NCBI GenBank assembly: GCA_973895155.1
Contig: OZ316894.1
Span: 13,246,828-13,310,827, forward strand
Length of the DNA stretch: 64,000 nucleotides
DNA from: Marsupella aquatica
Lineage: Eukaryota > Plantae > Marchantiophyta
Direction of reading: 5' to 3'
Position 1 is the stretch's first letter, and every line of letters starts with the position of its first letter. Under the pieces are notes generated by a model. That model was not told the DNA's origin. It saw only the letters and a program-made list of their open reading frames with translations, and did not search any database. Of this stretch, positions 1-64,000 are shown in pieces. The position numbers were made by a program, and so were the translations under genes.

Positions 1-2680
1 GCAGCGACAACGTCGCATGAACCCGAGGTACTCCATCTTAGTGAAGGAGGAAATTGATCATCTCCTCGCCGCCAATATCATCTACCCGGTAATGGCCAGC
101 GACTGGGTCTCTCCCATTGTCATTGTACCAAAGAAGGGAGGTACGGATGGAAAACCTAAGATTCGTATTTGTCAGGACTACCGTAAGCTGAATGACGCAA
201 CCCGCAAAGACCATTACCCATTACCATTCACGGATATGGTTCTAGATATGGTAGCCCGAAATGAAATCTATACATTTCTTGACGGGTATTCAGGTTATAA
301 CCAAATCTGGATTCGCCTCGCGGATCAGCTCAAAACAACTTTCACTACGGAGTGGGGGACTTTCGCATTTCGGAGGATGCCTTTTGGTCTATGTAATGCC
401 CCGGCCATGTTTCAGCGCCTGATGATGAATATCTTCCACGATTTCCTACGGGAATTTCTGGAGATATTTATCGATGACTTTGCCATCTTCGGAACCATTG
501 CCATGCACCCCGAACACCTAAGACGAACGTTGCAACGATGCCGAGATGTCAACCTCAAACTACATCCCGCCAAATGCTTCTTCGGGGTAGAGGAGAGGGT
601 GTTACTCGGGCATCATGTGTCCAAACGGGGCATTGAGGTGGACCAAGAGAAAGTTGCGGCCTGGATGGCAGTGGTGTTCCCCGTGGATCAAAAAGCAGTA
701 CGATCCTTCTTGGGCTGCGTAGGGTATTACCGTCGGTTCATTAAAGATTTTGCTAAAATAGCTTTGCCCCTAACAGAGATGATGAAAAAGGATGCGGTGA
801 TCGAGGAGACCCCAAGGAGACGGGTTGCTTTCGAAGAACTCCGTAAAAGACTCACCACCGCACCCATCATGGTCACTCCAAACTAGAACAAGGAGTTCCA
901 CGTGTATGTCGACGTGTCAGGGTTCTGTATCAGGTCTGTTCTTAGTCAGCTTGATACAGACGGACGCGATCACCCCATCTACTTCGCTAGCCGACAATTA
1001 TTCACAGCCGAAAAAAATTATTCCCCCACGGATCGAGAGGCACTGGGCATAATCTACTCATGTAAGAAGTTCCAGCACTATCTGCTCGGCTACAAGGTCA
1101 TCTTCCACACGGATCACGACAGCCTGAAGTACATGGTCAACAAAGCAGACGTAACGGGATGGATAGCCCGTTGGGTGCTACTTCTCCAGGAATTTAACTA
1201 CGAAGTTCGGGTTCGGCCAGGAAAGGCACACCTCAATGCCGACTTCTTTTCACGGCTGGACGGCGTACTAGTCGATCAGCCAATTGATGATATTTTTTCG
1301 GATGAGGAGTTGTTCCACGTAGGGGAGGGGACACCAACGTGGTACGGCTCGATAATCACCTTCCTTTTAACAGGCTGCATCCCTGACGGCATCAATCAGG
1401 AGGCCGCCGCTGTGTTTCTACGGAAAGCCGAGCCTTACGTCATGGTACAGGGTCACCTACATAAGGAAGGAGTTAATGGGAAGTTACGACGCTGCTTGGA
1501 GTATAAGGAGACGCTTATCGTGATGCGGGCCTTGCATGAAGAAGAAGCTAGAGGCCATTTCGCGGCGGTCACGACAGCCCGAAAGATTCTGGACTCGGGG
1601 TATTGGTGGCCAACGTTGCATCGGGATGTACAACGCTTCATTAAGGGCTGTGACCTGTGTCAGCGGGCTGGGGCCCCGAGACGGGCTCATCATCACCCGC
1701 TCACATCTGTGCTCCCATTGGCACCATTCGAAAAATGGGGAATTGATTATATCGGGCCGTTTACTCCCGTTACCCGAAGGCGAAGATGCAGGTACATCCT
1801 ACTAGCTATTGATTACTCCACCAAGTGGGTCGAAGCACGGGCTACGGTAAAGGACGATGCCGCAACCAATGCCAGATTCTTATACAAACAGATTTTCACC
1901 CGATTCGGCCCGCCCTTAGAATTGGTAAGCAACCGTGGAACCCACTTCCTCAATGACACCGTAGCCCAGCTTACGGAGTGTTACCTAGTCAAGCACCGCA
2001 AGACTACCCCGTATCATCCTAAAGCCAACGGGATGGCGGAGAGGGCAAATGGTATCATTGGGAAGATCCTCAACAAAACTGTAGCTGCGCACAAAACGGA
2101 TTGGGATGATAAGTTGTACGCAGCGGTGTACTCGTATAATCTCGCTTACAAAACTACTACAAGTCACAGCCCGTACTTTCTCATGTTCGGCCAACATTCG
2201 TTAGTGCCCGTCGAGTTTGAAGTACACACTCCACGAGTCAGCATTCGGGATCGCTTACCTGAATCTGAAAGTTCGTCAGACAGAGCTTATCAGATTGAAG
2301 CCTTGGAAGAAGCACGGCTACTATCAGCTCGACATGCCGTGAAGAAACAGGCAACTTTGAAGAAGCAGCACGACAAAGGACTACGGAGGGTCGACGTCGG
2401 GGCAGGCGATCTAGTCCTTCTGTACGATAGTAGGTACATGCAGTTTCCAGGGAAGCTTCATACCCGGTGGTTAGGGCCCTTCCTTGTCAATCAGATCTAC
2501 CGTAACGGATCTTTGGAGCTTGCGACGTATGCCGGCGATTTACTCCCCACGCGAATCAGCTACGATCGTGTAAAAAAGTACCACCATCAAGATGACGACG
2601 CCGAGAGTGATGTTCGCGAGGACGCTTCACAATTAAGCAGGGAGCTATGTGACGCCACCGGTATGGCGGTTAATGAGTGA
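1..2680 (+). pseudogene. pol: gypsy pol (RT, RNase H, integrase) with one in-frame stop
   Basis: Motifs ICQDYRKLN, LDGYSGYNQI, MPFGLCNAPA, FIDD; RNase H AEKNY..TDREALG, TDHDSL; integrase zinc finger H-H-C-C and GIDYIGP...QxNG-like KANGMAER. TAG at 884-886 replaces Trp (element B reads TPDWNKEF). The integrase stop codon falls inside the LTR. Confidence 0.95.
2635..2647 (+). promoter_or_regulatory. polypurine tract of element A
   Basis: AAGCAGGGAGCTA directly before TGTGACG. Element B has AAGTAGGGAGCTA before TGTGACG on the minus strand (20953-20965). Confidence 0.8.
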
Positions 2681-4184
2681 TTTGGTCTAACTGCGCTCGG
2701 CACGTGCATTAGGAGTGTATTAGACCGCTATTATTAGCATAACGACAGTATTTAGGTAATCATTATGGGTAGGATATCATTAGGCAATAAGGGGGAATTC
2801 AGGTTCGGACTGGCGGCTGGTCGCTATTCGCACACCCGGGTTACGAGCGTGGAGAGGCCCCTACCTCGGGTCCGTATAACGAACTTAAGGAAGCGGCCAT
2901 TGAGACGCGCTGACTCAGACCGGCGGAGTGGCCGGCACACCACAAGCGTGAGCGGTTCAACCTATGGGCGTCGAGGAGACGTCGGGGGATCGACAAGCCC
3001 TCAAGGTATAAAAGGGGAGCCAACCCTTTGTAGTGCACCAGTCCATCAGTCCACGCGCCAGCTTCGACCCCAGCTCTCTCGTTTGCTCTAAGTCGCCACT
3101 ACTATCTCCTCTGAATGTCGCACACGATCCTCTCCAGCTCGGCCATTCAATTCTGGACGCAGTTCCTATCTACCGGAAGGCACTTGGCCGACTCATTGAA
3201 ACACGCCAACCCGCGCCGATACAAAATCGAACGCAAGTACGAGAGAGCCATCCACCTAGCAGGATGACACTACTACATCCTTAACTTTGACTACTCATCT
3301 CAGAGCGAGCTTTACCGACCTGCAGAGGTATCCGGGTACTTCTTCAACGGAGACAAATATATCGGGTTCTGGGAAGCATTGCTTCGGCTTCCGGACGAGG
3401 TCTTCAATATCCCGGGTACGATCGACTTGCAGTGACATCACTTCGACCACATCCCTGCTCAAGTTTGGGCTATCATCAACAGCGAGTCCAGCACTACCCG
3501 TTCGACAAGGTCGTCTGCACTCGCTTCGGAGAACTTCTACCAGCACCTACAGAGCTTCATAGGAACTCGGCCAGCAACCAACATGACCAACTCAGTCGTA
3601 CCCGTACCCGTACCCATACAACCTCAGGCTCAGCTTCAGCTTCAGCCTCAGCCACAGCCTAGCCAAACCCCACCACCGATCGCCCAGCCAGCACAAGTAC
3701 GCTCCGTCATCAACGCTGTGGATCTTAGCGATGACGACGAGGCTACCCTACCCTTGACCAGGCGGCCCAGAGGAATAAGCGCTCAGGGGGCCGACACTAT
3801 ATCGTCCCCACCCCCTGCTCTGACCCCAGGAGCGGCCCCAACAGACAACATGGTGACCGTGGCCGACCCGGGCCCGTTACTAACGGCAGTAGCACTACCC
3901 AGGCCCGATCGGGAAGATGGGGAGGTATCACCTTCCCCGATCCAGTCACGGGGGAAGAAGAGGAAGGAATCCGCCACTGCATCCGGGTTACCGTTGGCCA
4001 CGATAGCCGTGGCCAAGGTGACGATGCATCGCATGGGGGAAAACGTTCATAAAAACATCCTCCATCCCAAGCATGCGGTGTACCTAAAGACTCAGGGATT
4101 CGAGCACCTCGCCTCCCTCCCCTGGAACACTTGCAGGTACTACGGGGAGGACATGACGGAGTTCGTCATGAATTATGACGACGC

Positions 4185-5665
4185 TATCGGGGGAATCTTT
4201 AGTTCTTGGGAAGCACCGAGCTCTTGTTTTTCCTATCTTGGAAGAAACCTTTCCAAAATACGTCTTTTCTCACCTCACATTACCCTTGCGATCCCCTTTG
4301 TCGATCAATTTCTCTCACCGTTATCCTCTAAAATATCTCTCACAGCCTTTGTCCCACTCTACGATGAGTGGCTTCCTCACACTAAGCCTCGAATCGGCCT
4401 ATCCTCTTTCCACATAACTTACTTCCCAAGTCAAGTCATAGATTGCAATTTCCAACGAATCCTACAATTAGATAAGTCAATTATAGAAAACAAAGACTAT
4501 GATCTTAAGATTTACCATAGATGATATAATCACAGGCTCTGGCATCCTAAGCATAACATTGTATCTTTCATCTCCATACTTTCTAACTAAAACATCTCTA
4601 CAATCAACCTTCTTACGGCATACCACTCTAATGTCAATAGATGAAGGAAAATCAGACACATTATTAGGAGGCCTATTCAAATCTAACTCCGGTACATTTA
4701 TGGATTGTCTATTAAAATCCATCTAATATAAAATAAAAATAGTTACATTCCATTCATTTCCATAAACAACAATCGGGTATACAAATGGTGCATCGCTATT
4801 CATAACTGTTTCCATTAACTCAAACCCAAAATGATAAAAAAAATGCATTCTCATGGTATGCTTGCTAAGACAATGAATTCTAATTAAGAAAGGATTGACA
4901 AATGACACAGCAGGTGGGGGATAAACTCTAGGTACTCCATTTATCATATTATTCATTACAAGCACACTAAATTGATCTCAAGACTAATAAACATAAAACA
5001 TAAAATAGTTCTAAGGCTAACAATCAAGTTAGTACCCAAGCATGGAGGTAAATAATAAACAAGACATGTGCACAAGAGAGGAAGAGTTCCTTACAGTGTT
5101 GCGAGTCCAACACGATAGATCAAACAAATGCGAATGAGGAGAGTGTGCTCCTCTTCACTTTATTTATAGTGCCCCTTTGTGTTTTCCAAGAGGGCATGGA
5201 TCGATGCCTTGACCCTTGGATGGAAGCCAAGTGGCAAGCATCAAACACCTATAAGTGTGCTAGTACTATTCATGGTTGGTGGAACTACCGTGCGTAGTTG
5301 GTGGAATTATTACGCGTAATTGGTGGAACTACTATACGTAATTGGTGCAACTACTATGCGTAGTTGGTGAAACTACTATACGTAATTGGTGCAACTACTA
5401 TGCGTAGTTGGTGAAACTACTATGCGTAATTGGTGCAACTACTATGCGTAGTTGGTGGAATTACTATGCATCTAGTTTGTAAAACTACTATGCGTAAATG
5501 GTGGAACTACTGTGCATGTACCATTGTAAAATGTACATACTACATATAGAATGTAACATATATGCTCTAATAGTACTACTATGAAGCTTTTAAGTAAAAC
5601 TCTCTTCACATAAACTCAAATAACATAATATGGATTCTTGCTTTCTAAAAGGAATCCCCACGACA
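4185..5665 (-). repeat. 3' LTR of element C (1481 bp)
   Basis: Direct repeat of 11509-12901. Terminal TG is mutated to TA at 4185. CTATAAATA TATA box on the minus strand near 5161-5169. Confidence 0.95.
5275..5518. repeat. 22-bp tandem repeat in U3 of the element C LTR (~11 units)
   Basis: Units like RTTGGTGVAACTACTATGCGTA. The other LTR has ~7 units (about 12599-12754). Confidence 0.9.
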
Positions 5666-5680
5666 TATCACCCCCACTAA
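5666..5680 (-). promoter_or_regulatory. polypurine tract of element C
   Basis: TTAGTGGGGGTGATA on the minus strand, abutting the 3' LTR. Confidence 0.7.
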
Positions 5681-5722
5681 ACCTGTGCAGCCTCCGGTCT
5701 GCACCAACCTTATGACCCAGCT

Positions 5723-8700
5723 TCAAAAGTCCTCTACATCACTCAAATCATACACATCTTGTAAATGAAATTTCAAACGTTGTTTGAAAAGCTTAACCCT
5801 CTTGCCTGCATAAGGAACTTGATGAATTGCTCCATCTAACTCTCGAACTGTGTATGTTGTATTTGGGTGAATAGTAACAACCACAAATGGCCCTCTTCAT
5901 CTTCTCATAAACTTAGCTTTTGTCGAATGTTGTTGCTCCAACCCTCCTTCTGCAATAAGAACCCAATCTCCTTCTTTGATTTGAATAGGTCTCAATCGAT
6001 GAGTCTTATCAAATCTGACCTTATTCTTCTCTCGTGCTTGCTTCACTTTCTCCATTGCAATGTCAATCTTTTCTGGAGTTGTTTGGAAATGTTCCATCCT
6101 CCTTGCAAGTAGCTCTTCATGTGATATCTGATCTTCCCAGTCAACTGTCCTCCAACTAAAAACATTCTCCTCTAATGGCATTAAAGGTAGATGCCCACTC
6201 ACTAATTCTGCCGGTGCATATCCTGTCACCGAACTACAAGTCATTCTATCTGCTAATAGAGCTAAAGGAAGTAAGTCTGGCCATCTTGATGCCTTTCCCT
6301 TGCATGATTTGACTAAGGCATTAACAATTGGTGGATGACCTCTCTCACTCTTGCCGTTTGCTTCTGGATTGTAAGATGTAGTTAGTTTTAAGCGGATATG
6401 AAATTTCTTGAAGAATGCCTTTGCCTCTTTGCTATCTAACTCTCCACGGTCAGCTCTCATGCGCCTAAAACATCCATGTCTAGCAATGATATCTTCTAAC
6501 ACAAACCTGCATACGGCTTCAGTCTTGTTAGAAGATAATGCCCTCCCTTCCACATACGAAGATAAGTCTTCTCTAGCTAACACTAAATATTTTGCACCTC
6601 TAATCCCTGGTGGCATATGAACGATATCTATACCCCATTGAAAATGTAAAGATAGAGGATGTGTAGGGTTCAAGCCATCTCTATGTTGAATCTTTGAGTA
6701 GTATTGGCAAATCTCACAAGATCCAACATATTCTCGAACATCCACATACATTCCAGCCCACCAGTAGAATCTTCTTAACTTTTCATATGTAGCCTGAACT
6801 CCACGATGCCCTGCTGCTTCAAGATCATGTGCCTCTTGTAATACTTGAACTTTCTCTCCCTCAGTATCAAGCACTCTCAGAGGTACTTGACTCCTTGCCT
6901 TTGGACGCCTCCATAAGTATCCATCTCAAACCAAGAACTTGTAAGCCTTCTTTCGAATCTTGCTGAATTCTTCATCACTCCATCTAGTGTCTCTCTCCAA
7001 TGTACTCAAATAACGTCCTATAACTAGCAACTCTCCTGAATATAGATCTTCATAGAATAACAACTCCTTAATTTGTCCCTCAATCTCACCATGTGAACAC
7101 TCAATACTATGCTTGCCTGATTTATATCTAGCTCTTGACAACATATCAGCCACTGGATTATCTTTTCCAGTTATGTGCTTCAGTTCTGGATTAAACATTC
7201 GGATAAAAGTTATCCACCTAAGCATAGCAATGTCGGGAGTATCACAGTTTATAATCATCCCAAGTAAGGGTAAGCAATCAGTTTCTAGAATCATGTTAGC
7301 TCCTATCAAGTAATCTCTCTCTTGCCTAAGTGCTAGTTTTGCTCCCCAAAGCTCTCTCTTTATCTGCGGATACTTCCGTTGTCTTTCGTTAAAGATCTTT
7401 GCTCCAAAACGAGCAACTGTTCTATGCCCATCATCATCATCTTGTCCCAATGCCCATCCTGCTCCATATGGACTCGCATCTATTGTAAGAACTATTGGAT
7501 GTACACCATCATACTTCAATGGGCGAAGCACAGGTGGACTTAACAAAGCTTCTTTCAAGTGCTGCATTGCTTCTACATGTTCACTTTTCCATATAAATCT
7601 TACATTCTTCTTAAGCAAGCCATATAATGGATGTGAAACATGTGAAAAATGTGGTATCCATATTCTGTAGAAGATACAACCTCCTAGAAACCTTCGTACC
7701 TCTGAAGTTGTTTGACAATCCTCCATTTGGCTGATTGCTTCCACCTTCTCCTTACTTGGCTTTCTTCCATAGGGCCCACACATCTGCCCAACCACTTTGA
7801 CTTCTCTCAAGCCAAATGCTGATTTTTCTCCTGAGAGTGTAACTCCCACCTCAATCAACTTCTTTAGTATAGCCCCTACATCCTTCATGTGTTCCCAAAC
7901 AAATTGACGTATCCCATCCTTTCGAAGTGTCTCATCCTTGAGTTCTTCCAAACATCCTTTGATTGGCATATCATCAAGGAATGGTCTAGTTTTCTGTGGA
8001 ATGAAAGACTCCAAAATCTTGTTCATAGCATTTTGCATATGTGCAACAGAATTAGTAGCACCTTGTGGCAAGGTGCACATACGCAAAAGTCCAAGTGGAG
8101 TTCTCATGGTGGTGATATCCCTACTACTTTGAGAAAGTTGGAATTGATCATACCCTGAGTACAAGTCTCCAATGGAATAGATGGCCCTCCCAGCAAAGTC
8201 TTCAGCATACTCATCTACCACAGGTCCAACTCCAACATTCCGAATTGTGACTTTGTTTGGTGGCTGCATGTCTTGAATGAAACGTAGCTTCCCATTCTTC
8301 TTCTGCACTGTGAACCACCGATTGGAGTATGGTGCATCTGATCTCTCAAGTATCTTAGCATCTAACTTCTCTTTCAACAATGCTATCAATTTTGATGTTA
8401 GTGCTCTTGGAACTGAAATTGGCTTCAAATCCCATGGTATGTGTGGAACTGTAAAAATAACCATTGGTGTTACCTTCTGTGGATCCACACATCCTATCTC
8501 CTCCATAGAAAAGAAAAATGCCCTCCCATGCTCTTTGATCATCTTTTTGAATGCCTCCTTCTCGATCATGGTAAGTAGTCCATCATCACCAATTTGCAAT
8601 TGGTTCAAAGTATCTTCTGTGAATGTATGTCCAATTTTTCTTTTATCTCTCAAACTAGGCTCCTTGCTAGCACTTCTTAAAATATCTCTTGCATCAGCTG

Positions 8701-9109
8701 GTAGAGGTGTGGCTGCTGGTCTAACCTTCTTATCTATTGTCTTGTACTTTGTGTTCACCTCAACCAACTCTTCTATATGCTGATATAGCAATGGGCCTAC
8801 TTCTATCTCACCCTTTCCATCATTCAAATCTACTATAACTTGTTGCAAAGTGGGACAACAACCTTGTTCATCTAGCACACCCTCTATGTTATCACTTAAA
8901 TCCATAACACCTTGACTAACTAACATAGCCTTACTTCTTTCAATTCTCTTTTTCAATTTTCTTGATGCCTCTCTAACTTGCATATATGAAACCTCTCTAT
9001 CTCTCCCTATAGCTACAAACGAAGACGAGGAAAATCTTATGTTTGATGAGTCACTCACATTGGCATCCTGCCTGCTCACCCTCATTAACGGGATGCCAAT
9101 CAGAAATTT
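5723..9109 (-). pseudogene. pol: element C pol (RT, RNase H, integrase) with two in-frame stops
   Basis: RWFTVQKKNGKLRFIQDMQPPN, GDLYSGYDQF, LPQGATNS, FLDD, ETDCLPLLGM, H..AGH..C..C, GIDIVHMP, YNPEANGKSER. TGA at 6926-6928 (FLV*DGYLWRR) and at 5897-5899 (RR*RGPF), all in one frame. Natural stop at 5723-5725. Confidence 0.92.
9060..9109 (-). promoter_or_regulatory. putative -1 programmed ribosomal frameshift signal (A AAU UUC followed by a stem-loop)
   Basis: Slippery heptamer AAATTTC (9109-9103) immediately before the gag TGA. Downstream TTGGCATCC...GGATGCCAA forms a perfect 9-bp stem. pol is open in the -1 frame across the site. Confidence 0.75.
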
Positions 9110-11340
9110 TCTTGGTCCTTCATCTCTTCACTTGCTCTCAGCTCCTTCCTATTTCTCACATGATCCGGGCGAACTGTTGGAAATTGGATAACACGAAGAT
9201 TATCCTTACTCTTGACTTTGGCCATATGAGTGCCATCATCAAGAACCTTAGTCTCTAGTCTCCATTCTGTAATGAAAGGTTGTCCTAGAAGAAGTGGATA
9301 AGGTAAGGAATCATGAACAAAGACATTGATGTCTTCAAGCACATTTCCTACCTTAAGCTTCACATCAGGACAAGCTCCCCACAAAGAATTGTGATTTGCA
9401 TTCACTGATTTCACCTTCCATTGGATGTCTCGATCCACCTTCCACCTTCCTTGGTTGTAGAGCTCTCTTGACATTAGATTCACCTCTGATCCTGAATCAA
9501 TAAGTGCCTTGATAGGACCTTTGACTCCAATCAGCTCCACCTCAACTTCATCACAAGCTCTTGCCCAATATGACTCCATTTCTTTTATAGATTTAGCATG
9601 ATAGGAATCTAGCTCAACTTTGTTGTCTTCAACTTGTACTGCACAAATGCTCACGCTCTTAGTTTCTCCTTCATTGTCTGAATCCTCCATCTCCCCAGCT
9701 AGAGCATGAGGACCCTCTTTGTAAAAACGTTTCTTCTTTGATCTTGTAAGAATTGCTTCTTGTATGTCTTTCCTCAAACTCCCAAAGAACTCCTCATTTG
9801 TAAAACCATGGGCTTCTTGCTTCCAAAACTTATCAACAATTCTCTCTGGTTCAATTGTTTGTTCCACATCACGGCCTAGTATCCACCCAGGTCCCTTTTT
9901 GGTTGACTTCTCATTCTTCTTCTCTTCCTCCATTGGTGAATCTGAAGTTTCTCTTCTTGGCATCTTTCCTCTTGGCTCATCACTTGAAGGAGTTTTGCGC
10001 TTGTCCTCCACTCTTGCTTCCCATGTAGCTCCAACTTCTGCAGTAATTGGGGCTATTAACACAGGAGCATCCCATCCAGTTTGTTGACGAATGTAGTCAG
10101 CAAGCTTTTTCTTTCCTGTCTCATCAAGTACCTTTTCTGAAAAACAACTTGTTGCAGCAAAAACATTAGGCTCGATTACAGTTGCTGCTGTGTCTACTCC
10201 TTCTGTTGCCAAATTTTTCTCCACTAAGGCTCTCATCCCTCCACGATTATTGTTGAGTGGTATAAGTTCCTCAATGTTGTAGTATGCAAGCTTCTTTTGT
10301 CCTTGCTCACCAACAAACTTCACAAGTCGATTTCGAAGTGCTGCAGAAAGTTCAGTGCAATCATTTCTTCTATGCTCCTTGCTGTCACACCACATGCAAT
10401 TCCATGTGCGATTTGTTGTTGTTGTAGTCTTGGTTGCTTGCGTCTGGTTTAGAACTTGGGTTGTAAGAATGGTCAAGTTCCTCATCAAATCAGCAAGCTC
10501 TTCAACTGCTCCTCCTTTGCCTTCTTGTGCTGTGGACTTGATCTCCTTCTTCTCACCCCCACTAGTAGTGTTATCCATCCTTGTAGTGATTGACGTCTTG
10601 GTTTGACTTGGAACTCCACTAATAGCCTCTTGATCCAAGTCTCTTCTTCTATGTCGATGACTTACCTTCATCACTGCCTTCTCAATGTTCTCCCAATTTG
10701 TAGAAGAGTCAGTACGATCTGGATCAATTAGATCCAAAGCATTCTCCAACTTATCCCTTAGCTTCTCATCTGCAGCTCTAAGAAATAGAGTACACCTCTG
10801 CATCCGGATGACTTGTGCCTCTGAATCTGGAAGTTGATTGAACTTCTTGTTGAACTCTCGCAATAGTTCTTGTGGCCCCAATTTCTTGTTCCTCTCATGG
10901 ACCCAATCACAAAATGTCACTTGTGTAATTCGATCAGCATCCTCCAATTGGAATTCCTCCTTCATGCATTTCTCAAAACACCTCCATGTCTTGTCTTTTG
11001 ATGCCTCAAGAACTATAGCATCAACGATCCCTTTTAATTCTAGCTCCACCAATGTTGAAAATTGACGAATTGCAACCTCTTTTGAAAGTTGCTCAATAGT
11101 AGCCTCTTGCCAATAGGTCTTCATGTAATGAGTTACATTACGACCATCAAATTGCCCATTCTTCTCAAGAACCTTCCTCAAGCACCTTGTTGCACAATGT
11201 GCTTGCTCTCTCTTTTGATTTTCTGCTGTATCGGTTTGTTTCATACTCTGCATCAAAGTTAACAACATTCTAGACATGGTATCCATGTCCATAGTGTTGG
11301 GGGACATACTTGAGTCTCCCATGTCAGTACTGTTAGGCAT
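9100..11340 (-). CDS. gag: element C gag-protease polyprotein (746 aa)
   Basis: Intact ORF with FDGRNVTHY, zinc knuckle CMWCDSKEHRRNDC and aspartic protease ALIDSGSEVNLM...LLLGQPF. Confidence 0.9.
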   Translation of the reverse strand: MPNSTDMGDSSMSPNTMDMDTMSRMLLTLMQSMKQTDTAENQKREQAHCATRCLRKVLEKNGQFDGRNVTHYMKTYWQEATIEQLSKEVAIRQFSTLVELELKGIVDAIVLEASKDKTWRCFEKCMKEEFQLEDADRITQVTFCDWVHERNKKLGPQELLREFNKKFNQLPDSEAQVIRMQRCTLFLRAADEKLRDKLENALDLIDPDRTDSSTNWENIEKAVMKVSHRHRRRDLDQEAISGVPSQTKTSITTRMDNTTSGGEKKEIKSTAQEGKGGAVEELADLMRNLTILTTQVLNQTQATKTTTTTNRTWNCMWCDSKEHRRNDCTELSAALRNRLVKFVGEQGQKKLAYYNIEELIPLNNNRGGMRALVEKNLATEGVDTAATVIEPNVFAATSCFSEKVLDETGKKKLADYIRQQTGWDAPVLIAPITAEVGATWEARVEDKRKTPSSDEPRGKMPRRETSDSPMEEEKKNEKSTKKGPGWILGRDVEQTIEPERIVDKFWKQEAHGFTNEEFFGSLRKDIQEAILTRSKKKRFYKEGPHALAGEMEDSDNEGETKSVSICAVQVEDNKVELDSYHAKSIKEMESYWARACDEVEVELIGVKGPIKALIDSGSEVNLMSRELYNQGRWKVDRDIQWKVKSVNANHNSLWGACPDVKLKVGNVLEDINVFVHDSLPYPLLLGQPFITEWRLETKVLDDGTHMAKVKSKDNLRVIQFPTVRPDHVRNRKELRASEEMKDQENF

Positions 11341-11486
11341 TGCTATATATCAACTTGTTTACTCTCTCGCAATGAATAGGCGCCCACCACCTAGGTGTCC
11401 CTAGACCAATTGTCTAGTAAAGCAAGTTAGCCTCTTCTAGTAATGCAATACTTCCTTTTTTTCTTCCAAAAATAGGCCCCAAGAGT

Positions 11487-11504
11487 TCCCCAGTATGATC
11501 GCCA
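11487..11504 (-). promoter_or_regulatory. primer binding site of element C (tRNA-Arg-like)
   Basis: TGGCGATCATACTGGGGA, 4 nt after the 5' LTR end. It resembles the TGGCGAC...CTGGGGA Arg-type PBS. Confidence 0.75.
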
Positions 11505-11508
11505 CTTA

Positions 11509-12901
11509 TGTCGGGGGAATCTTTAGTTCTTGGGAAGCACCGAGCTCTTGTTTTTCCTATCTTGGAAGAAACCTTTCCAAAATACGTCTTTTCTCACCTC
11601 ACATTACCCTTGCGATTCCCTTTGTCGATCAATTTCTCTCACCGTTATCCTCTAAAATATCTCTCACAGCCTTTGTCTCACTCTACGATGAGCGGCTTCC
11701 TCACACTAAGCCTCGAATCGGCCTATCCTCTTTCCACATAACTTACTTCCCAAGTCAAGTCATAGATTGCAATTTCCAACGAATCCTACAATTAGATAAG
11801 TCAATTATAGAAAACAAAGACTATGATCTTAAGATTTACCATAGATGATATAATCACAGGCTCTGGCATCCTAAGCATAACATTGTATCTTTAATCTCCA
11901 TATTTTCTAACTAAAACATCTCTACAATCAACCTTCTTACGGCATACCACTCTAATGTCAATAGATGAAGGAAAATCAGACACATTATTAGGAGGCCTAT
12001 TCAAATCTAACTCCGGTACATTTATGGATTGTCTATTAAAATCCATCTAATATAAAATAAAAATAGTTACATTCCATTCATTTCCATAAACAACAATCGG
12101 GTATACAAATGGTGCATCGCTATTCATAACTGTTTCCATTAACTCAAACCCAAAATGATAAAAAAAATGCATTCTCATGGTATGCTTGCTAAGACAATGA
12201 ATTCTAATTAAGAAAGGATTGACAAATGACACAGCAGGTGGGGGATAAACTCTAGGTACTCCATTTATCATATTATTCATTACAAGCACACTAAATTGAT
12301 CTCAAGACTAATAAACATAAAACATAAAATAGTTCTAAGGCTAACAATCAAGTTAGTACCCAAGCATGGAGGTAAATAATAAACAAGACACGTGCACAAG
12401 AGAGGAAGAGTTCCTTACAATATTGCGAGTCCAACACAATAGATCAAACAAATGCGAATGAGGAGAGTGTGCTCCTCTTCACTTTATTTATAGTGCCCCT
12501 TTGTGTTTTCCAAGAGGGCATGGATCGATGCCTTGACCCTTGGATGGAAGCCAAGTGGCAAGCATCAAGCACCTATAAGTGTGCTAGTACTATTCATGGT
12601 TGGTGGAACTACCGTGCGTAGTTGGTGGAATTATTACGCGTAATTGGTGAAACTACTATGCGTAATTGGTGCAACTACTATGCGTAGTTGGTGGAATTAC
12701 TATGCATCTAGTTTGTAAAACTACTATGCGTAAATGGTGGAACTACTGTGCATGTACCATTGTAAAATGTACATACTACATATAGAATGTAACATATATG
12801 CTCTAATAGTACTACTAAGAAGCTTTTAAGTAAAACTCTCTTCACATAAACTCAAATAACATAATATGGATTCTTGCTTTCTAAAAGGAATCCCCACGAC
12901 A
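11509..12901 (-). repeat. 5' LTR of element C (1393 bp)
   Basis: TGTCG...CGACA termini; direct repeat of 4185-5665, shorter by four 22-bp units. Confidence 0.95.
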
Positions 12902-14920
12902 ACGCGCGTCAACATACTCGGCTGCGGGGAAGGAGTATGTCCCTCACGGAAGAATGGCTCAGGATGATCTTTGGGTTACCCGAAGGTGACCATCGAGTCG
13001 AATCACGGGCTCCCGGGGGCAAGGGAGCCAAGTACCAATCTTCAAGTTTTCCCTCAGAGGGAGCAGTGGACAACGGGTTTGTGATGAAGACCTGCCTCAT
13101 CCCCGAGATAGCTGAGCGACTGGAGTTCCAGAGGTACACCCTCCACATGATGGAACCCCGGGGGGAGATCTCTGCCGCCCAGGTTATCCAGGTCGAGAAC
13201 TATCGACCTAGGAGGTGGGCGTCGTACTTCGCTAAGAAATTCCATGAAGAGATGGAGCGGCGAAGGAAGACGCTGTACATTGGCGGGAAGGCGTATTTCG
13301 CTAGCCACATCGAGATCATTCTTGAGTGGTATGCCCGATTTGATCGACAAACCCTTCCCCGTGTCAACGTTACAAAGCTGGTCCCAGCTAGGTGGGTTTT
13401 CTCGGCCTTGGAGAGACGGCCCCAACCCGAGGCCCGAAGTCCGGCGGACACGCCAGCTTCACCCACCCCACCTCCACAAGTAGCTGTAGTCGTAACCGAG
13501 GAGGTACCGGATGGGTCGGGTGTCGCAACCGTTGATGCGACCCAACAGGCCGGGCTAAGTACAGAAGTCGGTATGGCGGAGGTCTTACCCGAGCTCGGTT
13601 CTCCCAAAGACCCACCGGTGGCTATTCCGGAGAACCGGACATTGCTACAGGAGGACACTCCAGCCCCTTCCAACATTACGTCCCCAGGGCTGGATGTCAC
13701 TGCCCCGGCCCCCGCGCATGTTGACGTCTGCCCGTGCCCAACTCCGGATAGGCACAACCTGGACCACCCGGAACTCTTCGTACCGGGTACATTTCTGAAC
13801 GGGCTTCTGGGAGATTTCTCTCATCAGATTGCCCGGGATACCGGGGAGTTCATGGCCCGGAAGGTAGCCTGTTTCTTCAATCAGGAGTTGGTTGCCGCAG
13901 TAAAGGTAGGACGGGCCCAGTCAGAGGCCCTTCAGAGGATAGAGCGGTACCGGGTGGAGTCCGTGTACCTAAAGAACGAAGTTGTGGCTCAAGAGGCTGA
14001 GCTTCGGCAACTACGACCCAAGATTGCAGCCGCCGATGAGTTGTTAGCAAAGGCGCACGCTCTTACCACCCTAGCCGAACAGGCCAAAGCTGGGAACGAG
14101 GCCGAGATTACACGACTCCGGAACCAGATTGACAGTTTGAAGAATCAAACTGTCACCTGGCAGAAAGACCTGGAGGAGGCCGAGGAACGGGCCCAACGGG
14201 ACACGGCGGAGATAGCCATGCTGCAGGCCGAGGTGGCGCGGCTCCAAACCGAGGCCGAGAAGCAGGACCAGCTGGCGGGTAAACTGACAAGTGATGCCCA
14301 GCAGTTGGAGGAGGCTTGTCAGGAGGCAACAGAGGAGACGGACGCGGCGAGGCGAGAGAACGAATCTCTGCTGGACCAAGTCCAGCTCCTCAAGGCGGAC
14401 AATGACAAGCTTCGAAGGCAGCGGGATGGCCGCTCCCATTCAGGCGGCTCTGGCAAGCGTGCCAGGCATTAGCGGTGGAGTAGGAATAGATTAGGATTAG
14501 GACTAGCTTAGTCAGGCTCTTGGGACAGGCACCTGCCTTCGGTACAACATTGCTGCCATGCTGTGACGCCGCCGGTATGGCGGTTAATGAGTGATTCGGT
14601 CTAACTGCGCTTGGCACGCGCGTTAGGAGTATCTTAGACCGCTATTATTAGTATAACGACAGTATTTAGGTAATCATTATGGGTAGGATATCATTAGGCA
14701 ATAAGGGGGAATTCAGGTTCGGACTGGCGGTTGGTCGCTATTCGCACACCCGGGTTACGAGCGTGGAGGGGCCCCTCCCTCGGGTCCGTATAACAAACTT
14801 AAGGAAGCGGCCACTGAGACGTGCTGACTCAGACTGGCGGAGTGGCCGGCACACCACAAGCGTGAGCGGTTCAGCCTATGGGCGTCGAGGAGACGTCGTG
14901 GGATCGACAAGCCCTCAAGG

Positions 14921-14927
14921 TATAAAA
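14921..14927 (+). promoter_or_regulatory. TATA box upstream of the LTR-encoded ORF
   Basis: TATAAAA(GG) about 108 nt before the ATG, conserved in the copies at 3007 and 47432. Confidence 0.65.
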
Positions 14928-15028
14928 GGGGAGCCAACCCTTTGTAGTGCACCAGTCCATCAATCCACGCGCCAGCTTCGACCCCAGCTCTGTCGTTCGC
15001 TCTAAGTCGCCACTACTATCTCCTCTGA

Positions 15029-17665
15029 ATGTCGCACACGATCCTCTCCAGCCCGGCCATTCGATTCTGGACGCAGTTCCTATCTACCGGAAGGCACTTG
15101 GCCGACTCATTGAAACACGCCAACCCGCGCCGATAGGAAATCGAACGTGAGTACGAGAGAGCCATCCGCCTAGCAGGACGACACCACTACATCCTTAACT
15201 TTGACTACCCGTCTCAGAGCGAGCTTTACCAACCTGCAGAGGTATCCGGGTACTTCTTCAACGGAGACAAATATATCGGGTTCTGGGAAGCATTGCTTCG
15301 GCTTCCGGACGAGGTCTTCAATATCCCGGGTACGATCGACTTGCAGCGACATCACTTCGACCACATCCCTGCTCAGGTTCGGGCTATCATCAACAGCGAG
15401 TCCAGCACTACCCGTTCGACAAGGTCGTCTGCACTCGCTTCGGAGAACTTCTACCAACACCTACAGAGTTTCATAGGAACTCGGCCAGCAACCAACATGA
15501 CCAACTCAATCGTACCCGTACCCGTACCCATACAACCTCAGGCTCAGCTTCAGCTTCAGCCTCAGCCGCAGCCTAGCCAAACCCCACCACCGATCGCCCA
15601 GCCAGCACAAGTACGCTCCATCATCAATGCTGTGGATATTAGCGATGACGACGAGGCTACTCTACCCTTGACCAGGCGGCCAAGAGGAGCAAGCGCTCAG
15701 GGGGCCGACACTATATCGTCCCCACCCCCTGCTCTGACCCCAGGAGCGGCCCCGACAGACAACATGGTGACCGTGGCCGACCCGGGCCCGTTACTAACGG
15801 CAGTGGCACTACCCAGGCCCGGTCGGGAGGATGGGGAGGTATCACCTTCCCCGAGCCAGTCACGGGGGAAGAAGAGGAAGGAATCCGCCACTGCATCCGG
15901 GTTACCGTTGCCCACGGTAGCCGTGGCCAAGGTGACGATGCACCGCATGGGGGAAAACGTTCACAAAAACATCCTCCATCCCAAGCATGCGGTGTACCTG
16001 AAGACTCAGGGATTCAAGCACCTCGCCTCCCTCCCCTGGAACACTTGCAGGTACTACGAGGAGGACATGACGGAGTTCGTGAGGAATTATGACGACGCGC
16101 GTCAACATACTCGGCTGCGGGGAAGGAGTATGTCCCTCATGGAAGAACGGCTTAGGATGATCTTCGGGTTACCCGAAGGTGACCATCGAGTCGAATCACG
16201 GGCTCCCGGGGGCAAGGGAGCCAAGTACCAATCTTCAAGTTTTCCCTCAGAGGGAGCAGTGGACAACGGGTTCGTGATGAAGACCTGCCTCATCCCCGAG
16301 ATAGCTGAGCGACTGGAGTTCCAGAGGTACGCCCTCCACATGATGGAACCCCGGGGGGAGATCTCCGCCGCCCAGGTTATCCAGGTCGAGAACTATCGAC
16401 CTAGGAGGTGGGCGTCGTACTTTGCTAAGAAATTCCATGAAGAGATGGAGCGGCGAAGGAAGACGCTGTACATTGGCGGGAAGGCGTATTTCGCTAGCCA
16501 CATCGAGATCATTCTTGAGTGGTACGCCCGGTTTGATCGACAAACCCTTCCCCGTGTCAACGTTACAAAGCTGGTCCCAGCTAGGTGGGTTTTCCCGGCC
16601 TTGGAGAGGCGGCCCCAACCCGAGGCCCGAAGTCCGGCGGACACGCCAGTTTCACCCACCCCACCTCCACAAGTAGCTGTAGTCGTAACCGAGGAGGTAC
16701 CGGATGGGTCGGGTGTCGCAACCGTTGATGCGACCCAACAGGCCGGGCTAAGTACAGAAGTCAGTACGGCGGAGGTCTTACCCAAACCCGGTTCTCCCAA
16801 AGACCCACCGGTGGCTATCCCGGAGAACCGGACATTGCTACAGGAGGACGCTCCAGCCCCTTCCAATGTTACGTCCCCAGGGCTGGACGTCACTGCCCCG
16901 GCCCCCGCGCGTGTTGACGTCTGCCCGTGCCCAACTCCGGACAGGCACAACTTGGACCACCCGGAACTTTTCGTACCGGGTACATTTCTGAACGGGCTTC
17001 TGGGAGATTTCTCTCATCAGATTGCCCGGGATACCGGGGAGTTCATGGCCCGGAAGGTAGCCTGTTTCTTCAATCAGGAGTTGGTTGCCGCAGTAAAGGT
17101 AGGACGGGCCCAGTCAGAGGCCCTTCAGAGGATAGAGCGGTACCGGGTGGAGTCCGTGTACCTAAAGAACGAAGTTGCGGCTCAAGAGGCTGAGCTTCAG
17201 CAACTACGATCCAAGGTTGCAGCCGCCGATGAGTTGTTAGCAAAGGCGCACGCTCTTACCGCCCTAGCCGAACAGGCCAAAGCTGGGAACGAGGCCGAGA
17301 TTACACGACTCCGGAACCAGATTGACAGTTTGAAGAATCAAACTGTCACCTGGCAGAAAGACCTGGAGGAGGCCGAGGAACGGGCCCAACGGGACACGGC
17401 GGAGATAGCCACGCTGCAGGCCGAGGTGGCGCGGCTCCAAACCAAGGCCGAGAAGCAGGACCAGCTGGCGGGTAAACTGACAAGTGACGCCCAGCAGTTG
17501 GAGGAGGCTTGTCAGGAGGCAGGAGAGGAGACGAACGCGGCGAGGCGAGAGAACAAATCTCTGCTGGACCAGATCCAGCTCCTCAAGGCGGAAAATGACA
17601 GGCTTCGAAGGCAGCGGGATGGCCGCTCCCATTCAGGCGGCTCTGGCAAGCGTGCCAGGCATTAG
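15029..17665 (+). CDS. LTR-encoded ~878-aa protein: N-terminal domain, Pro/Gln-rich linker, conserved central domain, C-terminal coiled coil, basic KRARH tail; one in-frame TAG at 15134
   Basis: The 790-aa ORF 15293-17665 extends in frame to ATG 15029. TAG at codon 36 is TAC (Tyr) in the other copies. The central segment EFVRNYDD..RLRGRSMSL..LRMIFGLPEG resembles plant gypsy accessory-ORF domains by eye. Confidence 0.85.
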
Positions 17666-17879
17666 CGGCGGAGTAGGAATAGATTAGGATTAGGACTAGC
17701 TTAGTCAGGTTCTTGGGACAGGCACCTGCCTTCGGTACAGCATTGCTGCCATGCTGTCCAGCCTGCGTAGATTAGGATCTTCTAATAAGACACAGCCATT
17801 TCCGGCCTGACTGTCAGCTTAGTTATGACCTTAGTCAGTGAATCTTCGGTGAGAGGACACCCCGTCCCTCGTCCCTTAG

Positions 17880-17886
17880 TATTTAG
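17880..17886 (+). promoter_or_regulatory. putative main LTR TATA-like box (TATTTAG), downstream of the LTR ORF
   Basis: Precedes the conserved CCCC(T)CGGTAGAGGCA-GGGGG block. The related ORF-less LTR has GTATATAG at the equivalent position (minus strand, near 56007-56014). Confidence 0.5.
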
Positions 17887-19371
17887 TGCACCCCTCGGTA
17901 GAGGCAAGGGGGGGTTTTTAGTTGCAGAGTTGGGCGTCCGCGGTAGATGCGGGGAGTCCCGACCTCTGGGAATGAAAGAGTACCAAGGGGAGGGGGTAGG
18001 ACTAAGCTCGCCGGGCGAGTGCGGAGCCGGGCTCCGTTGTAGTGTGCACCCTCGGCCTTGAACCTGTTCATTTCGGGGCTGTCGGGTCAACTAAGTGTAC
18101 GCGTATGTTCCCTTTGTAGTAAAATCCTTTCCCATCATTTTCCTTCGTGTAAATCGAGATTGTATGCATGTGCGCGTGTATGTGTGTGGGTTTCTCGTAT
18201 ATGGGTGGCAGCGCCAGGCCAAACGCACTACCTGAGACATGCACAGGGTGCAGCCTACGGGTAAGTGGTTGCGAGCACGGGTTGAGGACCTGTATCATCG
18301 AATCCGGATCGAAGGCGGATAGCACGAAGGCTTAGAAGCCCTTAAGCCGGGGTCGATCCTGCTATCAACTAAGGTACGTTCCGACAGCGGAACACAAACC
18401 ATACCTAGGAGGTGTCCGTATTTAGCAGTATGCGCACTTAGCGCTAGTTTACGAGAGTAAGGTGCATTACGTGCTTCCCTTCCTGCCCGAACCCTCAGAT
18501 TTACGAGGGATGTGCCCGTCTAAGCTGAAATCTGAGTTAAGGCCGCAGCCGATGACGTGACACATGCTGTCCAGCCTGCGTAGATTAGGATCTTCTAATA
18601 AGACACAGCCGTTTCCGGCCTGACTGTCAGCTTAGTTAAGACCTTAGTCAATGAATCTTCGGCGAGAGGACACCCCGTCCCTCGGCCCTTAGTATTTAGT
18701 GCACCCCTCGGTAGAGGGGGGGGGTTTTAGTTGCAGAGTTGGGCGTCCGCGGTATGTGTGGGGAGTCCCGACCTCTGGGAATGAAAGAGTACCAAGGGGA
18801 GGGGGTAGGACTAAGCTCGTCGGGCGAGTGCGGAGCCGGGCTCCGTTGTAGTGTGCACCCTCGGCCTTGAACCTGTTCATTCCGGGGCTGTCGGGTCAAC
18901 TAAGTGTACGCATATGTTCCCTTTGTAGTAAAATCCTTTCCCATCATTTTCCTTTGTGTAAATCGAGATTGTATGCATGTGCACGTGTATGTGTGTGGGT
19001 TTCTCGTATATGGGTGGCAGTGCCAGGCCGAACGCACTACCCGAGACGTGCACAGGGTGCAGCCTGTGGGTAAGTGGTTGCGAGCACGGGTTGAGGACCT
19101 GTATCATCAAATCCGGATCGAAGGCGGATAGCACGAAGGCTTAGAAGCCCTTAAGCCGGGGTCGATCCTGCTATCGACTAAGGTAAGTTCCGGCGGCGGA
19201 ACACAAACCATACCTAGGAGGTGTCCGTATTTAGCAGTATGTGCACTTAGCGCTAGTTTACGAGAATAAGGTGCATTACGTGCTTCCCTTCCTGCCCGAA
19301 CCCTCAGATTTACGAGGGATGTGCCCGTCTAAGCTGAAGTCTGAGTTAAGGCCGCAGCCGATGACATGACA

Positions 19372-20952
19372 AGAAGCCCACTTCCTAGGCCGGTAGTCTT
19401 GGGCAACGGATATCTTGCCCCTTGGCTCCATCAATTGGAGGGCGTACCTCTGGAACTCCAGCCACTCCGCTATCTTCAGGATAAGGCATGTCCTCATCAA
19501 GAATCCATTGTCCACTCCTTCTTTGGCCGGGAAGCTAGAGGATTGATACTTGGCTCCCTTGCCCTCGGGAGCCCGTGATTCCACCCGATTTACTCCTTCG
19601 GGTAGGCCAAAGAACATCTTGGGCCGTGCCTTGCTGAGGGACATCACTCTTCCATGCGCACGGGTTTGTTGGCGGGCCTCATCAAAGTTCTGGATGAACT
19701 TCGTCATATCCTGCCCATAGTACCTGCTAGCATTCCAAGGGAGAGAGGCGAGGTGCTCAAACCCTTGGGTCTTTAGGTAGCATGCATGCTTGGGGTGGAG
19801 AATGTTCTTGTGAACATTCTCCCCCATGCAATGCATGGTCAGCTTGGCCACCAATACTGTGGCCAAAGGCAGCCCGAATACAGCCGCGGGTTCCTTTCTC
19901 TTCCTACCCTGAGACTGGTTCTCGGGGTGCCTTGTAGAGGGGGACATCTCCCCGTCCTCTCTATCGGGCGGCAGCAGCGCTACCACCGTAAGTACTGGTG
20001 CTGGGGCCGCCACTGTCACCGTGTCGTCTACCAGAGCTGTCACTCAAGTCCAGGCTTGTGCGGGTGGTGACGTGTTGCCTGGCTCGTGTGTGCTTGCCCC
20101 TTGAGGTCGCCGGTGCAGGGGAGGGTGAGCCTCTTTGTCCTTGGAACTAATGTTCACCATGTTCACCACGGATCGTACCCGGAGGGGTGGTGCAACCGGT
20201 GGTGGAGATCGGCTTGGCTAAGGCCAAGGTGGTGTTGATGAGGGCACCAATGAATTGGCAACGGTTGTAGCTGGACGAGGCGCCATAAGATTCATCAAGT
20301 CTGAGGGGAAGCCAAATAAGGTCAGGAAGGATGTCTCACCCGTATTTGCATTACCAAACTAATAGTCTATGGAAGCCTGAACTTTGGCGGGGATATGGTC
20401 AAAGTGGTGTTGCTGCAAGTCTATTGTGCCCGGGAGTGTGAAGACCTTGTCCGGAAGCCAAAGGAGCGCTTCCTGGAAGCCGACATAGTTTGGACCATTG
20501 AAGAAGTATTTGCAGATCTTGTCGGCTTGACAAAGCTTGCTCTAGAACGGGAGGTTGAAATCACCATTATAGTGAGAGCGCTCGGCTAGGCGGATGATTC
20601 GTTTGTATTGCCTTTCGGTTTTGTACCGGCGCGGGTTGACTTTGGCCAACGACTTCGCTAAATGATTTCCGATGGATAGAAATTGAAGCCAAAATTGAAG
20701 GGCCAAACTAGACATAATCGTGACAGACGGACCCGGGGGGCATCTTACACGCTTATAATCCGGTGGTACGAATGGCACTCCGCCGCCAGCCCGAGCGTAA
20801 ATGCTCCTTATTGACTAATGATGTCCTAGTCGTGATTACTACCTACTTTAGTGTCGTTATGCTAATAACTATGGACTACTATGTCCATAGTGCGCGTGCT
20901 AAGCATGGATTAGACCGAATCACTCATTAACCGCCGTGCTGGCGGCGTCACA
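19372..20952 (-). repeat. 3' LTR of B (part) with the N-terminal half of the LTR ORF
   Basis: Begins TGTGACGCC at 20952 after the PPT. Encodes ..QFWLQFLSIGNHLAKS.. and ..KNILHPKHACYLKTQGFEHLASLPWN.. A deletion near 20725 removes the TATA/ATG segment seen in the 47-kb copy. Confidence 0.85.
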
Positions 20953-23900
20953 TAGCTCCCTACTTAAGTGTGAAGCATCCTCGTGAACATTGCTATTGGT
21001 GGTATGGTCTTGATGATGGTACTTCTTCACACCATCATAACAAACTCGCGTCGGAAGTAAATCACCGGTGTACATTGCAAGCTTGATGGAGGCGTTTGGG
21101 TAAATTTGATTGACAAGGAAAGGTCCTAGCCAGCAAGTATGCAACTTCTTGGGAAATTGCATGTACCTGTTATCGTACAGAAGGACCAGGTCGCCTGTTA
21201 TGATGTCAATCTTCCGTAGTCCTTTGTCGTGCTACTTCTTGGAAATTGCCTGTTGCTTCACTGCGTGTCGGGCAACTAGTACCCGGGCTTCTTCTAATGC
21301 TTCAATCTGGTAAGCTCTGCCCAAAGAACTATCGGCCTCAAATAAGCAATCCTGAATACTTGCCTGTGGGTTGTGAATTTCAAACTTGACCGGAACCAAT
21401 GAGTGTTGCCCGAACACGAGAAAGTACGGACTATGACTGGTAGTAGTCTTGTAAGCCAAATTGTATGAGTACACAATGGCGTATAATTTGTCATCCCAAT
21501 CTGTTTTGTGCGCGGCTACTGTTTTGTTGAGGATCTTCCCAATGATGCCATTCGCCCTCTCCGTTAGTTCGTTGGCTTTTGGATGGTATGGGGTGGTCTT
21601 GCGGTGCTTGACCAGGTACCGTTCCGTAAGGCGCTCTACGGTTTCATTGATGAAATGCGTTCCCCGATTGTTGACTAACTCCAAAGGTGGCCCAAAGCGA
21701 GTTAAGATTTGCTCATACAAGAACCTGGCGCTGGTAGCGGCATCATCCTTCACCATAGCCCGAGCTTCCACCCATTTGGTGGAGTGGTCTATGGCTAGTA
21801 GGATGTACCTACACCTGCGTCTTTGGGTAACCAGAGTGAAGGGCCCAATGTAATCAATGGCCCACTTCTCAAATGGTGCTAGTGGAAGTACGGAGGTGAG
21901 TGGGTGATTGTGGGCTTTCCTTGGGGCGCCAGCCCGTTGACATAAATCGCACCCTTTATTAAAGCGTTGCACATCCCGATGTAACGTAGGCCACCAATAC
22001 CCCAAATCCAAGATCTTACGAGCAGTAGTGATGGCCGCAAAATGGCCTCCAGCTTCCTCTTTGTGTCCGGCTCGCATAACGATGAGCATTTCCTTGTATT
22101 CTAGGCAGCGCCGTAGCTTCCCATTAACTCCCTCTTTGTGTAAGTGGCCTTGTATCATCACATACGGTCCAGCCTTACGTAAGAACACGGCGGCGGCCTC
22201 CTGATTGATTCCATCGGGGATGCAGCCCGTTAGGAGGAAGGTAATAAGCGGTCCGTACCACGTGGGTGTACCTGCCCCTACGTGGAATAATTCCTCATCT
22301 GGAAAGGTATCGTTAATAGACTGATCTACGGGTACGCCGTCTAGTCTTGAAAAGAAATTGGTGTTGAGGTGTGCCTTCCCCGACCAAACCTGTACCTTGT
22401 AGTTAAACTCCTATAAGAGCAATACCCACCTGGCTATCCATCCCATGACATCTGCTTTGTTCACCATATACTTTAAACTATCATGATCCGTATGAAAGAT
22501 GACTTTATATCCAAGCAGGTAGTGTCAAAACTTCTTACACAAGTAGATAATGCCTAGAGCTTCTTGATCGGTGGGGGAATAATTCTTCTCGGTCATAAAT
22601 AGCTAACGGCTAGCAAAATAGATGGGGTGGTTGCAACCGTCCTTGTCCAGTTGGCTTAGTATGGACCCGATGCAAAACCCCAAAACGTTGACGTACACAT
22701 GGAATTCCTTATTCCAATCTGGGGTTACCATGATAGGTGCCGTGATGAGTCGGCGCCAAAGTTCTTCAAAAGCTATATGTCCCCGGGGTGTCTCTTCAAT
22801 CACTGCATCCTTCTTCATCATCTCCGTTAGGGGTAACGTAATTTTAGCAAAATCTTTGATGAATCGACGATAGTACCCTATGCAACCCAAGAATGACCGT
22901 ACTGCTTTGTGATCCACGGGGAATACTACCGCCATCCAGGCCACAACCTTCTCTTGGTCTACCTCGATACCCCGTTTGGACACACGATGCTCGAGTAACA
23001 CCCCTTCCTCTACTTTGAAAAAACATTTAGTCGGATGCAACTTTAAATTTACTTCTCTGCATTGTTGTAGCGTACGACGTAAATGTTTGGGGTGCATGGC
23101 GATGGTTCCAAAGATGGCAAAGTCATCAATAAATATTTCCAGGAATTCCCGTAGAAAGTCATGGAAGATATTCATCATGAGTCTCTGGAACATGGCCGGC
23201 GTTACACAGTCCAAATGGCATTCTGCAAAATGCAAACGTCCCCCACTCCATAGTGAACGTTGTTTTAAGCTGATCTGAGAGTCCGATCCAGATTCAATTG
23301 TAGCCCGAATACCCATCGAGGAATGTATAGATTTCATTACAGGCTACCATATCCAGAACCATATCCATGAATGGTAACGGGTAGTGATCCTTCCGGGTGG
23401 CGTCATTTAGTTTACGATAGTCCTGGCATATGCAAATTTTGGGCTTCCCATCCGTACCTCCCTTCTTTGGCACAATGACAATGTGAGACACCCAATCACT
23501 GGCCATTAATTACCGGGTAGATGATATCCGTGGCCAGAAGATGATCAATCTCCTCCTTCACCAAAATGGAGTACCTTGGGTTCATGCAGCGTTGCCGCCG
23601 CCGTACGGCGTGAGCTCCTAAGTTTAAATTGATCGTGTGTTCTCCCAACTCGGGGGAGACTCCAGTCAAATCATGATGGCACCATATCTTCATACTCCTT
23701 AAGCAGTGCTTGGATGGATTTTTCCGCATCCCCCTTCAGAGCATGGCCTAAGTTGAAAGACTTATCCATCCCAATGGTGTACTTCCGGTAGTGTTCCTTC
23801 CTTATGACCTCCACTTGATTACGCAAGTTAGGGTCTAGACTTGCATCTAGCTTGGCTAACCAAACCCCTCCGTACATTGGTGGCGTCAGGATTGGCTTCG

Positions 23901-24777
23901 GAATTGGGGTTGCTTCCTCTTGTAGCAGGATGGATGGATCCTAGGAGACTCGTTTCTTATGCTTTGGCCTTGGGGTTTCAGCCTCGGGCAATGCTTTGGT
24001 AGGTTCCCGGTCAGTAGGGTCAGCATCGGTAGAGGAAGCATCAGCTCCCTGCTTAGATGGAGCCGTATCCTCCGTATCCTCCGAGTTGATGGCTTGCACT
24101 TGCTGTTCATCCACCGGAATGCTAGAGAAGCTCGGGGTGGTCCCGCCTATAACGACCTTTGGGTAATTCAGGAGATGCGTCTCCCGAGTTGCCTCTATTC
24201 CAAAAACATCTTCCTTAGAAAGGGATGAGATGAGCTCAATCATATTGAGCTCTTCTTCCTCCAAGGTCTCTGAATCATACTCCTTGGGTCCCTGTGGAGT
24301 CTCGCCCTGATAATTGTCCATCGCCCAGGATGCTCGTACCATGGGTGTCCCAAATCGTAGTTCCTTCTTTCCCCAGTTTGTGACTACGCGGCCACCGTAC
24401 AGCCACGGCCTTCCCAATAGGACCGGGTAAGAAGATGGTCGGACCGGCCTCATGACCAAAAAGTTTAGATAAAACTCCACACCTCCTACAAGGGTGAGAA
24501 CCTCGGTGAGCGTGCCCAGGGGGAGTACTCTTGCACCATTTGCTAATCAAATAGCTTGGGTTGTGGGTTGATACATGAGGTACCCCAATTTTATAGATGT
24601 TTCCTTAGTCATAATATTGACTCCCACTCCGCCGTCCATGAGAACCATCTTGATGGTACAGCCCTTGATCTCAATCGAGATGTCCGGTGCCCCCAGGTCT
24701 TCGCAGATCATATTACAATCCACAACACCAACACGTGGTAGCCGTCTTCTCTGTCGGCCCGTGAGCAACTCTCTCAA
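20920..24777 (-). pseudogene. pol: element B protease-RT-RNaseH-integrase, fragmented
   Basis: VLMDGGVGVNIM protease, ICQDYRKLN, FIDD, AIDYIGP, KANELTER, spread over several frames with stops. Confidence 0.9.
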
Positions 24778-24899
24778 TTGTTGCCGGTATTGGGGATTAT
24801 TCTGGAGTAGTTATCCTACTGTCGCTGTGACTGGGCAACTCTTCACATCTTGCCAAATATTGTATTCCTCCTTCTTTTCTTCCTTTGGCTGTTGCTTTG

Positions 24900-26812
24900 C
24901 TTTCGCTTCCCGCTTCTCCTGCTCTTCTCGTTGAGCGGCCTCAGTTGCTTTTAGGTCTTTATCGATCGCTTTCTAGTACTCTCATGCTTCGTATGCTTCC
25001 AACTGTTGCTTTACCAACTCTTTGATGCGGGGATAGAATAGCTTTGGGTCATCCCAACGGTAGTCGTCGTCCTCCTCCGAGGGTATTTCTATCGTTGGCT
25101 GCACTGGCATGGTATCTTGCTTCCGTCAATGTTTCTCTTCCTGTTTCTCTTGCTTTTGTTCGGATCTGGTTGACACTTGGTAACATTTGGCCTCATTTGA
25201 CGGATTGGGGTGTTTCGTTACATCAACCAGGTTGACCCACTCGGTGGTATCATCTTGCCATTCTACGGTGATCATTTGAACGACTGCATCGCTTGGAGCT
25301 GGTCCACTTGGGGCCGGCCTAGCCGCGCTTGCTCGTGCGGCTATCACCAATGGGCAATTAGCTGTGGAATGAGCCTCCGTTTTGCAAACTTGACACAGTG
25401 GCATGCCTCGGCCATCTCCTTGCCGTTTTTGTTCAGTGCATTCCCTTGCAAAGTGACTGGGCTTCTCACAGTTGTAACAAACTGGGGATCGCCAAATCCC
25501 TGGCTTAGGAGGAATGCTCAAGTTACTTATAACTTGGAAGCCTCTACCACGATTTGGGTATGGATATGCAGTTATGCCAGCCAAATTTCAAGGACCCACC
25601 GTAGAAATCTGATACACGGAGTCAGGGGGTTCTTTGAAGAAGTACTTCGTGGACTCCGGTTCTGGCCCCGGGCTGTCGACATCATCCAATTCCACTTGAT
25701 GGACTCGATGCTTCCATCTTGGGCATTCTTGCACCGCATGGCCCGATTGGAAGCACTTGGAGGACCAAGCATGCGCTCGGGTTTTGGATGGCTTCTTCTT
25801 CTCCACAGGCTTCTCCGCAAGATGTACCAACAATGCCTTGAGATGATCAGTGATTTCATTGAGTTTGTCTGTTCGGCAGCCTTGGGATCTGGTACCATTC
25901 TTTGAACGCGGGGCTTGACTTTCTCCTCCTTAGCGCACCATTTCTTCTTCTTGCTTCGGGCCTTGCTCTCCAAATCACTACCCAATGAGCTTGAGGTGGA
26001 GGAGCCACTAGTTGAAGTGAAATCTGAACTAGATCCCGTCTCTGAACTGGACGAGGTCAAATGATGTTTCTTCTTCTTCTTGCGCTTCTTCTTCGTCTTG
26101 TTGTCTGATTCGGAGTCAGTGTGACTGAAGGTCTGGTACTTGCTCTTCTTTTGTCATGCCCATTGGCTTTGTCGGGAGTTATAGGTGGACTCCCTGTATG
26201 TTTTGACGCACGCAATGGCTGCCTACATTGAAATTGGGTTATTTTGGCGTACCCAAAATTGCATATCCGTTGGCAATCCATGTAGAAACCACGTAAGCTG
26301 GAGCGCATCGCCTAGCTTGGGCCAGATCTTGGTAGTGAGTTTTTGGAACTTCTGAATGAATTTTTGCAAGAACTCCTTCTTCCCCATGCAAAGTTGACCA
26401 ATCTTCAACAAGGAACGCTGCTCCGCTCCAATGGCACAAAACTCTTGTAACAACGCGGCTTGGAATTGTGGCCATGTGATTATGGGCTGCAACAAGTTGT
26501 ACCATGGACGAGCTTCTCCTCGTATTACTCAGAGAGAATTGTCAACTTAATGGTGTCCTCTCTGTTGGCCTTAGCAGTGGCTTCAAACTCATCCAACCAT
26601 TCATCCGGATCGTCCCCATGACGTCCCTTGAAAGGTCGGTAATGAAACCGTGATTGCTGTGATACTTGTGGGGGAGCTTGGGCCGCACAAGCCACAGCCG
26701 GAGGGGCTGCTGCCATGGGTACTGGTGGCGGAGGTGGCGCTGGCAGTGGTGCACCAAGGGCCGGACCAGGATCTGCTGGACCGGATCTTGAAGGTCTTGG
26801 TGGTATGTTCAT
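24900..26812 (-). pseudogene. gag: element B gag, fragmented
   Basis: FKGRHGDDPDEWLDEFE, ITWPQFQAALLQEF, WFLHGL, and zinc knuckles CFQSGHAVQEC, CYNCEKPSHFAREC, CQVCKTEAHSTANC. Confidence 0.85.
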
Positions 26813-27031
26813 CCGTCAAGGCGATTGTGAGTCCTCCAAGTCTGAAGATTTGGAACTTGTTGTGGTTGCACTCTCTCATTCGCTTATCAATCTCCTTAAG
26901 TAAGCCGCTTGAGAACGAGTGACAGGCATCTACTCTTATAAATGTAATGGTTAGCAACTATTTGGGGCCCAAGGTCCTGTGATCAGGTACATACGCACAT
27001 GTCTCTATTAGACTACTATACTTAGAATGCC

Positions 27032-27048
27032 CCCTCCATCTAGCGCCA
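27032..27048 (-). promoter_or_regulatory. putative PBS of element B
   Basis: TGGCGCTAGATGGAGGG, similar to the TGGCGCTAGAAGGAGG motif of Tat-type elements, 13 nt downstream of the LTR end. Confidence 0.65.
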
Positions 27049-27061
27049 AAAACAAAGGCTA

Positions 27062-28368
27062 TGTCATGCCGTAAGCTTCATCCTTACACGGATTTTGGCT
27101 TAGACGGGCATAATCTTCATTAGTTTTGAGGGTTCGGGCAAGGAGGGATGTGCAAACTGAACCTTACTCCCGTAATCTAGCGCTAAGTGCGCCTAGTCCT
27201 ACTTACAAAAATGTCATGGGTATAGTTTGTGTTCCGCCGCCGAAATGTACCTTAAGTCGATAGTTGGATCAACCCCGGCTTAAGGACTTCTAAGCCTTTG
27301 TGTTGTCCACCTCCGATCCAGATCCGATGATACGGGTATCCAACCCAGGCTCGCAACCACTATCCACAGCCGACACCCCGTGCACAACTCGTATAATGCG
27401 TTTGGCCAAGCATTCTCTACCCATATACAAGATTCATACATGCAACTGAGCTCACAAGCATTCAATCTTGGTTTACAGGAAGGAAATGGTGGGAAAAGAC
27501 TTTACTTCAGACCCCATCATACAGATACACACGGTTGACTCAACATCTCTTGAGTGAACAGGCCCAACGGCAGAGAGGCGTACACTACAACGGAGCCCGG
27601 CTCTGCACTCGCCCAACAAGCTTAGTCGTACCCTCCCTCCTTGGTGCTCTTTTACTCACAAAGACTGGGACTGCCCGCACATACTGCGGATGCCCGGTTC
27701 TGAAACTAAATCCCCCCCCCCCGGCCTCTACCGGGGGGTGCACTAAATACTAAGAGCCAGGGCTTGGAGTGGCCACGTGCTCAAATCTATGCTATCCAAG
27801 ATTCTAAACTCTGCTAATTATTAGGCTGTAAAATGGTGTGTCTTATTCTAAGATTCTAACTACGAAGGTCGGTTTGGATAGGATAGCGTTGCTAACTAGT
27901 TTTGGTGCTTGTCCTTATCGTCTGACTACCCTACTCCTAACTCTATCCTAAACCTACTCCGCCCGCTAATGTCTGGCACGCTTGCCAAACCCGCCTGAGT
28001 TGGATTTGGAGCAACCATCCCGTTGCCTCCTGAGCCGGTCGGCGTCCTGCTTGAGCAACAGAGATTTGTTCTCTTGCTTCGCCATGTCCGTCTCCTTCGC
28101 GGCTTCCTGGCACACCTCTTCCAATTGTTGGGCGTCGCTTGTCAGCTTGTCCACCAATTGGGCTTGTTTTGTGGCTTCTCCTTGAATCCCTACCACTTCC
28201 GCCTTCAGGGCGTCTATCTTGGCTGCATCTTGCTGGGCCTAGGCGTCGGCCTCTTCCACATCTTTTTGCCAGATGACAGCTTGTCCCTTCATATGGTCAA
28301 TCTGGGTTCGGAGCCGTGCAATCTCGGCATCCTTCCTGACTCCGGCCTGTTCTGCCAAGGCTGCTCGG
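27062..28368 (-). repeat. 5' LTR of B (3' portion), including the C-terminus of the LTR ORF
   Basis: Ends CATGACA at 27062, homologous to 17750-18562, and continues directly into ..KLTSDAQQLEEVCQEA..GGFGKRARH (27966-28368). Confidence 0.88.
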
Positions 28369-29795
28369 TGTCGTCAGGATGGATAATAGAGAAGGGGAAG
28401 TGAAGGCCTTAATTTTGAGTTGGAGGTATTTGGTGAAGGATTGCAATTTGGGTGTGACTTTTGTTGTACTGGAAAACGGCTAATAAGACAAAAGAGGAAT
28501 AAAAAAGTGAAAGTTGAAGCTTAGGCTTAAGGAATTGGAGGCATTTATTGTGGAAGTGACATGTGGTGGGCTGGGAGGATTCAAATTCATACGGACATGT
28601 TGGAGATGGCAGTTGGAGGCACGGAGGACGTTAGAGGGATTCTCGAGAAGGAGTTGACAGGAAGGAGGAAGCAAGAAAAGGGATGCAAACGGGAATGGAG
28701 GCAGTCGATAAGTGTTCAGGTGAAGAAGGGGATAAGGAGGATGGGAGAAAGAGGGCACTGGAAGTTGATGTCAAGAGGAAGAGCGCTAGGGAGAGCTCAG
28801 AAGGGAGAAAGGAGATTTACAGCCAAGGACAGGATTTTGGTGTGAAAGATTTTGAGGGAAGAGATGTGCGCTCGGGAGTTCAGAGGAAAAGGGGGAGATG
28901 AATTTGGACGAGTAGTGGGAGGGGGATTTTAAAAACTTCACAAAGAAATGCTGAGGCGGGCGATAGGCTGCCGATCGTCATTGGAAGGAAGAAAGAAAGA
29001 GAATTTTTGAGAAGTGCATAGCAGGACGGCGTTGGAGAGTTGAAAGGATATGCGATTGTGAAGGGAAGCTCTCGAGGGGAGTTCAAAAAAAGAGGTGGAA
29101 ATCGATGGACTGGGAGGGTATGCGCGCGCAATCTGAATTCAGAGCTTTCAAGTGAATAGGGGACTTCAGTGGAAGAGAGGGAATGGAAGTCGAGGCTGGT
29201 TTAAGGTTACAGTTTTCTTTCTGGAAGGAAAGCGAAGGCGCGACGGAGGTTCAGGAACAAAAAGAATAAGGAGGAAATCAGCCGTCTGGGGTGAACAAAG
29301 AAAAGAGGCTGGGATTGAAGAGAGAATTTGGTGCCTGAAGATCGCAAATGCCGTGAGAAGGATGATTCCGAGTAATTGATGTCAGAGATAGCAAAGCCTT
29401 GATGCTGGGTGATTGAGGGTGTGGAACTTTGTGAGATTCGGAAAGGAGAGTGGAGAACAAGGAATGAGCGAGAAGGAATTCAATGCTTGGAAATCGCGAA
29501 CGCTGTTGGAATTAGGAATTTTTTTCAGGTGAATGAAGGCTGAGCTGACGAAGCTGCGAGTGCTACAGGAGGTTTCCAAATTCTCTGCTGTCCGAAGCGG
29601 AACAAGGCGGAGTGAATTCAGGAGATACTAAGTGGAGAGGCGATTCAGAGGTTGTGGCGATTCCGGGGTTGTGATCTGAGAGCGAAGGAGTTGAATAAAG
29701 AAATTGAAAGCACTAAGAAGTTTGAGTATGTAAGGAGATTTGAGGGGAAAGTTGGGAGATTATGGGTGAAGAAAGTGCATGGGTGAAGAAAGTGC
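28369..29795 (-). mobile_element. decayed LINE-like (non-LTR) retrotransposon fragment
   Basis: Homologous to 43310 onward and shares the same terminus. Minus-strand remnants resemble LINE RT motifs (..KKIPNSNSVRDF.., FSTLLS..SPSIKALLS..SIT.N, DD) and a C-terminal CxxC..H..C knuckle. Confidence 0.5.
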
Positions 29796-30013
29796 AGTGT
29801 CCTGGATAGAGACATTGGATCCTCACGTGAGTTGGCATGCCTGTCCCCAGTTGTTAATTACCTGAATTCATATGAGTTGTCCTTTGTCCTCAAAGTTCAA
29901 ATGGGCCTTTCAATTAAACTCCACATCACATAACTTGCATGAACGCAAAGAAAGGGTCAATCCCAATGAAAGACCCAATGATGGAGAGTTCAACAGGGAA
30001 AGAAACTGGAGAA

Positions 30014-31738
30014 TTAGTTGTCAGCAAAACCTGCCCATAGTGGAGCCCACAAGTGGTCTATACTGTCATTTCTTAATTTGAAATGATTGTCTTTGTTATT
30101 AATCTCCCTATTTGCCTCTAGGAACTCCAACAAAGGCATGACTCCATGTGTAAGAGTTGGAGTTGAAGACCTCAAGTATGGAGTATATTGTTCACCTTTC
30201 TCATCCTTCAAGATCATATTATGCAACACCACACATGCCATTTAAATGTTAGTCAAATTTGACTCAAACCAAGATCTGGCTGGCCTATTGAGGTCTCAAA
30301 CCTGGCTTGTAGAACCCCAAAGGCCCTCTCCACATCTTTTCTAGCACCCTCTGGCACCTAGTAAAGTGACTCAATTTTTCAGTCTGTGGTGATTGCATTG
30401 TAGAAATGAACATAGACCACTTTGGATATATCCCATCCACTAGTAGATATGCTCGTCTGTACTCAACACCGTTGACATAGTAGGAAACATTGGCAGAATC
30501 ATTCACTACCCACTCATTGAGAAGGGGCGACCTGTCCAAAACATTAAGGTCATTGTTGCCCCAAACCAGCCCCCAAAATGCATGCCAAATCCAAAGTTCC
30601 TGATCAGCAATAGCCTCATGTATAATTGAATTGGTCTTATTTTTGTTGCTGTACTGACCTTGCCATACTACAGGGTGCGCAGTTCTCCACTGCCAGTGCA
30701 TGCAATCCGAGGACCCAATCATTCCAGGAAAACCTCTGGCCTGGTTAATTTCAAGGTGGTTCTGGACATCCTGAGCAGTTGGCTTCCTCAAATACCTCTC
30801 TTGAATGGTATAGTTTTCTGCTGGCTTAATTTGACAAACGTGTACAATGATTCTAAAGCTATGGCCCCTGCAATTCTAATACTCATCCATTGCATCTGCT
30901 CCGACTCCATAAGCTAGTTGTCATAATGCTGCAGTGAGTGTTTGCTATGGAGATTGAGGTGGAGATAAACCAGGTTTCCTTGCAATATCACACTTCAATT
31001 GGAAGTATTTGTCGTGTGCACACACAACAGACAAAATTTTATTGAACAAATAATTGCTCATCCTATACCCCCTTCTATATAAGAGCTCCCCATAAGTAGG
31101 ATTCTCTGCAAAATAATCATGCCACAAATCTACGGCACCTTTTTCTCTCTTCCTATCCACACGTTCTTGCTCTTGCCTAGTCTAGATCCTCCATGCTTCC
31201 CTTTCCTTGGTCTTGTCAAGATGGTGGTGATGGTGAGTGGTCCACTGTACATCATCATCTCCCATAATTGCTCCTCTTCATCCCAATCTGCTTCATTGTC
31301 CTGTACCTTTAAAAAAAATCAGATCCCCATCTTTCTATGCTGTCCATGCAGTCAACCGAAGCAGTACAGTAACAATTATTTAAAAAATTGCTCAAACTTG
31401 CCCAAATGTCCACCAGATTCACGTGAACTCTACCAACAGCATTCACAACTTCTCACACATCAGATTTCTGGCAAAGCACGAGCACTACAGCAATGGCTTT
31501 TGGCACTACTGCAAGGACAAGAACTGAAGGTGCAGAGCACATAGGGTTCAGTTGGACTTGTGGCTAGTTTGAACAGGGCCAAGAGCAATTCAAACCATGA
31601 TTAAAGGATGGCTGCCAAAAATCCCACTACCGCTGGAGATTGTAGCGCGGATGGAGGTCACGGCTATTTTATGGTGTTGAACCTTACAGGGAAAATTTGG
31701 GTTTGGAGGTCAGCGACCTCCAAACTGCTGGAGATGCT
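30014..31738 (-). mobile_element. PIF/Harbinger transposon remnant with a frameshifted DDE transposase (~30014-31300)
   Basis: RGFPGMIGSSDCMHWQW, EAIADQELWIWHAFWG, NNDLNVLDRSPL, YLLVDGIYPKW, ACVVLHNMIL. One TIR-like end CTGCTGGAGATGCT at 31725-31738. The other end and the Myb ORF were not seen. Confidence 0.9.
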
Positions 31739-32057
31739 TATTGCTCTTGTATCACGGATTCAAGCCCATCGCTTAAAAAAATTTGCAAGTACATTACCGC
31801 ATTTTCAAAACGAGTGTGACGTCTTGACAACTTACTTGACAAGGTCATCAAAGTTGTCAACTATTTGCAAAACCTTACCTTTGACTGGGAGATGTGTCCA
31901 TTGTTTGAGAGCTTCTAGATCTTTGTTTAAGCTGAAGTTTTTCTAGCATGGTCTCTTATGTCGGTTTTATTTCCCAAGTTTTTGAAGATAGTTTGCTCCA
32001 TTTTGTATAAACACAAAGATGGTCAAAATTTATATATCATGATCGATGCTCCTGAGG

Positions 32058-32250
32058 AGGTGTTTACAAATGACAAGAAACAGGAAACAGTAACAGCAAA
32101 CTGGTCACAGAAAAATGAGTGGTAATTGTTTTGAAATTTTATTTTGAAGTTTTGATTTTGATTTTGTCACCATCATATTGCTAGCGCCCGGAGCTAGAAA
32201 CAGCAGCGCTTGATGCTACCAAAAAAATGTCATGTTTTTAATTATTTAAT
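32058..32250 (+). mobile_element. truncated copy of the Mutator-like MITE at 58635-59003
   Basis: Same start AGGTGTTTACAAA..GACA..AAACAGGAAACAG, the T-rich tract and the GCTAGCGC motif. Confidence 0.65.
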
Positions 32251-35175
32251 GTTATCCTATTCTTATAGCCTTCTGGTTCTTTTTGGTTTTGGTACATTGT
32301 TTCCGGTGTTGGAATTTGTTGGTCTTGATTAATTAGCTTACAAATTTTAGCTTATAATCATTAGCTTAGGTATTTTATGGAGGGTATTCCTCCCTAGATG
32401 GTGTTAGCTAAGTGGGACAGTGAGGGCTGCTGGCCTGGTGGTTGACTTCCCCCCCTTTTTTCACAGATTTGGGATTGTGGGGGCTATGTGCTTTGGAGTA
32501 TAGCTACTGTGGGTTGATATCATAGTTAAGTGGTTCTTTTGGTTCTGATAGCTGTTCTGGTATGGGGGCATGGGTTGGAGGCTGGGTGCACCTTCCACGG
32601 CCAGTATACATATTCTGGTCTCCTTGAGAGAATTCTCTTTTTGTTTTATTGTTTTCGGTGCTGGGTGCTTCCCCCTTGCTGTGGAGTTCGGTGGCTTAAA
32701 TAAAATTCTAAAATATATTTTGAGTAAAATATTAGAATTTTTTTTGTTTTTTTTTGTCTTGAATGGAAATGGGGAGGAAATACAATTAGACTCCCCCCAT
32801 CCCAATGTGACAGTTTTTCTATAGAACCCAGACCAGGGTGAGCCCCAACGGATCCGACAGGGACCCGCACCAGGAAGGAAAGAGGATTAAATCAGGGCCA
32901 CAAAGTGGACGACTAGGGGCCGGGCAGATAATCAGAACTCCAATCCACTACCCACAAAACCCATCCCCTAGCCAATTGACCTAAGCCAATTGGTTAAATA
33001 TTAGAGTTATCAATAATTAACATTTTGGAGTTTTTGTGGGGTAGTAGTGGTGTAGTGTGTAGCAGCGGGGCTGACCCGGAGTCAGTTCGTTCAAAAGGGA
33101 CTTGTCAAGTAGTAATCCATCTTTGCTGTCCATCGAGTCCAAAAGATACTCGAGGGGCCATTCGTAGGCCTGGGGTTTTTGGCCTTACTCCGACGCATCG
33201 CAGTGAAGCTGACACGTCGTCCCACAAGACCACAAGTCATCCGTTGTCTTTCTGGTTGGCATTTGAAGCCCACCTAGAGGCAGGCGATGATGATGCTTCC
33301 AGACCAGCAGGGGGTTAGCGGAGGAGTGATGTCCAAGGAGATTCCGGAGATTTCAGAACATGATACACGCAAGGCGAGGTCATGATTGGAGGAGTCACCT
33401 TACCAAACGAAGGAAATTAGTTTCTTTCGTTCCGACGAGGTCCTCGGCGTCTTCACGAGCTATTTGCATTTTGGGGGAAAAGTAAGGAAGGTCCGGAATA
33501 TAGGAATTCCTTTGTTTTGTTGCGCAGAAGACCCAGGACGAATCACCTAGAAACTTGCCCGGCAGAATTCAGCAGTCGAACGACATAGACAGACAGACAA
33601 TTACTGAGTGTGGAGCTAGTAGCAGAGTAGCTGCAGCAGAGGAATGTGTTTGGGATCAGTGAAGGAGATATACAGGAGAAGTGTTGAACGTCGTGGAGCT
33701 GCTTAGCTCTTTGGTTTCTGTGTGGAGAAGAAGTAGGGGCGTTGCAGGAGGGGAAGATGGACGGATAGAAATTCATATTTGCCTTGGTGTTGTTTCGCTC
33801 AGCTGGAGGGGAGTCTTACTAGCGGCAACTGCAATAAAACACGTTTGATGGTGTGTTAAAAGGGTACGAGACGAGGAGGCCTCTAAAGTAGCAGAGGATT
33901 TCAAGGCTATCGGAGCAGTTTAGTATCGATTCAGCCGCCTCAATTAGTTTGTGTGCGCGTACGGTGCACGAGAACTACCAAAGGAGCCTCATCGAGCTAG
34001 GTGAGTAAAGTTATTGAAACTATTATCTCTGTCGATGGAGAGTCAGAGCTCCAAATCCACAACTACCACCAGAGGTTGCTGGCCATCGGTTAGGAAAGGA
34101 GAGATTTCTCTGTTTTCAGATGAAATATTTGGAGTGACCCAATCGCAGAAATGATTTTGTATCCTTCATGTTCGTGATACCTCCCATTAGTAGACCAGTT
34201 TGTCACTCTATTCATGGCGACTCCATTAGTGAAGGTCAGCAGACGCATCATGCATGCAGGTAAGAGTCGTAGTGCAGCATGAAGTGATTAAATATGAAAG
34301 GAAATTGCTTGTACGGAGTGAGAGATAGATAGATATTCATTTAGAGAATTCCTGTACAGAGAGAAGGAAACTGTAGCCTGTGCTCGGAGAATTAAGGGGG
34401 AATGATGTGCCTGAGTCAGATTCTAGAAGCAGAGAGTCGAAGACATAGATATGTAAGTCGGTTACTGGTTTCACAAAACGACTGTACCTCGCCAACAAGT
34501 CTATCACTCTACTGGTAAGAGTTACGTCATACACTGCACCGATAGCCAGCAATTGGCGAATCTTTAGTGAGGCTCTGCCCGATGAGGGTCATAGTAATAC
34601 CATTCTAGTAACAGGAATTGATGTGAGCCCATCCTTCATGATAGGAACTGTTCTTCTGAACTGCTCACATGGAGAGAAGTCTTCAAAAGTTTTAGGAGTG
34701 GGAGATTTTTCAGAAGTTTCAGATGAGTATAAATGGACAGTTGGATGTTTTAGGGAATCCGAGCGGGACATCAGATCAACAGTGGCCAGATTGGAGATTG
34801 AAGCTGTTGTTTACCCGATGATATCGGCAATCCACCCAGCACCCTCAACTTTAGCTGATAATATTCGCTGAATGTGATATTAAAAGACTTTTTTAAAGAG
34901 TTGTAAGTTTTATTAATTTTTCCCGTCCATATTTCTTTGGTCTGAAGTCTGGGGGTAGTGCATATATGTTTGCATGGCTAATGTTTTTCGGCTAATGAAT
35001 GTCCATATCTCAGGACTCATATATCGTACTTGCCTTGTGTGCAGAGTAACTAGTTTAGAGTCAATAGTCTCGAAAGACTGGACAAATTTTCTGGTCTTCG
35101 TCAATCGAAGGAGGGGGAAAGCAAGAGAGCAGGGCAACGCATTCCCAGGATCTGGCAGGTATCGAGGTGACGTTC

Positions 35176-38082
35176 ATGCTTGGGTCAGTCTGTTTCTGGC
35201 GTCCTCTATATTGCAGCAGGTTTAATACCTCTGCAACTGTGGCGCTGTCACAGTCCCACCCTTCTAGCCCTCACACTTATACCACCAAACTCATCTCTCA
35301 ACGCTCGACTACCACCAACCTCCCTCGAACTATTCGCCGATCGCGCCAAAGGGATGATTTCCCTTCGGCGCGATCGGACCCCAGGGCAGTCCACTTGAGA
35401 CCGTCGGTTGCGGATTCCCATTCTCAGGTTATACTCCCTCAGCCTGACTTTGTATTTTTCATGCATCCTTGAAGTCCTTTTTTGTGGCTGTAGCTAGACA
35501 TGAGGTTTCTCGATTTCAAGTCTTGTAACTCTTTTCGGCTGGTGCATTTTATCGAACCAAGGTCTAAAAGCGTAGACGATTTTCTTCATGAATGTCTCCT
35601 TTGAATTCCTTGGCCGCATCCTGTGTATGGAATGCTCAATAATGCCAAGGAAACCAAGGCATAAACGCAGGGTTTTTAGGCATAAAGAGGTTGTGCTCTA
35701 CCTGTATTCTTCGCAAAGTCTCCCCTCGTCCTTGTTAAAAGGAAAGGTCAATGTGTTAATCTAAGGACACTTTCCCTGAATTGAAAAGTTGTGGCCATGT
35801 GCATCGTGTTTTACAGCTTTGGTTCTGTTAAATTGTTTCTTATTGGGATGGTGTAATTCTTGTACGGATGTAATAGTCCACATTATTCTCAGTTTGTGTG
35901 CTTTTGGGGGTAGTGTTTTAACCCCCTTGTTGTTTATATGTGTTATTTGAAGTCCGTTCTATTTTGACATCTGCTTTAAGTTCCTTCAGTGCAGTTAGAT
36001 TCCCGGTTCAACGTAGTTATGTGTAGGCGTCTTCAGGTCTGCAATTGAGTCGAAAAGTTCTGCGCACGAATGGATGATGCTTAGTGTGACAACTTGGGTC
36101 CCAAGATATCGTACTAACTTCCAGTGTTTTCTCGTTAACTAGGGGTGTTCCACACGATTTCACCATCATTCCAGCTCCTGTCTGCTCTCTGGAAATGGCG
36201 CCATTGGTGCCACCATCTGGCATGCTCTGTTACCTTCCCGGCACTTAACGTCTGCAGAGAGGGAGATTATTGTCAATCCCCCAAGGAGGAGCTCCGAGCC
36301 AGGGCTTGTGAGCGTAGGGCTTGGGAGGGCCGTGCACAGTGATATGGTTCCTTCTGGTAGTAGTTTGGTCTTCAAGCATGGGACGCTGGCAGTTGATGGC
36401 TTTGTAGGAAGCTCAGATGGTTTGCAAGCTAGACTCAGAGGGGTCAATGGAAGGTTTGCAATGGCAGCAGGGCTTAGAGAAGGGTCCTGGAATGTTGCTT
36501 GGGATGCCAGGCCAGCTCGCTGGCTCCATGGACGACACTCTGCCTGGCTTCTGTTTGGGGTATGTGCCTGTTTTTCTGCTGCAGCAGGTGCTCCAGTACC
36601 CCTTATTTCGACCACTATTTCTCCTGCACTGACAGAGGCGGAGAGGACTATCTCTTCTTCTTTGTCGGAGGCAGAAACAGGGGACCAAGAATTGCAAGTA
36701 TCTCATGGCAAACAAGTGTACACTAACTACTCTGTCACGGGTACGATATTACATAAACTACATGTAGCTACCTGTGTATTGAACAGAAAATGTAAGTCAA
36801 GGTGGGGTTACAGGTTTGCGATGAAGAAATAGGGGCCCTGTTTTCCACTTTTCCTTCACATCTTTAGTTTTCGAGACTATTTCTGTTTCTATTGTTGATT
36901 TTATGTAGTCTACATTTCTTTTGATTCGGGCAAGTTTCTTTGAACTTACAGGAATACCAGGAGATGGAAGATGTTTGTTTCGTGCTGTTGCTCATGGGTC
37001 ATCCCTTAGATGTGGCAGCGGGCCACTAAGTGAAAGTCAACAACGAGATCTAGCTGACGATCTTCGCAACAAGGTATGTATTGACGCTACTCATTTGTCG
37101 ATAGCTGGCACAAGGATGCTACCCAGTGAGTTTACCACTGACTTAAATTTACTGATTACTGTAGCAGCAACAGCCGTAAAGCACCCACTGATGAGGAGAG
37201 AGTTTTTAGTTTAACGGTATCACTCTGAAGTGTGGAGGAATATCTTTTGGGTGTCTAACTTGAACGTGACGATGATCGTTTGCATGCACTACATCTGACG
37301 AGTATTGTATTCTTTAAAGTCATTGACTTCCGATGATTTTCTGCGTCCAGTTTCTGTGCTATGGGTCTGTGTTGCAGCAGGAGTCTCCGTTCTGTGATAT
37401 AGTAGTGGCTCATACTAAACAAATCGTAATCGTTTTCAGGTCGCAGATGAGCTAGTAAAGCGACGCGAGGATACAGAATGGTGAGTTGGAGGGGTGGAAA
37501 GCGGGAGTGATTTAGTTCGTTCAATGTTTTTGTGTAATGAGTGAACAAATTGTGTGCTGTAAACATGACGGTGTTGGCAGCTCAAAGCAAATTTTCATGA
37601 TGCAGGAGGAGTCCATAAGCTTACTTTTCGCTGTTTGCATGTTATTATTTTTTGCAGGTTCATAGAAGGTGACTTTGATGTATACGTGAATCGTATTAGA
37701 CAACCACATGTATGGGGTGGAGAACCTGAGCTCGTTATGCTGTCACATGTACTAAAGTAAGTATTTTCTTACATGCGCTTCCATCTGCGTGTACGCTCCG
37801 TTATGTTTTTGGCATTCATCTAAATTCTTGTTGCCTGTAGTGGTTATAAAGACAAATTGTCAGCATTATAGTTATGGAATTCTAATTAGTGAACTCTCGC
37901 GTTGTAGGATGCCGATTACTGTGTATATGGCAGACCGGAACACGAAAGGTGGTCTGATTGCCATTTGCGAGTATGGGGACGAGTATGGGACAGATAACCC
38001 TGTTCGAGTTTTATATCATGGATTTGGGCATTATGATGCAGTACAAATTCACGGTGAATCTGTTCCTCCTTCGAAACTCTGA
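35176..38082 (+). CDS. OTU4: OTU-domain deubiquitinase, plant OTU4-like (428 aa). Exons 35176-35427, 36143-36740, 36952-37073, 37440-37480, 37658-37756, 37908-38082
   Basis: GT-AG introns join to 1287 nt in one frame. Catalytic motifs GIPGDGRCLFRAV, WGGEPEL, VLYHGFGHYD; family motif EGSWNVAWDARPARWLH..SAWLLFGVCAC; TACTAAC branch point at 36112; C-terminal SKL. The first exon is less certain than the rest. Confidence 0.9.
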
Positions 38083-40613
38083 CAACTTTGTCGAGTATTA
38101 CAGATTGCGGCAAAACGTGTAGAATAGACGAGGATAGTTGAGATAAATCTATGGGTCTGTTAGTCTTCTTTATTCATTTATTCCTTTTTACAGCCGGACC
38201 TAATAAGTGTAGCACTTTTCAGTGGTTTTAGCTTCCCGATTATCCTACAGGGAGTAACTGGAGTACCTTTCGACAGTAAGAGAGGGCATCAGTAATAGTA
38301 TGTTCGTTACAAAAGTATTGGACTACTCCTGATTTAAAGCCGCCAGGTGACATAGGGTAGGGCTTAAGAAACCTCGAAAAGTATTACATGAGTTGCGGTG
38401 AGCATCGATACTGGTCCGGAGTGGCCCTAATTTGTTGAAATTGCGACACATAGCTTAGTGTTCTGCCCTGTACTTGTCTTGACTCTGACTGTCTCAGGGT
38501 TTTTGCCACATTGGTTGTCAGTAGAGGTACCAGTGGCTAGGTATACCCAAATTCATGGGATTAACTAGACTCGAAGCTTTTATCTCGCAGTTACGATTAC
38601 ATTCATTTGTCTGATTGTAACCTTGGTTGCTCAATGTGACCTTGAGGGACGTCAGCTTGATGTCAAGAGAATATTCCTGAATTCAAGACAATATTCCTGA
38701 ATTCAACTTGAAGGCAGACATTTATGTGCACATCCATTAAAGTTTCCGGCTCGGCACTTGAGTCTGTCATTTACTGAAAGCCTTGCAGGAGGGCTATGGT
38801 CCCTGGAGAGTCATTTAGGACTTTCAGACCTACCCACTGCTTCCCGAATCCTGCGCAAAAAAAAGTGACTAAGGAGTACTTTACAAGAAGTTGGGGGCAC
38901 TTGGGAGTTTTTTTCATCAAAGTTTTTTCACCAAAGCAAACTGGAGGGCCAGTGCACACACTAAATATAGTGTTCCTGAGCTAAAAGCATTTATTGAATC
39001 CTTTTATTGCCCCCAAGGTCTTGTAAAGCCAAGTGCAAGGAGTGATGTTATGATCAACAGACTAAAAGACAGATTGAGGACCCACTCCCAGTGAATGTCA
39101 CCTAGTCTTTGGCTAAAGCCTTTCTCGATGTGGGAAGAGAAGATCTTATGAAGGAGGTGTGGGTCCCTTTTTAATGCAACTGACTTAAAATAGAAATGGA
39201 CCAAGAGGCCAGAAAGAGGAGATCTCCAACAAAGGTGGTCTAAAATCTAGGACAAACGAGTGTTTCACATAAGCAAAAATTGGGCCCCACTAAATTCCAT
39301 GTACGATTGGTAACAGGTTCAGTTGAAAGTGCCCCCAACATGTTGTGAAGTGAACAGCAGCAGTTTCTCCCAAATGGATGGCTCTGATCAGATCTTGGAG
39401 ACCAAACAAAAGTGGAAAGTACCCCAACTTCTTGTAAAGCCACCCTAAGTACCTAAAGTGTTCTCACTCTTACATGCAGCAGGCTCTCTTGCATAGTGGT
39501 AGCTTACGCAAGTGGGGAGGCACAGGTGTGAGGGTACAAATCCTCCTACAAGGGTACAACTTTTGACACAAACCCCACCCAAAAGTGGGGTTTAGACAAA
39601 ACTAGTGTGACACTTGGAAGAATTGTCAATTTTCAATTTTTTTCCAGCAGCGGACGTAGGACAGTGTCGCGTGGACTGAATGTAGGGGTCACCTCGGGCA
39701 AATGGACTGTTTCTGGCTACGATCGAGACAAGTGATGAACACAATTCGGGGCCCAAACTCAAACACTTTTATTTCTGAAAGCTTCGTGATCAATACAATG
39801 GGTGTTCTCGAGCGGGTCACTCTTGAAAGTTTGATGTCTAGCCCTACGGCGGGCCACTATCTATCTTCCATCGAGCTATCGTCCTCTCAAAAAGCTATCA
39901 AGTCCGAAAATCCACAAAAATCCAATTCCTCAAGTGCTCAAGCTCAGAACTTTGATCCTACTCAAAATCTATCAGGTCGCATTCCCAACGGTCCAAAACT
40001 CAAGCTCGCTGGCTCACAATCGGTAGTACCTCAACTCCCAATCCAAATCTCCACAAAATGATCGACTCCCTGGACTAATCCAAAGCCCAGGCCTTAAGTA
40101 TGCCTCAAAAACAACATTCCCGCCCAACGAGCCACCGCCAGGCGGGTTCAGAACTCAAGAGTCGGACTCTTGGTTGCCCAAAGATGAACCATCAGCCCTT
40201 CACATTTCATTCGCTTTCAACTTCCAACTCCTCAGCTTCTGCATGCCCAAAACTCATCAGAAATGGAACACCAATCATCACTCAAAGTCGAGCTCAAAGC
40301 CAAAATGACTCAACTTCTTGACACTCGCAACTCAATGGAAACGGAACACCAATCACCACTCAAAGGTAACCTCAGTGCCGGAACGGTTTGGCACTACCCT
40401 TTTTGTAACTCAACGGAACCGGAATGCCAACCGACTCTCCTCAATATTGGTCTCACTGCCAAAACGATTCGGCATGACATTCTCCCCCAATAAACTTGAG
40501 CAGCCTCCGGTCTGTTCCACTTCATCCAAATTTGTCTAAGTCTGAACCAGAATCAGAACTCGAACTCATCTCATCTCATGCGCCTAGACCACTTTCCCTT
40601 CAAGAAAGTTGCA

Positions 40614-40783
40614 GAACTCGACTACCTTAACACTTAGCTTCGGCGTCGTTGACTCCGACGCTGAGCTCCCTTATGGTCAAGGCCCGGATAGGCCATCCGG
40701 GGAGGACTTAGCATAGGGAGACTTGTGGGCAATGAGACGTGGCACTAGCGAAGGCAAGGCGCTAAGCTGGTGACACACACTAA
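40614..40783 (+). repeat. 170-bp dispersed direct repeat (second copy 45961-46130), probably part of an LTR of another family
   Basis: GAACTCGACTACCTTAACACTTAGC...GCTGGTGACACACACTAA in both copies. This copy is cut by a CACTA end at 40784. Confidence 0.8.
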
Positions 40784-43300
40784 CACTAGTACATTTTAGG
40801 GCCATTATCCGATAGCTATTCCGTCGGATCCCTTCGGAAACTTCATTTTGGAAAAATTGCATATTCGATGCACCCCGCTTTGCAATATCCCATATTATCC
40901 CTCGGACTTACTTTGGACTATCCGTTGGCGATGAACCATCGGACTTACTTCGGACTATCCGTTGACAATGCCAACGGACTTTCTGATTCAAACCCCTTCG
41001 CAAATCAGACCTTCCGATCTAATACATATCAGACACTAACAAACAAACCAAGTCTCAAAATGACAATTGTCCGATAGTAATGGTATGGGATATTCCGATA
41101 GTTTTGGCTATGTACATTGCGATGGGTTTATTATCGGAATTTGCGATGGGTTGAGTATCGGAGTTTGCCTATGAATAATTATTGGATGTTGCATTAGAGT
41201 TAGTATCGGATAGTGCGATGCAGTGAGGTTTGCAAAATCCAATGAAGTTGCCATCAGACATGGCATTTTCATGTTTTGGTTTTCTTGGAGGGGTCCAATG
41301 CGGAAAGGATTGGATGTTGCGAAGGTGTTTGAAACGGAAGGACCGATGAAGGTGCAAACGATAGCTAGGGTTTGATGGGTGGTTATTTGGGGTTTTATAA
41401 GAACATCAACCAATATATTAGGGTCCAAATGAGGCTCAAAACATGTGGTCAAAATCTCATATTAAAAAAGGGGATGACCCCGATATGTACAAAATGGAAT
41501 GGGCCTACCTAGTAGACCCATCTCGGTGACTGTTTGCTCCATATATGGGAACACCTTAATGGAGCAATGAGTAGACTGAGACTACACTCCATGGCACCTC
41601 CTGGGATCTAATCAAAGCTACCAGACCTACCTACATGGCACTAACCTCTAAAACGGTGTGTTTCATCCCTTCTTCTTGTGGCGAGAGTGAAAGTGGGGAA
41701 CAGGTGCGGGATCGCAAGAGCCCTCCTCTCTCTGACTGCCAACAACTGGTGGAGCCACCTGCTGACCAGATGGTGGGTCTAATCCTGTCCTACCCCTTGA
41801 CCCACTAGATGCACTGCTAGGTAGTCCAGGCACAGTAGAAGTCCCACCAACCCCTGACACAGCAGAGTGAAAGGAGGCCTCGACCCCCAAGGCAGACCTG
41901 CTAGAGTGATGGGAGGCTGCGGATGATGCATGTGGCCCATGCCGTGCTGTACTGCCACCTGACTCACGGGATGGCGCAAGACCCCTAGAGCCACCATCAT
42001 CCAAGTCACCACTACCTTGACGAGGGGGGCTAGGTGCACCAGATACTCCTCGACAAGGGGGGTTAGGTGCAGAACATACTCCAGAGCGATGGCGTGGGCC
42101 TGCACCACCTCTACTACGCCCTAAAGGCCCCGGCCTCGCAGCCCACGATGCGCCCCGTGACTGATGGGAGCTCACACCATCAACAATTTGTGACCCACCT
42201 CCCCTCCCTCTCAATGTGAGGGTACATGAGGTATCTAGGCAGTAGGGCAAACTCTTGGAACAGTCTGGGAAACTATAGGAACAGCCCGGGAAACTCTAGG
42301 AACAGCCCGGGAAACTCTAGGAACAGTCGCAGTAGCTCTAGGCTCCCTCTGCAACCCTGCCTCAGATCCTGAGTCCTCATCATCTGACCCTCCAGACCCC
42401 TCCTCCTCCTGCACATTACAATTAATTAAAGTAAGGAACTTGGTCAAAACTCTACAAATGTACCAGTGCTCTAGCTAAGCAAAACATTGTCCCAACTTAG
42501 GTAGGGGGAGGGGACAATTACCTCTCCCAGCTCATCCTCAATCTGTCGCTTTAGAGCACGGGGTCCATCCTTTGCTGCTAGTTCCCTCTCTTTTGGATCA
42601 ATGGGACGACCATACTCTCTCTCCTGACATTTCAAAATTAAAAGACCACATCAGCACAATAAATTTAGTTTCAACCATAAAATCCACTCCCTATACCAAA
42701 CTTCTCCCTCTCAAAACTCTATGGCTTATATATAACTTCTATAACTTACTTAACCCCTAGCAAATACTCTAAACCCTAAAAAAATCACAAGTGAACTCAA
42801 GAAAGGGTCCATTCCGGAATTTCATGCAAGTCTAGCATCTCTATTCTATGCAATCAAAAAAACCCTAAACCCTACCCTTCAAATCCACATATAGAGCCAT
42901 TTAAAACAAAATTCACTCGAACTATACGGGTTCCGATGCAGCATCCGATGCGGATTCTATCGGACTACTATCGAACCCCTCCACAAAATTTGAATGATAC
43001 AATGCCCGATGCGGGTTCCAAAATGGACAACCATCGGACTTAACAATCCCAAGAGCAAAAAAAAGGGGATCGGAACGTGATAAAGCAAAACGGGACAACC
43101 AAAACGTTCACTCTTCGCAAGAGAAGTCAGGTGGTCAGGGAGAGGAGCAAGGGAGGAGGGAGCTAGGAGGGAGGTGGAGGGAGGAGCCACTTACAAACTT
43201 GGCCTTAGATCGATTGGAGCTGCCTTGCCCCATCCGGTGAGTCACAATGGGCAAGCTGCCCACTGTTGAAGGTTCAGTTGGAGGGGGGCCATGTCAATAT
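40784..43300 (-). mobile_element. CACTA/En-Spm transposon fragment
   Basis: CACTAGTACA terminus, dense TCCGAT/ATCGGA subterminal repeats (40800-41210, 42920-43040), minus-strand low-complexity exon remnants (41663-42600) with a 21-bp tandem repeat. The second TIR was not found. Confidence 0.6.
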
Positions 43301-43309
43301 CCTCCCCGG

Positions 43310-45480
43310 TGTCTTCGGGATGGAATATAAAGGAAGGGAAGTGAAAACCTTATTTTTGAGTTGGAGGTATTTGGTGACGGTTTGTGATTTGGAAGAGGCT
43401 TTTATTGAAAGAAGAAAACTGTAATATGACAAAAGAAGAATAGAAGGGAAAAGAGATTACCTTTGGTTAGGAGAACTTCAAGGCAATTATCGTGGTAGTG
43501 ACATGTGGCGGCCTGGGAGGATTCAAAATTCATAAGGACATTGAGCACATGGCAGTTGAGGCGCGGAGGTTAGAAAGAGTACTTCACGGAGGTCAATGAA
43601 AGGGGCCAGGCGCATATAGATGGGAGGGAGGGATTGGCCGAGGAGGTGTGGTTGTTGGGAAAAACTTTCGTTGATCTGGTGAACAAGGAAAGAGACGAAG
43701 GTGAAAGAGCAAAGCGTGGCTGAACGTTGTTGAGTGTGAAAATTCTGGCTTTTCAGGTGTTGATATTTGGAATTTTTGGGAGGGAAGGCGGAGGCGCACG
43801 AAGTTTTTTTTGGGTGAGATGAGAGTGAAGCAGCCGAACGTTGGCAGAGTGTTGTGTGGTTATTGTGGGAATTTGGGAGTGAATGAAAGAGGAGCGAGCT
43901 GCCGATCGTTGACACTGTTTGGGGAAGATTGAATGTGAAGATTCAGGGGCTATGGTGAAAGCAAAGGGAACCAGTGAGCAAGACGAATAGCGAAAGGCCA
44001 AGGAGCTTGGGACTTAGGAGACGACCGTCTGATGTTCAAGTGAGAAGAGAGTCTAAGCGAGGTGAATGAAAAGGCAATATCGCGGGTTTCAGGAGGCTGA
44101 GTTCATTCAGAGATCCTCAAAGACTAAGAATTGAGACTGAGAAATTTAATGTGATAGAAGCAGGATGGGTATGGCTGGAAACGGAAGTGTGAGCATGAAA
44201 TTTTGAATGAAGGGAGCGAAAGGAAAAAATGAAGTGCTGCTGAACGTGGTTGTTTGGAATTGAAATTTTTGGGTGAAACAAGGCAAATCGGCAGGAGACA
44301 AGGACTGTAATGCAAGTCTGAGACAACCAGAGATCAAAGCAAAGGAGAAGAAACAACGCCGATTCCCTGGGAAGATTGCGTGAAAGATTCTGAGCAAGAA
44401 AGAGAAAGAAAGGCTAAAAAAAACAGAGAGCAATAACAGCAAGAAGACTATCAATTGAAGTGAGAGCAAAAAGAAATGAAAACTTTTGTGTAGAAACGAA
44501 AGAAGATGATGTTTTCAGATGTGTGAAGCAAGAGCGAATGGAACGCAACTGGAAACAAAGAATGATAAACCCTGAACTGAAAGGAAAAAGCTGGAGCAGT
44601 ATGAGCTTCGTGACTAATTTGAGTCTCAGAGTCTTTGATCGAGGATGCTGAGTTCATTCGTGTTGAGCCGCGAATCCGTCTGAGAAGTGAAAAATATGAG
44701 GTTCAAACCAGAGAAATGGTGAACGGCTTTTAGTGAAAATTGGATAAAGGAAGGCAAAAATGTTTGAGAAAGAGAGATAGAGTAAGATGCTGAAAGTCAA
44801 AGAGTGTAGTCCGAAAGCTGTGTAAAAGAAGAGAAGTGACAAACTTTTCTTCAGAGGAAAACTATGGACTGATCATGAGAAGGAGCCTGAAGCCTAAACT
44901 CTGTATGTGTGAGATTGAGGCTTACAAGAATCTGAGTTCTAAAGTTTTAAAGAGGAATTCGAGTGCTGAATAGATAAAGAGGATGGAGTATTGAAAAGCT
45001 GAGCCGATAAAAACAACGAGAGAATGATCCTGAAAAAGACTATGAGGTGATGCAAGAGGAGAAATGAGCCATTTATGAAGTTAATTAAGAGATTTCAATT
45101 AGAAATATGGATCACTCAGACCACTTTAGATTTGATGTTTGGAGCTTTAGAAGTGAATTTGAAGTAAAAAAATTGTTTTCTTTTGATGAGTGGAACCCGG
45201 TGATTGGGTCAATTTTTAGATTAGGGACTGTTCGCTGCCATGGGGTTTGAGGCTTCTAGTCGGAAGTTATTTTGCTATGGGATTGGAAAATCGAGAAGAG
45301 GGGAAAAGGAGGACCAGAAGAAGAGGCTCGAGAAGAGGAAAAGAAAAACAAAGATAAGAGGGAAGCACGACGACAAATGAAGCTTTGTTGCGAGTGTCAA
45401 GGTGTGACTATCGACGACTGACCAGACGGCCTGAGCTGGACCTGAGCTTAAGAAACCTGAGTCGAGGGAATGGAAAACTA
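43310..45480 (-). mobile_element. decayed LINE-like fragment, same family as 28369-29795
   Basis: Shared terminus and colinear first ~300 bp. Remnants SCSLVPFAFTIAPE (GCPLSP-like) and LPCAQCPYEF..CHYHDNC. The right boundary is approximate. Confidence 0.5.
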
Positions 45481-45960
45481 GAGTTAGAGAAGACTTTTCA
45501 AGAAAACTGATGTAACTTTTACCCCAAAAACTTTATTGAAATAAAGTGATTATGATTCAAATTCTTTTAAAGTTGAGTGTAAGAAATGTGATTTTCATGC
45601 GTTAGGACTTATTAACCGCAAGCAAAAAGAAGTATAAATGAGTGAGCTGAATTAAAAAGATGAGTTAAATTAGGATTAAGTATGGTATTAAAGTGAAAGT
45701 TGATTATGAATTAAGAAACACTAAGTTAAAATTAGGTTAGGATCATTCCTTGAACTTTGAAAATATAATATAATATATAATAAAATAATAAAATAAATTA
45801 AATTAGAATAGAAAAAGAAAACCCTTGTTTAATATTTGAATAGAAAAGATGAAATCTAAGTGGATGTTAGTATGTGATTTGGATATTTATGAATGTTAAA
45901 CATGAAGCGAGAAGTGATCTAGAGGGTCCCTAGAGCATTAGTAAAAACCCTTTAGTCGCG

Positions 45961-47070
45961 GAACTCGACTACCTTAACACTTAGCTCCGGCGTCGCTGAC
46001 TTTGACGCCGAGCTCCCTTATGGTCCAAGCCCAGATAGGCCATCCGGGGAGGACTTAGCATGGGGAGACTTATGGGCAATGAGACGTGGCACTAGCGAAG
46101 GCAAGGAGCCAAGCTGGTGACACACACTAAGGACTTAGGCGAGCTGAGAGCTGGTTGGGTCAAGGGGAAAGGGGCCGGACTCAAGGTCAACCATCCGAGC
46201 CCCCGGATGGACTATGAGTTTTGAGGGCTTGAGTGTTAGCTCCTCTTGGGCCCAAGGCCAATGGAGTTGACGCCATGGGCAACTGACGCTTGGGGCGTGA
46301 GTTATGGCCCGATCCGGGTTCGGCCGATTGAGGACCCCAAGCAGCAATGAGACCTGAGGGCCTAGGCATGAGCACTGGGTTGGCCCGATCACAACGGGCT
46401 AAGGCACTCCGCTTGCGGACACATAACGAGAAAGTTATGGGCGTTGCCAGTTGGTGGTGCGCCCACTATGCGCGATAGGATCCGGGTTGGAGGCCAAATG
46501 TTTAGGGACCAAAGTTGGTCCGGGGTGGCAGGTCTCCAGAAGCATATATGAGGGGAGTGGTGTCTCCCTGGGGGCCAAGAGCGAGTCGAAGTCGTGAGCC
46601 GCGGCGGTCTCAACACTAAGAGAAAGTGCCAAACGGAAATGACGATATCTTCCCAACAGGAAGTCCGTTGGATGACTTCTTGGGTGCTTTGGAAACCTCT
46701 CAAGAAGGGCTACGTCCTCCTGAGCTCAGCTGGGTCTAGGGGCACCATGGGTTCTCGAGTTTTGTGCGTGTTAGCTCGCCCACTTGCCAAATCCCGCTGA
46801 ACAACAGCCAAGCCGCATTCAATCTCCCGAGGGAGCTTGCATTGGGGAGGCGAGGCCAAGTAGGCGTGGAGGTTGAGTTCCAAGGGTGCTTGGCCCCTAG
46901 ACCATCAGTGGGGAAAACCGGGAGTTGCTAGAGTCAGGGCCATTCTGGTCCCGGCGTGTTGAGACAAGCTTGGGACAAGCTTTAGGACAAGCTACGCTAT
47001 TTGGGCCATGAGCATGTCCTGGGGATGGGCGCCCAAGGAAGGAGCTATTCTAGATGAACAATGGGCGTGG
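45961..47070 (+). repeat. GC-rich LTR-like fragment
   Basis: Contains the 170-bp repeat and a TATATGAGGGG TATA-like box near 46545; no long ORF. Confidence 0.4.
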
Positions 47071-49788
47071 TGTGACGCTGCCAGCACGGCGGTTAATGAG
47101 TGATCCGGTCTAATCCGTGCTTAGCATGCGCACTAAGGACATAGTAGTCTGTAATAATTAGCATAAGTACACTAAAATAGGTATTAACCACGACTAGGAT
47201 ATCATTAGTCAATAAGGAGCATTTACGCTCGGGCTGGTGGCGGAGCACCATTCGTACCCCGGGATACGAGCATGTAGGGATGCACCCTCGGGTCCGTATA
47301 ACAAATCAAGGCGGGGGCGGCTCGCTGACACGCTCTGACCCGGACCTACGGAGTGGCCAGTACATTGCAAGCGTGAAAGGATCGGCCTATCAGAAGGAGG
47401 AAGGGACCATTTGGCCGATAAGCCCTCAGGGTATAAAAGGCGGGCCATTCTCTCGCGAAGCACCACAACTTCACTCTTTGCGCCAGCTTTGATCCTAGCT
47501 TACTCGTTTTCTCCCCAGTCACCCACCGCCGTTCCTTGTATGTCTATCACAATTATGTCCAGTTCTGCCCTTCGGTTTTGGCTTCAATTTCTATCCATCG
47601 GAAATCATTTAGCAAAGTCACCGGCCAAGGTCAACCCGTGCCGGTACGAAACCGAAAGGCAGTATGAACGACTTATCCGCTTAGCCGGGTGCTCTCACTA
47701 TAACATAGATTTCAACCTCCCATTCTAGAGCAAGCTCTATCATGCCGACGAGATTCCAAGTACGTCATTGACGGCCCAAAGTACGTCGGTTTCCAGGAAG
47801 CACTCCTTTGGCTTCCGGATAAGGTCTTCACCCTCCCGGGCAAGATCAACTTACAACGACACCACTTCAATCATATCCCCGCCAAAGTCCAGGCTTCCAT
47901 CAACTATCAGTTTGGTACCGCAGCTCTGGGCGAGACATCTATCCTAACCTCACTCGGCTTCCCCTAGGACTTGCTGAATCATATGGCGCCTCTTCCAGCT
48001 ACAACCGGCGCCAACTCACCGGTGCTCGCGCCAACACCACCTCGGCCTCAACCAAGCCAATCTCCATCACCGGTCACACCACCCCTACAGATGCAATCTG
48101 TGGTAAACGCGGTGAACATCAGTTCTGAAGACAAGGAGGCTCACCCTCCCCTGAACTGGCGACCGCAAGGTGCAAATCAGCATGCGTCGAGCAACCCAAC
48201 GCCACTCACACAAGCCTGGGTGGATAACACAGTGACAGTAGTAGCCCCACCACCAGTGTTAATGGCGGTAGCACTATCGCCGCCCAACAGAGAGGATGGG
48301 GAGATGTCCCCCTCTTCAAGTCACCCCAGGAACCAGTCCCGAGGTAGGAAGAGAAAGGAACCCGCAGCTGTATCCGGGCTACCTTTGGCCACAGTTGTGG
48401 TGGCCAAGCTGACCATGCATCGCATGGGGGAGAATGTCCACAAGAACATCCTCCACCCCAAGCATGCATGCTATCTGAAGACTCAAGGGTTTGAACACCT
48501 TGCCTCTCTCCCTTGGAATGGAAGCAGGTACTACGGGCAAGACATGACGGAGTTCATCCAAAACTTTGACGAGGCCCGCCAACAAACCCGAGCGCACGGG
48601 AGAGTGATGTCTCTCAATGAGGCACGTCTTAAGATGATCTTCGGCCTACCCAAAGGAATAAATTGGGTAGAATCATGGGCTCTCGGGGGCAAGGGATCCA
48701 AGTATCAGTCCTCTAGCTTCCCGGCCAAGGGAGCAGTGGACAACGGATTCTTGATGAGGACATGCCTCATCCCGGAGGTAGCAAAATGATTGAAGTCCTA
48801 GCGGTACGCCCTCCACATGATGGAACCGAGGGGCAAAATATCCACCGCCCAGGTCATCCAAGTTGAGAACTACCGGCCTAGGAAGTGGGCGTCCTTCTTT
48901 GTCAAGAAGTTCCACGAGGAGATGGAGCGGAGAAGGAAGACTTTGTACCTCGGCGGGAAGGCGTACTTTGCTAGCCACATCAAAATCATCATTGAGTGGT
49001 ACGCTCGTTTTGACCACCAAAGCCTCCCTCATATCAACGAGCCCGAGCTGACCCCATTGCGGTGGATATTCCCGGCCCAGGAGAGGCGACCTACTACCTG
49101 GTTTTGCGGCCGTAAGACCTACTACCCCGGCCCCGCAATCAGCCGTTGCCGCCCCTCCAAATGTACCAGACAATGCAGTCATCGTGACCCTGGACGCGAT
49201 CAACCCGGTCAACGCGATTGAAGCCGGGCTGGCAGAGGCCAGACCCGAGCTCGAGAGTGCAATCGCTGAGGATGTCCCGCCAACCTCCACGACTAATCAG
49301 GAGAACCACCTAGCCCCAGCAAACCCAGCCCCCTCTCCCACCATACTTCAAGGGCTGGACGTCACCACTCCAACTCCCGTGCGAGCTGAGGTCTGTCCTT
49401 GCCCAAACCCAAAGGGGCATAGTCTGGAAAGCCCGGAACTCTTTGCACCGGGCACGTTTTTGAATGGGTTGCTGGGGGACTTCTCTCAACAAATTGCACA
49501 GGATACCTGGGAGTACATGGCCTACTTCTTCAACCAGGAGTTGGTTGCAGCCGTGCAGGCAGGATATGCGCAAGCCGAGGCTACGCAGAGAATAGAGCGG
49601 TATCGGATTGAATCTGCCCATCTGAAAGACAAAGTTGCAGTCCGGGAGACCAAACTCCAACTGCTGCGGCCTCAGGTTGCGGCCACTGAAGATCAGGTGG
49701 CCGAAGCTAGGGCCCGGGCATCCTTGGCAGAGCAGGCCAGAGTCGGGAGGGACGCCGAGATAGCATGGCTCCAAACCCAGATTGACGG
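47071..49788 (+). mobile_element. B-subfamily LTR with the LTR ORF (ATG 47540), truncated by a CACTA insertion
   Basis: Starts exactly at TGTGACGC in unrelated flank with no PPT or pol upstream. TATAAAA at 47432. ORF fragments 47540-47728, 47971-48789, 48817-49221 and 49184-49788 are homologous to 15029-17665. Confidence 0.9.
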
Positions 49789-52700
49789 CACTAGTAGAAA
49801 CCGGGCAATTTAGACCATACCTTGTAGGACTATGGCCACTAAGTCCTTTTTCCATACTTAAAATGACTTGCACCCATTGCACCGGTTTTGTTGAAGACTA
49901 GAAAAGACTATGAGTGTTTTATGGTTTACTAAAAGACTATGAGAAGTAACCTTGCTACTTTGTGAAGGGTGAATAGTCTAGCACATCATGGGTTTTATTG
50001 TTGGCTTTTGATAATGGTCATGGGGGGGTACACAACTCATGTTATGGTTGGTTGCAACCAACATCCCGCTATAATGGTACTCATTTTGGACAATGTTCAG
50101 TTATGTTGAGGAGGGGTTTTTCTATAAAGAGGGTGATAGCAAGGGGCATAACTCATTAAATGGCCTTATTTGTGACCAAAAAGGTTTTGGGTTTAATGAA
50201 GTGGGGTTCATGGAGGGTGGATCATGGAGGGATGGTCAAGATATTCTTGGCCATTACTAAATCCATCTGTAAAAGGCCGAGATGCACAAAGGTTGATTTG
50301 TACCGGTCCTTTTTCATACATTAGAGCTAGGTCACATTCTTGCACCGGGAATATTCCATTTTAGGACCGAATATAATGTTGGGCAACCTTAATCCTGATT
50401 ACGGCACAATAAAATGTCACTACTGACCATGTATGTGCAAATATGACCATTCATTGCCTAATTTGGCCATGCAGTAACACTTTGTAGCTTTGTCCCACTT
50501 TGGGTGACACTCAACGGCTCACTCAAACGGTAAGGGTGAGTGGCTTTCCCTGGTTTCAGGCACTTAACTTCACTTTGGGAGTCTCTTTGGAGTGTTCGCC
50601 ATTGTCATTGAACTTAGAACATGAGGGGTGGAGTGTTTGGGGTTTTACGTAGGGTTTCCTTTTAGTGTTGCCCACTTTTTGCGACCATTGCGGAGTGAAC
50701 TTCCCGCGCGTTATGTGCTTGTTTTTTCTCTCGAGGAGCAGTGTTCAGGCAATTGCGGTGATCTAACCTTGCGCTTGCAGTCTACTCGTAGACCTGCATT
50801 CCTGCTCAATCTCCTTTAGGGACATTTAGGTTTTGGCTGGTAGGGCAAAGAAGGTTGTGGCTGCTACAACCTTCGTGAGGAGCTCGTCGGAGTTTGAGGA
50901 GTCGGAGGTTGGGGTTTCTTCAAGGTTTTGGGTCACAATCTCGGTCACAGTTGTGGTATAGACCCTTTTGCTGCACCCATAACGAGCATCGGGAGGCCGT
51001 GAGGCTCATTGGGAGGTCCTTCAGTTGTCAAGCTGCTGTTGAGCTGGTGAAGCTGCATGTGGGTTGCACCTATCCTGCAGGCACAGTGTGGGAATCCATG
51101 TTTTTATAGTGCTTGCTCTTGCAAACTGGGAGCCGAGAGTTTGGAGTCGGGAGCTGAGAAGGGTATTGTTAGGCTTCAATTACTTTGTGGTTTTCTCCAG
51201 CTCCATGGTACAGTTCAATGTTAATGCTTTGTCCTTGTGCTGGTCTAGGTAGCGCAAGCTTTACCTATTGCACCCTCTTGCTATAAGCGTATCGAGCTGC
51301 CTACTGAGTGATTCATACAGCTGCTTACGCGCGATCAAGAGATTGGACGAATGCCTAGCGCTGTCCAGTAGGAGAAAACTCTTTTTGGTCACGATCAGGC
51401 GTTGGAATATAACTAAGTGCGGCAGAGCAACACAGGGAGTTGTAGAGTTGCACACAAGACGCAACTACAGAGGAGGCATTGGGAAGGACGTAACTTATGG
51501 TGCGGTGAAGGAATAGGGACGTGGACCCTAACTTGTTTGCTGCCTTGGGAGGATCTGGAGAGCCCAAGGCGACATGCTTCATTGAGCCTGAGCTTGCGAG
51601 CGGCGCTCTAAAATGGTCCTTGCATTGCAAAGATAGTCTCTGGCCACAGTGGAGTTGTGATTGTTGCTCATCGATTGGAAGTTCTTGGTGTCTGAGCTCC
51701 ATCTTCAAGTTGTACGCTCAACTTTCAGGTGACCTTGTTTAGCGCTTATTCATACACTCCATTGTTTGAGCTAGACTTTCAACTACCATTTCTCCTTCAT
51801 AGCTACGATGACCATTGCATTGCCTTACTCTGTTCACTGCAGTAGCACAACATTGCATGTCCATCAGGGGTTTTCCTTTAAGGAATCACGGAATGACTGG
51901 ATCTAAAAGGCTTTTAGTCTCAACTCAGAACAAGGTTAAGCCATCTTTGCAACAACGTCGATGGCCCTTAAATGCAGAATGCTCCGTTGTAATATTGCCT
52001 CCACCTTTTCTAGTGTCATCTAGGCAATTAGATTGCTTTTGAGAAAACTGCCCTGGCTTCTTAAAAGTGAGCAATACTATTAAACCCCAATAGGGGGGAG
52101 CTGGGCGGAGCTACGGGTGCTGAGGGAGCTGGGTGTGAGGGTTGGTTACAATGGCCGTGGACCTGCCATGGGCTATGGTAGAAACAAATGTGCAGAAGCG
52201 AGCTCCTACTGTGCACTTGAACCGGCATTTTGCAACAGCTCATTCACTGAAGCTTTTAGTGGGGAAGTTCTGCAATACCAAAGTTGAGAGCGGAGGTCAT
52301 TGTGGACTAACGTTCAGGCCTGGGTCAAGCAAGGAGGTTGGAGTTGAAGCCGCCTATGCTTGGCCTTTTCTATTTTCTCTGCGTGCCGCTGCCTGTATTG
52401 CTGCTTATCATTTCCGAAGCCATTTGCTGCATGATTTTAGGTATTCACGTGAGTGAGACCTTGAGGTCGGAGCTATAGCCAGTTGGAGGTGGTCACAATT
52501 TCCTACTAATAATCACATCCTGGGTTAGTTTTTTGCATCTCAAAGCTGTCTATCTTTTGCCCTTCTGGCCATGCTGCCTCTTCTGCTAGTGCATGAGTCA
52601 TCTTGAGGAACTGTGTATCATTTCTTCTCAGGAGGCACAAAATGAGCTCTGTACCATGGTTTTCCAAATTTCTAGCTTGTTGGGTCCATCTAGTTGCACC

Positions 52701-53446
52701 ATACATGTAGTTGTGCCATACAACTTTTGCATAATGTGGGAATCCATATTTTCACAGTGCTTGTTCTTGCAAACAGGGAGCCGAGAGTTTGGAACCGGGA
52801 GCTGAGAGTAAGACTTGTGACTGATTTTGGGCTTTGTGATGCATGTTTTCTACTTGCAAATGAAGATTGGGGGCCACTACATTGCAGTGTGGCGACCTTG
52901 GAGCTACTCGCGCAGCTCGGTATTTGGTGTTGCATTGCAACACCCACCAATGAGGTTGAGACTGCCACTATTTGCGTTTGTGGCTGATTTGCTTGGTTAA
53001 CAACTGGCTCTTCACATTTGCAGTCAACAATCTCTGTTGCGCTCTCTCCGATTTTGCTTCTGCTTCATTTTGCCCATTGAGGTATTGTTTGGATTGTTGG
53101 TGAGTTTGAGGCCCCCTCTATAGTTTGTAGACCTGTTGTTAGAATGTTTTCATTCCTTGCTGATCAGAGAATCAGGTTTCTTGCTATGGAGGTTGCCAAA
53201 GGGTATTGTTATGCTTCAATTACTCTGTGTTTTTTCCAACTCCATGGTATAGCTTCAATGTTAATGCTTTGTCCTGTGTGCGATGGCGTCTTCAATAGTC
53301 TATTTCCTTCTTTGTAGAATCTTGCTTTGTTGACAGTTACTTGTCCGTTTCAGCTTTCAAACACTCTCCATCAATCTTCTTGTCTTTCCCATCTTCTTCC
53401 TGTTGTCAAAGCTTTTGCAGACAAAATAAGAGATTTTTCTTGGCAT

Positions 53447-54019
53447 CTATGAGTGTGAATTTAGGGGAATTTGTGTGGCTCTACAAAGATTTGCAGATAG
53501 TACTGCCCTCCTTGCACCTACATTGAATGTAGCGGTCTTCTCCAAAATGTACCTAACTATATCTGATAACACAATTGTAATGCACCTTCTCTTTTGGTTG
53601 GGAGCTTCACCGTCATCTGGAACAGAGCGCTTGCTCCTTTGGTACTCAACTCTCTTCCTGTCTGCATCCTTCCTCCTCTTGTCAAGAATGGAATATTCCT
53701 GCAATTGGTCATCATAGCCACAATTACCGTGCTCACTTTCATTTAGTGGATGAAGGTGGGATGCATGCACTTGAGTGCTCTGCCTTGGCATTTGAATGCG
53801 GGCGTTGACCTGTGTTGGAATGCTTGTCCTTAGTGTCCTCCGCCTAGACTCTAAAATCTCAAAATGGCATGAATGTGCAGCATCCTTGAGATTTTCACTT
53901 TCTTTCCGGGCTGTACGCAACATCACAGCGGCAACTTCATGAGCCTCACTAGTAATTCTCATTGCCTCTGATTGCCCAACAGCCAATAACTCTCTTTGCC
54001 TTCGGTTGCCATCAATCAC
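53447..54019 (-). CDS. unidentified 190-aa ORF (charged, helical), probably a TE gene remnant
   Basis: Open frame with protein-like composition inside the CACTA-type region; no motif recognised. Confidence 0.35.
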   Translation of the reverse strand: MIDGNRRQRELLAVGQSEAMRITSEAHEVAAVMLRTARKESENLKDAAHSCHFEILESRRRTLRTSIPTQVNARIQMPRQSTQVHASHLHPLNESEHGNCGYDDQLQEYSILDKRRKDADRKRVEYQRSKRSVPDDGEAPNQKRRCITIVLSDIVRYILEKTATFNVGARRAVLSANLCRATQIPLNSHS

Positions 54020-54693
54020 TAAATCTTGACATTATTGCTTATCTCACTGATGAAATGATTCATGAAACACTTCCTTCACCAATCAAAGGCCGCCCACCCT
54101 CATAGAATCAAATTCACCTACGCACCAGGGATCCAATTTCAATTCATAACTTAGAACATACCTCACAAAATCATCACATTTAATCTATAGACTTGCTACC
54201 CTTCCTGATCGAGTCCAATGCAACTTCTCCTCGTGAAAAAGAAAAGCCCTGAGAAAAGCCTTTTAAACTGGGAACTCCCTAAATTGTGTCAATCATCAAG
54301 TATGTACTCTGTCTAGTATCCTTGCTTCTCCTCTTCAAAAACATAAGCAAATCAATTGAATTTAAAGTACCTCAATTTTGTTGATTATGGTTGCCAATAC
54401 TGATTTGATCTGCTTGACCTTCCTCTCCATGCTCTTTCTTGAAGTTCCTATTTGGATTCAAATGTTATCAGCAAAGCTTCAGACCCTAATAAATTTGTAG
54501 CTTCATTGACCCTCCTTTTTGCACTCATTCCCCATGCTTTGAAGGCAACACGTGTTAGAGCATGGATCTCACATCATAGCACGGAACTTGCTCTTTCAAT
54601 CAATGTCACGCGATTGACATGGGTCTTAACACCAAAAACGTCACTATGGGTGCCAAAACCATCTCCTTGTACCTGAGGATCACGAAGGGATGT

Positions 54694-56987
54694 TGTGAAG
54701 GCCGGTAAACACCAATTTATGCCCTTAACACCAGACTATCATAGCAAGACTCTATCACACATCACCCAAGCTCAATCCCAAGGAACCAAGGTTGGGGATC
54801 AGATCTGCGCTCATGATAGTTCTGGTGAGAAGGGGTCTTCATATCGGGCCCGTACACACAGGGCCTAGCGCTACGGTGCGCATAGGTCTATACGTATGCT
54901 TACTGTCATAGGTATGTTTCTATTCTGCCGCCGGAATGTACCCATAAACCAGTGACTCTTGACTGATTCCCGGCTTAGGGACTTCTAAGCCATTGCCCCA
55001 CCACTCTGCCATTCCACTCTCAGCAATCAGAGCTATGACAGTCCTCACCCAGCCCGCTTCAATGCACCCTGTACACCTCTCAGTGGCGCTGCTAGTCCCA
55101 TGATACACTCAGATTGCCTCTCACACACACACATCCATGACAGAAATGAGGCCTGAGAGGAAAACTCAATTAGATTCAAAGATGTGCACAATGGTTCATT
55201 GAGAACACTTGATCGAAAAATAGGCCCGAAGGCTGTCTCCTCCAGATTGCGATGTGCTTGCCCTGCAAGCCTCGTGCTTGCCATGCAAGCTCAATCCTGA
55301 ACCTGAGCCCGACTCACTCCAGATTGCGACGGTAGATTGGACTCAAACCAATCCCGTACTTGCCTTGCAAACTCAATCCTGAACTCAACCTCCTTCACTG
55401 CACTTCATTCTTGGGGGCACATACAGATCTCACACCTCGATTTCTGAATGTCAAGTTATGCATGCATAGTTGACTCGACTTCAAAGCTAGTACCAGGCCT
55501 AACGGCGATCTACCCTAGACTGCAATGAGGCCCGGCCTCATGCTTGCCTTGCAAGCTCAGCTCTGGCCATAAATCCCTTAGTGCTCTCTACCAGACAAAG
55601 GCCGGGACTCCCCATGGATCACGTAGCCTTGCCAGACCGAACTGTAAATGCTCCTTCTGCTGCCCCTCAATCAGTATCTCAGCCTCCCTAATGTGCTCAC
55701 CACAAATCAAATTGACATCCTCCCCACAGTTTACAATCACCAATACATCACCTATCACCAAGGCTCTGTATCGGGGGAAAAGAACCCAGTTGTGCTGCCC
55801 ACTAGAAAGAGCCACAATCCAGCTCGCAAACCTAGCCAACTGTTGATGTGAAGCGTGGCTGATTACTCCCTAAGTAATAGCACAACCAAGCTCTCCCCAA
55901 CACACAGCTTCCAAGCCCAGCCTTCCTTGCACAGAGCTCCTCCCTGCTGCTCGGTCTATGTGAGATCACACAACTGAAGTCCCCCCTGCCTCTACCGGGG
56001 GGCTGCTCTATATACTCTCATACTGAGCCCAAATGGGTGGATACTACGCTGCTAGAGCCCCATCCCAGCCCTAATAGAGCCGCCACTATCTCTAACTACT
56101 GAACCCTAACTCGCAACTTTATTTCTATCTTGAATTGGCTATGTACTTCAGATTTGGCCCTCCTCCATGGTTTTTGCGAGCTTGCGCCTCCTCTCCCGAT
56201 TTCTCTATTGAACCATTTTCTGCGAGGATAGCAGCGTTGGAAGCGGCTTGAGCTCCTCTTTCCAATGAGGTCAATTATAGCCGATTTGGTCAAATACTCA
56301 GAGAGTTATGCCCCCGCAACCGAGAGAGGGTACTCATTGTTGCGCTAACCCGAGTTACATAGCTAACCCGAGTAGAGCTAACCCGTGGTCTCGGGTTAGG
56401 CCGCTACCCGCTATCCGCTAACCTAGGCTAAGCTGAGCCCGAACCCAAACTTACTTATGCTAACCCAAGCCCGAGTTTAGGCTAACCCGAGTTCAGTCTA
56501 ACCCGGGATAAATCTAATCCGAACCCGGGTTAAGCCTAAGCTGGAGCTGTGCTTACTTGAGCTAAGCTGAAGCCGTGCTTACCTGAGATAAGCTGAAGCC
56601 GTGCTTACCTAAGCTAAGCCGTGGCCGAGCTTGGGTTAACCCGAAACTGAAGCCGAACCCGCTAATTCCGGCCACAAGTTAACCCGTCACACTAATCAGG
56701 CTGTATCTTCCTTAATACACCTTTGTTTCCCGAGTGTTTTATATCGATTTTACTCGCCTTGACCAGATCTTTCCAATGCTCTTTACATATCCGGATTTGG
56801 TGACATATTGAAAGAGATATGGTCGTCGACCACCCGTGACATAGCTTTTATTTCCCTACTCTTAATGCCATGATTGCCCTTATTCTTGCCATCTTGCTAA
56901 TTGTTATGCAATATCAATAGCTACTCCTTGCATACAGCAGCCTAGTTAATCAGATTAAAGAATGAGGACCATGTCATCGGCGTCACA
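54694..56987 (-). mobile_element. ORF-less LTR (2294 bp) distantly related to the A/B LTR
   Basis: Minus strand starts TGTGACGCCG and ends CCTTCACA. Shares R/U5 blocks with A/B (CCCCGGTAGAGGCAGGGGG; GGCTTAGAAGTCCCTAAGCCGGG; CGCAC..TAGCGCTAG). No matching TSD. Confidence 0.75.
56340..56690. repeat. degenerate short tandem repeats in U3 (GCTAACCCGAGT / AAGCTGAAGCCGTGCTTAC)
   Basis: Visible repeated 10-25 bp motifs. Confidence 0.7.
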
Positions 56988-57979
56988 ATCAATTGAACCC
57001 AATCATAAAACTTTCCAGAGTTGCTACCCATTTTGCGTTCCACAAGGCTAGGTATTTTAAAAGCCACTGTTGGTCATTCCTGATCACATACTCTGTCTAG
57101 CGTCCTTGCTTCTTGAGTGCAAAGAAAATTCTCCTCTTCAAAAACAAGAGCATTGAGGCATATGTTTACCTCAATTTTGCCAATGATGGCTTCTAGTAGT
57201 GATTTGAGTCAACGTTCAACCCTTCGATCCTCTTCAGACCTCCTCTGCACTCTTTCCCAAAGTTCCCGTCATGATCAGCAAGCTTCAAACCCTAATAAAA
57301 CCTGCAGCTTGATCGCCTCCTTTTTGCACTCATTCCCTTTGCTCATGCTCGGATTTGAATGTCATCCGCAAAGCTTCAGACGCAAATTAAATCTGCAGCT
57401 TGATTGGCTGTTTGGCGGAGCTTCAAGTAAACCCTCCCCTCCTTTTTGAGCTCATTCCCCATGCTTTGAAGGAAACACAAATTAAAACATCTTCAATCTC
57501 ACATCATCGCACGACTGGCACTCTTGAATCAATTCTCACAAAGCCATCCATCTTGCACTTCACAAGGCTAAGTATGGACCCTTGCGCTCGGCTTCGATAC
57601 TTTTTGAACAAATTGTAACTCGCGCCTAAGTGAAGAAGGATTGTCACTCCTAGTTTTGAAAAGTCCCAGCGGAACTAATAGCGTCGACAACATTCTCCCC
57701 TAGAACTAGTTGTCCAACTATAAATTACACGTCAAGACAGAAAAGGAATTTCCCCAAAGGACTTTGACTCCTTGTTTTTGAAAAGTCCTCCACGTAGAAC
57801 TAATAGCGCCACCACTCTCCTAGAGAACCGGTTGTCCTTTGCTCATAAATTACAGTTGGGACAAGAAAGGGGTTAACTCGGGAGCTGAAATACTAATGAA
57901 TGCGTCTGATACGCATTTGATTTGTTTAAGTCCTTTTTTACTTTAGATGTGCTAATCTTGGCCGTTGGCAGTCCTTGGA

Positions 57980-59537
57980 TTAATGAAAAGACTGGAGACT
58001 TTTTTGCCTCCTTTGGTAGTCCTCAATCTTGCAATGCACTAGCACCTTAATCAAAGATACATCATCTTTTACGACAAAGAGCGCACCATCACGTGCAGTG
58101 AAATGAGATCCACCAGCTTCCAAAGCACCAAGAGAAATCAAATTCTTAGAGATGTCTGGTATATGCCTGACTTTTGTCAAGGCTTGCACAACACCATCAA
58201 ACATCCAGAATTTGATAGTCCCCATGCCAACAATCTCACATCGGACCCCATTGCCGATTTCCATGCTACCAGTACACGGTTGGTAAGTAGAGAAATAAGA
58301 TTGCGTTGGACACACATGATAAGAGGAACCCAAATCCAACATCCATTTATTGTCATACACAAAATTAACAACATCAATACATAGCACTTCAGCACCATCC
58401 TCATTATCAGCAATCACTATGCCAGTTGAAGATGAAGATGCACCATCAGAATTAGGACGCTCCTGCCTGGTCAAAGAAGGGCAAGACCACTTGGTGTGGC
58501 CCTTCTCATGGCAATGCCAACATTGAACCTTCTTATTATGGGATTTAGATTTAGATCTGTTCTGAGATCTAGTTCTAGATTAATTTGCAGTACACTCAAT
58601 TGATCTACCTCTAACCATTAAGGCAGTAGACTCGAGGTGTTTACAAAAGACAGCAAACAGGAAACAGGATTTAATAACAGAAACTGGTAACAGGAAAAAA
58701 AACTGGTAACAGGAAAATGGGTGGAAATTTTTTTTAAATTTTTTTTAATTTTTTTTTTTAATTTTAATTTTTTAATTTTTTTCGGTCGACCAGTTTTTTT
58801 GCTAGCGCGCGGCGTTGCTAATAGTAGCGCCCAAAGCTAGCCAAAAATGTTGCATTGTTAATTTTTTTTGGAAATAACATGTTTTAGGAAACATTTTTAA
58901 ATTGTCATTTTTCCTGGTAACAGTGATTTTTTCCTGGTAACAGCATATTAAAAACAGGAAAAAAATTCCTGTTTACCTGTTTCCTGTCTCCGTTGCTATA
59001 CCTGCAGACTCATTATCACGGGCAGATAAATGATGCTTTCTCCATTTTGCAAGAATAGTAGCCTTCACCGCATCGCAATATAGTCTTGTCATGCGTGATG
59101 ACAGTTACCAACGTCAAAAAGCTCTTTGGAAGCGACATCAACAAATGCATTGCAAGGTAATCATCGACCAACTTATCTCCTACCGTGGTTACCTTGTGCA
59201 CAATCTCATCAAAAAGACTAAGATGATCACGCATGTTTCCACCATCTTGCAACTTCAACCTGAATAGCCACTCCAACTGGTAAATGCGAGTAGTCAATGA
59301 AGTACTTTGGTATAGCTAAGTAAGCGTATCCCAAATCTTCTTGGCATTACTATCCATCCCCAACATGTTCTTGAGAATGTTGTTTGCCAAGAACAACTCA
59401 ATTGTACTACACGCCTGCACCAACATGTCTTCCCACTCCTCATCTGTCAGAGTCAAGGGCTTCACTCCAGTGATGGTCTTCTCAAGACCCTGCTGGATCA
59501 ACACGTTGGTAACATTCCAAGTCCAAAGGCTAAAGTT
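57980..59537 (-). pseudogene. Ty1/copia gag-protease remnant
   Basis: NFSLW..VLIQQGL, AKKIWDTL, LLMSLPKSF, knuckle CWHCHEKGHTKWSC, protease WMLDLGSSYHVC, VRHIPDISKNLISLGAL. Confidence 0.9.
58635..59003 (+). mobile_element. Mutator-like MITE inserted in the copia gag
   Basis: Imperfect TIRs AGGT..GACAG.AAACAGG and a 9-bp flanking duplication GTAGACTCG/GCAGACTCA (two transitions). The copia reading frame resumes on both sides. Confidence 0.7.
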
Positions 59538-61434
59538 GGGTGTAGTGACCGAGACAGGAAACAGGCAAACAGGAAATACTTTTCCTATTTGCCTTATGCT
59601 GTTACCAAGAAAAAATAGCTTGTACCAGGGGAAAGAACACACTATCAGGAGTTTAGAATTGTTAAAGTTGGAGTTAGTCCATTGCGGTGAGGGAGGATAC
59701 CTTGTCATGAATCGCTGAACCACAACCTCATATCCCAACACAAACAAGGGGGTGCATACATAAAAATGTCAAGGAATGCGCACAAAATGGTAGGTCCCAC
59801 CACAATCGGCAACAAAATATATGAAAATAATACAAAATGAACGCAGCCCAAAACTCTATGGTATTATATGGTCCAAAATAAAAGCAAACAACGTCTTGAC
59901 TAGCGCCTGGCGCTAGCTTACCGGTATTTAAGGAAACAAATAGTTGGCGTTGAGAACATCAAGCACAACACGATGATATTTAATGGTGTAGCCTAAACGA
60001 CAAGATTATCAGCGCCTGGCGCTAACAAAACATGACGCGACATAAATAACACTATACCGTTGACATACGACAAAATCAATATAACCGTTTGGACCGATAG
60101 GACAACCTAGATCATCATGATTCATGCTATAAACCATGAGCATTTTGCCTCTCTAATATGAGCCGAACCTCTCCAACAGTGAGAATTGGTTGGCTGGTCA
60201 ATGTAGATTCCTCAACGTCTAGTTTGAAAACGGTAAGGAAAATCCAATACAAATGTTTGCAAGGCATATATGGATGTTTCCGAGAATGTCGCCAGTAGAA
60301 ATCCTCACAGGAGCAAGTGGGGAAAATGAAAATTTGAACAAAGTAACAATTCGGCGTCCGCATATTTTTGTGCGTTTGCACCTTAAACTGCTTTCCCCAT
60401 GCATTCCCAATTGCGACATCCCACTGGACATCGTCTCTTTTTTTGCAGACGCAATTTTGTTCATGTGACTATGGGTAAGAGTTGACCGAGGAACCGTATT
60501 CCTCCCATTCCAGCTTCGGAGATGAACATTGGGTTCGAGAAGATTCACATTTTTTGGAAAGATATTGACATTGATTCGAAGATCAAAATCTGACGAGGTC
60601 TAGTCGTACGTTCATTTCCACAGACTGGGGAGATTCCGTTCTCAAGAAGATATTGCATCTCGTCTTCTGAAACATTTGTCCCTTTTAAAACGGGAAGAAC
60701 ATCAGGGAAAGGGGGCAGGTTCAATACACCTCGACGCGGGCGGCTTCTGTAACATGTATTATTTGGGCAAAACCAAATCATTTTGGTTATGGGTTCCCCC
60801 CTGAAAATGCGTTGTCCTTTGACAACAATGCCGATAACACCATGTGGTGAGGGAAATCCAACTTTTTTCACACGATTGCGACACTCGTCTCTTTCAGAAT
60901 TATGGGAAAATGATCCGTTGCACTGAGGACCAGCGCCAAATTTTGAGGTTCGACGTAATTGCCATGCAGCTGGAGCAACCTCGGTCTCACGGATAGGACA
61001 CTCTTGTAACGGTTGCTGAAGCACGGAGGGAGCAGTCTGGGGAAGCCTCGTTGAACGCATTCGGTCTCGAGCAGGAGGGGTTGTGGTAAGTAGAACAACA
61101 CCAAATGTCTAAGATCTTGCTCAAAACAACCAGGATTCGGTCCCGTAAAGAATAAACAAAGCAATTTACTAAGGTTTTGTGGTGTTTGAAATCTTCAAGT
61201 GATTTCCTTGTTGTTTCTCCTTATATAATCCTGAAACAATTATTATGTCACAAATGCTGAAATCAACTTCCTTAGGTTCGGCTTCTTCTCGATAGACTGA
61301 AAGGTTTTATCTTCCCTATAATTTCCTTATACACTTAGTAGTGATCGGTTTTACGTCATGAAGGTTGGTACAATTTCCATTTCAACTAGATTTCAAAGGC
61401 ACACCTTAGTTATCCATTCAATTCTATTTCCTAC
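59538..61434 (-). mobile_element. larger member of the same TIR family carrying a frameshifted SWIM zinc-finger gene (~60127-61164)
   Basis: Terminus GGTGTAGTGACCGAGACAGGAAACAGG matches the reverse complement of the MITE end; AGCGCCTGGCGCT motifs; PTCSCEDF...PCKHLYWIF SWIM motif. Confidence 0.65.
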
Positions 61435-61933
61435 TGTGACGGGTACCCCATCACGGGAAGTCACACATAACTGGTTGCAAAGGCCGATACCTTGTTAATA
61501 GTCAATGTAAATAAGCCATTTTTTAATTTTTAGTTAATTCCGTCATTATAGGTTGATGATGCCCCAGGTGACTTTATATTCTTTCTCTCATAATAGTTCT
61601 AAGATTTGCGGCGACCTAAGTGGGCAAATATTTTGGGACCTTGAAACTAGCCAGGACCAGCCCCATAGGACTTACCGTTTTGCTTCAAGAGCTATTGTTG
61701 AGACCCCCATTGCAAAGTCAGGAGAGGGGGGGGTTTTTTTAAATAAATCCCTCCTCAGGAGGGCGAGTCCCATTAGTGGCCGTCCGAGAGAAAGAGGGGC
61801 TGCCTCGCGAGCCCATAGGGCTGCGTGCCCGGGCGATTAATGGGGCTCCGCGAGCTGAAGGGGCTGCCTCGCGAGCCCATAGGGCTGCGTGCCCGGGCAA
61901 TTAATGAGGCTCCGCGAGCTGAAGGAGCGCAAG

Positions 61934-62255
61934 CGAGCGGGGGGGGGGGAGTTAAAGGGCCTCCCGCGAGCTGGGAGGATCACGCGAGCGGGGGGGAGTT
62001 AAAGGGCCTCCCGCGAGCTGGGAGGATCACGCGAGCGGGGGGGAGTTAAAGGGCCTCCCGCGAGCTGGGAGGATCACGCGAGCGGGGGGGAGTTAAAGGG
62101 CCTCCCGCGAGCTGGGAGGATCACGCGAGCGGGGGGGAGTTAAAGGGCCTCCCGCGAGCTGGGAGGATCACGCGAGCGGGGGGGAGTTAAAGGGCCTCCC
62201 GCGAGCTGGGAGGATCACGCGAGCGGGGGGGAGTTGAAGGGCCTCCCGCGAGCCG
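61934..62255. repeat. 47-bp GC-rich tandem array (~7 near-identical units), preceded by a 64-bp duplication (about 61796-61924)
   Basis: Unit CACGCGAGCGGGGGGGAGTTAAAGGGCCTCCCGCGAGCTGGGAGGAT at 61981, 62028, 62075, 62122, 62169, 62216. Confidence 0.95.
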
Positions 62256-62684
62256 GGAGGAATGGCCGCGCGCCCTGCATAGGGCCGCGCGCAGGAGGAC
62301 GCAAGGGTAAGGCCCGAGAAATGGGCCGGGGCGCATGGCGAAGGCGCCAGGAGTTTTTTCGGTTCTATTTTTTTTTCCTTCCTTTTTCTTTCCCTCTTCC
62401 TTTTGCACGACCCTCTCATTGCCGAAAGCAAAAACGGGGTTCTTCTCTCTCTTGCCGGAAGCTCTCTCCAGATTCTAATTATTTTTGAAGCTCTCTCTTT
62501 CATGGTGGATTAGTGGGGCTTGCTGGCGTCATTCTTCCAGGCATTAGTGGCGGCCGCACGGAGTAGTGACGGGAAATTGAGAGAATTTAAGTGATCGGGC
62601 TACGGGGGCTGTTTCGGGCCAGGGAATTGACATTGCCACGGGTGACGGGATTGGTGATTGAGAAATTGATTTCGGGATGCATGG

Positions 62685-64000
62685 ATGCTAGATCAACCAG
62701 AGTTTAGTGCGTCACGCATTCGGAGATACAAGGCTGCTTACCGTGACTACGTGGAGACTCGGATTACACGGGAAAGGGAAGAGAGAGAAGTTATGATGAG
62801 CACGGGATTGGCAGCGGGTTCCTCACCGGTGGGTAGGAAGATTTTTCGTCGAATTTATCCCAAGACCTCCACCAAGGTGATGGAGGATTGTCGGAACATT
62901 TTCCAAGCCACCGGGCTTACAGAATTCATGAAGGTGGAGATTACCATCCCTTCAGGGAAGAGCTGGGACATTGAGGCCGGGATGGAGTTCCGAACGGAGG
63001 GAATCTACTTTGAATGTCTCAAACGTGTAGTGCCCCATGTGGAGTTGGCTAAGCTATTGTTTCTTGAGAATCAGAAAATCTCATTCACACCTCGGAATAT
63101 CAGGGGAGAACTCACGTTGAAAATGGTGGCCACTTGGGTGACCAATCCTACCTCCACCACCGCCATCCCTCTTTCTGCTGTCAAGGATGTTGAGTATAAG
63201 GGCTTCCTGGCCAAGGTGCATCAACGGGTTCTTGGCAACGTGCAATCCGGAGTGCTGAATGAGGAGCATTTCGTGGTAGCTATGGACATCAAGAACTACC
63301 CAGCCCATGTGTACGGATGGTGGTGCTACGGATTGAAGAAGCTATTGGCCGCTGAGCCCGGGAGTGTGAAACCAGGTGGGGCTGTACATTTGATGGGGTC
63401 ATTTGTATTGGCCAGGGCAGAAGGGTTGATTGGTTCTCCGGGGCATGAAGACACGGGATCATCTCTCACCACGGAGATCCGGAGTATTGCCACTACCGTT
63501 TTAGGGAAGCTCACGGAGGAATCATTGTCTGCTGGTGGGGAGGATAATAGAGAAGAAGAGAACCAGGAGGATGATTGCACATTGGAGTGGCTTGAATCAC
63601 TCGTGGGAGATCCGAAACAGCCTCTGGAATACAACATTCCGGATGTTTACTTGGCAGAGCTACGGGATTTCAGAGAGGGAGTCCACGAGGGACTCAAGCT
63701 AGTCCACGCATTGAGGGAGTCTCTCAAGCACGCCACAGTCAAAGTAGAGACGTTAGAGCAGAGCATCCTGTCACTGAAGGAGGTGATCAAGACCAAGGAG
63801 CAGACCATTCATGAGAAGGTCAGGCACATCAATGCAGCTCACGTAGAGATCACCAACTTGAAGGGAGCTTTGTCCACCAAGGCCAAGGAAGCAGAAGAAG
63901 TAGGAGCGTTGAGGCAAGCATTGGCCAAAGAGAAGCAAAATTCTGGAGAAGTGATGGAGTGGAGGAACCAGGTGGGAGCACTACGGAGTCAGGTGGCAGC
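62685..64000 (+). CDS. uninterrupted ORF of at least 438 codons (absent from the ORF track, no stop in window), with a C-terminal coiled coil
   Basis: Manual translation MLDQPEFSASRIRRYKAAY...IFQATGLTEFMKVEI...AGMEFRTEG...LKHATVKVETLEQSILSLKEVIKTKEQ..., with no stop up to 64000. Confidence 0.8.
   Translation, partial: MLDQPEFSASRIRRYKAAYRDYVETRITREREEREVMMSTGLAAGSSPVGRKIFRRIYPKTSTKVMEDCRNIFQATGLTEFMKVEITIPSGKSWDIEAGMEFRTEGIYFECLKRVVPHVELAKLLFLENQKISFTPRNIRGELTLKMVATWVTNPTSTTAIPLSAVKDVEYKGFLAKVHQRVLGNVQSGVLNEEHFVVAMDIKNYPAHVYGWWCYGLKKLLAAEPGSVKPGGAVHLMGSFVLARAEGLIGSPGHEDTGSSLTTEIRSIATTVLGKLTEESLSAGGEDNREEENQEDDCTLEWLESLVGDPKQPLEYNIPDVYLAELRDFREGVHEGLKLVHALRESLKHATVKVETLEQSILSLKEVIKTKEQTIHEKVRHINAAHVEITNLKGALSTKAKEAEEVGALRQALAKEKQNSGEVMEWRNQVGALRSQVA

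Follow-up and report, generated by a model that had tools for sequence, protein, structure and literature searches.

The function of the extra ORFs of plant retrotransposons is a long-standing open question (PMC7264820, PMC6317226). The Athila clade has a non-chromovirus pol with no additional RNase H, a 5-bp target duplication, and a tRNA-Asp, -Asn or -Ala primer, and its extra ORF, where present, lies in the internal region, after pol (PMC6317226). (Some Tat lineages also lack the additional RNase H; PMC10508981.) The Transposase_32 domain (PF20167, related to Athila ORF1, PF03078) occurs in an Athila 3' extra ORF, and in sunflower Athila 14 a basic signal, RGGKRKL, is predicted (PMC11728184).

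A different transposon-encoded protein, VANC21, comes from VANDAL21, an Arabidopsis Mutator-like element, and has a DUF1985 domain (PDB:9lnj and 9lnk). It recognises a motif of 9 bases and causes its family to lose DNA methylation (PMC5735166). According to PMC13547354, VANC is specific to dicots and derives from MAIN; the same paper gives a predicted oligomerisation, via coiled coils, for both VANC21 and the Athila domain. Plant mobile domain proteins (PF10536) include the gypsy-encoded PMD-A clades (PMC5418596). Host MAIN and MAIL, which promote transposon silencing or oppose Polycomb, belong to the same fold family as VANC.

Protein genes in terminal repeats are known from retroviruses, where the ORFs of MMTV sag and HIV nef lie in or overlap U3. 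In plants, long LTRs include those of Ogre (>5 kb), BAGY-1 (4.2 kb), and Diaspora (2.5 kb), and the available sections of the two source papers report no long ORF in these LTRs (PMC1142308, PMC6317226). Ogre has a 550-codon ORF, but between the LTR and gag. Among the hits listed by our literature search, in sources outside the subscription journals, there was no report of an ORF inside a plant LTR or of a VANC-like retrotransposon ORF.

Here we describe a high-copy Ty3/gypsy family, probably from a liverwort and hence a bryophyte, with a long ORF inside its 4-kb LTR, a length within the range of those known plant LTRs. These features lie in the 64-kb window (the whole stretch of DNA that we analysed):

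1–2680, plus strand: pol of element A (RT-RH-INT), with a polypurine tract ending at 2647
2648–19371, plus strand: 3' LTR of element A, in three pieces (2648–4184, 12902–14561, and 18568–19371)
14557–14561, plus strand: left 5-bp target-site duplication, CATGC
14562–18562, plus strand: solo LTR, Ty3/gypsy, 4001 bp, TG...CA, nested in the 3' LTR of element A
14921–14929, plus strand: TATA-like box and putative promoter, 359 bp from the LTR start, with the ATG 108 bp further on
15029–17665, plus strand: accessory ORF, 878 codons, wholly within the LTR, with one stop at codon 36
17666–18562, plus strand: non-coding 3' end of the LTR, 897 bp; identity to its counterpart in element B is 74%
18563–18567, plus strand: right 5-bp target-site duplication, CATGC
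19373–20952, minus strand: only the 5' part of the 3' LTR of element B, which follows its polypurine tract without a gap, with ORF codons 2–463, broken
20953–27061, minus strand: internal region of element B, with the primer-binding site ~14 bp past the LTR end, gag from ~26930, and a decayed pol
27062–28361, minus strand: 5' LTR of element B, 3' part only, with ORF codons 745–878
47071–49790, plus strand: copy D, with the LTR start after non-element DNA, a TATA box, and ORF codons 1–766 (broken), cut at a CACTA-like terminus

The first-pass annotation had taken 14562–18562 for an LTR with TG...CA ends and a perfect 5-bp target-site duplication, and this held when we re-read the sequence: the unit opens with TGTGAC, closes with GTGACA, and has CATGC on both sides (chance ~1e-3). 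As had also been annotated, the same LTR start adjoins the polypurine tract in elements A (at 2648) and B (at 20952, minus strand) and follows unrelated DNA in copy D (at 47071). The right edge is visible in element B, where, again as annotated, the C-terminal end of the ORF with KRARH lies upstream of the primer-binding site and gag. The ORF stretch there comprises ~134 codons, and the 3' part of the LTR comes between it and the primer-binding site. Minus its two nested insertions (element C and the solo LTR), the 3' LTR of element A measures 1537 + 1660 + 804 = 4001 bp; it is 95–97% identical to the solo LTR, and its ORF is broken. The annotation went on to say that the ORF is duplicated in both LTRs. 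The boundaries support this, but the claim is read from them and not from any single element, because none of the window's elements has both of its LTRs in full (the 5' and 3' fragments of B do not overlap, and the 5' end of A is beyond the window).

We also considered whether the true LTR might be only the last 0.6–0.9 kb. On that view, the ORF would be a 3' extra ORF of the usual, internal kind, and the 4-kb unit would have arisen by mis-assembly or by an aberrant insertion. A related element, L001, has exactly such a layout; a purine tract at 17985–17998 is kept in both subfamilies (element B has it too); and the window has no element with two full LTRs. None of the 32 contig pieces listed, of >1000, spans the 18562/18563 junction, which proves nothing either way. 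Among the loose ends listed for public runs over 18380–18680, those of two of the four runs open, past 18562, with the leader that follows the 5' LTR of B (in one run, as far as the beginning of the primer site), and a third run has unrelated flank there. Against a short LTR, the canonical pre-LTR motif and TG precede the ORF in A and B, whereas the matching motif comes after the ORF in L001; in copy D, too, the LTR begins at that base, with unrelated DNA before it; ORF sequence lies upstream of the primer site in B; and no TG directly follows the 17985 tract. Also, the 4-kb unit is flanked by a target duplication of its own and is 3–5% diverged from its host LTR, so it is not an assembly echo. 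We consider a short LTR very improbable. The 17985 tract is possibly a relic second polypurine tract (Athila elements have two).

In the solo LTR, the ORF encodes these parts:

15029–15406, plus strand: N-terminal helical domain, aa 1–126, kept in 6 homologues
15863–15880, plus strand: basic RGKKRK motif just before the core, a candidate nuclear localisation signal
15929–16612, plus strand: core domain, ~aa 301–528, with a predicted VANC21-like fold
16949–17608, plus strand: C-terminal coiled coil, ~aa 641–860, then a basic tail ending in KRARH

The LTR had been said to contain a whole gene of ~878 codons. The ORF does lie wholly inside the LTR, but this copy is broken by a single in-frame premature stop at codon 36 (15134–15136). 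Codon 36 is a sense codon in the other three window copies that cover it; those copies have other stops or frameshifts, and all five ORF copies in the window are broken or cut. Nevertheless, dN/dS between the solo ORF and the copies in the 3' LTR of B, D, and the 5' LTR of B is 0.20, 0.17, and 0.20 (0.12–0.14 in the core), versus 0.70–1.50 in shifted frames, and differences between the solo ORF and D are in excess at third positions (p = 6e-21). These patterns indicate that the accessory gene is real and is under purifying selection between subfamilies. The core has 41 homologues at E ≤ 0.001, and one homologue that is intact, P0043 (906 aa), can be aligned over the full length, at 29% identity. 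P0043 has RKRK at the position equivalent to RGKKRK. A word-index protein search with the core hit none of 1512 candidates of 463–1474 aa (the cluster representative, P0003, is below that length range), and a metagenome scan with another homologue, P0055, hit none of 74 candidates. A search of 1587–4530-aa proteins with alignment A4 found 0 of 6812, and a gag-pol fusion form of the protein is weakly argued against.

We then compared predicted structures with solved ones. The core model (pLDDT 89.6, from 45 sequences) had VANC21 bound to DNA as its sole clear match among 48,161 solved chains. With Foldseek, the best match was 9lnj_A (VANC21-DNA; E = 3.5e-3, probability 1.00, TM 0.48), and the runner-up had E = 4.1. 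With VIA-align, the best match was 9lnk_A (Z = 8.2, rmsd 4.1 over 208 residues), and the runner-up had Z = 2.1. Across the VANC21 structures, Z was 8.1–8.2 (a value that, on the tool's own scale, borders on commonplace) and rmsd 4.1–4.2, with 207–208 residues aligned at 10–12% identity. The core is net basic (41 K+R versus 27 D+E), and basic residues are conserved in the columns of R391, R428, R442, K467, and R477. The core of the LTR-borne protein is thus predicted to have a VANC21-like fold. Neither the ORF itself nor the top-25 list of any of the 45 aligned members had a Pfam match to DUF1985 or the plant mobile domain (Atlas gave both at 0.84, as leads only). Sequence searches of the PDB returned coiled-coil noise only. 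The N-terminal domain model (pLDDT 83.7, from 7 rows) had no Foldseek match; its best VIA-align score was Z = 5.5, among generic helical hairpins, and its Atlas matches were unnamed.

Transposase_32 was reached transitively only. The profile of the core matches an ORF after pol in two relatives, L007 (4e-10) and L001 (2e-5), and the L007 ORF matches Transposase_32 at E = 2.5e-4 (21 bits; the curated cut-off is 45). The solo ORF itself has no direct Pfam match to Transposase_32, and one of the 45 aligned members matches at E = 0.059. These profile matches suggest that the ORF core connects, transitively, to the Athila extra-ORF domain. In both of these relatives, a canonical polypurine tract comes after the homologous ORF; one of them then has a 1-kb LTR and a primer site, which puts the ORF in the internal region. 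Since the ORF precedes the polypurine tract in the relatives and lies inside the LTR in this family, the LTR boundary seems to have moved across the gene. The change may also have run in the opposite direction: in our integrase tree (27 rows, with no reference set), the window rows are apart from the sole angiosperm row, and the deep nodes, including those that would polarise the layout, are open. (Core matches in L047, L048, and L054 are on the opposite strand, ~10 kb from their own integrase, in decayed frames.)

The family resembles Athila in several ways. Its pol is of the non-chromovirus type; the only Pfam domains in it are RT, a single RH, and INT, with no additional RNase H between RH and INT. 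In the decayed element B, nothing was found between the protease and RT in three frames. The target duplication is 5 bp. Both the Athila 3' extra ORF and the family's ORF are in sense orientation downstream of pol and are linked transitively by profiles, and RGGKRKL of Athila 14 resembles the basic signal of the family's ORF. Unlike the Athila ORF, which is in the internal region, the family's ORF is within the LTR (and hence at both ends and in solo LTRs), has no direct Pfam match, and has no transmembrane helix. The primer-binding site starts with TGGCGC, a possible fit to tRNA-Asn. The Phygy clade, with its 4-bp NCGN target duplication, tRNA-Trp primer, and lack of an extra ORF (PMC6317226), does not fit. 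In element B, a branch-point-like word and AG stand just before the gag ATG; a search for the same arrangement ahead of gag came up empty in L001, L003, and L010, so a spliced gag mRNA is a guess. Rfam had no matches over 14400–28500, and the window contains no tRNA genes.

Like VANC21, the family's protein is transposon-encoded and has a conserved core amid variable regions and a coiled coil. But VANC proteins are encoded by VANDAL Mutator-like transposons, while the carrier here is a gypsy retrotransposon, and the protein has an extra N-terminal domain. In the DNA, the targets of VANC are tandem arrays; no clear tandem motif array was found here. The non-coding LTR has only one weak 2–5-copy repeat at 17670–17704 and one at 18297, and the top 6-mer has 7 copies versus a null 95th percentile of 5, which is marginal given that five word lengths and three regions were tested.

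Transitions between the solo LTR and element A affect 9–14% of CG, 5–8% of CHG, and 1–3% of CHH sites, and this CG/CHG bias indicates that the copies in the window were methylated. CpG observed/expected is 0.88–0.99 in the solo LTR and A pol, versus 0.37 in the nested element C and 0.56–0.59 in the flanks. This contrast is not independent support, because CpG is also high in L009, which has no core match, and because the relatives that share the layout are kin.

The first-pass annotation took the protein for an accessory protein, possibly nuclear, and gave an anti-silencing or targeting factor as examples. The VANC21 fold match and the transitive Transposase_32 link add support, and we see about an even chance that it is a nuclear DNA-binding (likely sequence-specific) anti-silencing factor for its own family. 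The TATA-like box has identical spacing in copies A and D. As it is within the LTR and ahead of the ORF, the LTR apparently holds its own promoter for the gene. (The retroviral genes sag and nef are unrelated and much shorter.) From any intact LTR (5', 3', or solo), this box would drive an mRNA; the protein would reach the nucleus via its basic motifs, oligomerise via its coiled coil, and bind short motifs in the family's DNA; and, once bound, it would locally remove or block silencing marks, in cis and in trans. As for its origin, the gene would be the family's 3' extra ORF. The left edge of an LTR is set by the plus-strand primer, and a shift of this primer to the pol-proximal side of the gene would have brought the gene into the LTR. 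Because the whole gene sits in the LTR, lone leftover LTRs would be able to make the factor. The annotation had called each solo LTR an expression cassette; since this one is broken at codon 36 and has methylation-type decay, we restrict that idea to intact copies.

A shared fold with VANC21, at 10–12% identity and a Z score near 8, shows no function, and the same fold family includes MAIN and MAIL. The protein might instead regulate transcription from the LTR promoter, as a trans-activator or a copy-number repressor, and leave DNA methylation unchanged, or it might oppose Polycomb as MAIL/MAIN do. MAIL1 and MAIN act via promoter motifs against H3K27me3 (10.1101/2024.09.27.615353), and the CG and CHG decay shows that methylation did occur. 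But decay in dead copies says nothing about active ones, and opposing Polycomb would itself count as anti-silencing. We think such a regulator unlikely. Another DNA- or chromatin-binding role would be at integration, with the protein tethering the complex to the family's LTRs or to a type of chromatin. Both insertions of the family that are readable in the window are within its own LTRs (the solo LTR in the LTR of A, and the end of A against the cut 3' LTR of B), and the integrase runs up to the LTR without a chromodomain match. With two insertions and ~14 of the 64 kb being family LTR DNA, chance nesting is plausible; the target duplication of A is uncheckable, and the sole solved structural relative is an anti-silencing protein. 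We regard tethering as unlikely. The older reading of Athila 3' ORFs, as env-like or movement proteins, could be carried over through the transitive Transposase_32 homology. However, no transmembrane segment was found (the best 19-residue Kyte-Doolittle means are 0.95 for the solo ORF, 1.26 for P0043, and 0.88 for P0055), BFVD had no viral fold match at E ≤ 0.001, and the basic motifs are at conserved places. We give this reading almost no credence.

If an anti-silencing function is correct, then sequence-specific anti-silencing would no longer be confined to DNA transposons: retrotransposons, and early-diverging land plants, would have it too. Which of MAIN, VANC, and the gypsy ORFs borrowed from which would then need a second look. 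The predicted VANC-like DNA-binding core offers a structural lead on what extra ORFs do, and it is directly testable in a liverwort model. An LTR that is both coding and 4 kb long is also hard to reconcile with the usual view of gag translation and of strong-stop DNA length. The gene sits where LTR-LTR recombination by the host cannot delete it. More broadly, it is possible, but in our view doubtful, that a bryophyte gypsy lineage moved a VANC-fold anti-silencing gene into its LTR, that solo-LTR formation leaves cassettes of promoter and gene that still work and that protect the family from silencing in trans, and that the VANC/PMD/Athila-ORF fold is an ancient retrotransposon accessory domain that long predates dicot VANDAL. 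Solo-LTR formation is how hosts purge retrotransposons over millions of years; if this scenario is true, the purge would leave active cassettes behind.

Self-comparison of the window and boundary read-outs revealed a nested arrangement:

to 2680, pol of element A, with the polypurine tract ending at 2647 (boundary read-out)
2648 to 19371, LTR of element A, starting with TGTGAC (boundary read-out)
4185 to 12901, minus strand, unrelated gypsy element (element C), rich in AT and inserted in A's LTR

Two insertions, element C (about 4185-12901) and the unit at 14562-18562, divide element A's LTR into three pieces. Together these come to 4001 bp, which is exactly the length of that unit. The first-pass annotation took the unit to be an LTR with TG...CA ends and a 5-bp target duplication. 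Indeed, the termini are TG...CA, CATGC flanks both sides, and the unit is 95-97% identical to A's LTR. These ends, flanks and identity show the unit to be a separate copy (a solo LTR) and not an echo of the assembly.

Other family copies have the same boundaries, as the annotation had claimed. In element B (minus strand), from a subfamily that is 70-75% identical, the element's own polypurine tract is followed by the same LTR start (20952). At B's opposite end, the last 1.3 kb of the LTR is followed by the primer-binding site and then gag. In copy D, the LTR starts at the same base (47071) and is preceded by unrelated DNA. In two of four public runs, the loose ends behind 18562 open with B's leader. 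The boundaries in A, B and D, the ends of the solo LTR and these loose ends imply that the LTR is 4.0 kb. No element within the window has both LTRs whole, and we think it very improbable that the true LTR is short.

A's right end adjoins the cut 3' LTR of B, within B's ORF (window 19371-19373), suggesting insertion of A into an LTR of its sister subfamily, in the opposite orientation. This makes two self-nested insertions (the solo LTR and A in B's LTR). A repeat present at 28366-28627 and again at 43307-43569 of the window (78% identical) truncates B's 5' LTR. Positions 30285-30875 hold a Plant_tran (PF04827) frame, and copy D is cut off at a CACTA-like terminus (window 49789 onward). Directly 5' of B's gag ATG is a branch-point-like word with an AG (window 26930-26960, minus strand). 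Splicing to this site might remove the long leader that the LTR contributes; the arrangement was not seen in the three relatives checked. Element C has long, open gag and pol frames and LTRs of about 1.4-1.5 kb (97.9% alike over 1.24 kb). Its apparent 4-bp target duplication, ACGC, fits the NCGN pattern reported for Phygy (PMC6317226). A Copia-type gag-protease fragment with a Pol_BBD match is at 57980-58579 (minus strand).

We then examined the gene in the LTR. An 878-codon frame runs from an ATG at 15029 to 17665, with a TATAAAAGG box 108 bp before the ATG in the solo LTR, A and D alike. The earlier claim of a whole gene within the LTR holds for the position of the frame, but the solo copy has a single stop, at codon 36, followed by an 842-codon open stretch (chance about 6e-14). 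All five ORF copies in the window are broken or cut. Compared with the subfamily copies, the whole frame has a dN/dS of 0.17-0.20 and the core (the predicted VANC21-like domain, about residues 301-528) one of 0.12-0.14, versus 0.70-1.50 in shifted frames. Against the young sister A, dN/dS is 0.45, and the excess of third-position changes is not significant (p = 0.10).

The annotation proposed profile and structure searches with the protein, naming Transposase_32 among the profiles to compare. Pfam gave only weak coiled-coil matches. For a model of the core (pLDDT 89.6), Foldseek ranked DNA-bound VANC21, the anti-silencing protein of VANDAL21, first (E = 3.5e-3, probability 1.00, TM 0.48; the runner-up has E = 4.1). 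With a second, independent aligner, VANC21 was alone above Z = 5 among 48,161 chains (Z = 8.2, rmsd 4.1, 208 residues; next 2.1). A Z of 8 by itself is not rare, but a wide margin over the second-ranked chain and nearly full coverage, both seen here, are the signs that the aligner recommends relying on. Structure comparison found no clear solved relative for the N-terminal domain. Atlas gave sub-threshold leads to DUF1985 and the plant mobile domain for the core. The core profile also matches ORFs downstream of pol in metagenome relatives. When five of these ORFs were made into a profile, it matched the core profile at 96.6%, although this set includes two (L001 and L007) that already matched. 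The Transposase_32 link arises through the post-pol ORF of one of these relatives (E = 2.5e-4); that domain is reported in a 3' extra ORF of Athila (PMC11728184). This chain of weak but concordant links places the ORF in a broad Athila-ORF/plant mobile domain/VANC fold group.

Among 1.84 billion representatives, the core has 41 matches. Ten of these were looked up; five of the ten carry a species name, in each case Calypogeia fissa. The best named pol matches are from C. fissa and Riccia sorocarpa, and the host is probably a liverwort. One intact homologue (P0043, 906 amino acids) can be aligned over the whole length (29% identity) and is built in the same order: N domain, linker, basic motif, core, linker, coiled coil and KRAR tail. 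Decayed core homologues lie at the right ends of L047, L048 and L054 (minus strand), with roughly 10 kb between them and the integrase match. The surrounding plant DNA is AT-rich and of a different type, which suggests that the family extends beyond one host group.

Layouts were taken from eight of the closest loci (L001-L008) among the best 80 of 473 integrase loci. L001 (1-10852) is a circular contig, the collapsed circle of one whole related element with an open pol. Its order is pol, a degenerate purine tract, a 745-codon ORF, a canonical tract, a 1-kb LTR, the primer site and gag. Since the canonical tract and the LTR follow the ORF, the ORF is internal, and L001 is a ready comparison for a shift in layout. 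L007 has purine tracts and TG on both flanks of the ORF. In L002, L003 and L005, a canonical tract and TG directly follow pol, with the ORF beyond, as in A and B (the far ends are off the contigs); L002 and L005 have a TATA box between tract/TG and ORF. In L004, pol is followed by a tract and TG in the stretch that can be read, whereas the purine tract of L006 and L008 lacks the TG. L006 also has a long ORF region after pol (2204-5098; one stop, then 812 codons with a coiled coil), which weakly matches the core profile set. The canonical motif preceding the window family's LTR closely resembles the motif following the ORF in L001. The simplest reading is that the plus-strand primer shifted across the gene, expanding an LTR of about 1 kb to 4 kb; the former layout would then survive in an 897-bp non-coding tail and in the purine tract that lies at 17985. 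This direction is putative, because the integrase tree places A and B beside L002/L003/L005 at only 81/78 support, with deep nodes open.

Both features, the long LTR and the extra ORF, have been described before (PMC6317226, PMC7264820, PMC11963269, PMC1142308). A literature search that covered few subscription papers turned up neither a plant LTR with a complete gene inside it nor a retrotransposon ORF with a VANC-like fold, and the accessible part of a description of liverwort gypsy lineages (PMC12885004) has no such layout.

What might the protein do? VANC21 recognizes a short motif within the element that encodes it and removes methylation (PMC5735166; PMC10398659), and MAIL/MAIN, with the same fold, act against Polycomb through promoter motifs (bioRxiv 2024.09.27.615353). 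CpG is kept in the family's DNA (0.88-0.99, versus 0.37 in the adjoining nested element), and is 0.90-1.06 in L002, L003 and L005 versus 0.30-0.77 in L001, L004, L006, L007 and L008, although these loci are kin and L009 breaks the pattern. This weakly favors anti-silencing. Two observations count against it: we found no clear tandem target array, and the CG/CHG-biased decay of the window copies shows that they were methylated. A plain transcriptional regulator is possible but rather doubtful. An integration tether seems unlikely, even though both of the readable family insertions (2/2) lie inside family LTRs, as it would lead us to expect. An env-like role is the least probable, and the product has no transmembrane segment. 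The 4-kb gene-bearing LTR is real, and we see about an even chance that its product is a nuclear, oligomeric DNA binder that would shield the family's copies from silencing.

Follow-up and report, generated by a model that had tools for sequence, protein, structure and literature searches.

A solo LTR nested in a gypsy element

The window analysed here, a stretch of 64,000 nucleotides from Marsupella aquatica, contains a solo LTR of 4,001 bp on the forward strand (14562–18562, TGTGAC..GTGACA; delimited by self-alignment), which is inserted in the 3′ LTR of element A and flanked by a 5-bp target duplication (14557–14561 and 18563–18567). In three of the four runs examined, contigs with differing flanks stop at its left edge (14562), and contig cover was even across the whole 4-kb unit in all four. 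A tandem duplication of the cassette was rejected because the 5-bp duplication marks an insertion. The pol region of element A (RT, RNase H, integrase; Pfam) spans 2–2680 on the forward strand; its integrase stop codon (2678–2680) lies ten codons inside the LTR, which starts at 2648. Directly 3′ of the integrase, and on the same strand, are a conserved pre-PPT motif and the PPT (2612–2647), and this motif recurs in 11 of 81 related loci. The 3′ LTR (2648–19371, +) is 96–97% identical to the solo LTR and is split into three pieces (2648–4186, 12898–14561, and 18568–19371) by a nested gypsy element (∼4187–12897) and by the solo LTR itself. A second subfamily is represented by element B on the reverse strand (19373–28361), with a 5′ LTR remnant (28361–27062), a PBS-like site from 27048, gag-pol and PPT, and by the truncated LTR copy C (47071–49786, +). 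The 3′ LTR of element B (20952–19373, −), from which the upstream TATA box and the ATG discussed below are deleted, is the fourth LTR copy in the window.

The family belongs to Ty3/gypsy, and its named integrase relatives come from liverworts. The order of the pol domains in element A, RT–RNase H–integrase without a chromodomain (Pfam), fits the non-chromovirus Athila lineage of REXdb. RT runs into one RNase H stretch, followed by the integrase zinc finger, and no extra archaeal-type RNase H was found after the integrase of element A (Pfam), as in Athila and unlike Tat. Both solo LTRs checked are flanked by 5-bp target duplications, as listed for Athila (in supplement 3 of PMC6317226, a source used in part), whereas Phygy and Selgy are defined by 4 bp (NCGN in Phygy). 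REXdb also describes a PBS for tRNA-Asp, Asn, or Ala for Athila; in element B, a PBS-like TGGCGC site lies 13 nt behind the LTR. The integrase tree and related trees referred to below were built from unclassified loci only.

The second of these solo LTRs (2,384 bp; 54604–56987, −) belongs to a related family that is likewise repeated, with an empty site in two of the four runs examined. It shares three colinear blocks with the 4-kb LTR and contains no reading frame of more than 105 codons.

The ORF and its predicted protein

An ORF of 878 codons (15029–17665, +) lies wholly inside the solo LTR, as originally predicted; the LTR ends and the target duplication bear this out. In this copy, the frame is interrupted by a premature stop at codon 36 (15134–15136), and the other copies in the window are interrupted at other places. 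That all four are broken would suit a dead passenger, or an assembly or tandem artefact posing as a 4-kb unit. Against such readings, dN/dS ranged from 0.13 to 0.24 in all six between-subfamily segments (P from 6e-9 to 1e-32), compared with 1.24 and 2.17 in wrong-frame controls, which indicates purifying selection acting from the first codons on. The target duplication, the even contig cover, and independent metagenomic contigs with the same layout also speak against them, and both are very improbable and already largely refuted.

A word-indexed protein search with the ORF gave no match, whereas a full profile search retrieved 44 relatives. None was found in viral contigs, and one related fragment was found in prokaryote genomes. 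The N-terminal domain (15029–15394, +), common to P0121 and P0133 (dN/dS 0.18 and 0.24), matched only unnamed streptophyte clusters, and its structure model was poor. The C-terminus (17108–17623, +) is a putative coiled-coil region, with Pfam matches to coiled coils alone, all under the cut-off. An env-like 3′ ORF was rejected: the highest 19-residue hydropathy over the 842-residue open part was 0.95, which gives no transmembrane segment, and the PPT precedes the ORF, whereas an env-like gene would lie between pol and PPT.

The core domain (15899–16606, +), just behind a basic KKRK patch, was modeled with an AF2 pLDDT of 91 and is predicted to adopt a VANC21/PMD/DUF1985-like fold. VANC21 ranked first in all four PDB structure searches with two core models (Foldseek and VIA). 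One model aligned with Z 7.5 and rmsd 4.4 over 202 residues (next row, Z 2.2), and the other with Z 8.5 and rmsd 3.7 over 192 residues (next row, Z 2.1). Foldseek gave E 0.024 and 0.18, TMq 0.49 and 0.56, and prob 0.98 and 0.90. Like the Z values, these scores are middling; they were obtained with predicted models at 11–12% identity. Atlas leads for the protein were DUF1985 and PMD (0.85). No match above the Pfam cut-off for PMD or DUF1985 was obtained for the window protein, and none at E 0.01 for 35 homologues; of 18 locus ORFs, three (L019, L057, and L058) matched Transposase_32 weakly, under the cut-off. Viral models gave no fold match, and the PDB gave no match by sequence.

The predicted VANC21-like fold, which is new here, is of a DNA-binding type (VANC21/PMD) and suggests that the protein would likely counter silencing of its own element or activate it. 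VANC-target-like repeated short motifs are marginal in the window family: in family A, 11 of 200 shuffles equalled the top 6-mer, and in B/C, 6 of 200 did so. The corresponding count was 0–1 of 200 in L005, L006, L007, L057, and the ORF-less LTR, and no such pile-up was seen in L003 and L019. A bolder and distinctly tentative proposal is that this bryophyte gypsy LTR may be a self-contained anti-silencing unit, in which a U3 promoter and a gene for a VANC-like DNA-binding protein would keep their own LTR active. The many solo LTRs that recombination leaves behind would continue to provide the factor in trans, and sister families without the ORF might exploit it.

Two candidate promoters and the start of the genomic RNA

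Upstream of the ORF stands the box TATAAAAGG, of which the window contains exactly three copies, all on the forward strand (3007, 14921, and 47432). The first ATG follows at +108 in all three copies (at 47540 in copy C), with no intervening ATG. The box at 14921–14929 (TATA1) is the sole full-consensus TATA in the LTR, although 9% of shuffled pre-ORF regions contain a TATAWAW by chance. Its weight comes from conservation: subfamilies A and C have the identical box, followed by GCACCA at +28..+33 (CA at +30) and a pyrimidine-rich leader, and box and leader are conserved across subfamilies despite dS >1. The predicted start lies near 14951–14954. TATA-like boxes also precede the homologous ORF in relatives. 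One of them is L019, in which the ORF still lies outside the LTR, before the PPT: TATTTAA is found 107 nt before the ATG, and the LTR of this element has its own TATAAAG. At the place of TATA1, L002 has TATATAA and L005 and L009 have TATTTAA; in L007, no TATA within one mismatch was found before the ORF. The conserved box, the CA at +30, the pyrimidine leader, and the boxes in relatives lend good support, at the level of sequence, to a likely promoter of its own for the ORF at 14921, as had been proposed. A third, weaker TATA-like box, TATAACAA (14789–14796, +), is also present in copy C (47297), and a perfect TATAAAA of the ORF-less LTR (56743) aligns with it by eye.

The second box of the original prediction, TATTTAG behind the ORF (TATA2; 17880–17886, +), was found as described, and so was GTATATAG at 56015 (−) in the same conserved block of the ORF-less solo LTR (56987–54604), where TATA2 reads TATATAG (56014). 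TATA2 is a candidate promoter of the genomic RNA, with a predicted start in a G run (17908–17914). The box is off-consensus, no pyrimidine patch follows it, and TATTTAG is found three times per LTR (14663, 17880, and 18419) and also at 18693 and 27749 (minus). Because TAT[AT]TA or TATAAA matched by chance in 39% of 1,000 shuffles of the post-ORF region, its weight comes from conservation: it is kept in subfamily B, and the ORF-less family, which has neither TATA1 nor the ORF, keeps TATA2 and the two following blocks in order. The first of these blocks is likely R (17951–18093, +; blastn E 3e-5, colinear); the second (18329–18447, +; blastn E 3e-8), in which two small inverted repeats lie, is likely U5. 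Since it has the perfect TATAAAA, the ORF-less LTR need not rely on TATA2.

Directly behind TATA2, an inverted repeat of a C run, a GGTAGAG core, and a G run (17891–17914, +) is conserved in all four window copies covering the site. Its fold z was −0.64 (A), −1.87 (B), and −3.25 (ORF-less), and the invariant hairpin core, 17 nt behind the box, resembles an RNA element no less than part of a promoter. The post-ORF part measures 897 nt, similar to the 990-nt ORF-free LTR of L003. Among relatives, L007 carries its ORF inside the LTR, and TATAAAG follows 311 nt behind it; L006 has no clear TATA in the 873 nt behind its ORF. The TATA2 block was found in the LTR of none of 81 related loci, metagenomes scanned with the pattern of the U5 inverted repeat gave no match, and the post-ORF regions of relatives align neither with the window nor with each other, except L004 with L005.

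On balance, we consider it probable that the ORF lies in U3 and is transcribed from TATA1, that the genomic RNA starts near 17910 behind TATA2, and that the protein is a predicted VANC21/PMD-type factor, likely anti-silencing or activating. The position in U3 is likely because metagenomic relatives show both layouts, with the ORF before the PPT (four loci) or after it (eight loci), and the integrase tree shows a single change between them (93/93; 94% of 200 bootstrap trees). Transcription of the ORF would continue through TATA2, and its mRNA would end at the shared poly(A) site in R.

Start of the genomic RNA at TATA2, with the ORF in U3, is plausible and favored, and the conserved sequences admit two other readings of the start. 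A single upstream start, at TATA1 or at 14789, would yield one long RNA with the ORF as the first gene in an R of ∼3 kb, and the 17880 block would then be an RNA signal for poly(A), packaging, or splicing. TATA1 being the only full-consensus box fits this, as do an AATAA(A/G) ∼100 nt before the TATA2 block in A, B, and the ORF-less LTR, the folding of this block in all three families (best in the ORF-less LTR), and the 2-kb R of rice Retrosat2, which was itself proposed from sequence (PMC3485330, used in part). We nevertheless judge it unlikely: the ORF-less family is repeated and polymorphic even though it has no TATA1; in L019, the cassette lies outside the LTR and already comes with a TATA-like box of its own; gag would have to follow an 878-codon gene and a leader of ∼4 kb; and two changes, of PPT and of start site, would be needed instead of one. 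Less likely still is a TATA-less promoter within 17666–17880, with the ORF in U3 behind TATA1; the genomic RNA would then carry the hairpin at its 5′ end, and TATTTAG would not be the TATA box. The invariant hairpin core, the missing pyrimidine patch, and the lack of an obvious TATA at the expected place in the L003 LTR and the L006 post-ORF region suit it, but 17666–17879 is the least conserved non-coding part (61% versus 81% for the TATA2 block), blastn found no counterpart of it in the ORF-less LTR, and the TATATA/TATTTA swap between TATA2 and the ORF-less LTR is the same as that among the upstream boxes of relatives.

Proposed entry of the ORF into the LTR and comparison with known systems

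It had been suggested that the PPT moved upstream of a former 3′ ORF. At the level of the lineage, the two layouts and their single change on the integrase tree agree with this. In an ancestor, a cassette of promoter and ORF would have stood behind the integrase and in front of the PPT. The PPT/LTR-start unit would once have come to lie before this cassette, which would have joined U3 with R and U5 unaltered, as plus-strand priming sets only the U3 edge. The gene would then be present twice in each insertion and once in a solo LTR. For the window ORF itself, the suggestion did not hold up as well. Its closest relative with the ORF before the PPT has an ORF of a different subfamily. The window ORF groups apart from the ORFs of L003 and L002–L007 (12–17% identity), which counts against simple descent, and no relic PPT was found behind it. 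The integrase stop inside the LTR, taken as a trace of the shift, has to be given up as such: in all eight relatives with the motif behind the integrase, the stop precedes the LTR start. Purine tracts behind the integrase were rejected as old PPT copies (seen by eye only; the profile gave no score), and L014 was dropped as a locus with the ORF in the LTR (its contig ends inside the ORF, and the pre-PPT motif is absent).

Insertion or swap of a cassette fits the window ORF equally. Without any PPT shift, a promoter–ORF cassette from another element could have recombined into an ORF-less U3 or replaced an older LTR gene. This scenario, compatible with an ORF in U3, is a serious contender, if somewhat short of even. 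For the window ORF, the trees of ORF and integrase conflict, and the LTR is preceded by the full pre-PPT motif and not by the purine tract seen behind the integrase in L003, L014, and L018. The first 250 nt may also be common to the ORF-less LTR, as all of 500 shuffles were outscored in one pairwise test out of three, but nhmmer did not find this 5′ homology. The ORF tree, moreover, is weak and has long branches because identities are only 10–20%, and for L002–L007, a shift from an L003-like state is consistent with the trees of both ORF and integrase.

How an internal gene enters an LTR is illustrated by the relatives, which have it before or behind the PPT. A coding U3 also alters what solo-LTR formation means: the element would be removed and its regulator would stay, so that a single leftover LTR could make the protein. 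A VANC21-like fold offers a concrete, testable function for a class of retrotransposon accessory proteins and, if true, would mean that sequence-specific anti-silencing is found not only in dicot DNA transposons but also in early land plants, in their retrotransposons. A literature search found no description of a plant LTR with an internal ORF; subscription papers and bioRxiv supplements could hold one.

BARE1 is a Ty1/copia element, and in MMTV the message from P2 is spliced to the 3′ LTR ORF, whereas TATA1 of the window lies directly before its ORF. MMTV likewise has a whole ORF, sag, inside the LTR and a second promoter in U3 (P2 and P1), but it is a vertebrate retrovirus and sag is an immune superantigen, with no sequence or fold link seen to the window ORF (PMC9412291, used in part). 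The BARE1 LTR combines TATA1 and TATA2 in one plant LTR, as the window LTR does; unlike there, no gene between the boxes is described in the sections drawn on here (as cited in PMC3485330). Conserved and likely regulatory accessory ORFs, like that of the window, are Ogre PMD, Retand TRP28, Athila ORF-1, and the Grande gene; the last has its own promoter, according to a title in a reference list. In the portions of these sources used (PMC6317226, PMC7264820, PMC11963269), such extra ORFs of non-chromoviruses are described internally, either 5′ of gag or in the stretch from pol to the 3′ LTR, and none inside the LTR, unlike the window ORF.

For the protein, the best structural match of the core is the anti-silencing protein VANC of Arabidopsis VANDAL, a Mutator-like transposon (PDB 9lnj/9lnk; PMC10398659 and PMC13547354, both used in part). 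Both are transposon-encoded accessory genes whose products combine a globular domain with a coiled coil. VANC is described in dicot DNA transposons and the window ORF lies in a gypsy LTR; the likeness comes from a predicted fold at the low identity given above, and the tandem motifs targeted by VANC are not clear in the window family. The PMD-C proteins MAIN, MAIL1, and MAIL2, which share their fold with the DUF1985 domain of VANC, counter silencing at short promoter motifs, and PMD-A clades are retrotransposon-encoded (bioRxiv 10.1101/2024.09.27.615353, used in part). MAIN, MAIL1, and MAIL2 are host genes, and the window family has no Pfam PMD match.

A gene within the LTR

Self-alignment and junction analysis resolved the window into a nest of Ty3/gypsy elements. 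The pol region of element A (RT, RNase H and integrase in Pfam) spans 2-2680; its PPT ends at 2647 and its 3′ LTR starts at 2648. This LTR is interrupted twice: an unrelated gypsy element occupies about 4187-12897, and an LTR copy of its own family 14562-18562. The latter, a solo LTR that begins TGTGAC, ends GTGACA and has the same 5 bases on either flank, fixes the LTR unit at 4,001 bp. Contigs covered it evenly in four runs, and in three of these many contigs had unlike flanks upstream of 14562. A second subfamily is represented by element B, on the minus strand, and by copy C. Lacking a chromodomain and an extra RNase H, and with a 5-bp target duplication, the coding-LTR family is Athila-like. 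Most integrase relatives with a named source come from two liverworts, Calypogeia and Riccia, so a liverwort is the likely host.

Nesting also occurs within the family: an LTR sits inside an LTR of its own family (14557-18567), and element A inside the 3′ LTR of element B (19371-19373). The unrelated gypsy element (minus strand) has near-identical LTRs (98% over 1.2 kb) with 22-nt tandem repeats. PBS-like sites lie 11-13 nt past the LTR end, versus the usual 0-5 nt, both in the window (27061-27031, minus strand) and in the metagenomic relative L003 (7564-7595), behind similar T-rich spacers. Between protease and RT, element B has a second PPT-like purine tract (about 24045-24065, minus strand), possibly a central PPT.

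The LTR-internal ORF runs from the ATG at 15029 to the stop at 17665 (878 codons). Its copy in the solo LTR has a stop at codon 36, that of element A stops at codons 51 and 107, a frameshift and numerous stops disrupt that of copy C, and the 3′ LTR of element B lacks both the upstream TATA box and the ATG. Between the subfamilies, dN/dS was 0.13-0.24 in all six segments, the first 120 codons included (wrong-frame controls: 1.24 and 2.17), at a dS of 1.0-1.5, near that of pol (1.48). The ORF is a real gene, and the LTR is truly coding. At its N terminus the protein has a domain whose fold is unknown; it further comprises a core (15899-16606), basic patches and a coiled-coil tail, and hydropathy analysis revealed no transmembrane segment. 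For the core, a profile search retrieved 44 relatives (E no higher than 0.001), a few of which match other parts. A further long open frame with a coiled-coil tail (62670-64000), cut off by the window end, was not matched by the core profile.

Gene order in relatives

From metagenomes, 80 of 238 integrase relatives were kept, as short-read contigs that may merge copies; with one fragment from prokaryote genomes, the set came to 81 loci. The core was found behind integrase in 11 of the 81 by an iterated profile, whose later rounds include hits of earlier ones. The motif preceding the window PPT was likewise present in 11 loci, nine of them from its training set: directly behind integrase in nine (L001, L002, L004-L009 and L048, the last nearly identical to L007) and, in two (L003 and L019), behind the ORF. 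In eight of the nine with the motif behind integrase, the ORF or its start follows the PPT, as called by profile in five and on inspection by eye in L005, L008 and L048; L001 ends too early. Matching LTR ends plus a PBS identify the post-integrase junction as the LTR start in L004 and L005. L003 has the full opposite layout: integrase, a 450-nt spacer, ORF, PPT, a 990-nt LTR, PBS and gag. In L057 (1-4710) and L058 (765-9740), pol continues in frame past integrase into the accessory domain, and a PPT comes after it. Purine tracts seen by eye, and unscored by the motif profile, lie right behind the integrase stop in L003 (3750-3772), L014 (2300-2325), L018 (3090-3125), L021 and L022, relatives in which the actual PPT is, or may be, located after the ORF.

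The integrase tree of 22 rows (midpoint-rooted; eight rows unlabelled) has one layout change, supported at 93/93 and in 94% of 200 bootstrap trees, with the ORF-before-PPT rows outside; a 35-row tree recovered the same group at 92/89. The single change suggests that the gene passed from the classic 3′ position into the LTR, a history that is probably right in outline. The original prediction was that the PPT could have moved upstream of a former 3′ ORF. Both layouts and the single change agree with it; against a simple PPT slide, the motif profile detected no old PPT left behind the window ORF, which, in an ORF tree with long branches, groups apart from the ORFs of L003 and L002-L007. The integrase stop inside the LTR cannot serve as a trace of that history: it is peculiar to elements A and B, and 8 of 8 relatives stop ahead of the LTR start.

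Two candidate promoters

U3 begins where the PPT places its 5′ edge, and R and U5 follow from the RNA ends; a PPT shifted in front of the cassette would have added it to U3. As predicted, TATAAAAGG (TATA1) occurs at 3007, 14921 and 47432, each time 108 nt upstream of the first ATG. At +28 to +33, GCACCA is identical across both subfamilies, followed by a pyrimidine-rich leader. Among TATA-like sites picked by eye in relatives, TATATAA precedes the LTR-internal ORF in L002 and L008, and TATTTAA in L005 and L009; L004, L006 and L007 have no clean box there. L019, whose ORF is still internal, has TATTTAA 107 nt upstream of it and TATAAAG in its LTR.

TATTTA can function as a TATA box. The second predicted promoter, TATTTAG at 17880 (TATA2) after the ORF stop, indeed has a counterpart in the ORF-less relative, a 2,384-bp solo LTR (56987-54604, minus strand) with its own 5-bp duplication: three blocks are colinear with the TATA2-to-end part of the coding LTR, the first containing TATATAG, the same swap as before the relatives' ORFs. 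TATTTAG also occurs at 14663 and 18419, and 39% of 1000 shuffles gave such a match by chance; of the three, subfamily B retains the one at 17880 alone, within a block that is 81% identical between subfamilies versus 61% for the preceding 214 nt. Behind the ORF, L007 has TATAAAG and L006 no clear TATA box. The ORF-less family is repeated: its summed contig depth, which gives no copy number, exceeds that of the flanks roughly a hundredfold in three of four runs and 15- to 70-fold in the other; the insertion itself is polymorphic, with an empty site in two of four runs. Its U3 has short tandem repeats at the place of the gene. Inside this ORF-less LTR, two additional junctions resembling a TG start, some 150 nt from each other (56841, behind a purine tract, and 56691; minus strand), are possible relics of older LTR edges.

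U3/R/U5 borders are hard to place from sequence, according to the available part of PMC11656987. The features listed suggest that the ORF probably lies in U3 with TATA2 as the main promoter. Four observations count against TATA2: no pyrimidine patch was found downstream of it, an invariant hairpin core follows directly, AATAA(A/G) lies about 100 nt upstream of its block in three families, and the window family and the ORF-less family both have one more TATA-like box, at about +230 to +245 of the LTR. An ORF in U3 with the main start elsewhere is quite improbable; a single upstream start leaving the ORF inside a long R is unlikely. A reading with two promoters is the best candidate. Transcription beginning within the G run, 28-34 nt past TATA2, would let the hairpin form only across the U3/R border, where it might act as a 3′-end switch.

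Predicted fold of the core and known systems

The main addition of this analysis is a predicted VANC-like fold. The core model (pLDDT 91) had as its top Foldseek match VANC21, an anti-silencing protein of VANDAL transposons, bound to DNA (E 0.024, prob 0.98, TMq 0.49); VANC21 also came first in VIA (Z 7.5, rmsd 4.4, 202 aligned; next Z 2.2), where a very weak VP30 row appeared (Z 2.0). Downstream ORFs of L034 (6958-7800) and L041 (2767-3420) score barely above the cut-off for Transcript_VP30 in Pfam, the family of the Ebola VP30 C-terminal domain. The distant homologue in L019, 17-18% identical to the window core, gave a model (pLDDT 79) with the same top match (E 0.18, prob 0.90; Z 8.5, rmsd 3.7, 192 aligned; next 2.1), the two models being not fully independent because their alignments have rows in common. 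Atlas leads were DUF1985 and PMD clusters, at 0.85; in Pfam, the ORF matched neither. DUF1985 is the VANC domain and is similar to PMD, according to the accessible parts of 10.1101/2024.09.27.615353 and PMC13547354.

VANC binds short motifs in its own transposon's non-coding DNA and strips silent marks (PMC10398659, text as available). Motif accumulation of this kind is pronounced for the LTRs of L005, L006, L007 and L057 and marginal in the window family. A CCGG-containing 6-mer is piled up in the non-coding LTR of L005 (1-1394; 35 copies versus 1.8 expected), L006 and L007, resembling VANC target build-up; L057 has its own piled-up motifs. Since a fold by itself shows no function, we only infer an anti-silencing role for the protein.

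Plant surveys, in the parts available, place extra ORFs in the internal region (PMC6317226, PMC7264820, PMC11963269, PMC3485330), and the accessible text of PMC11569226, PMC1560396 and PMC12885004 held nothing on LTR-internal genes. Within the openly readable literature searched, no gene inside a plant LTR was found described. A known parallel is MMTV, whose U3, in the portion of PMC9412291 available, contains an ORF along with a second promoter.
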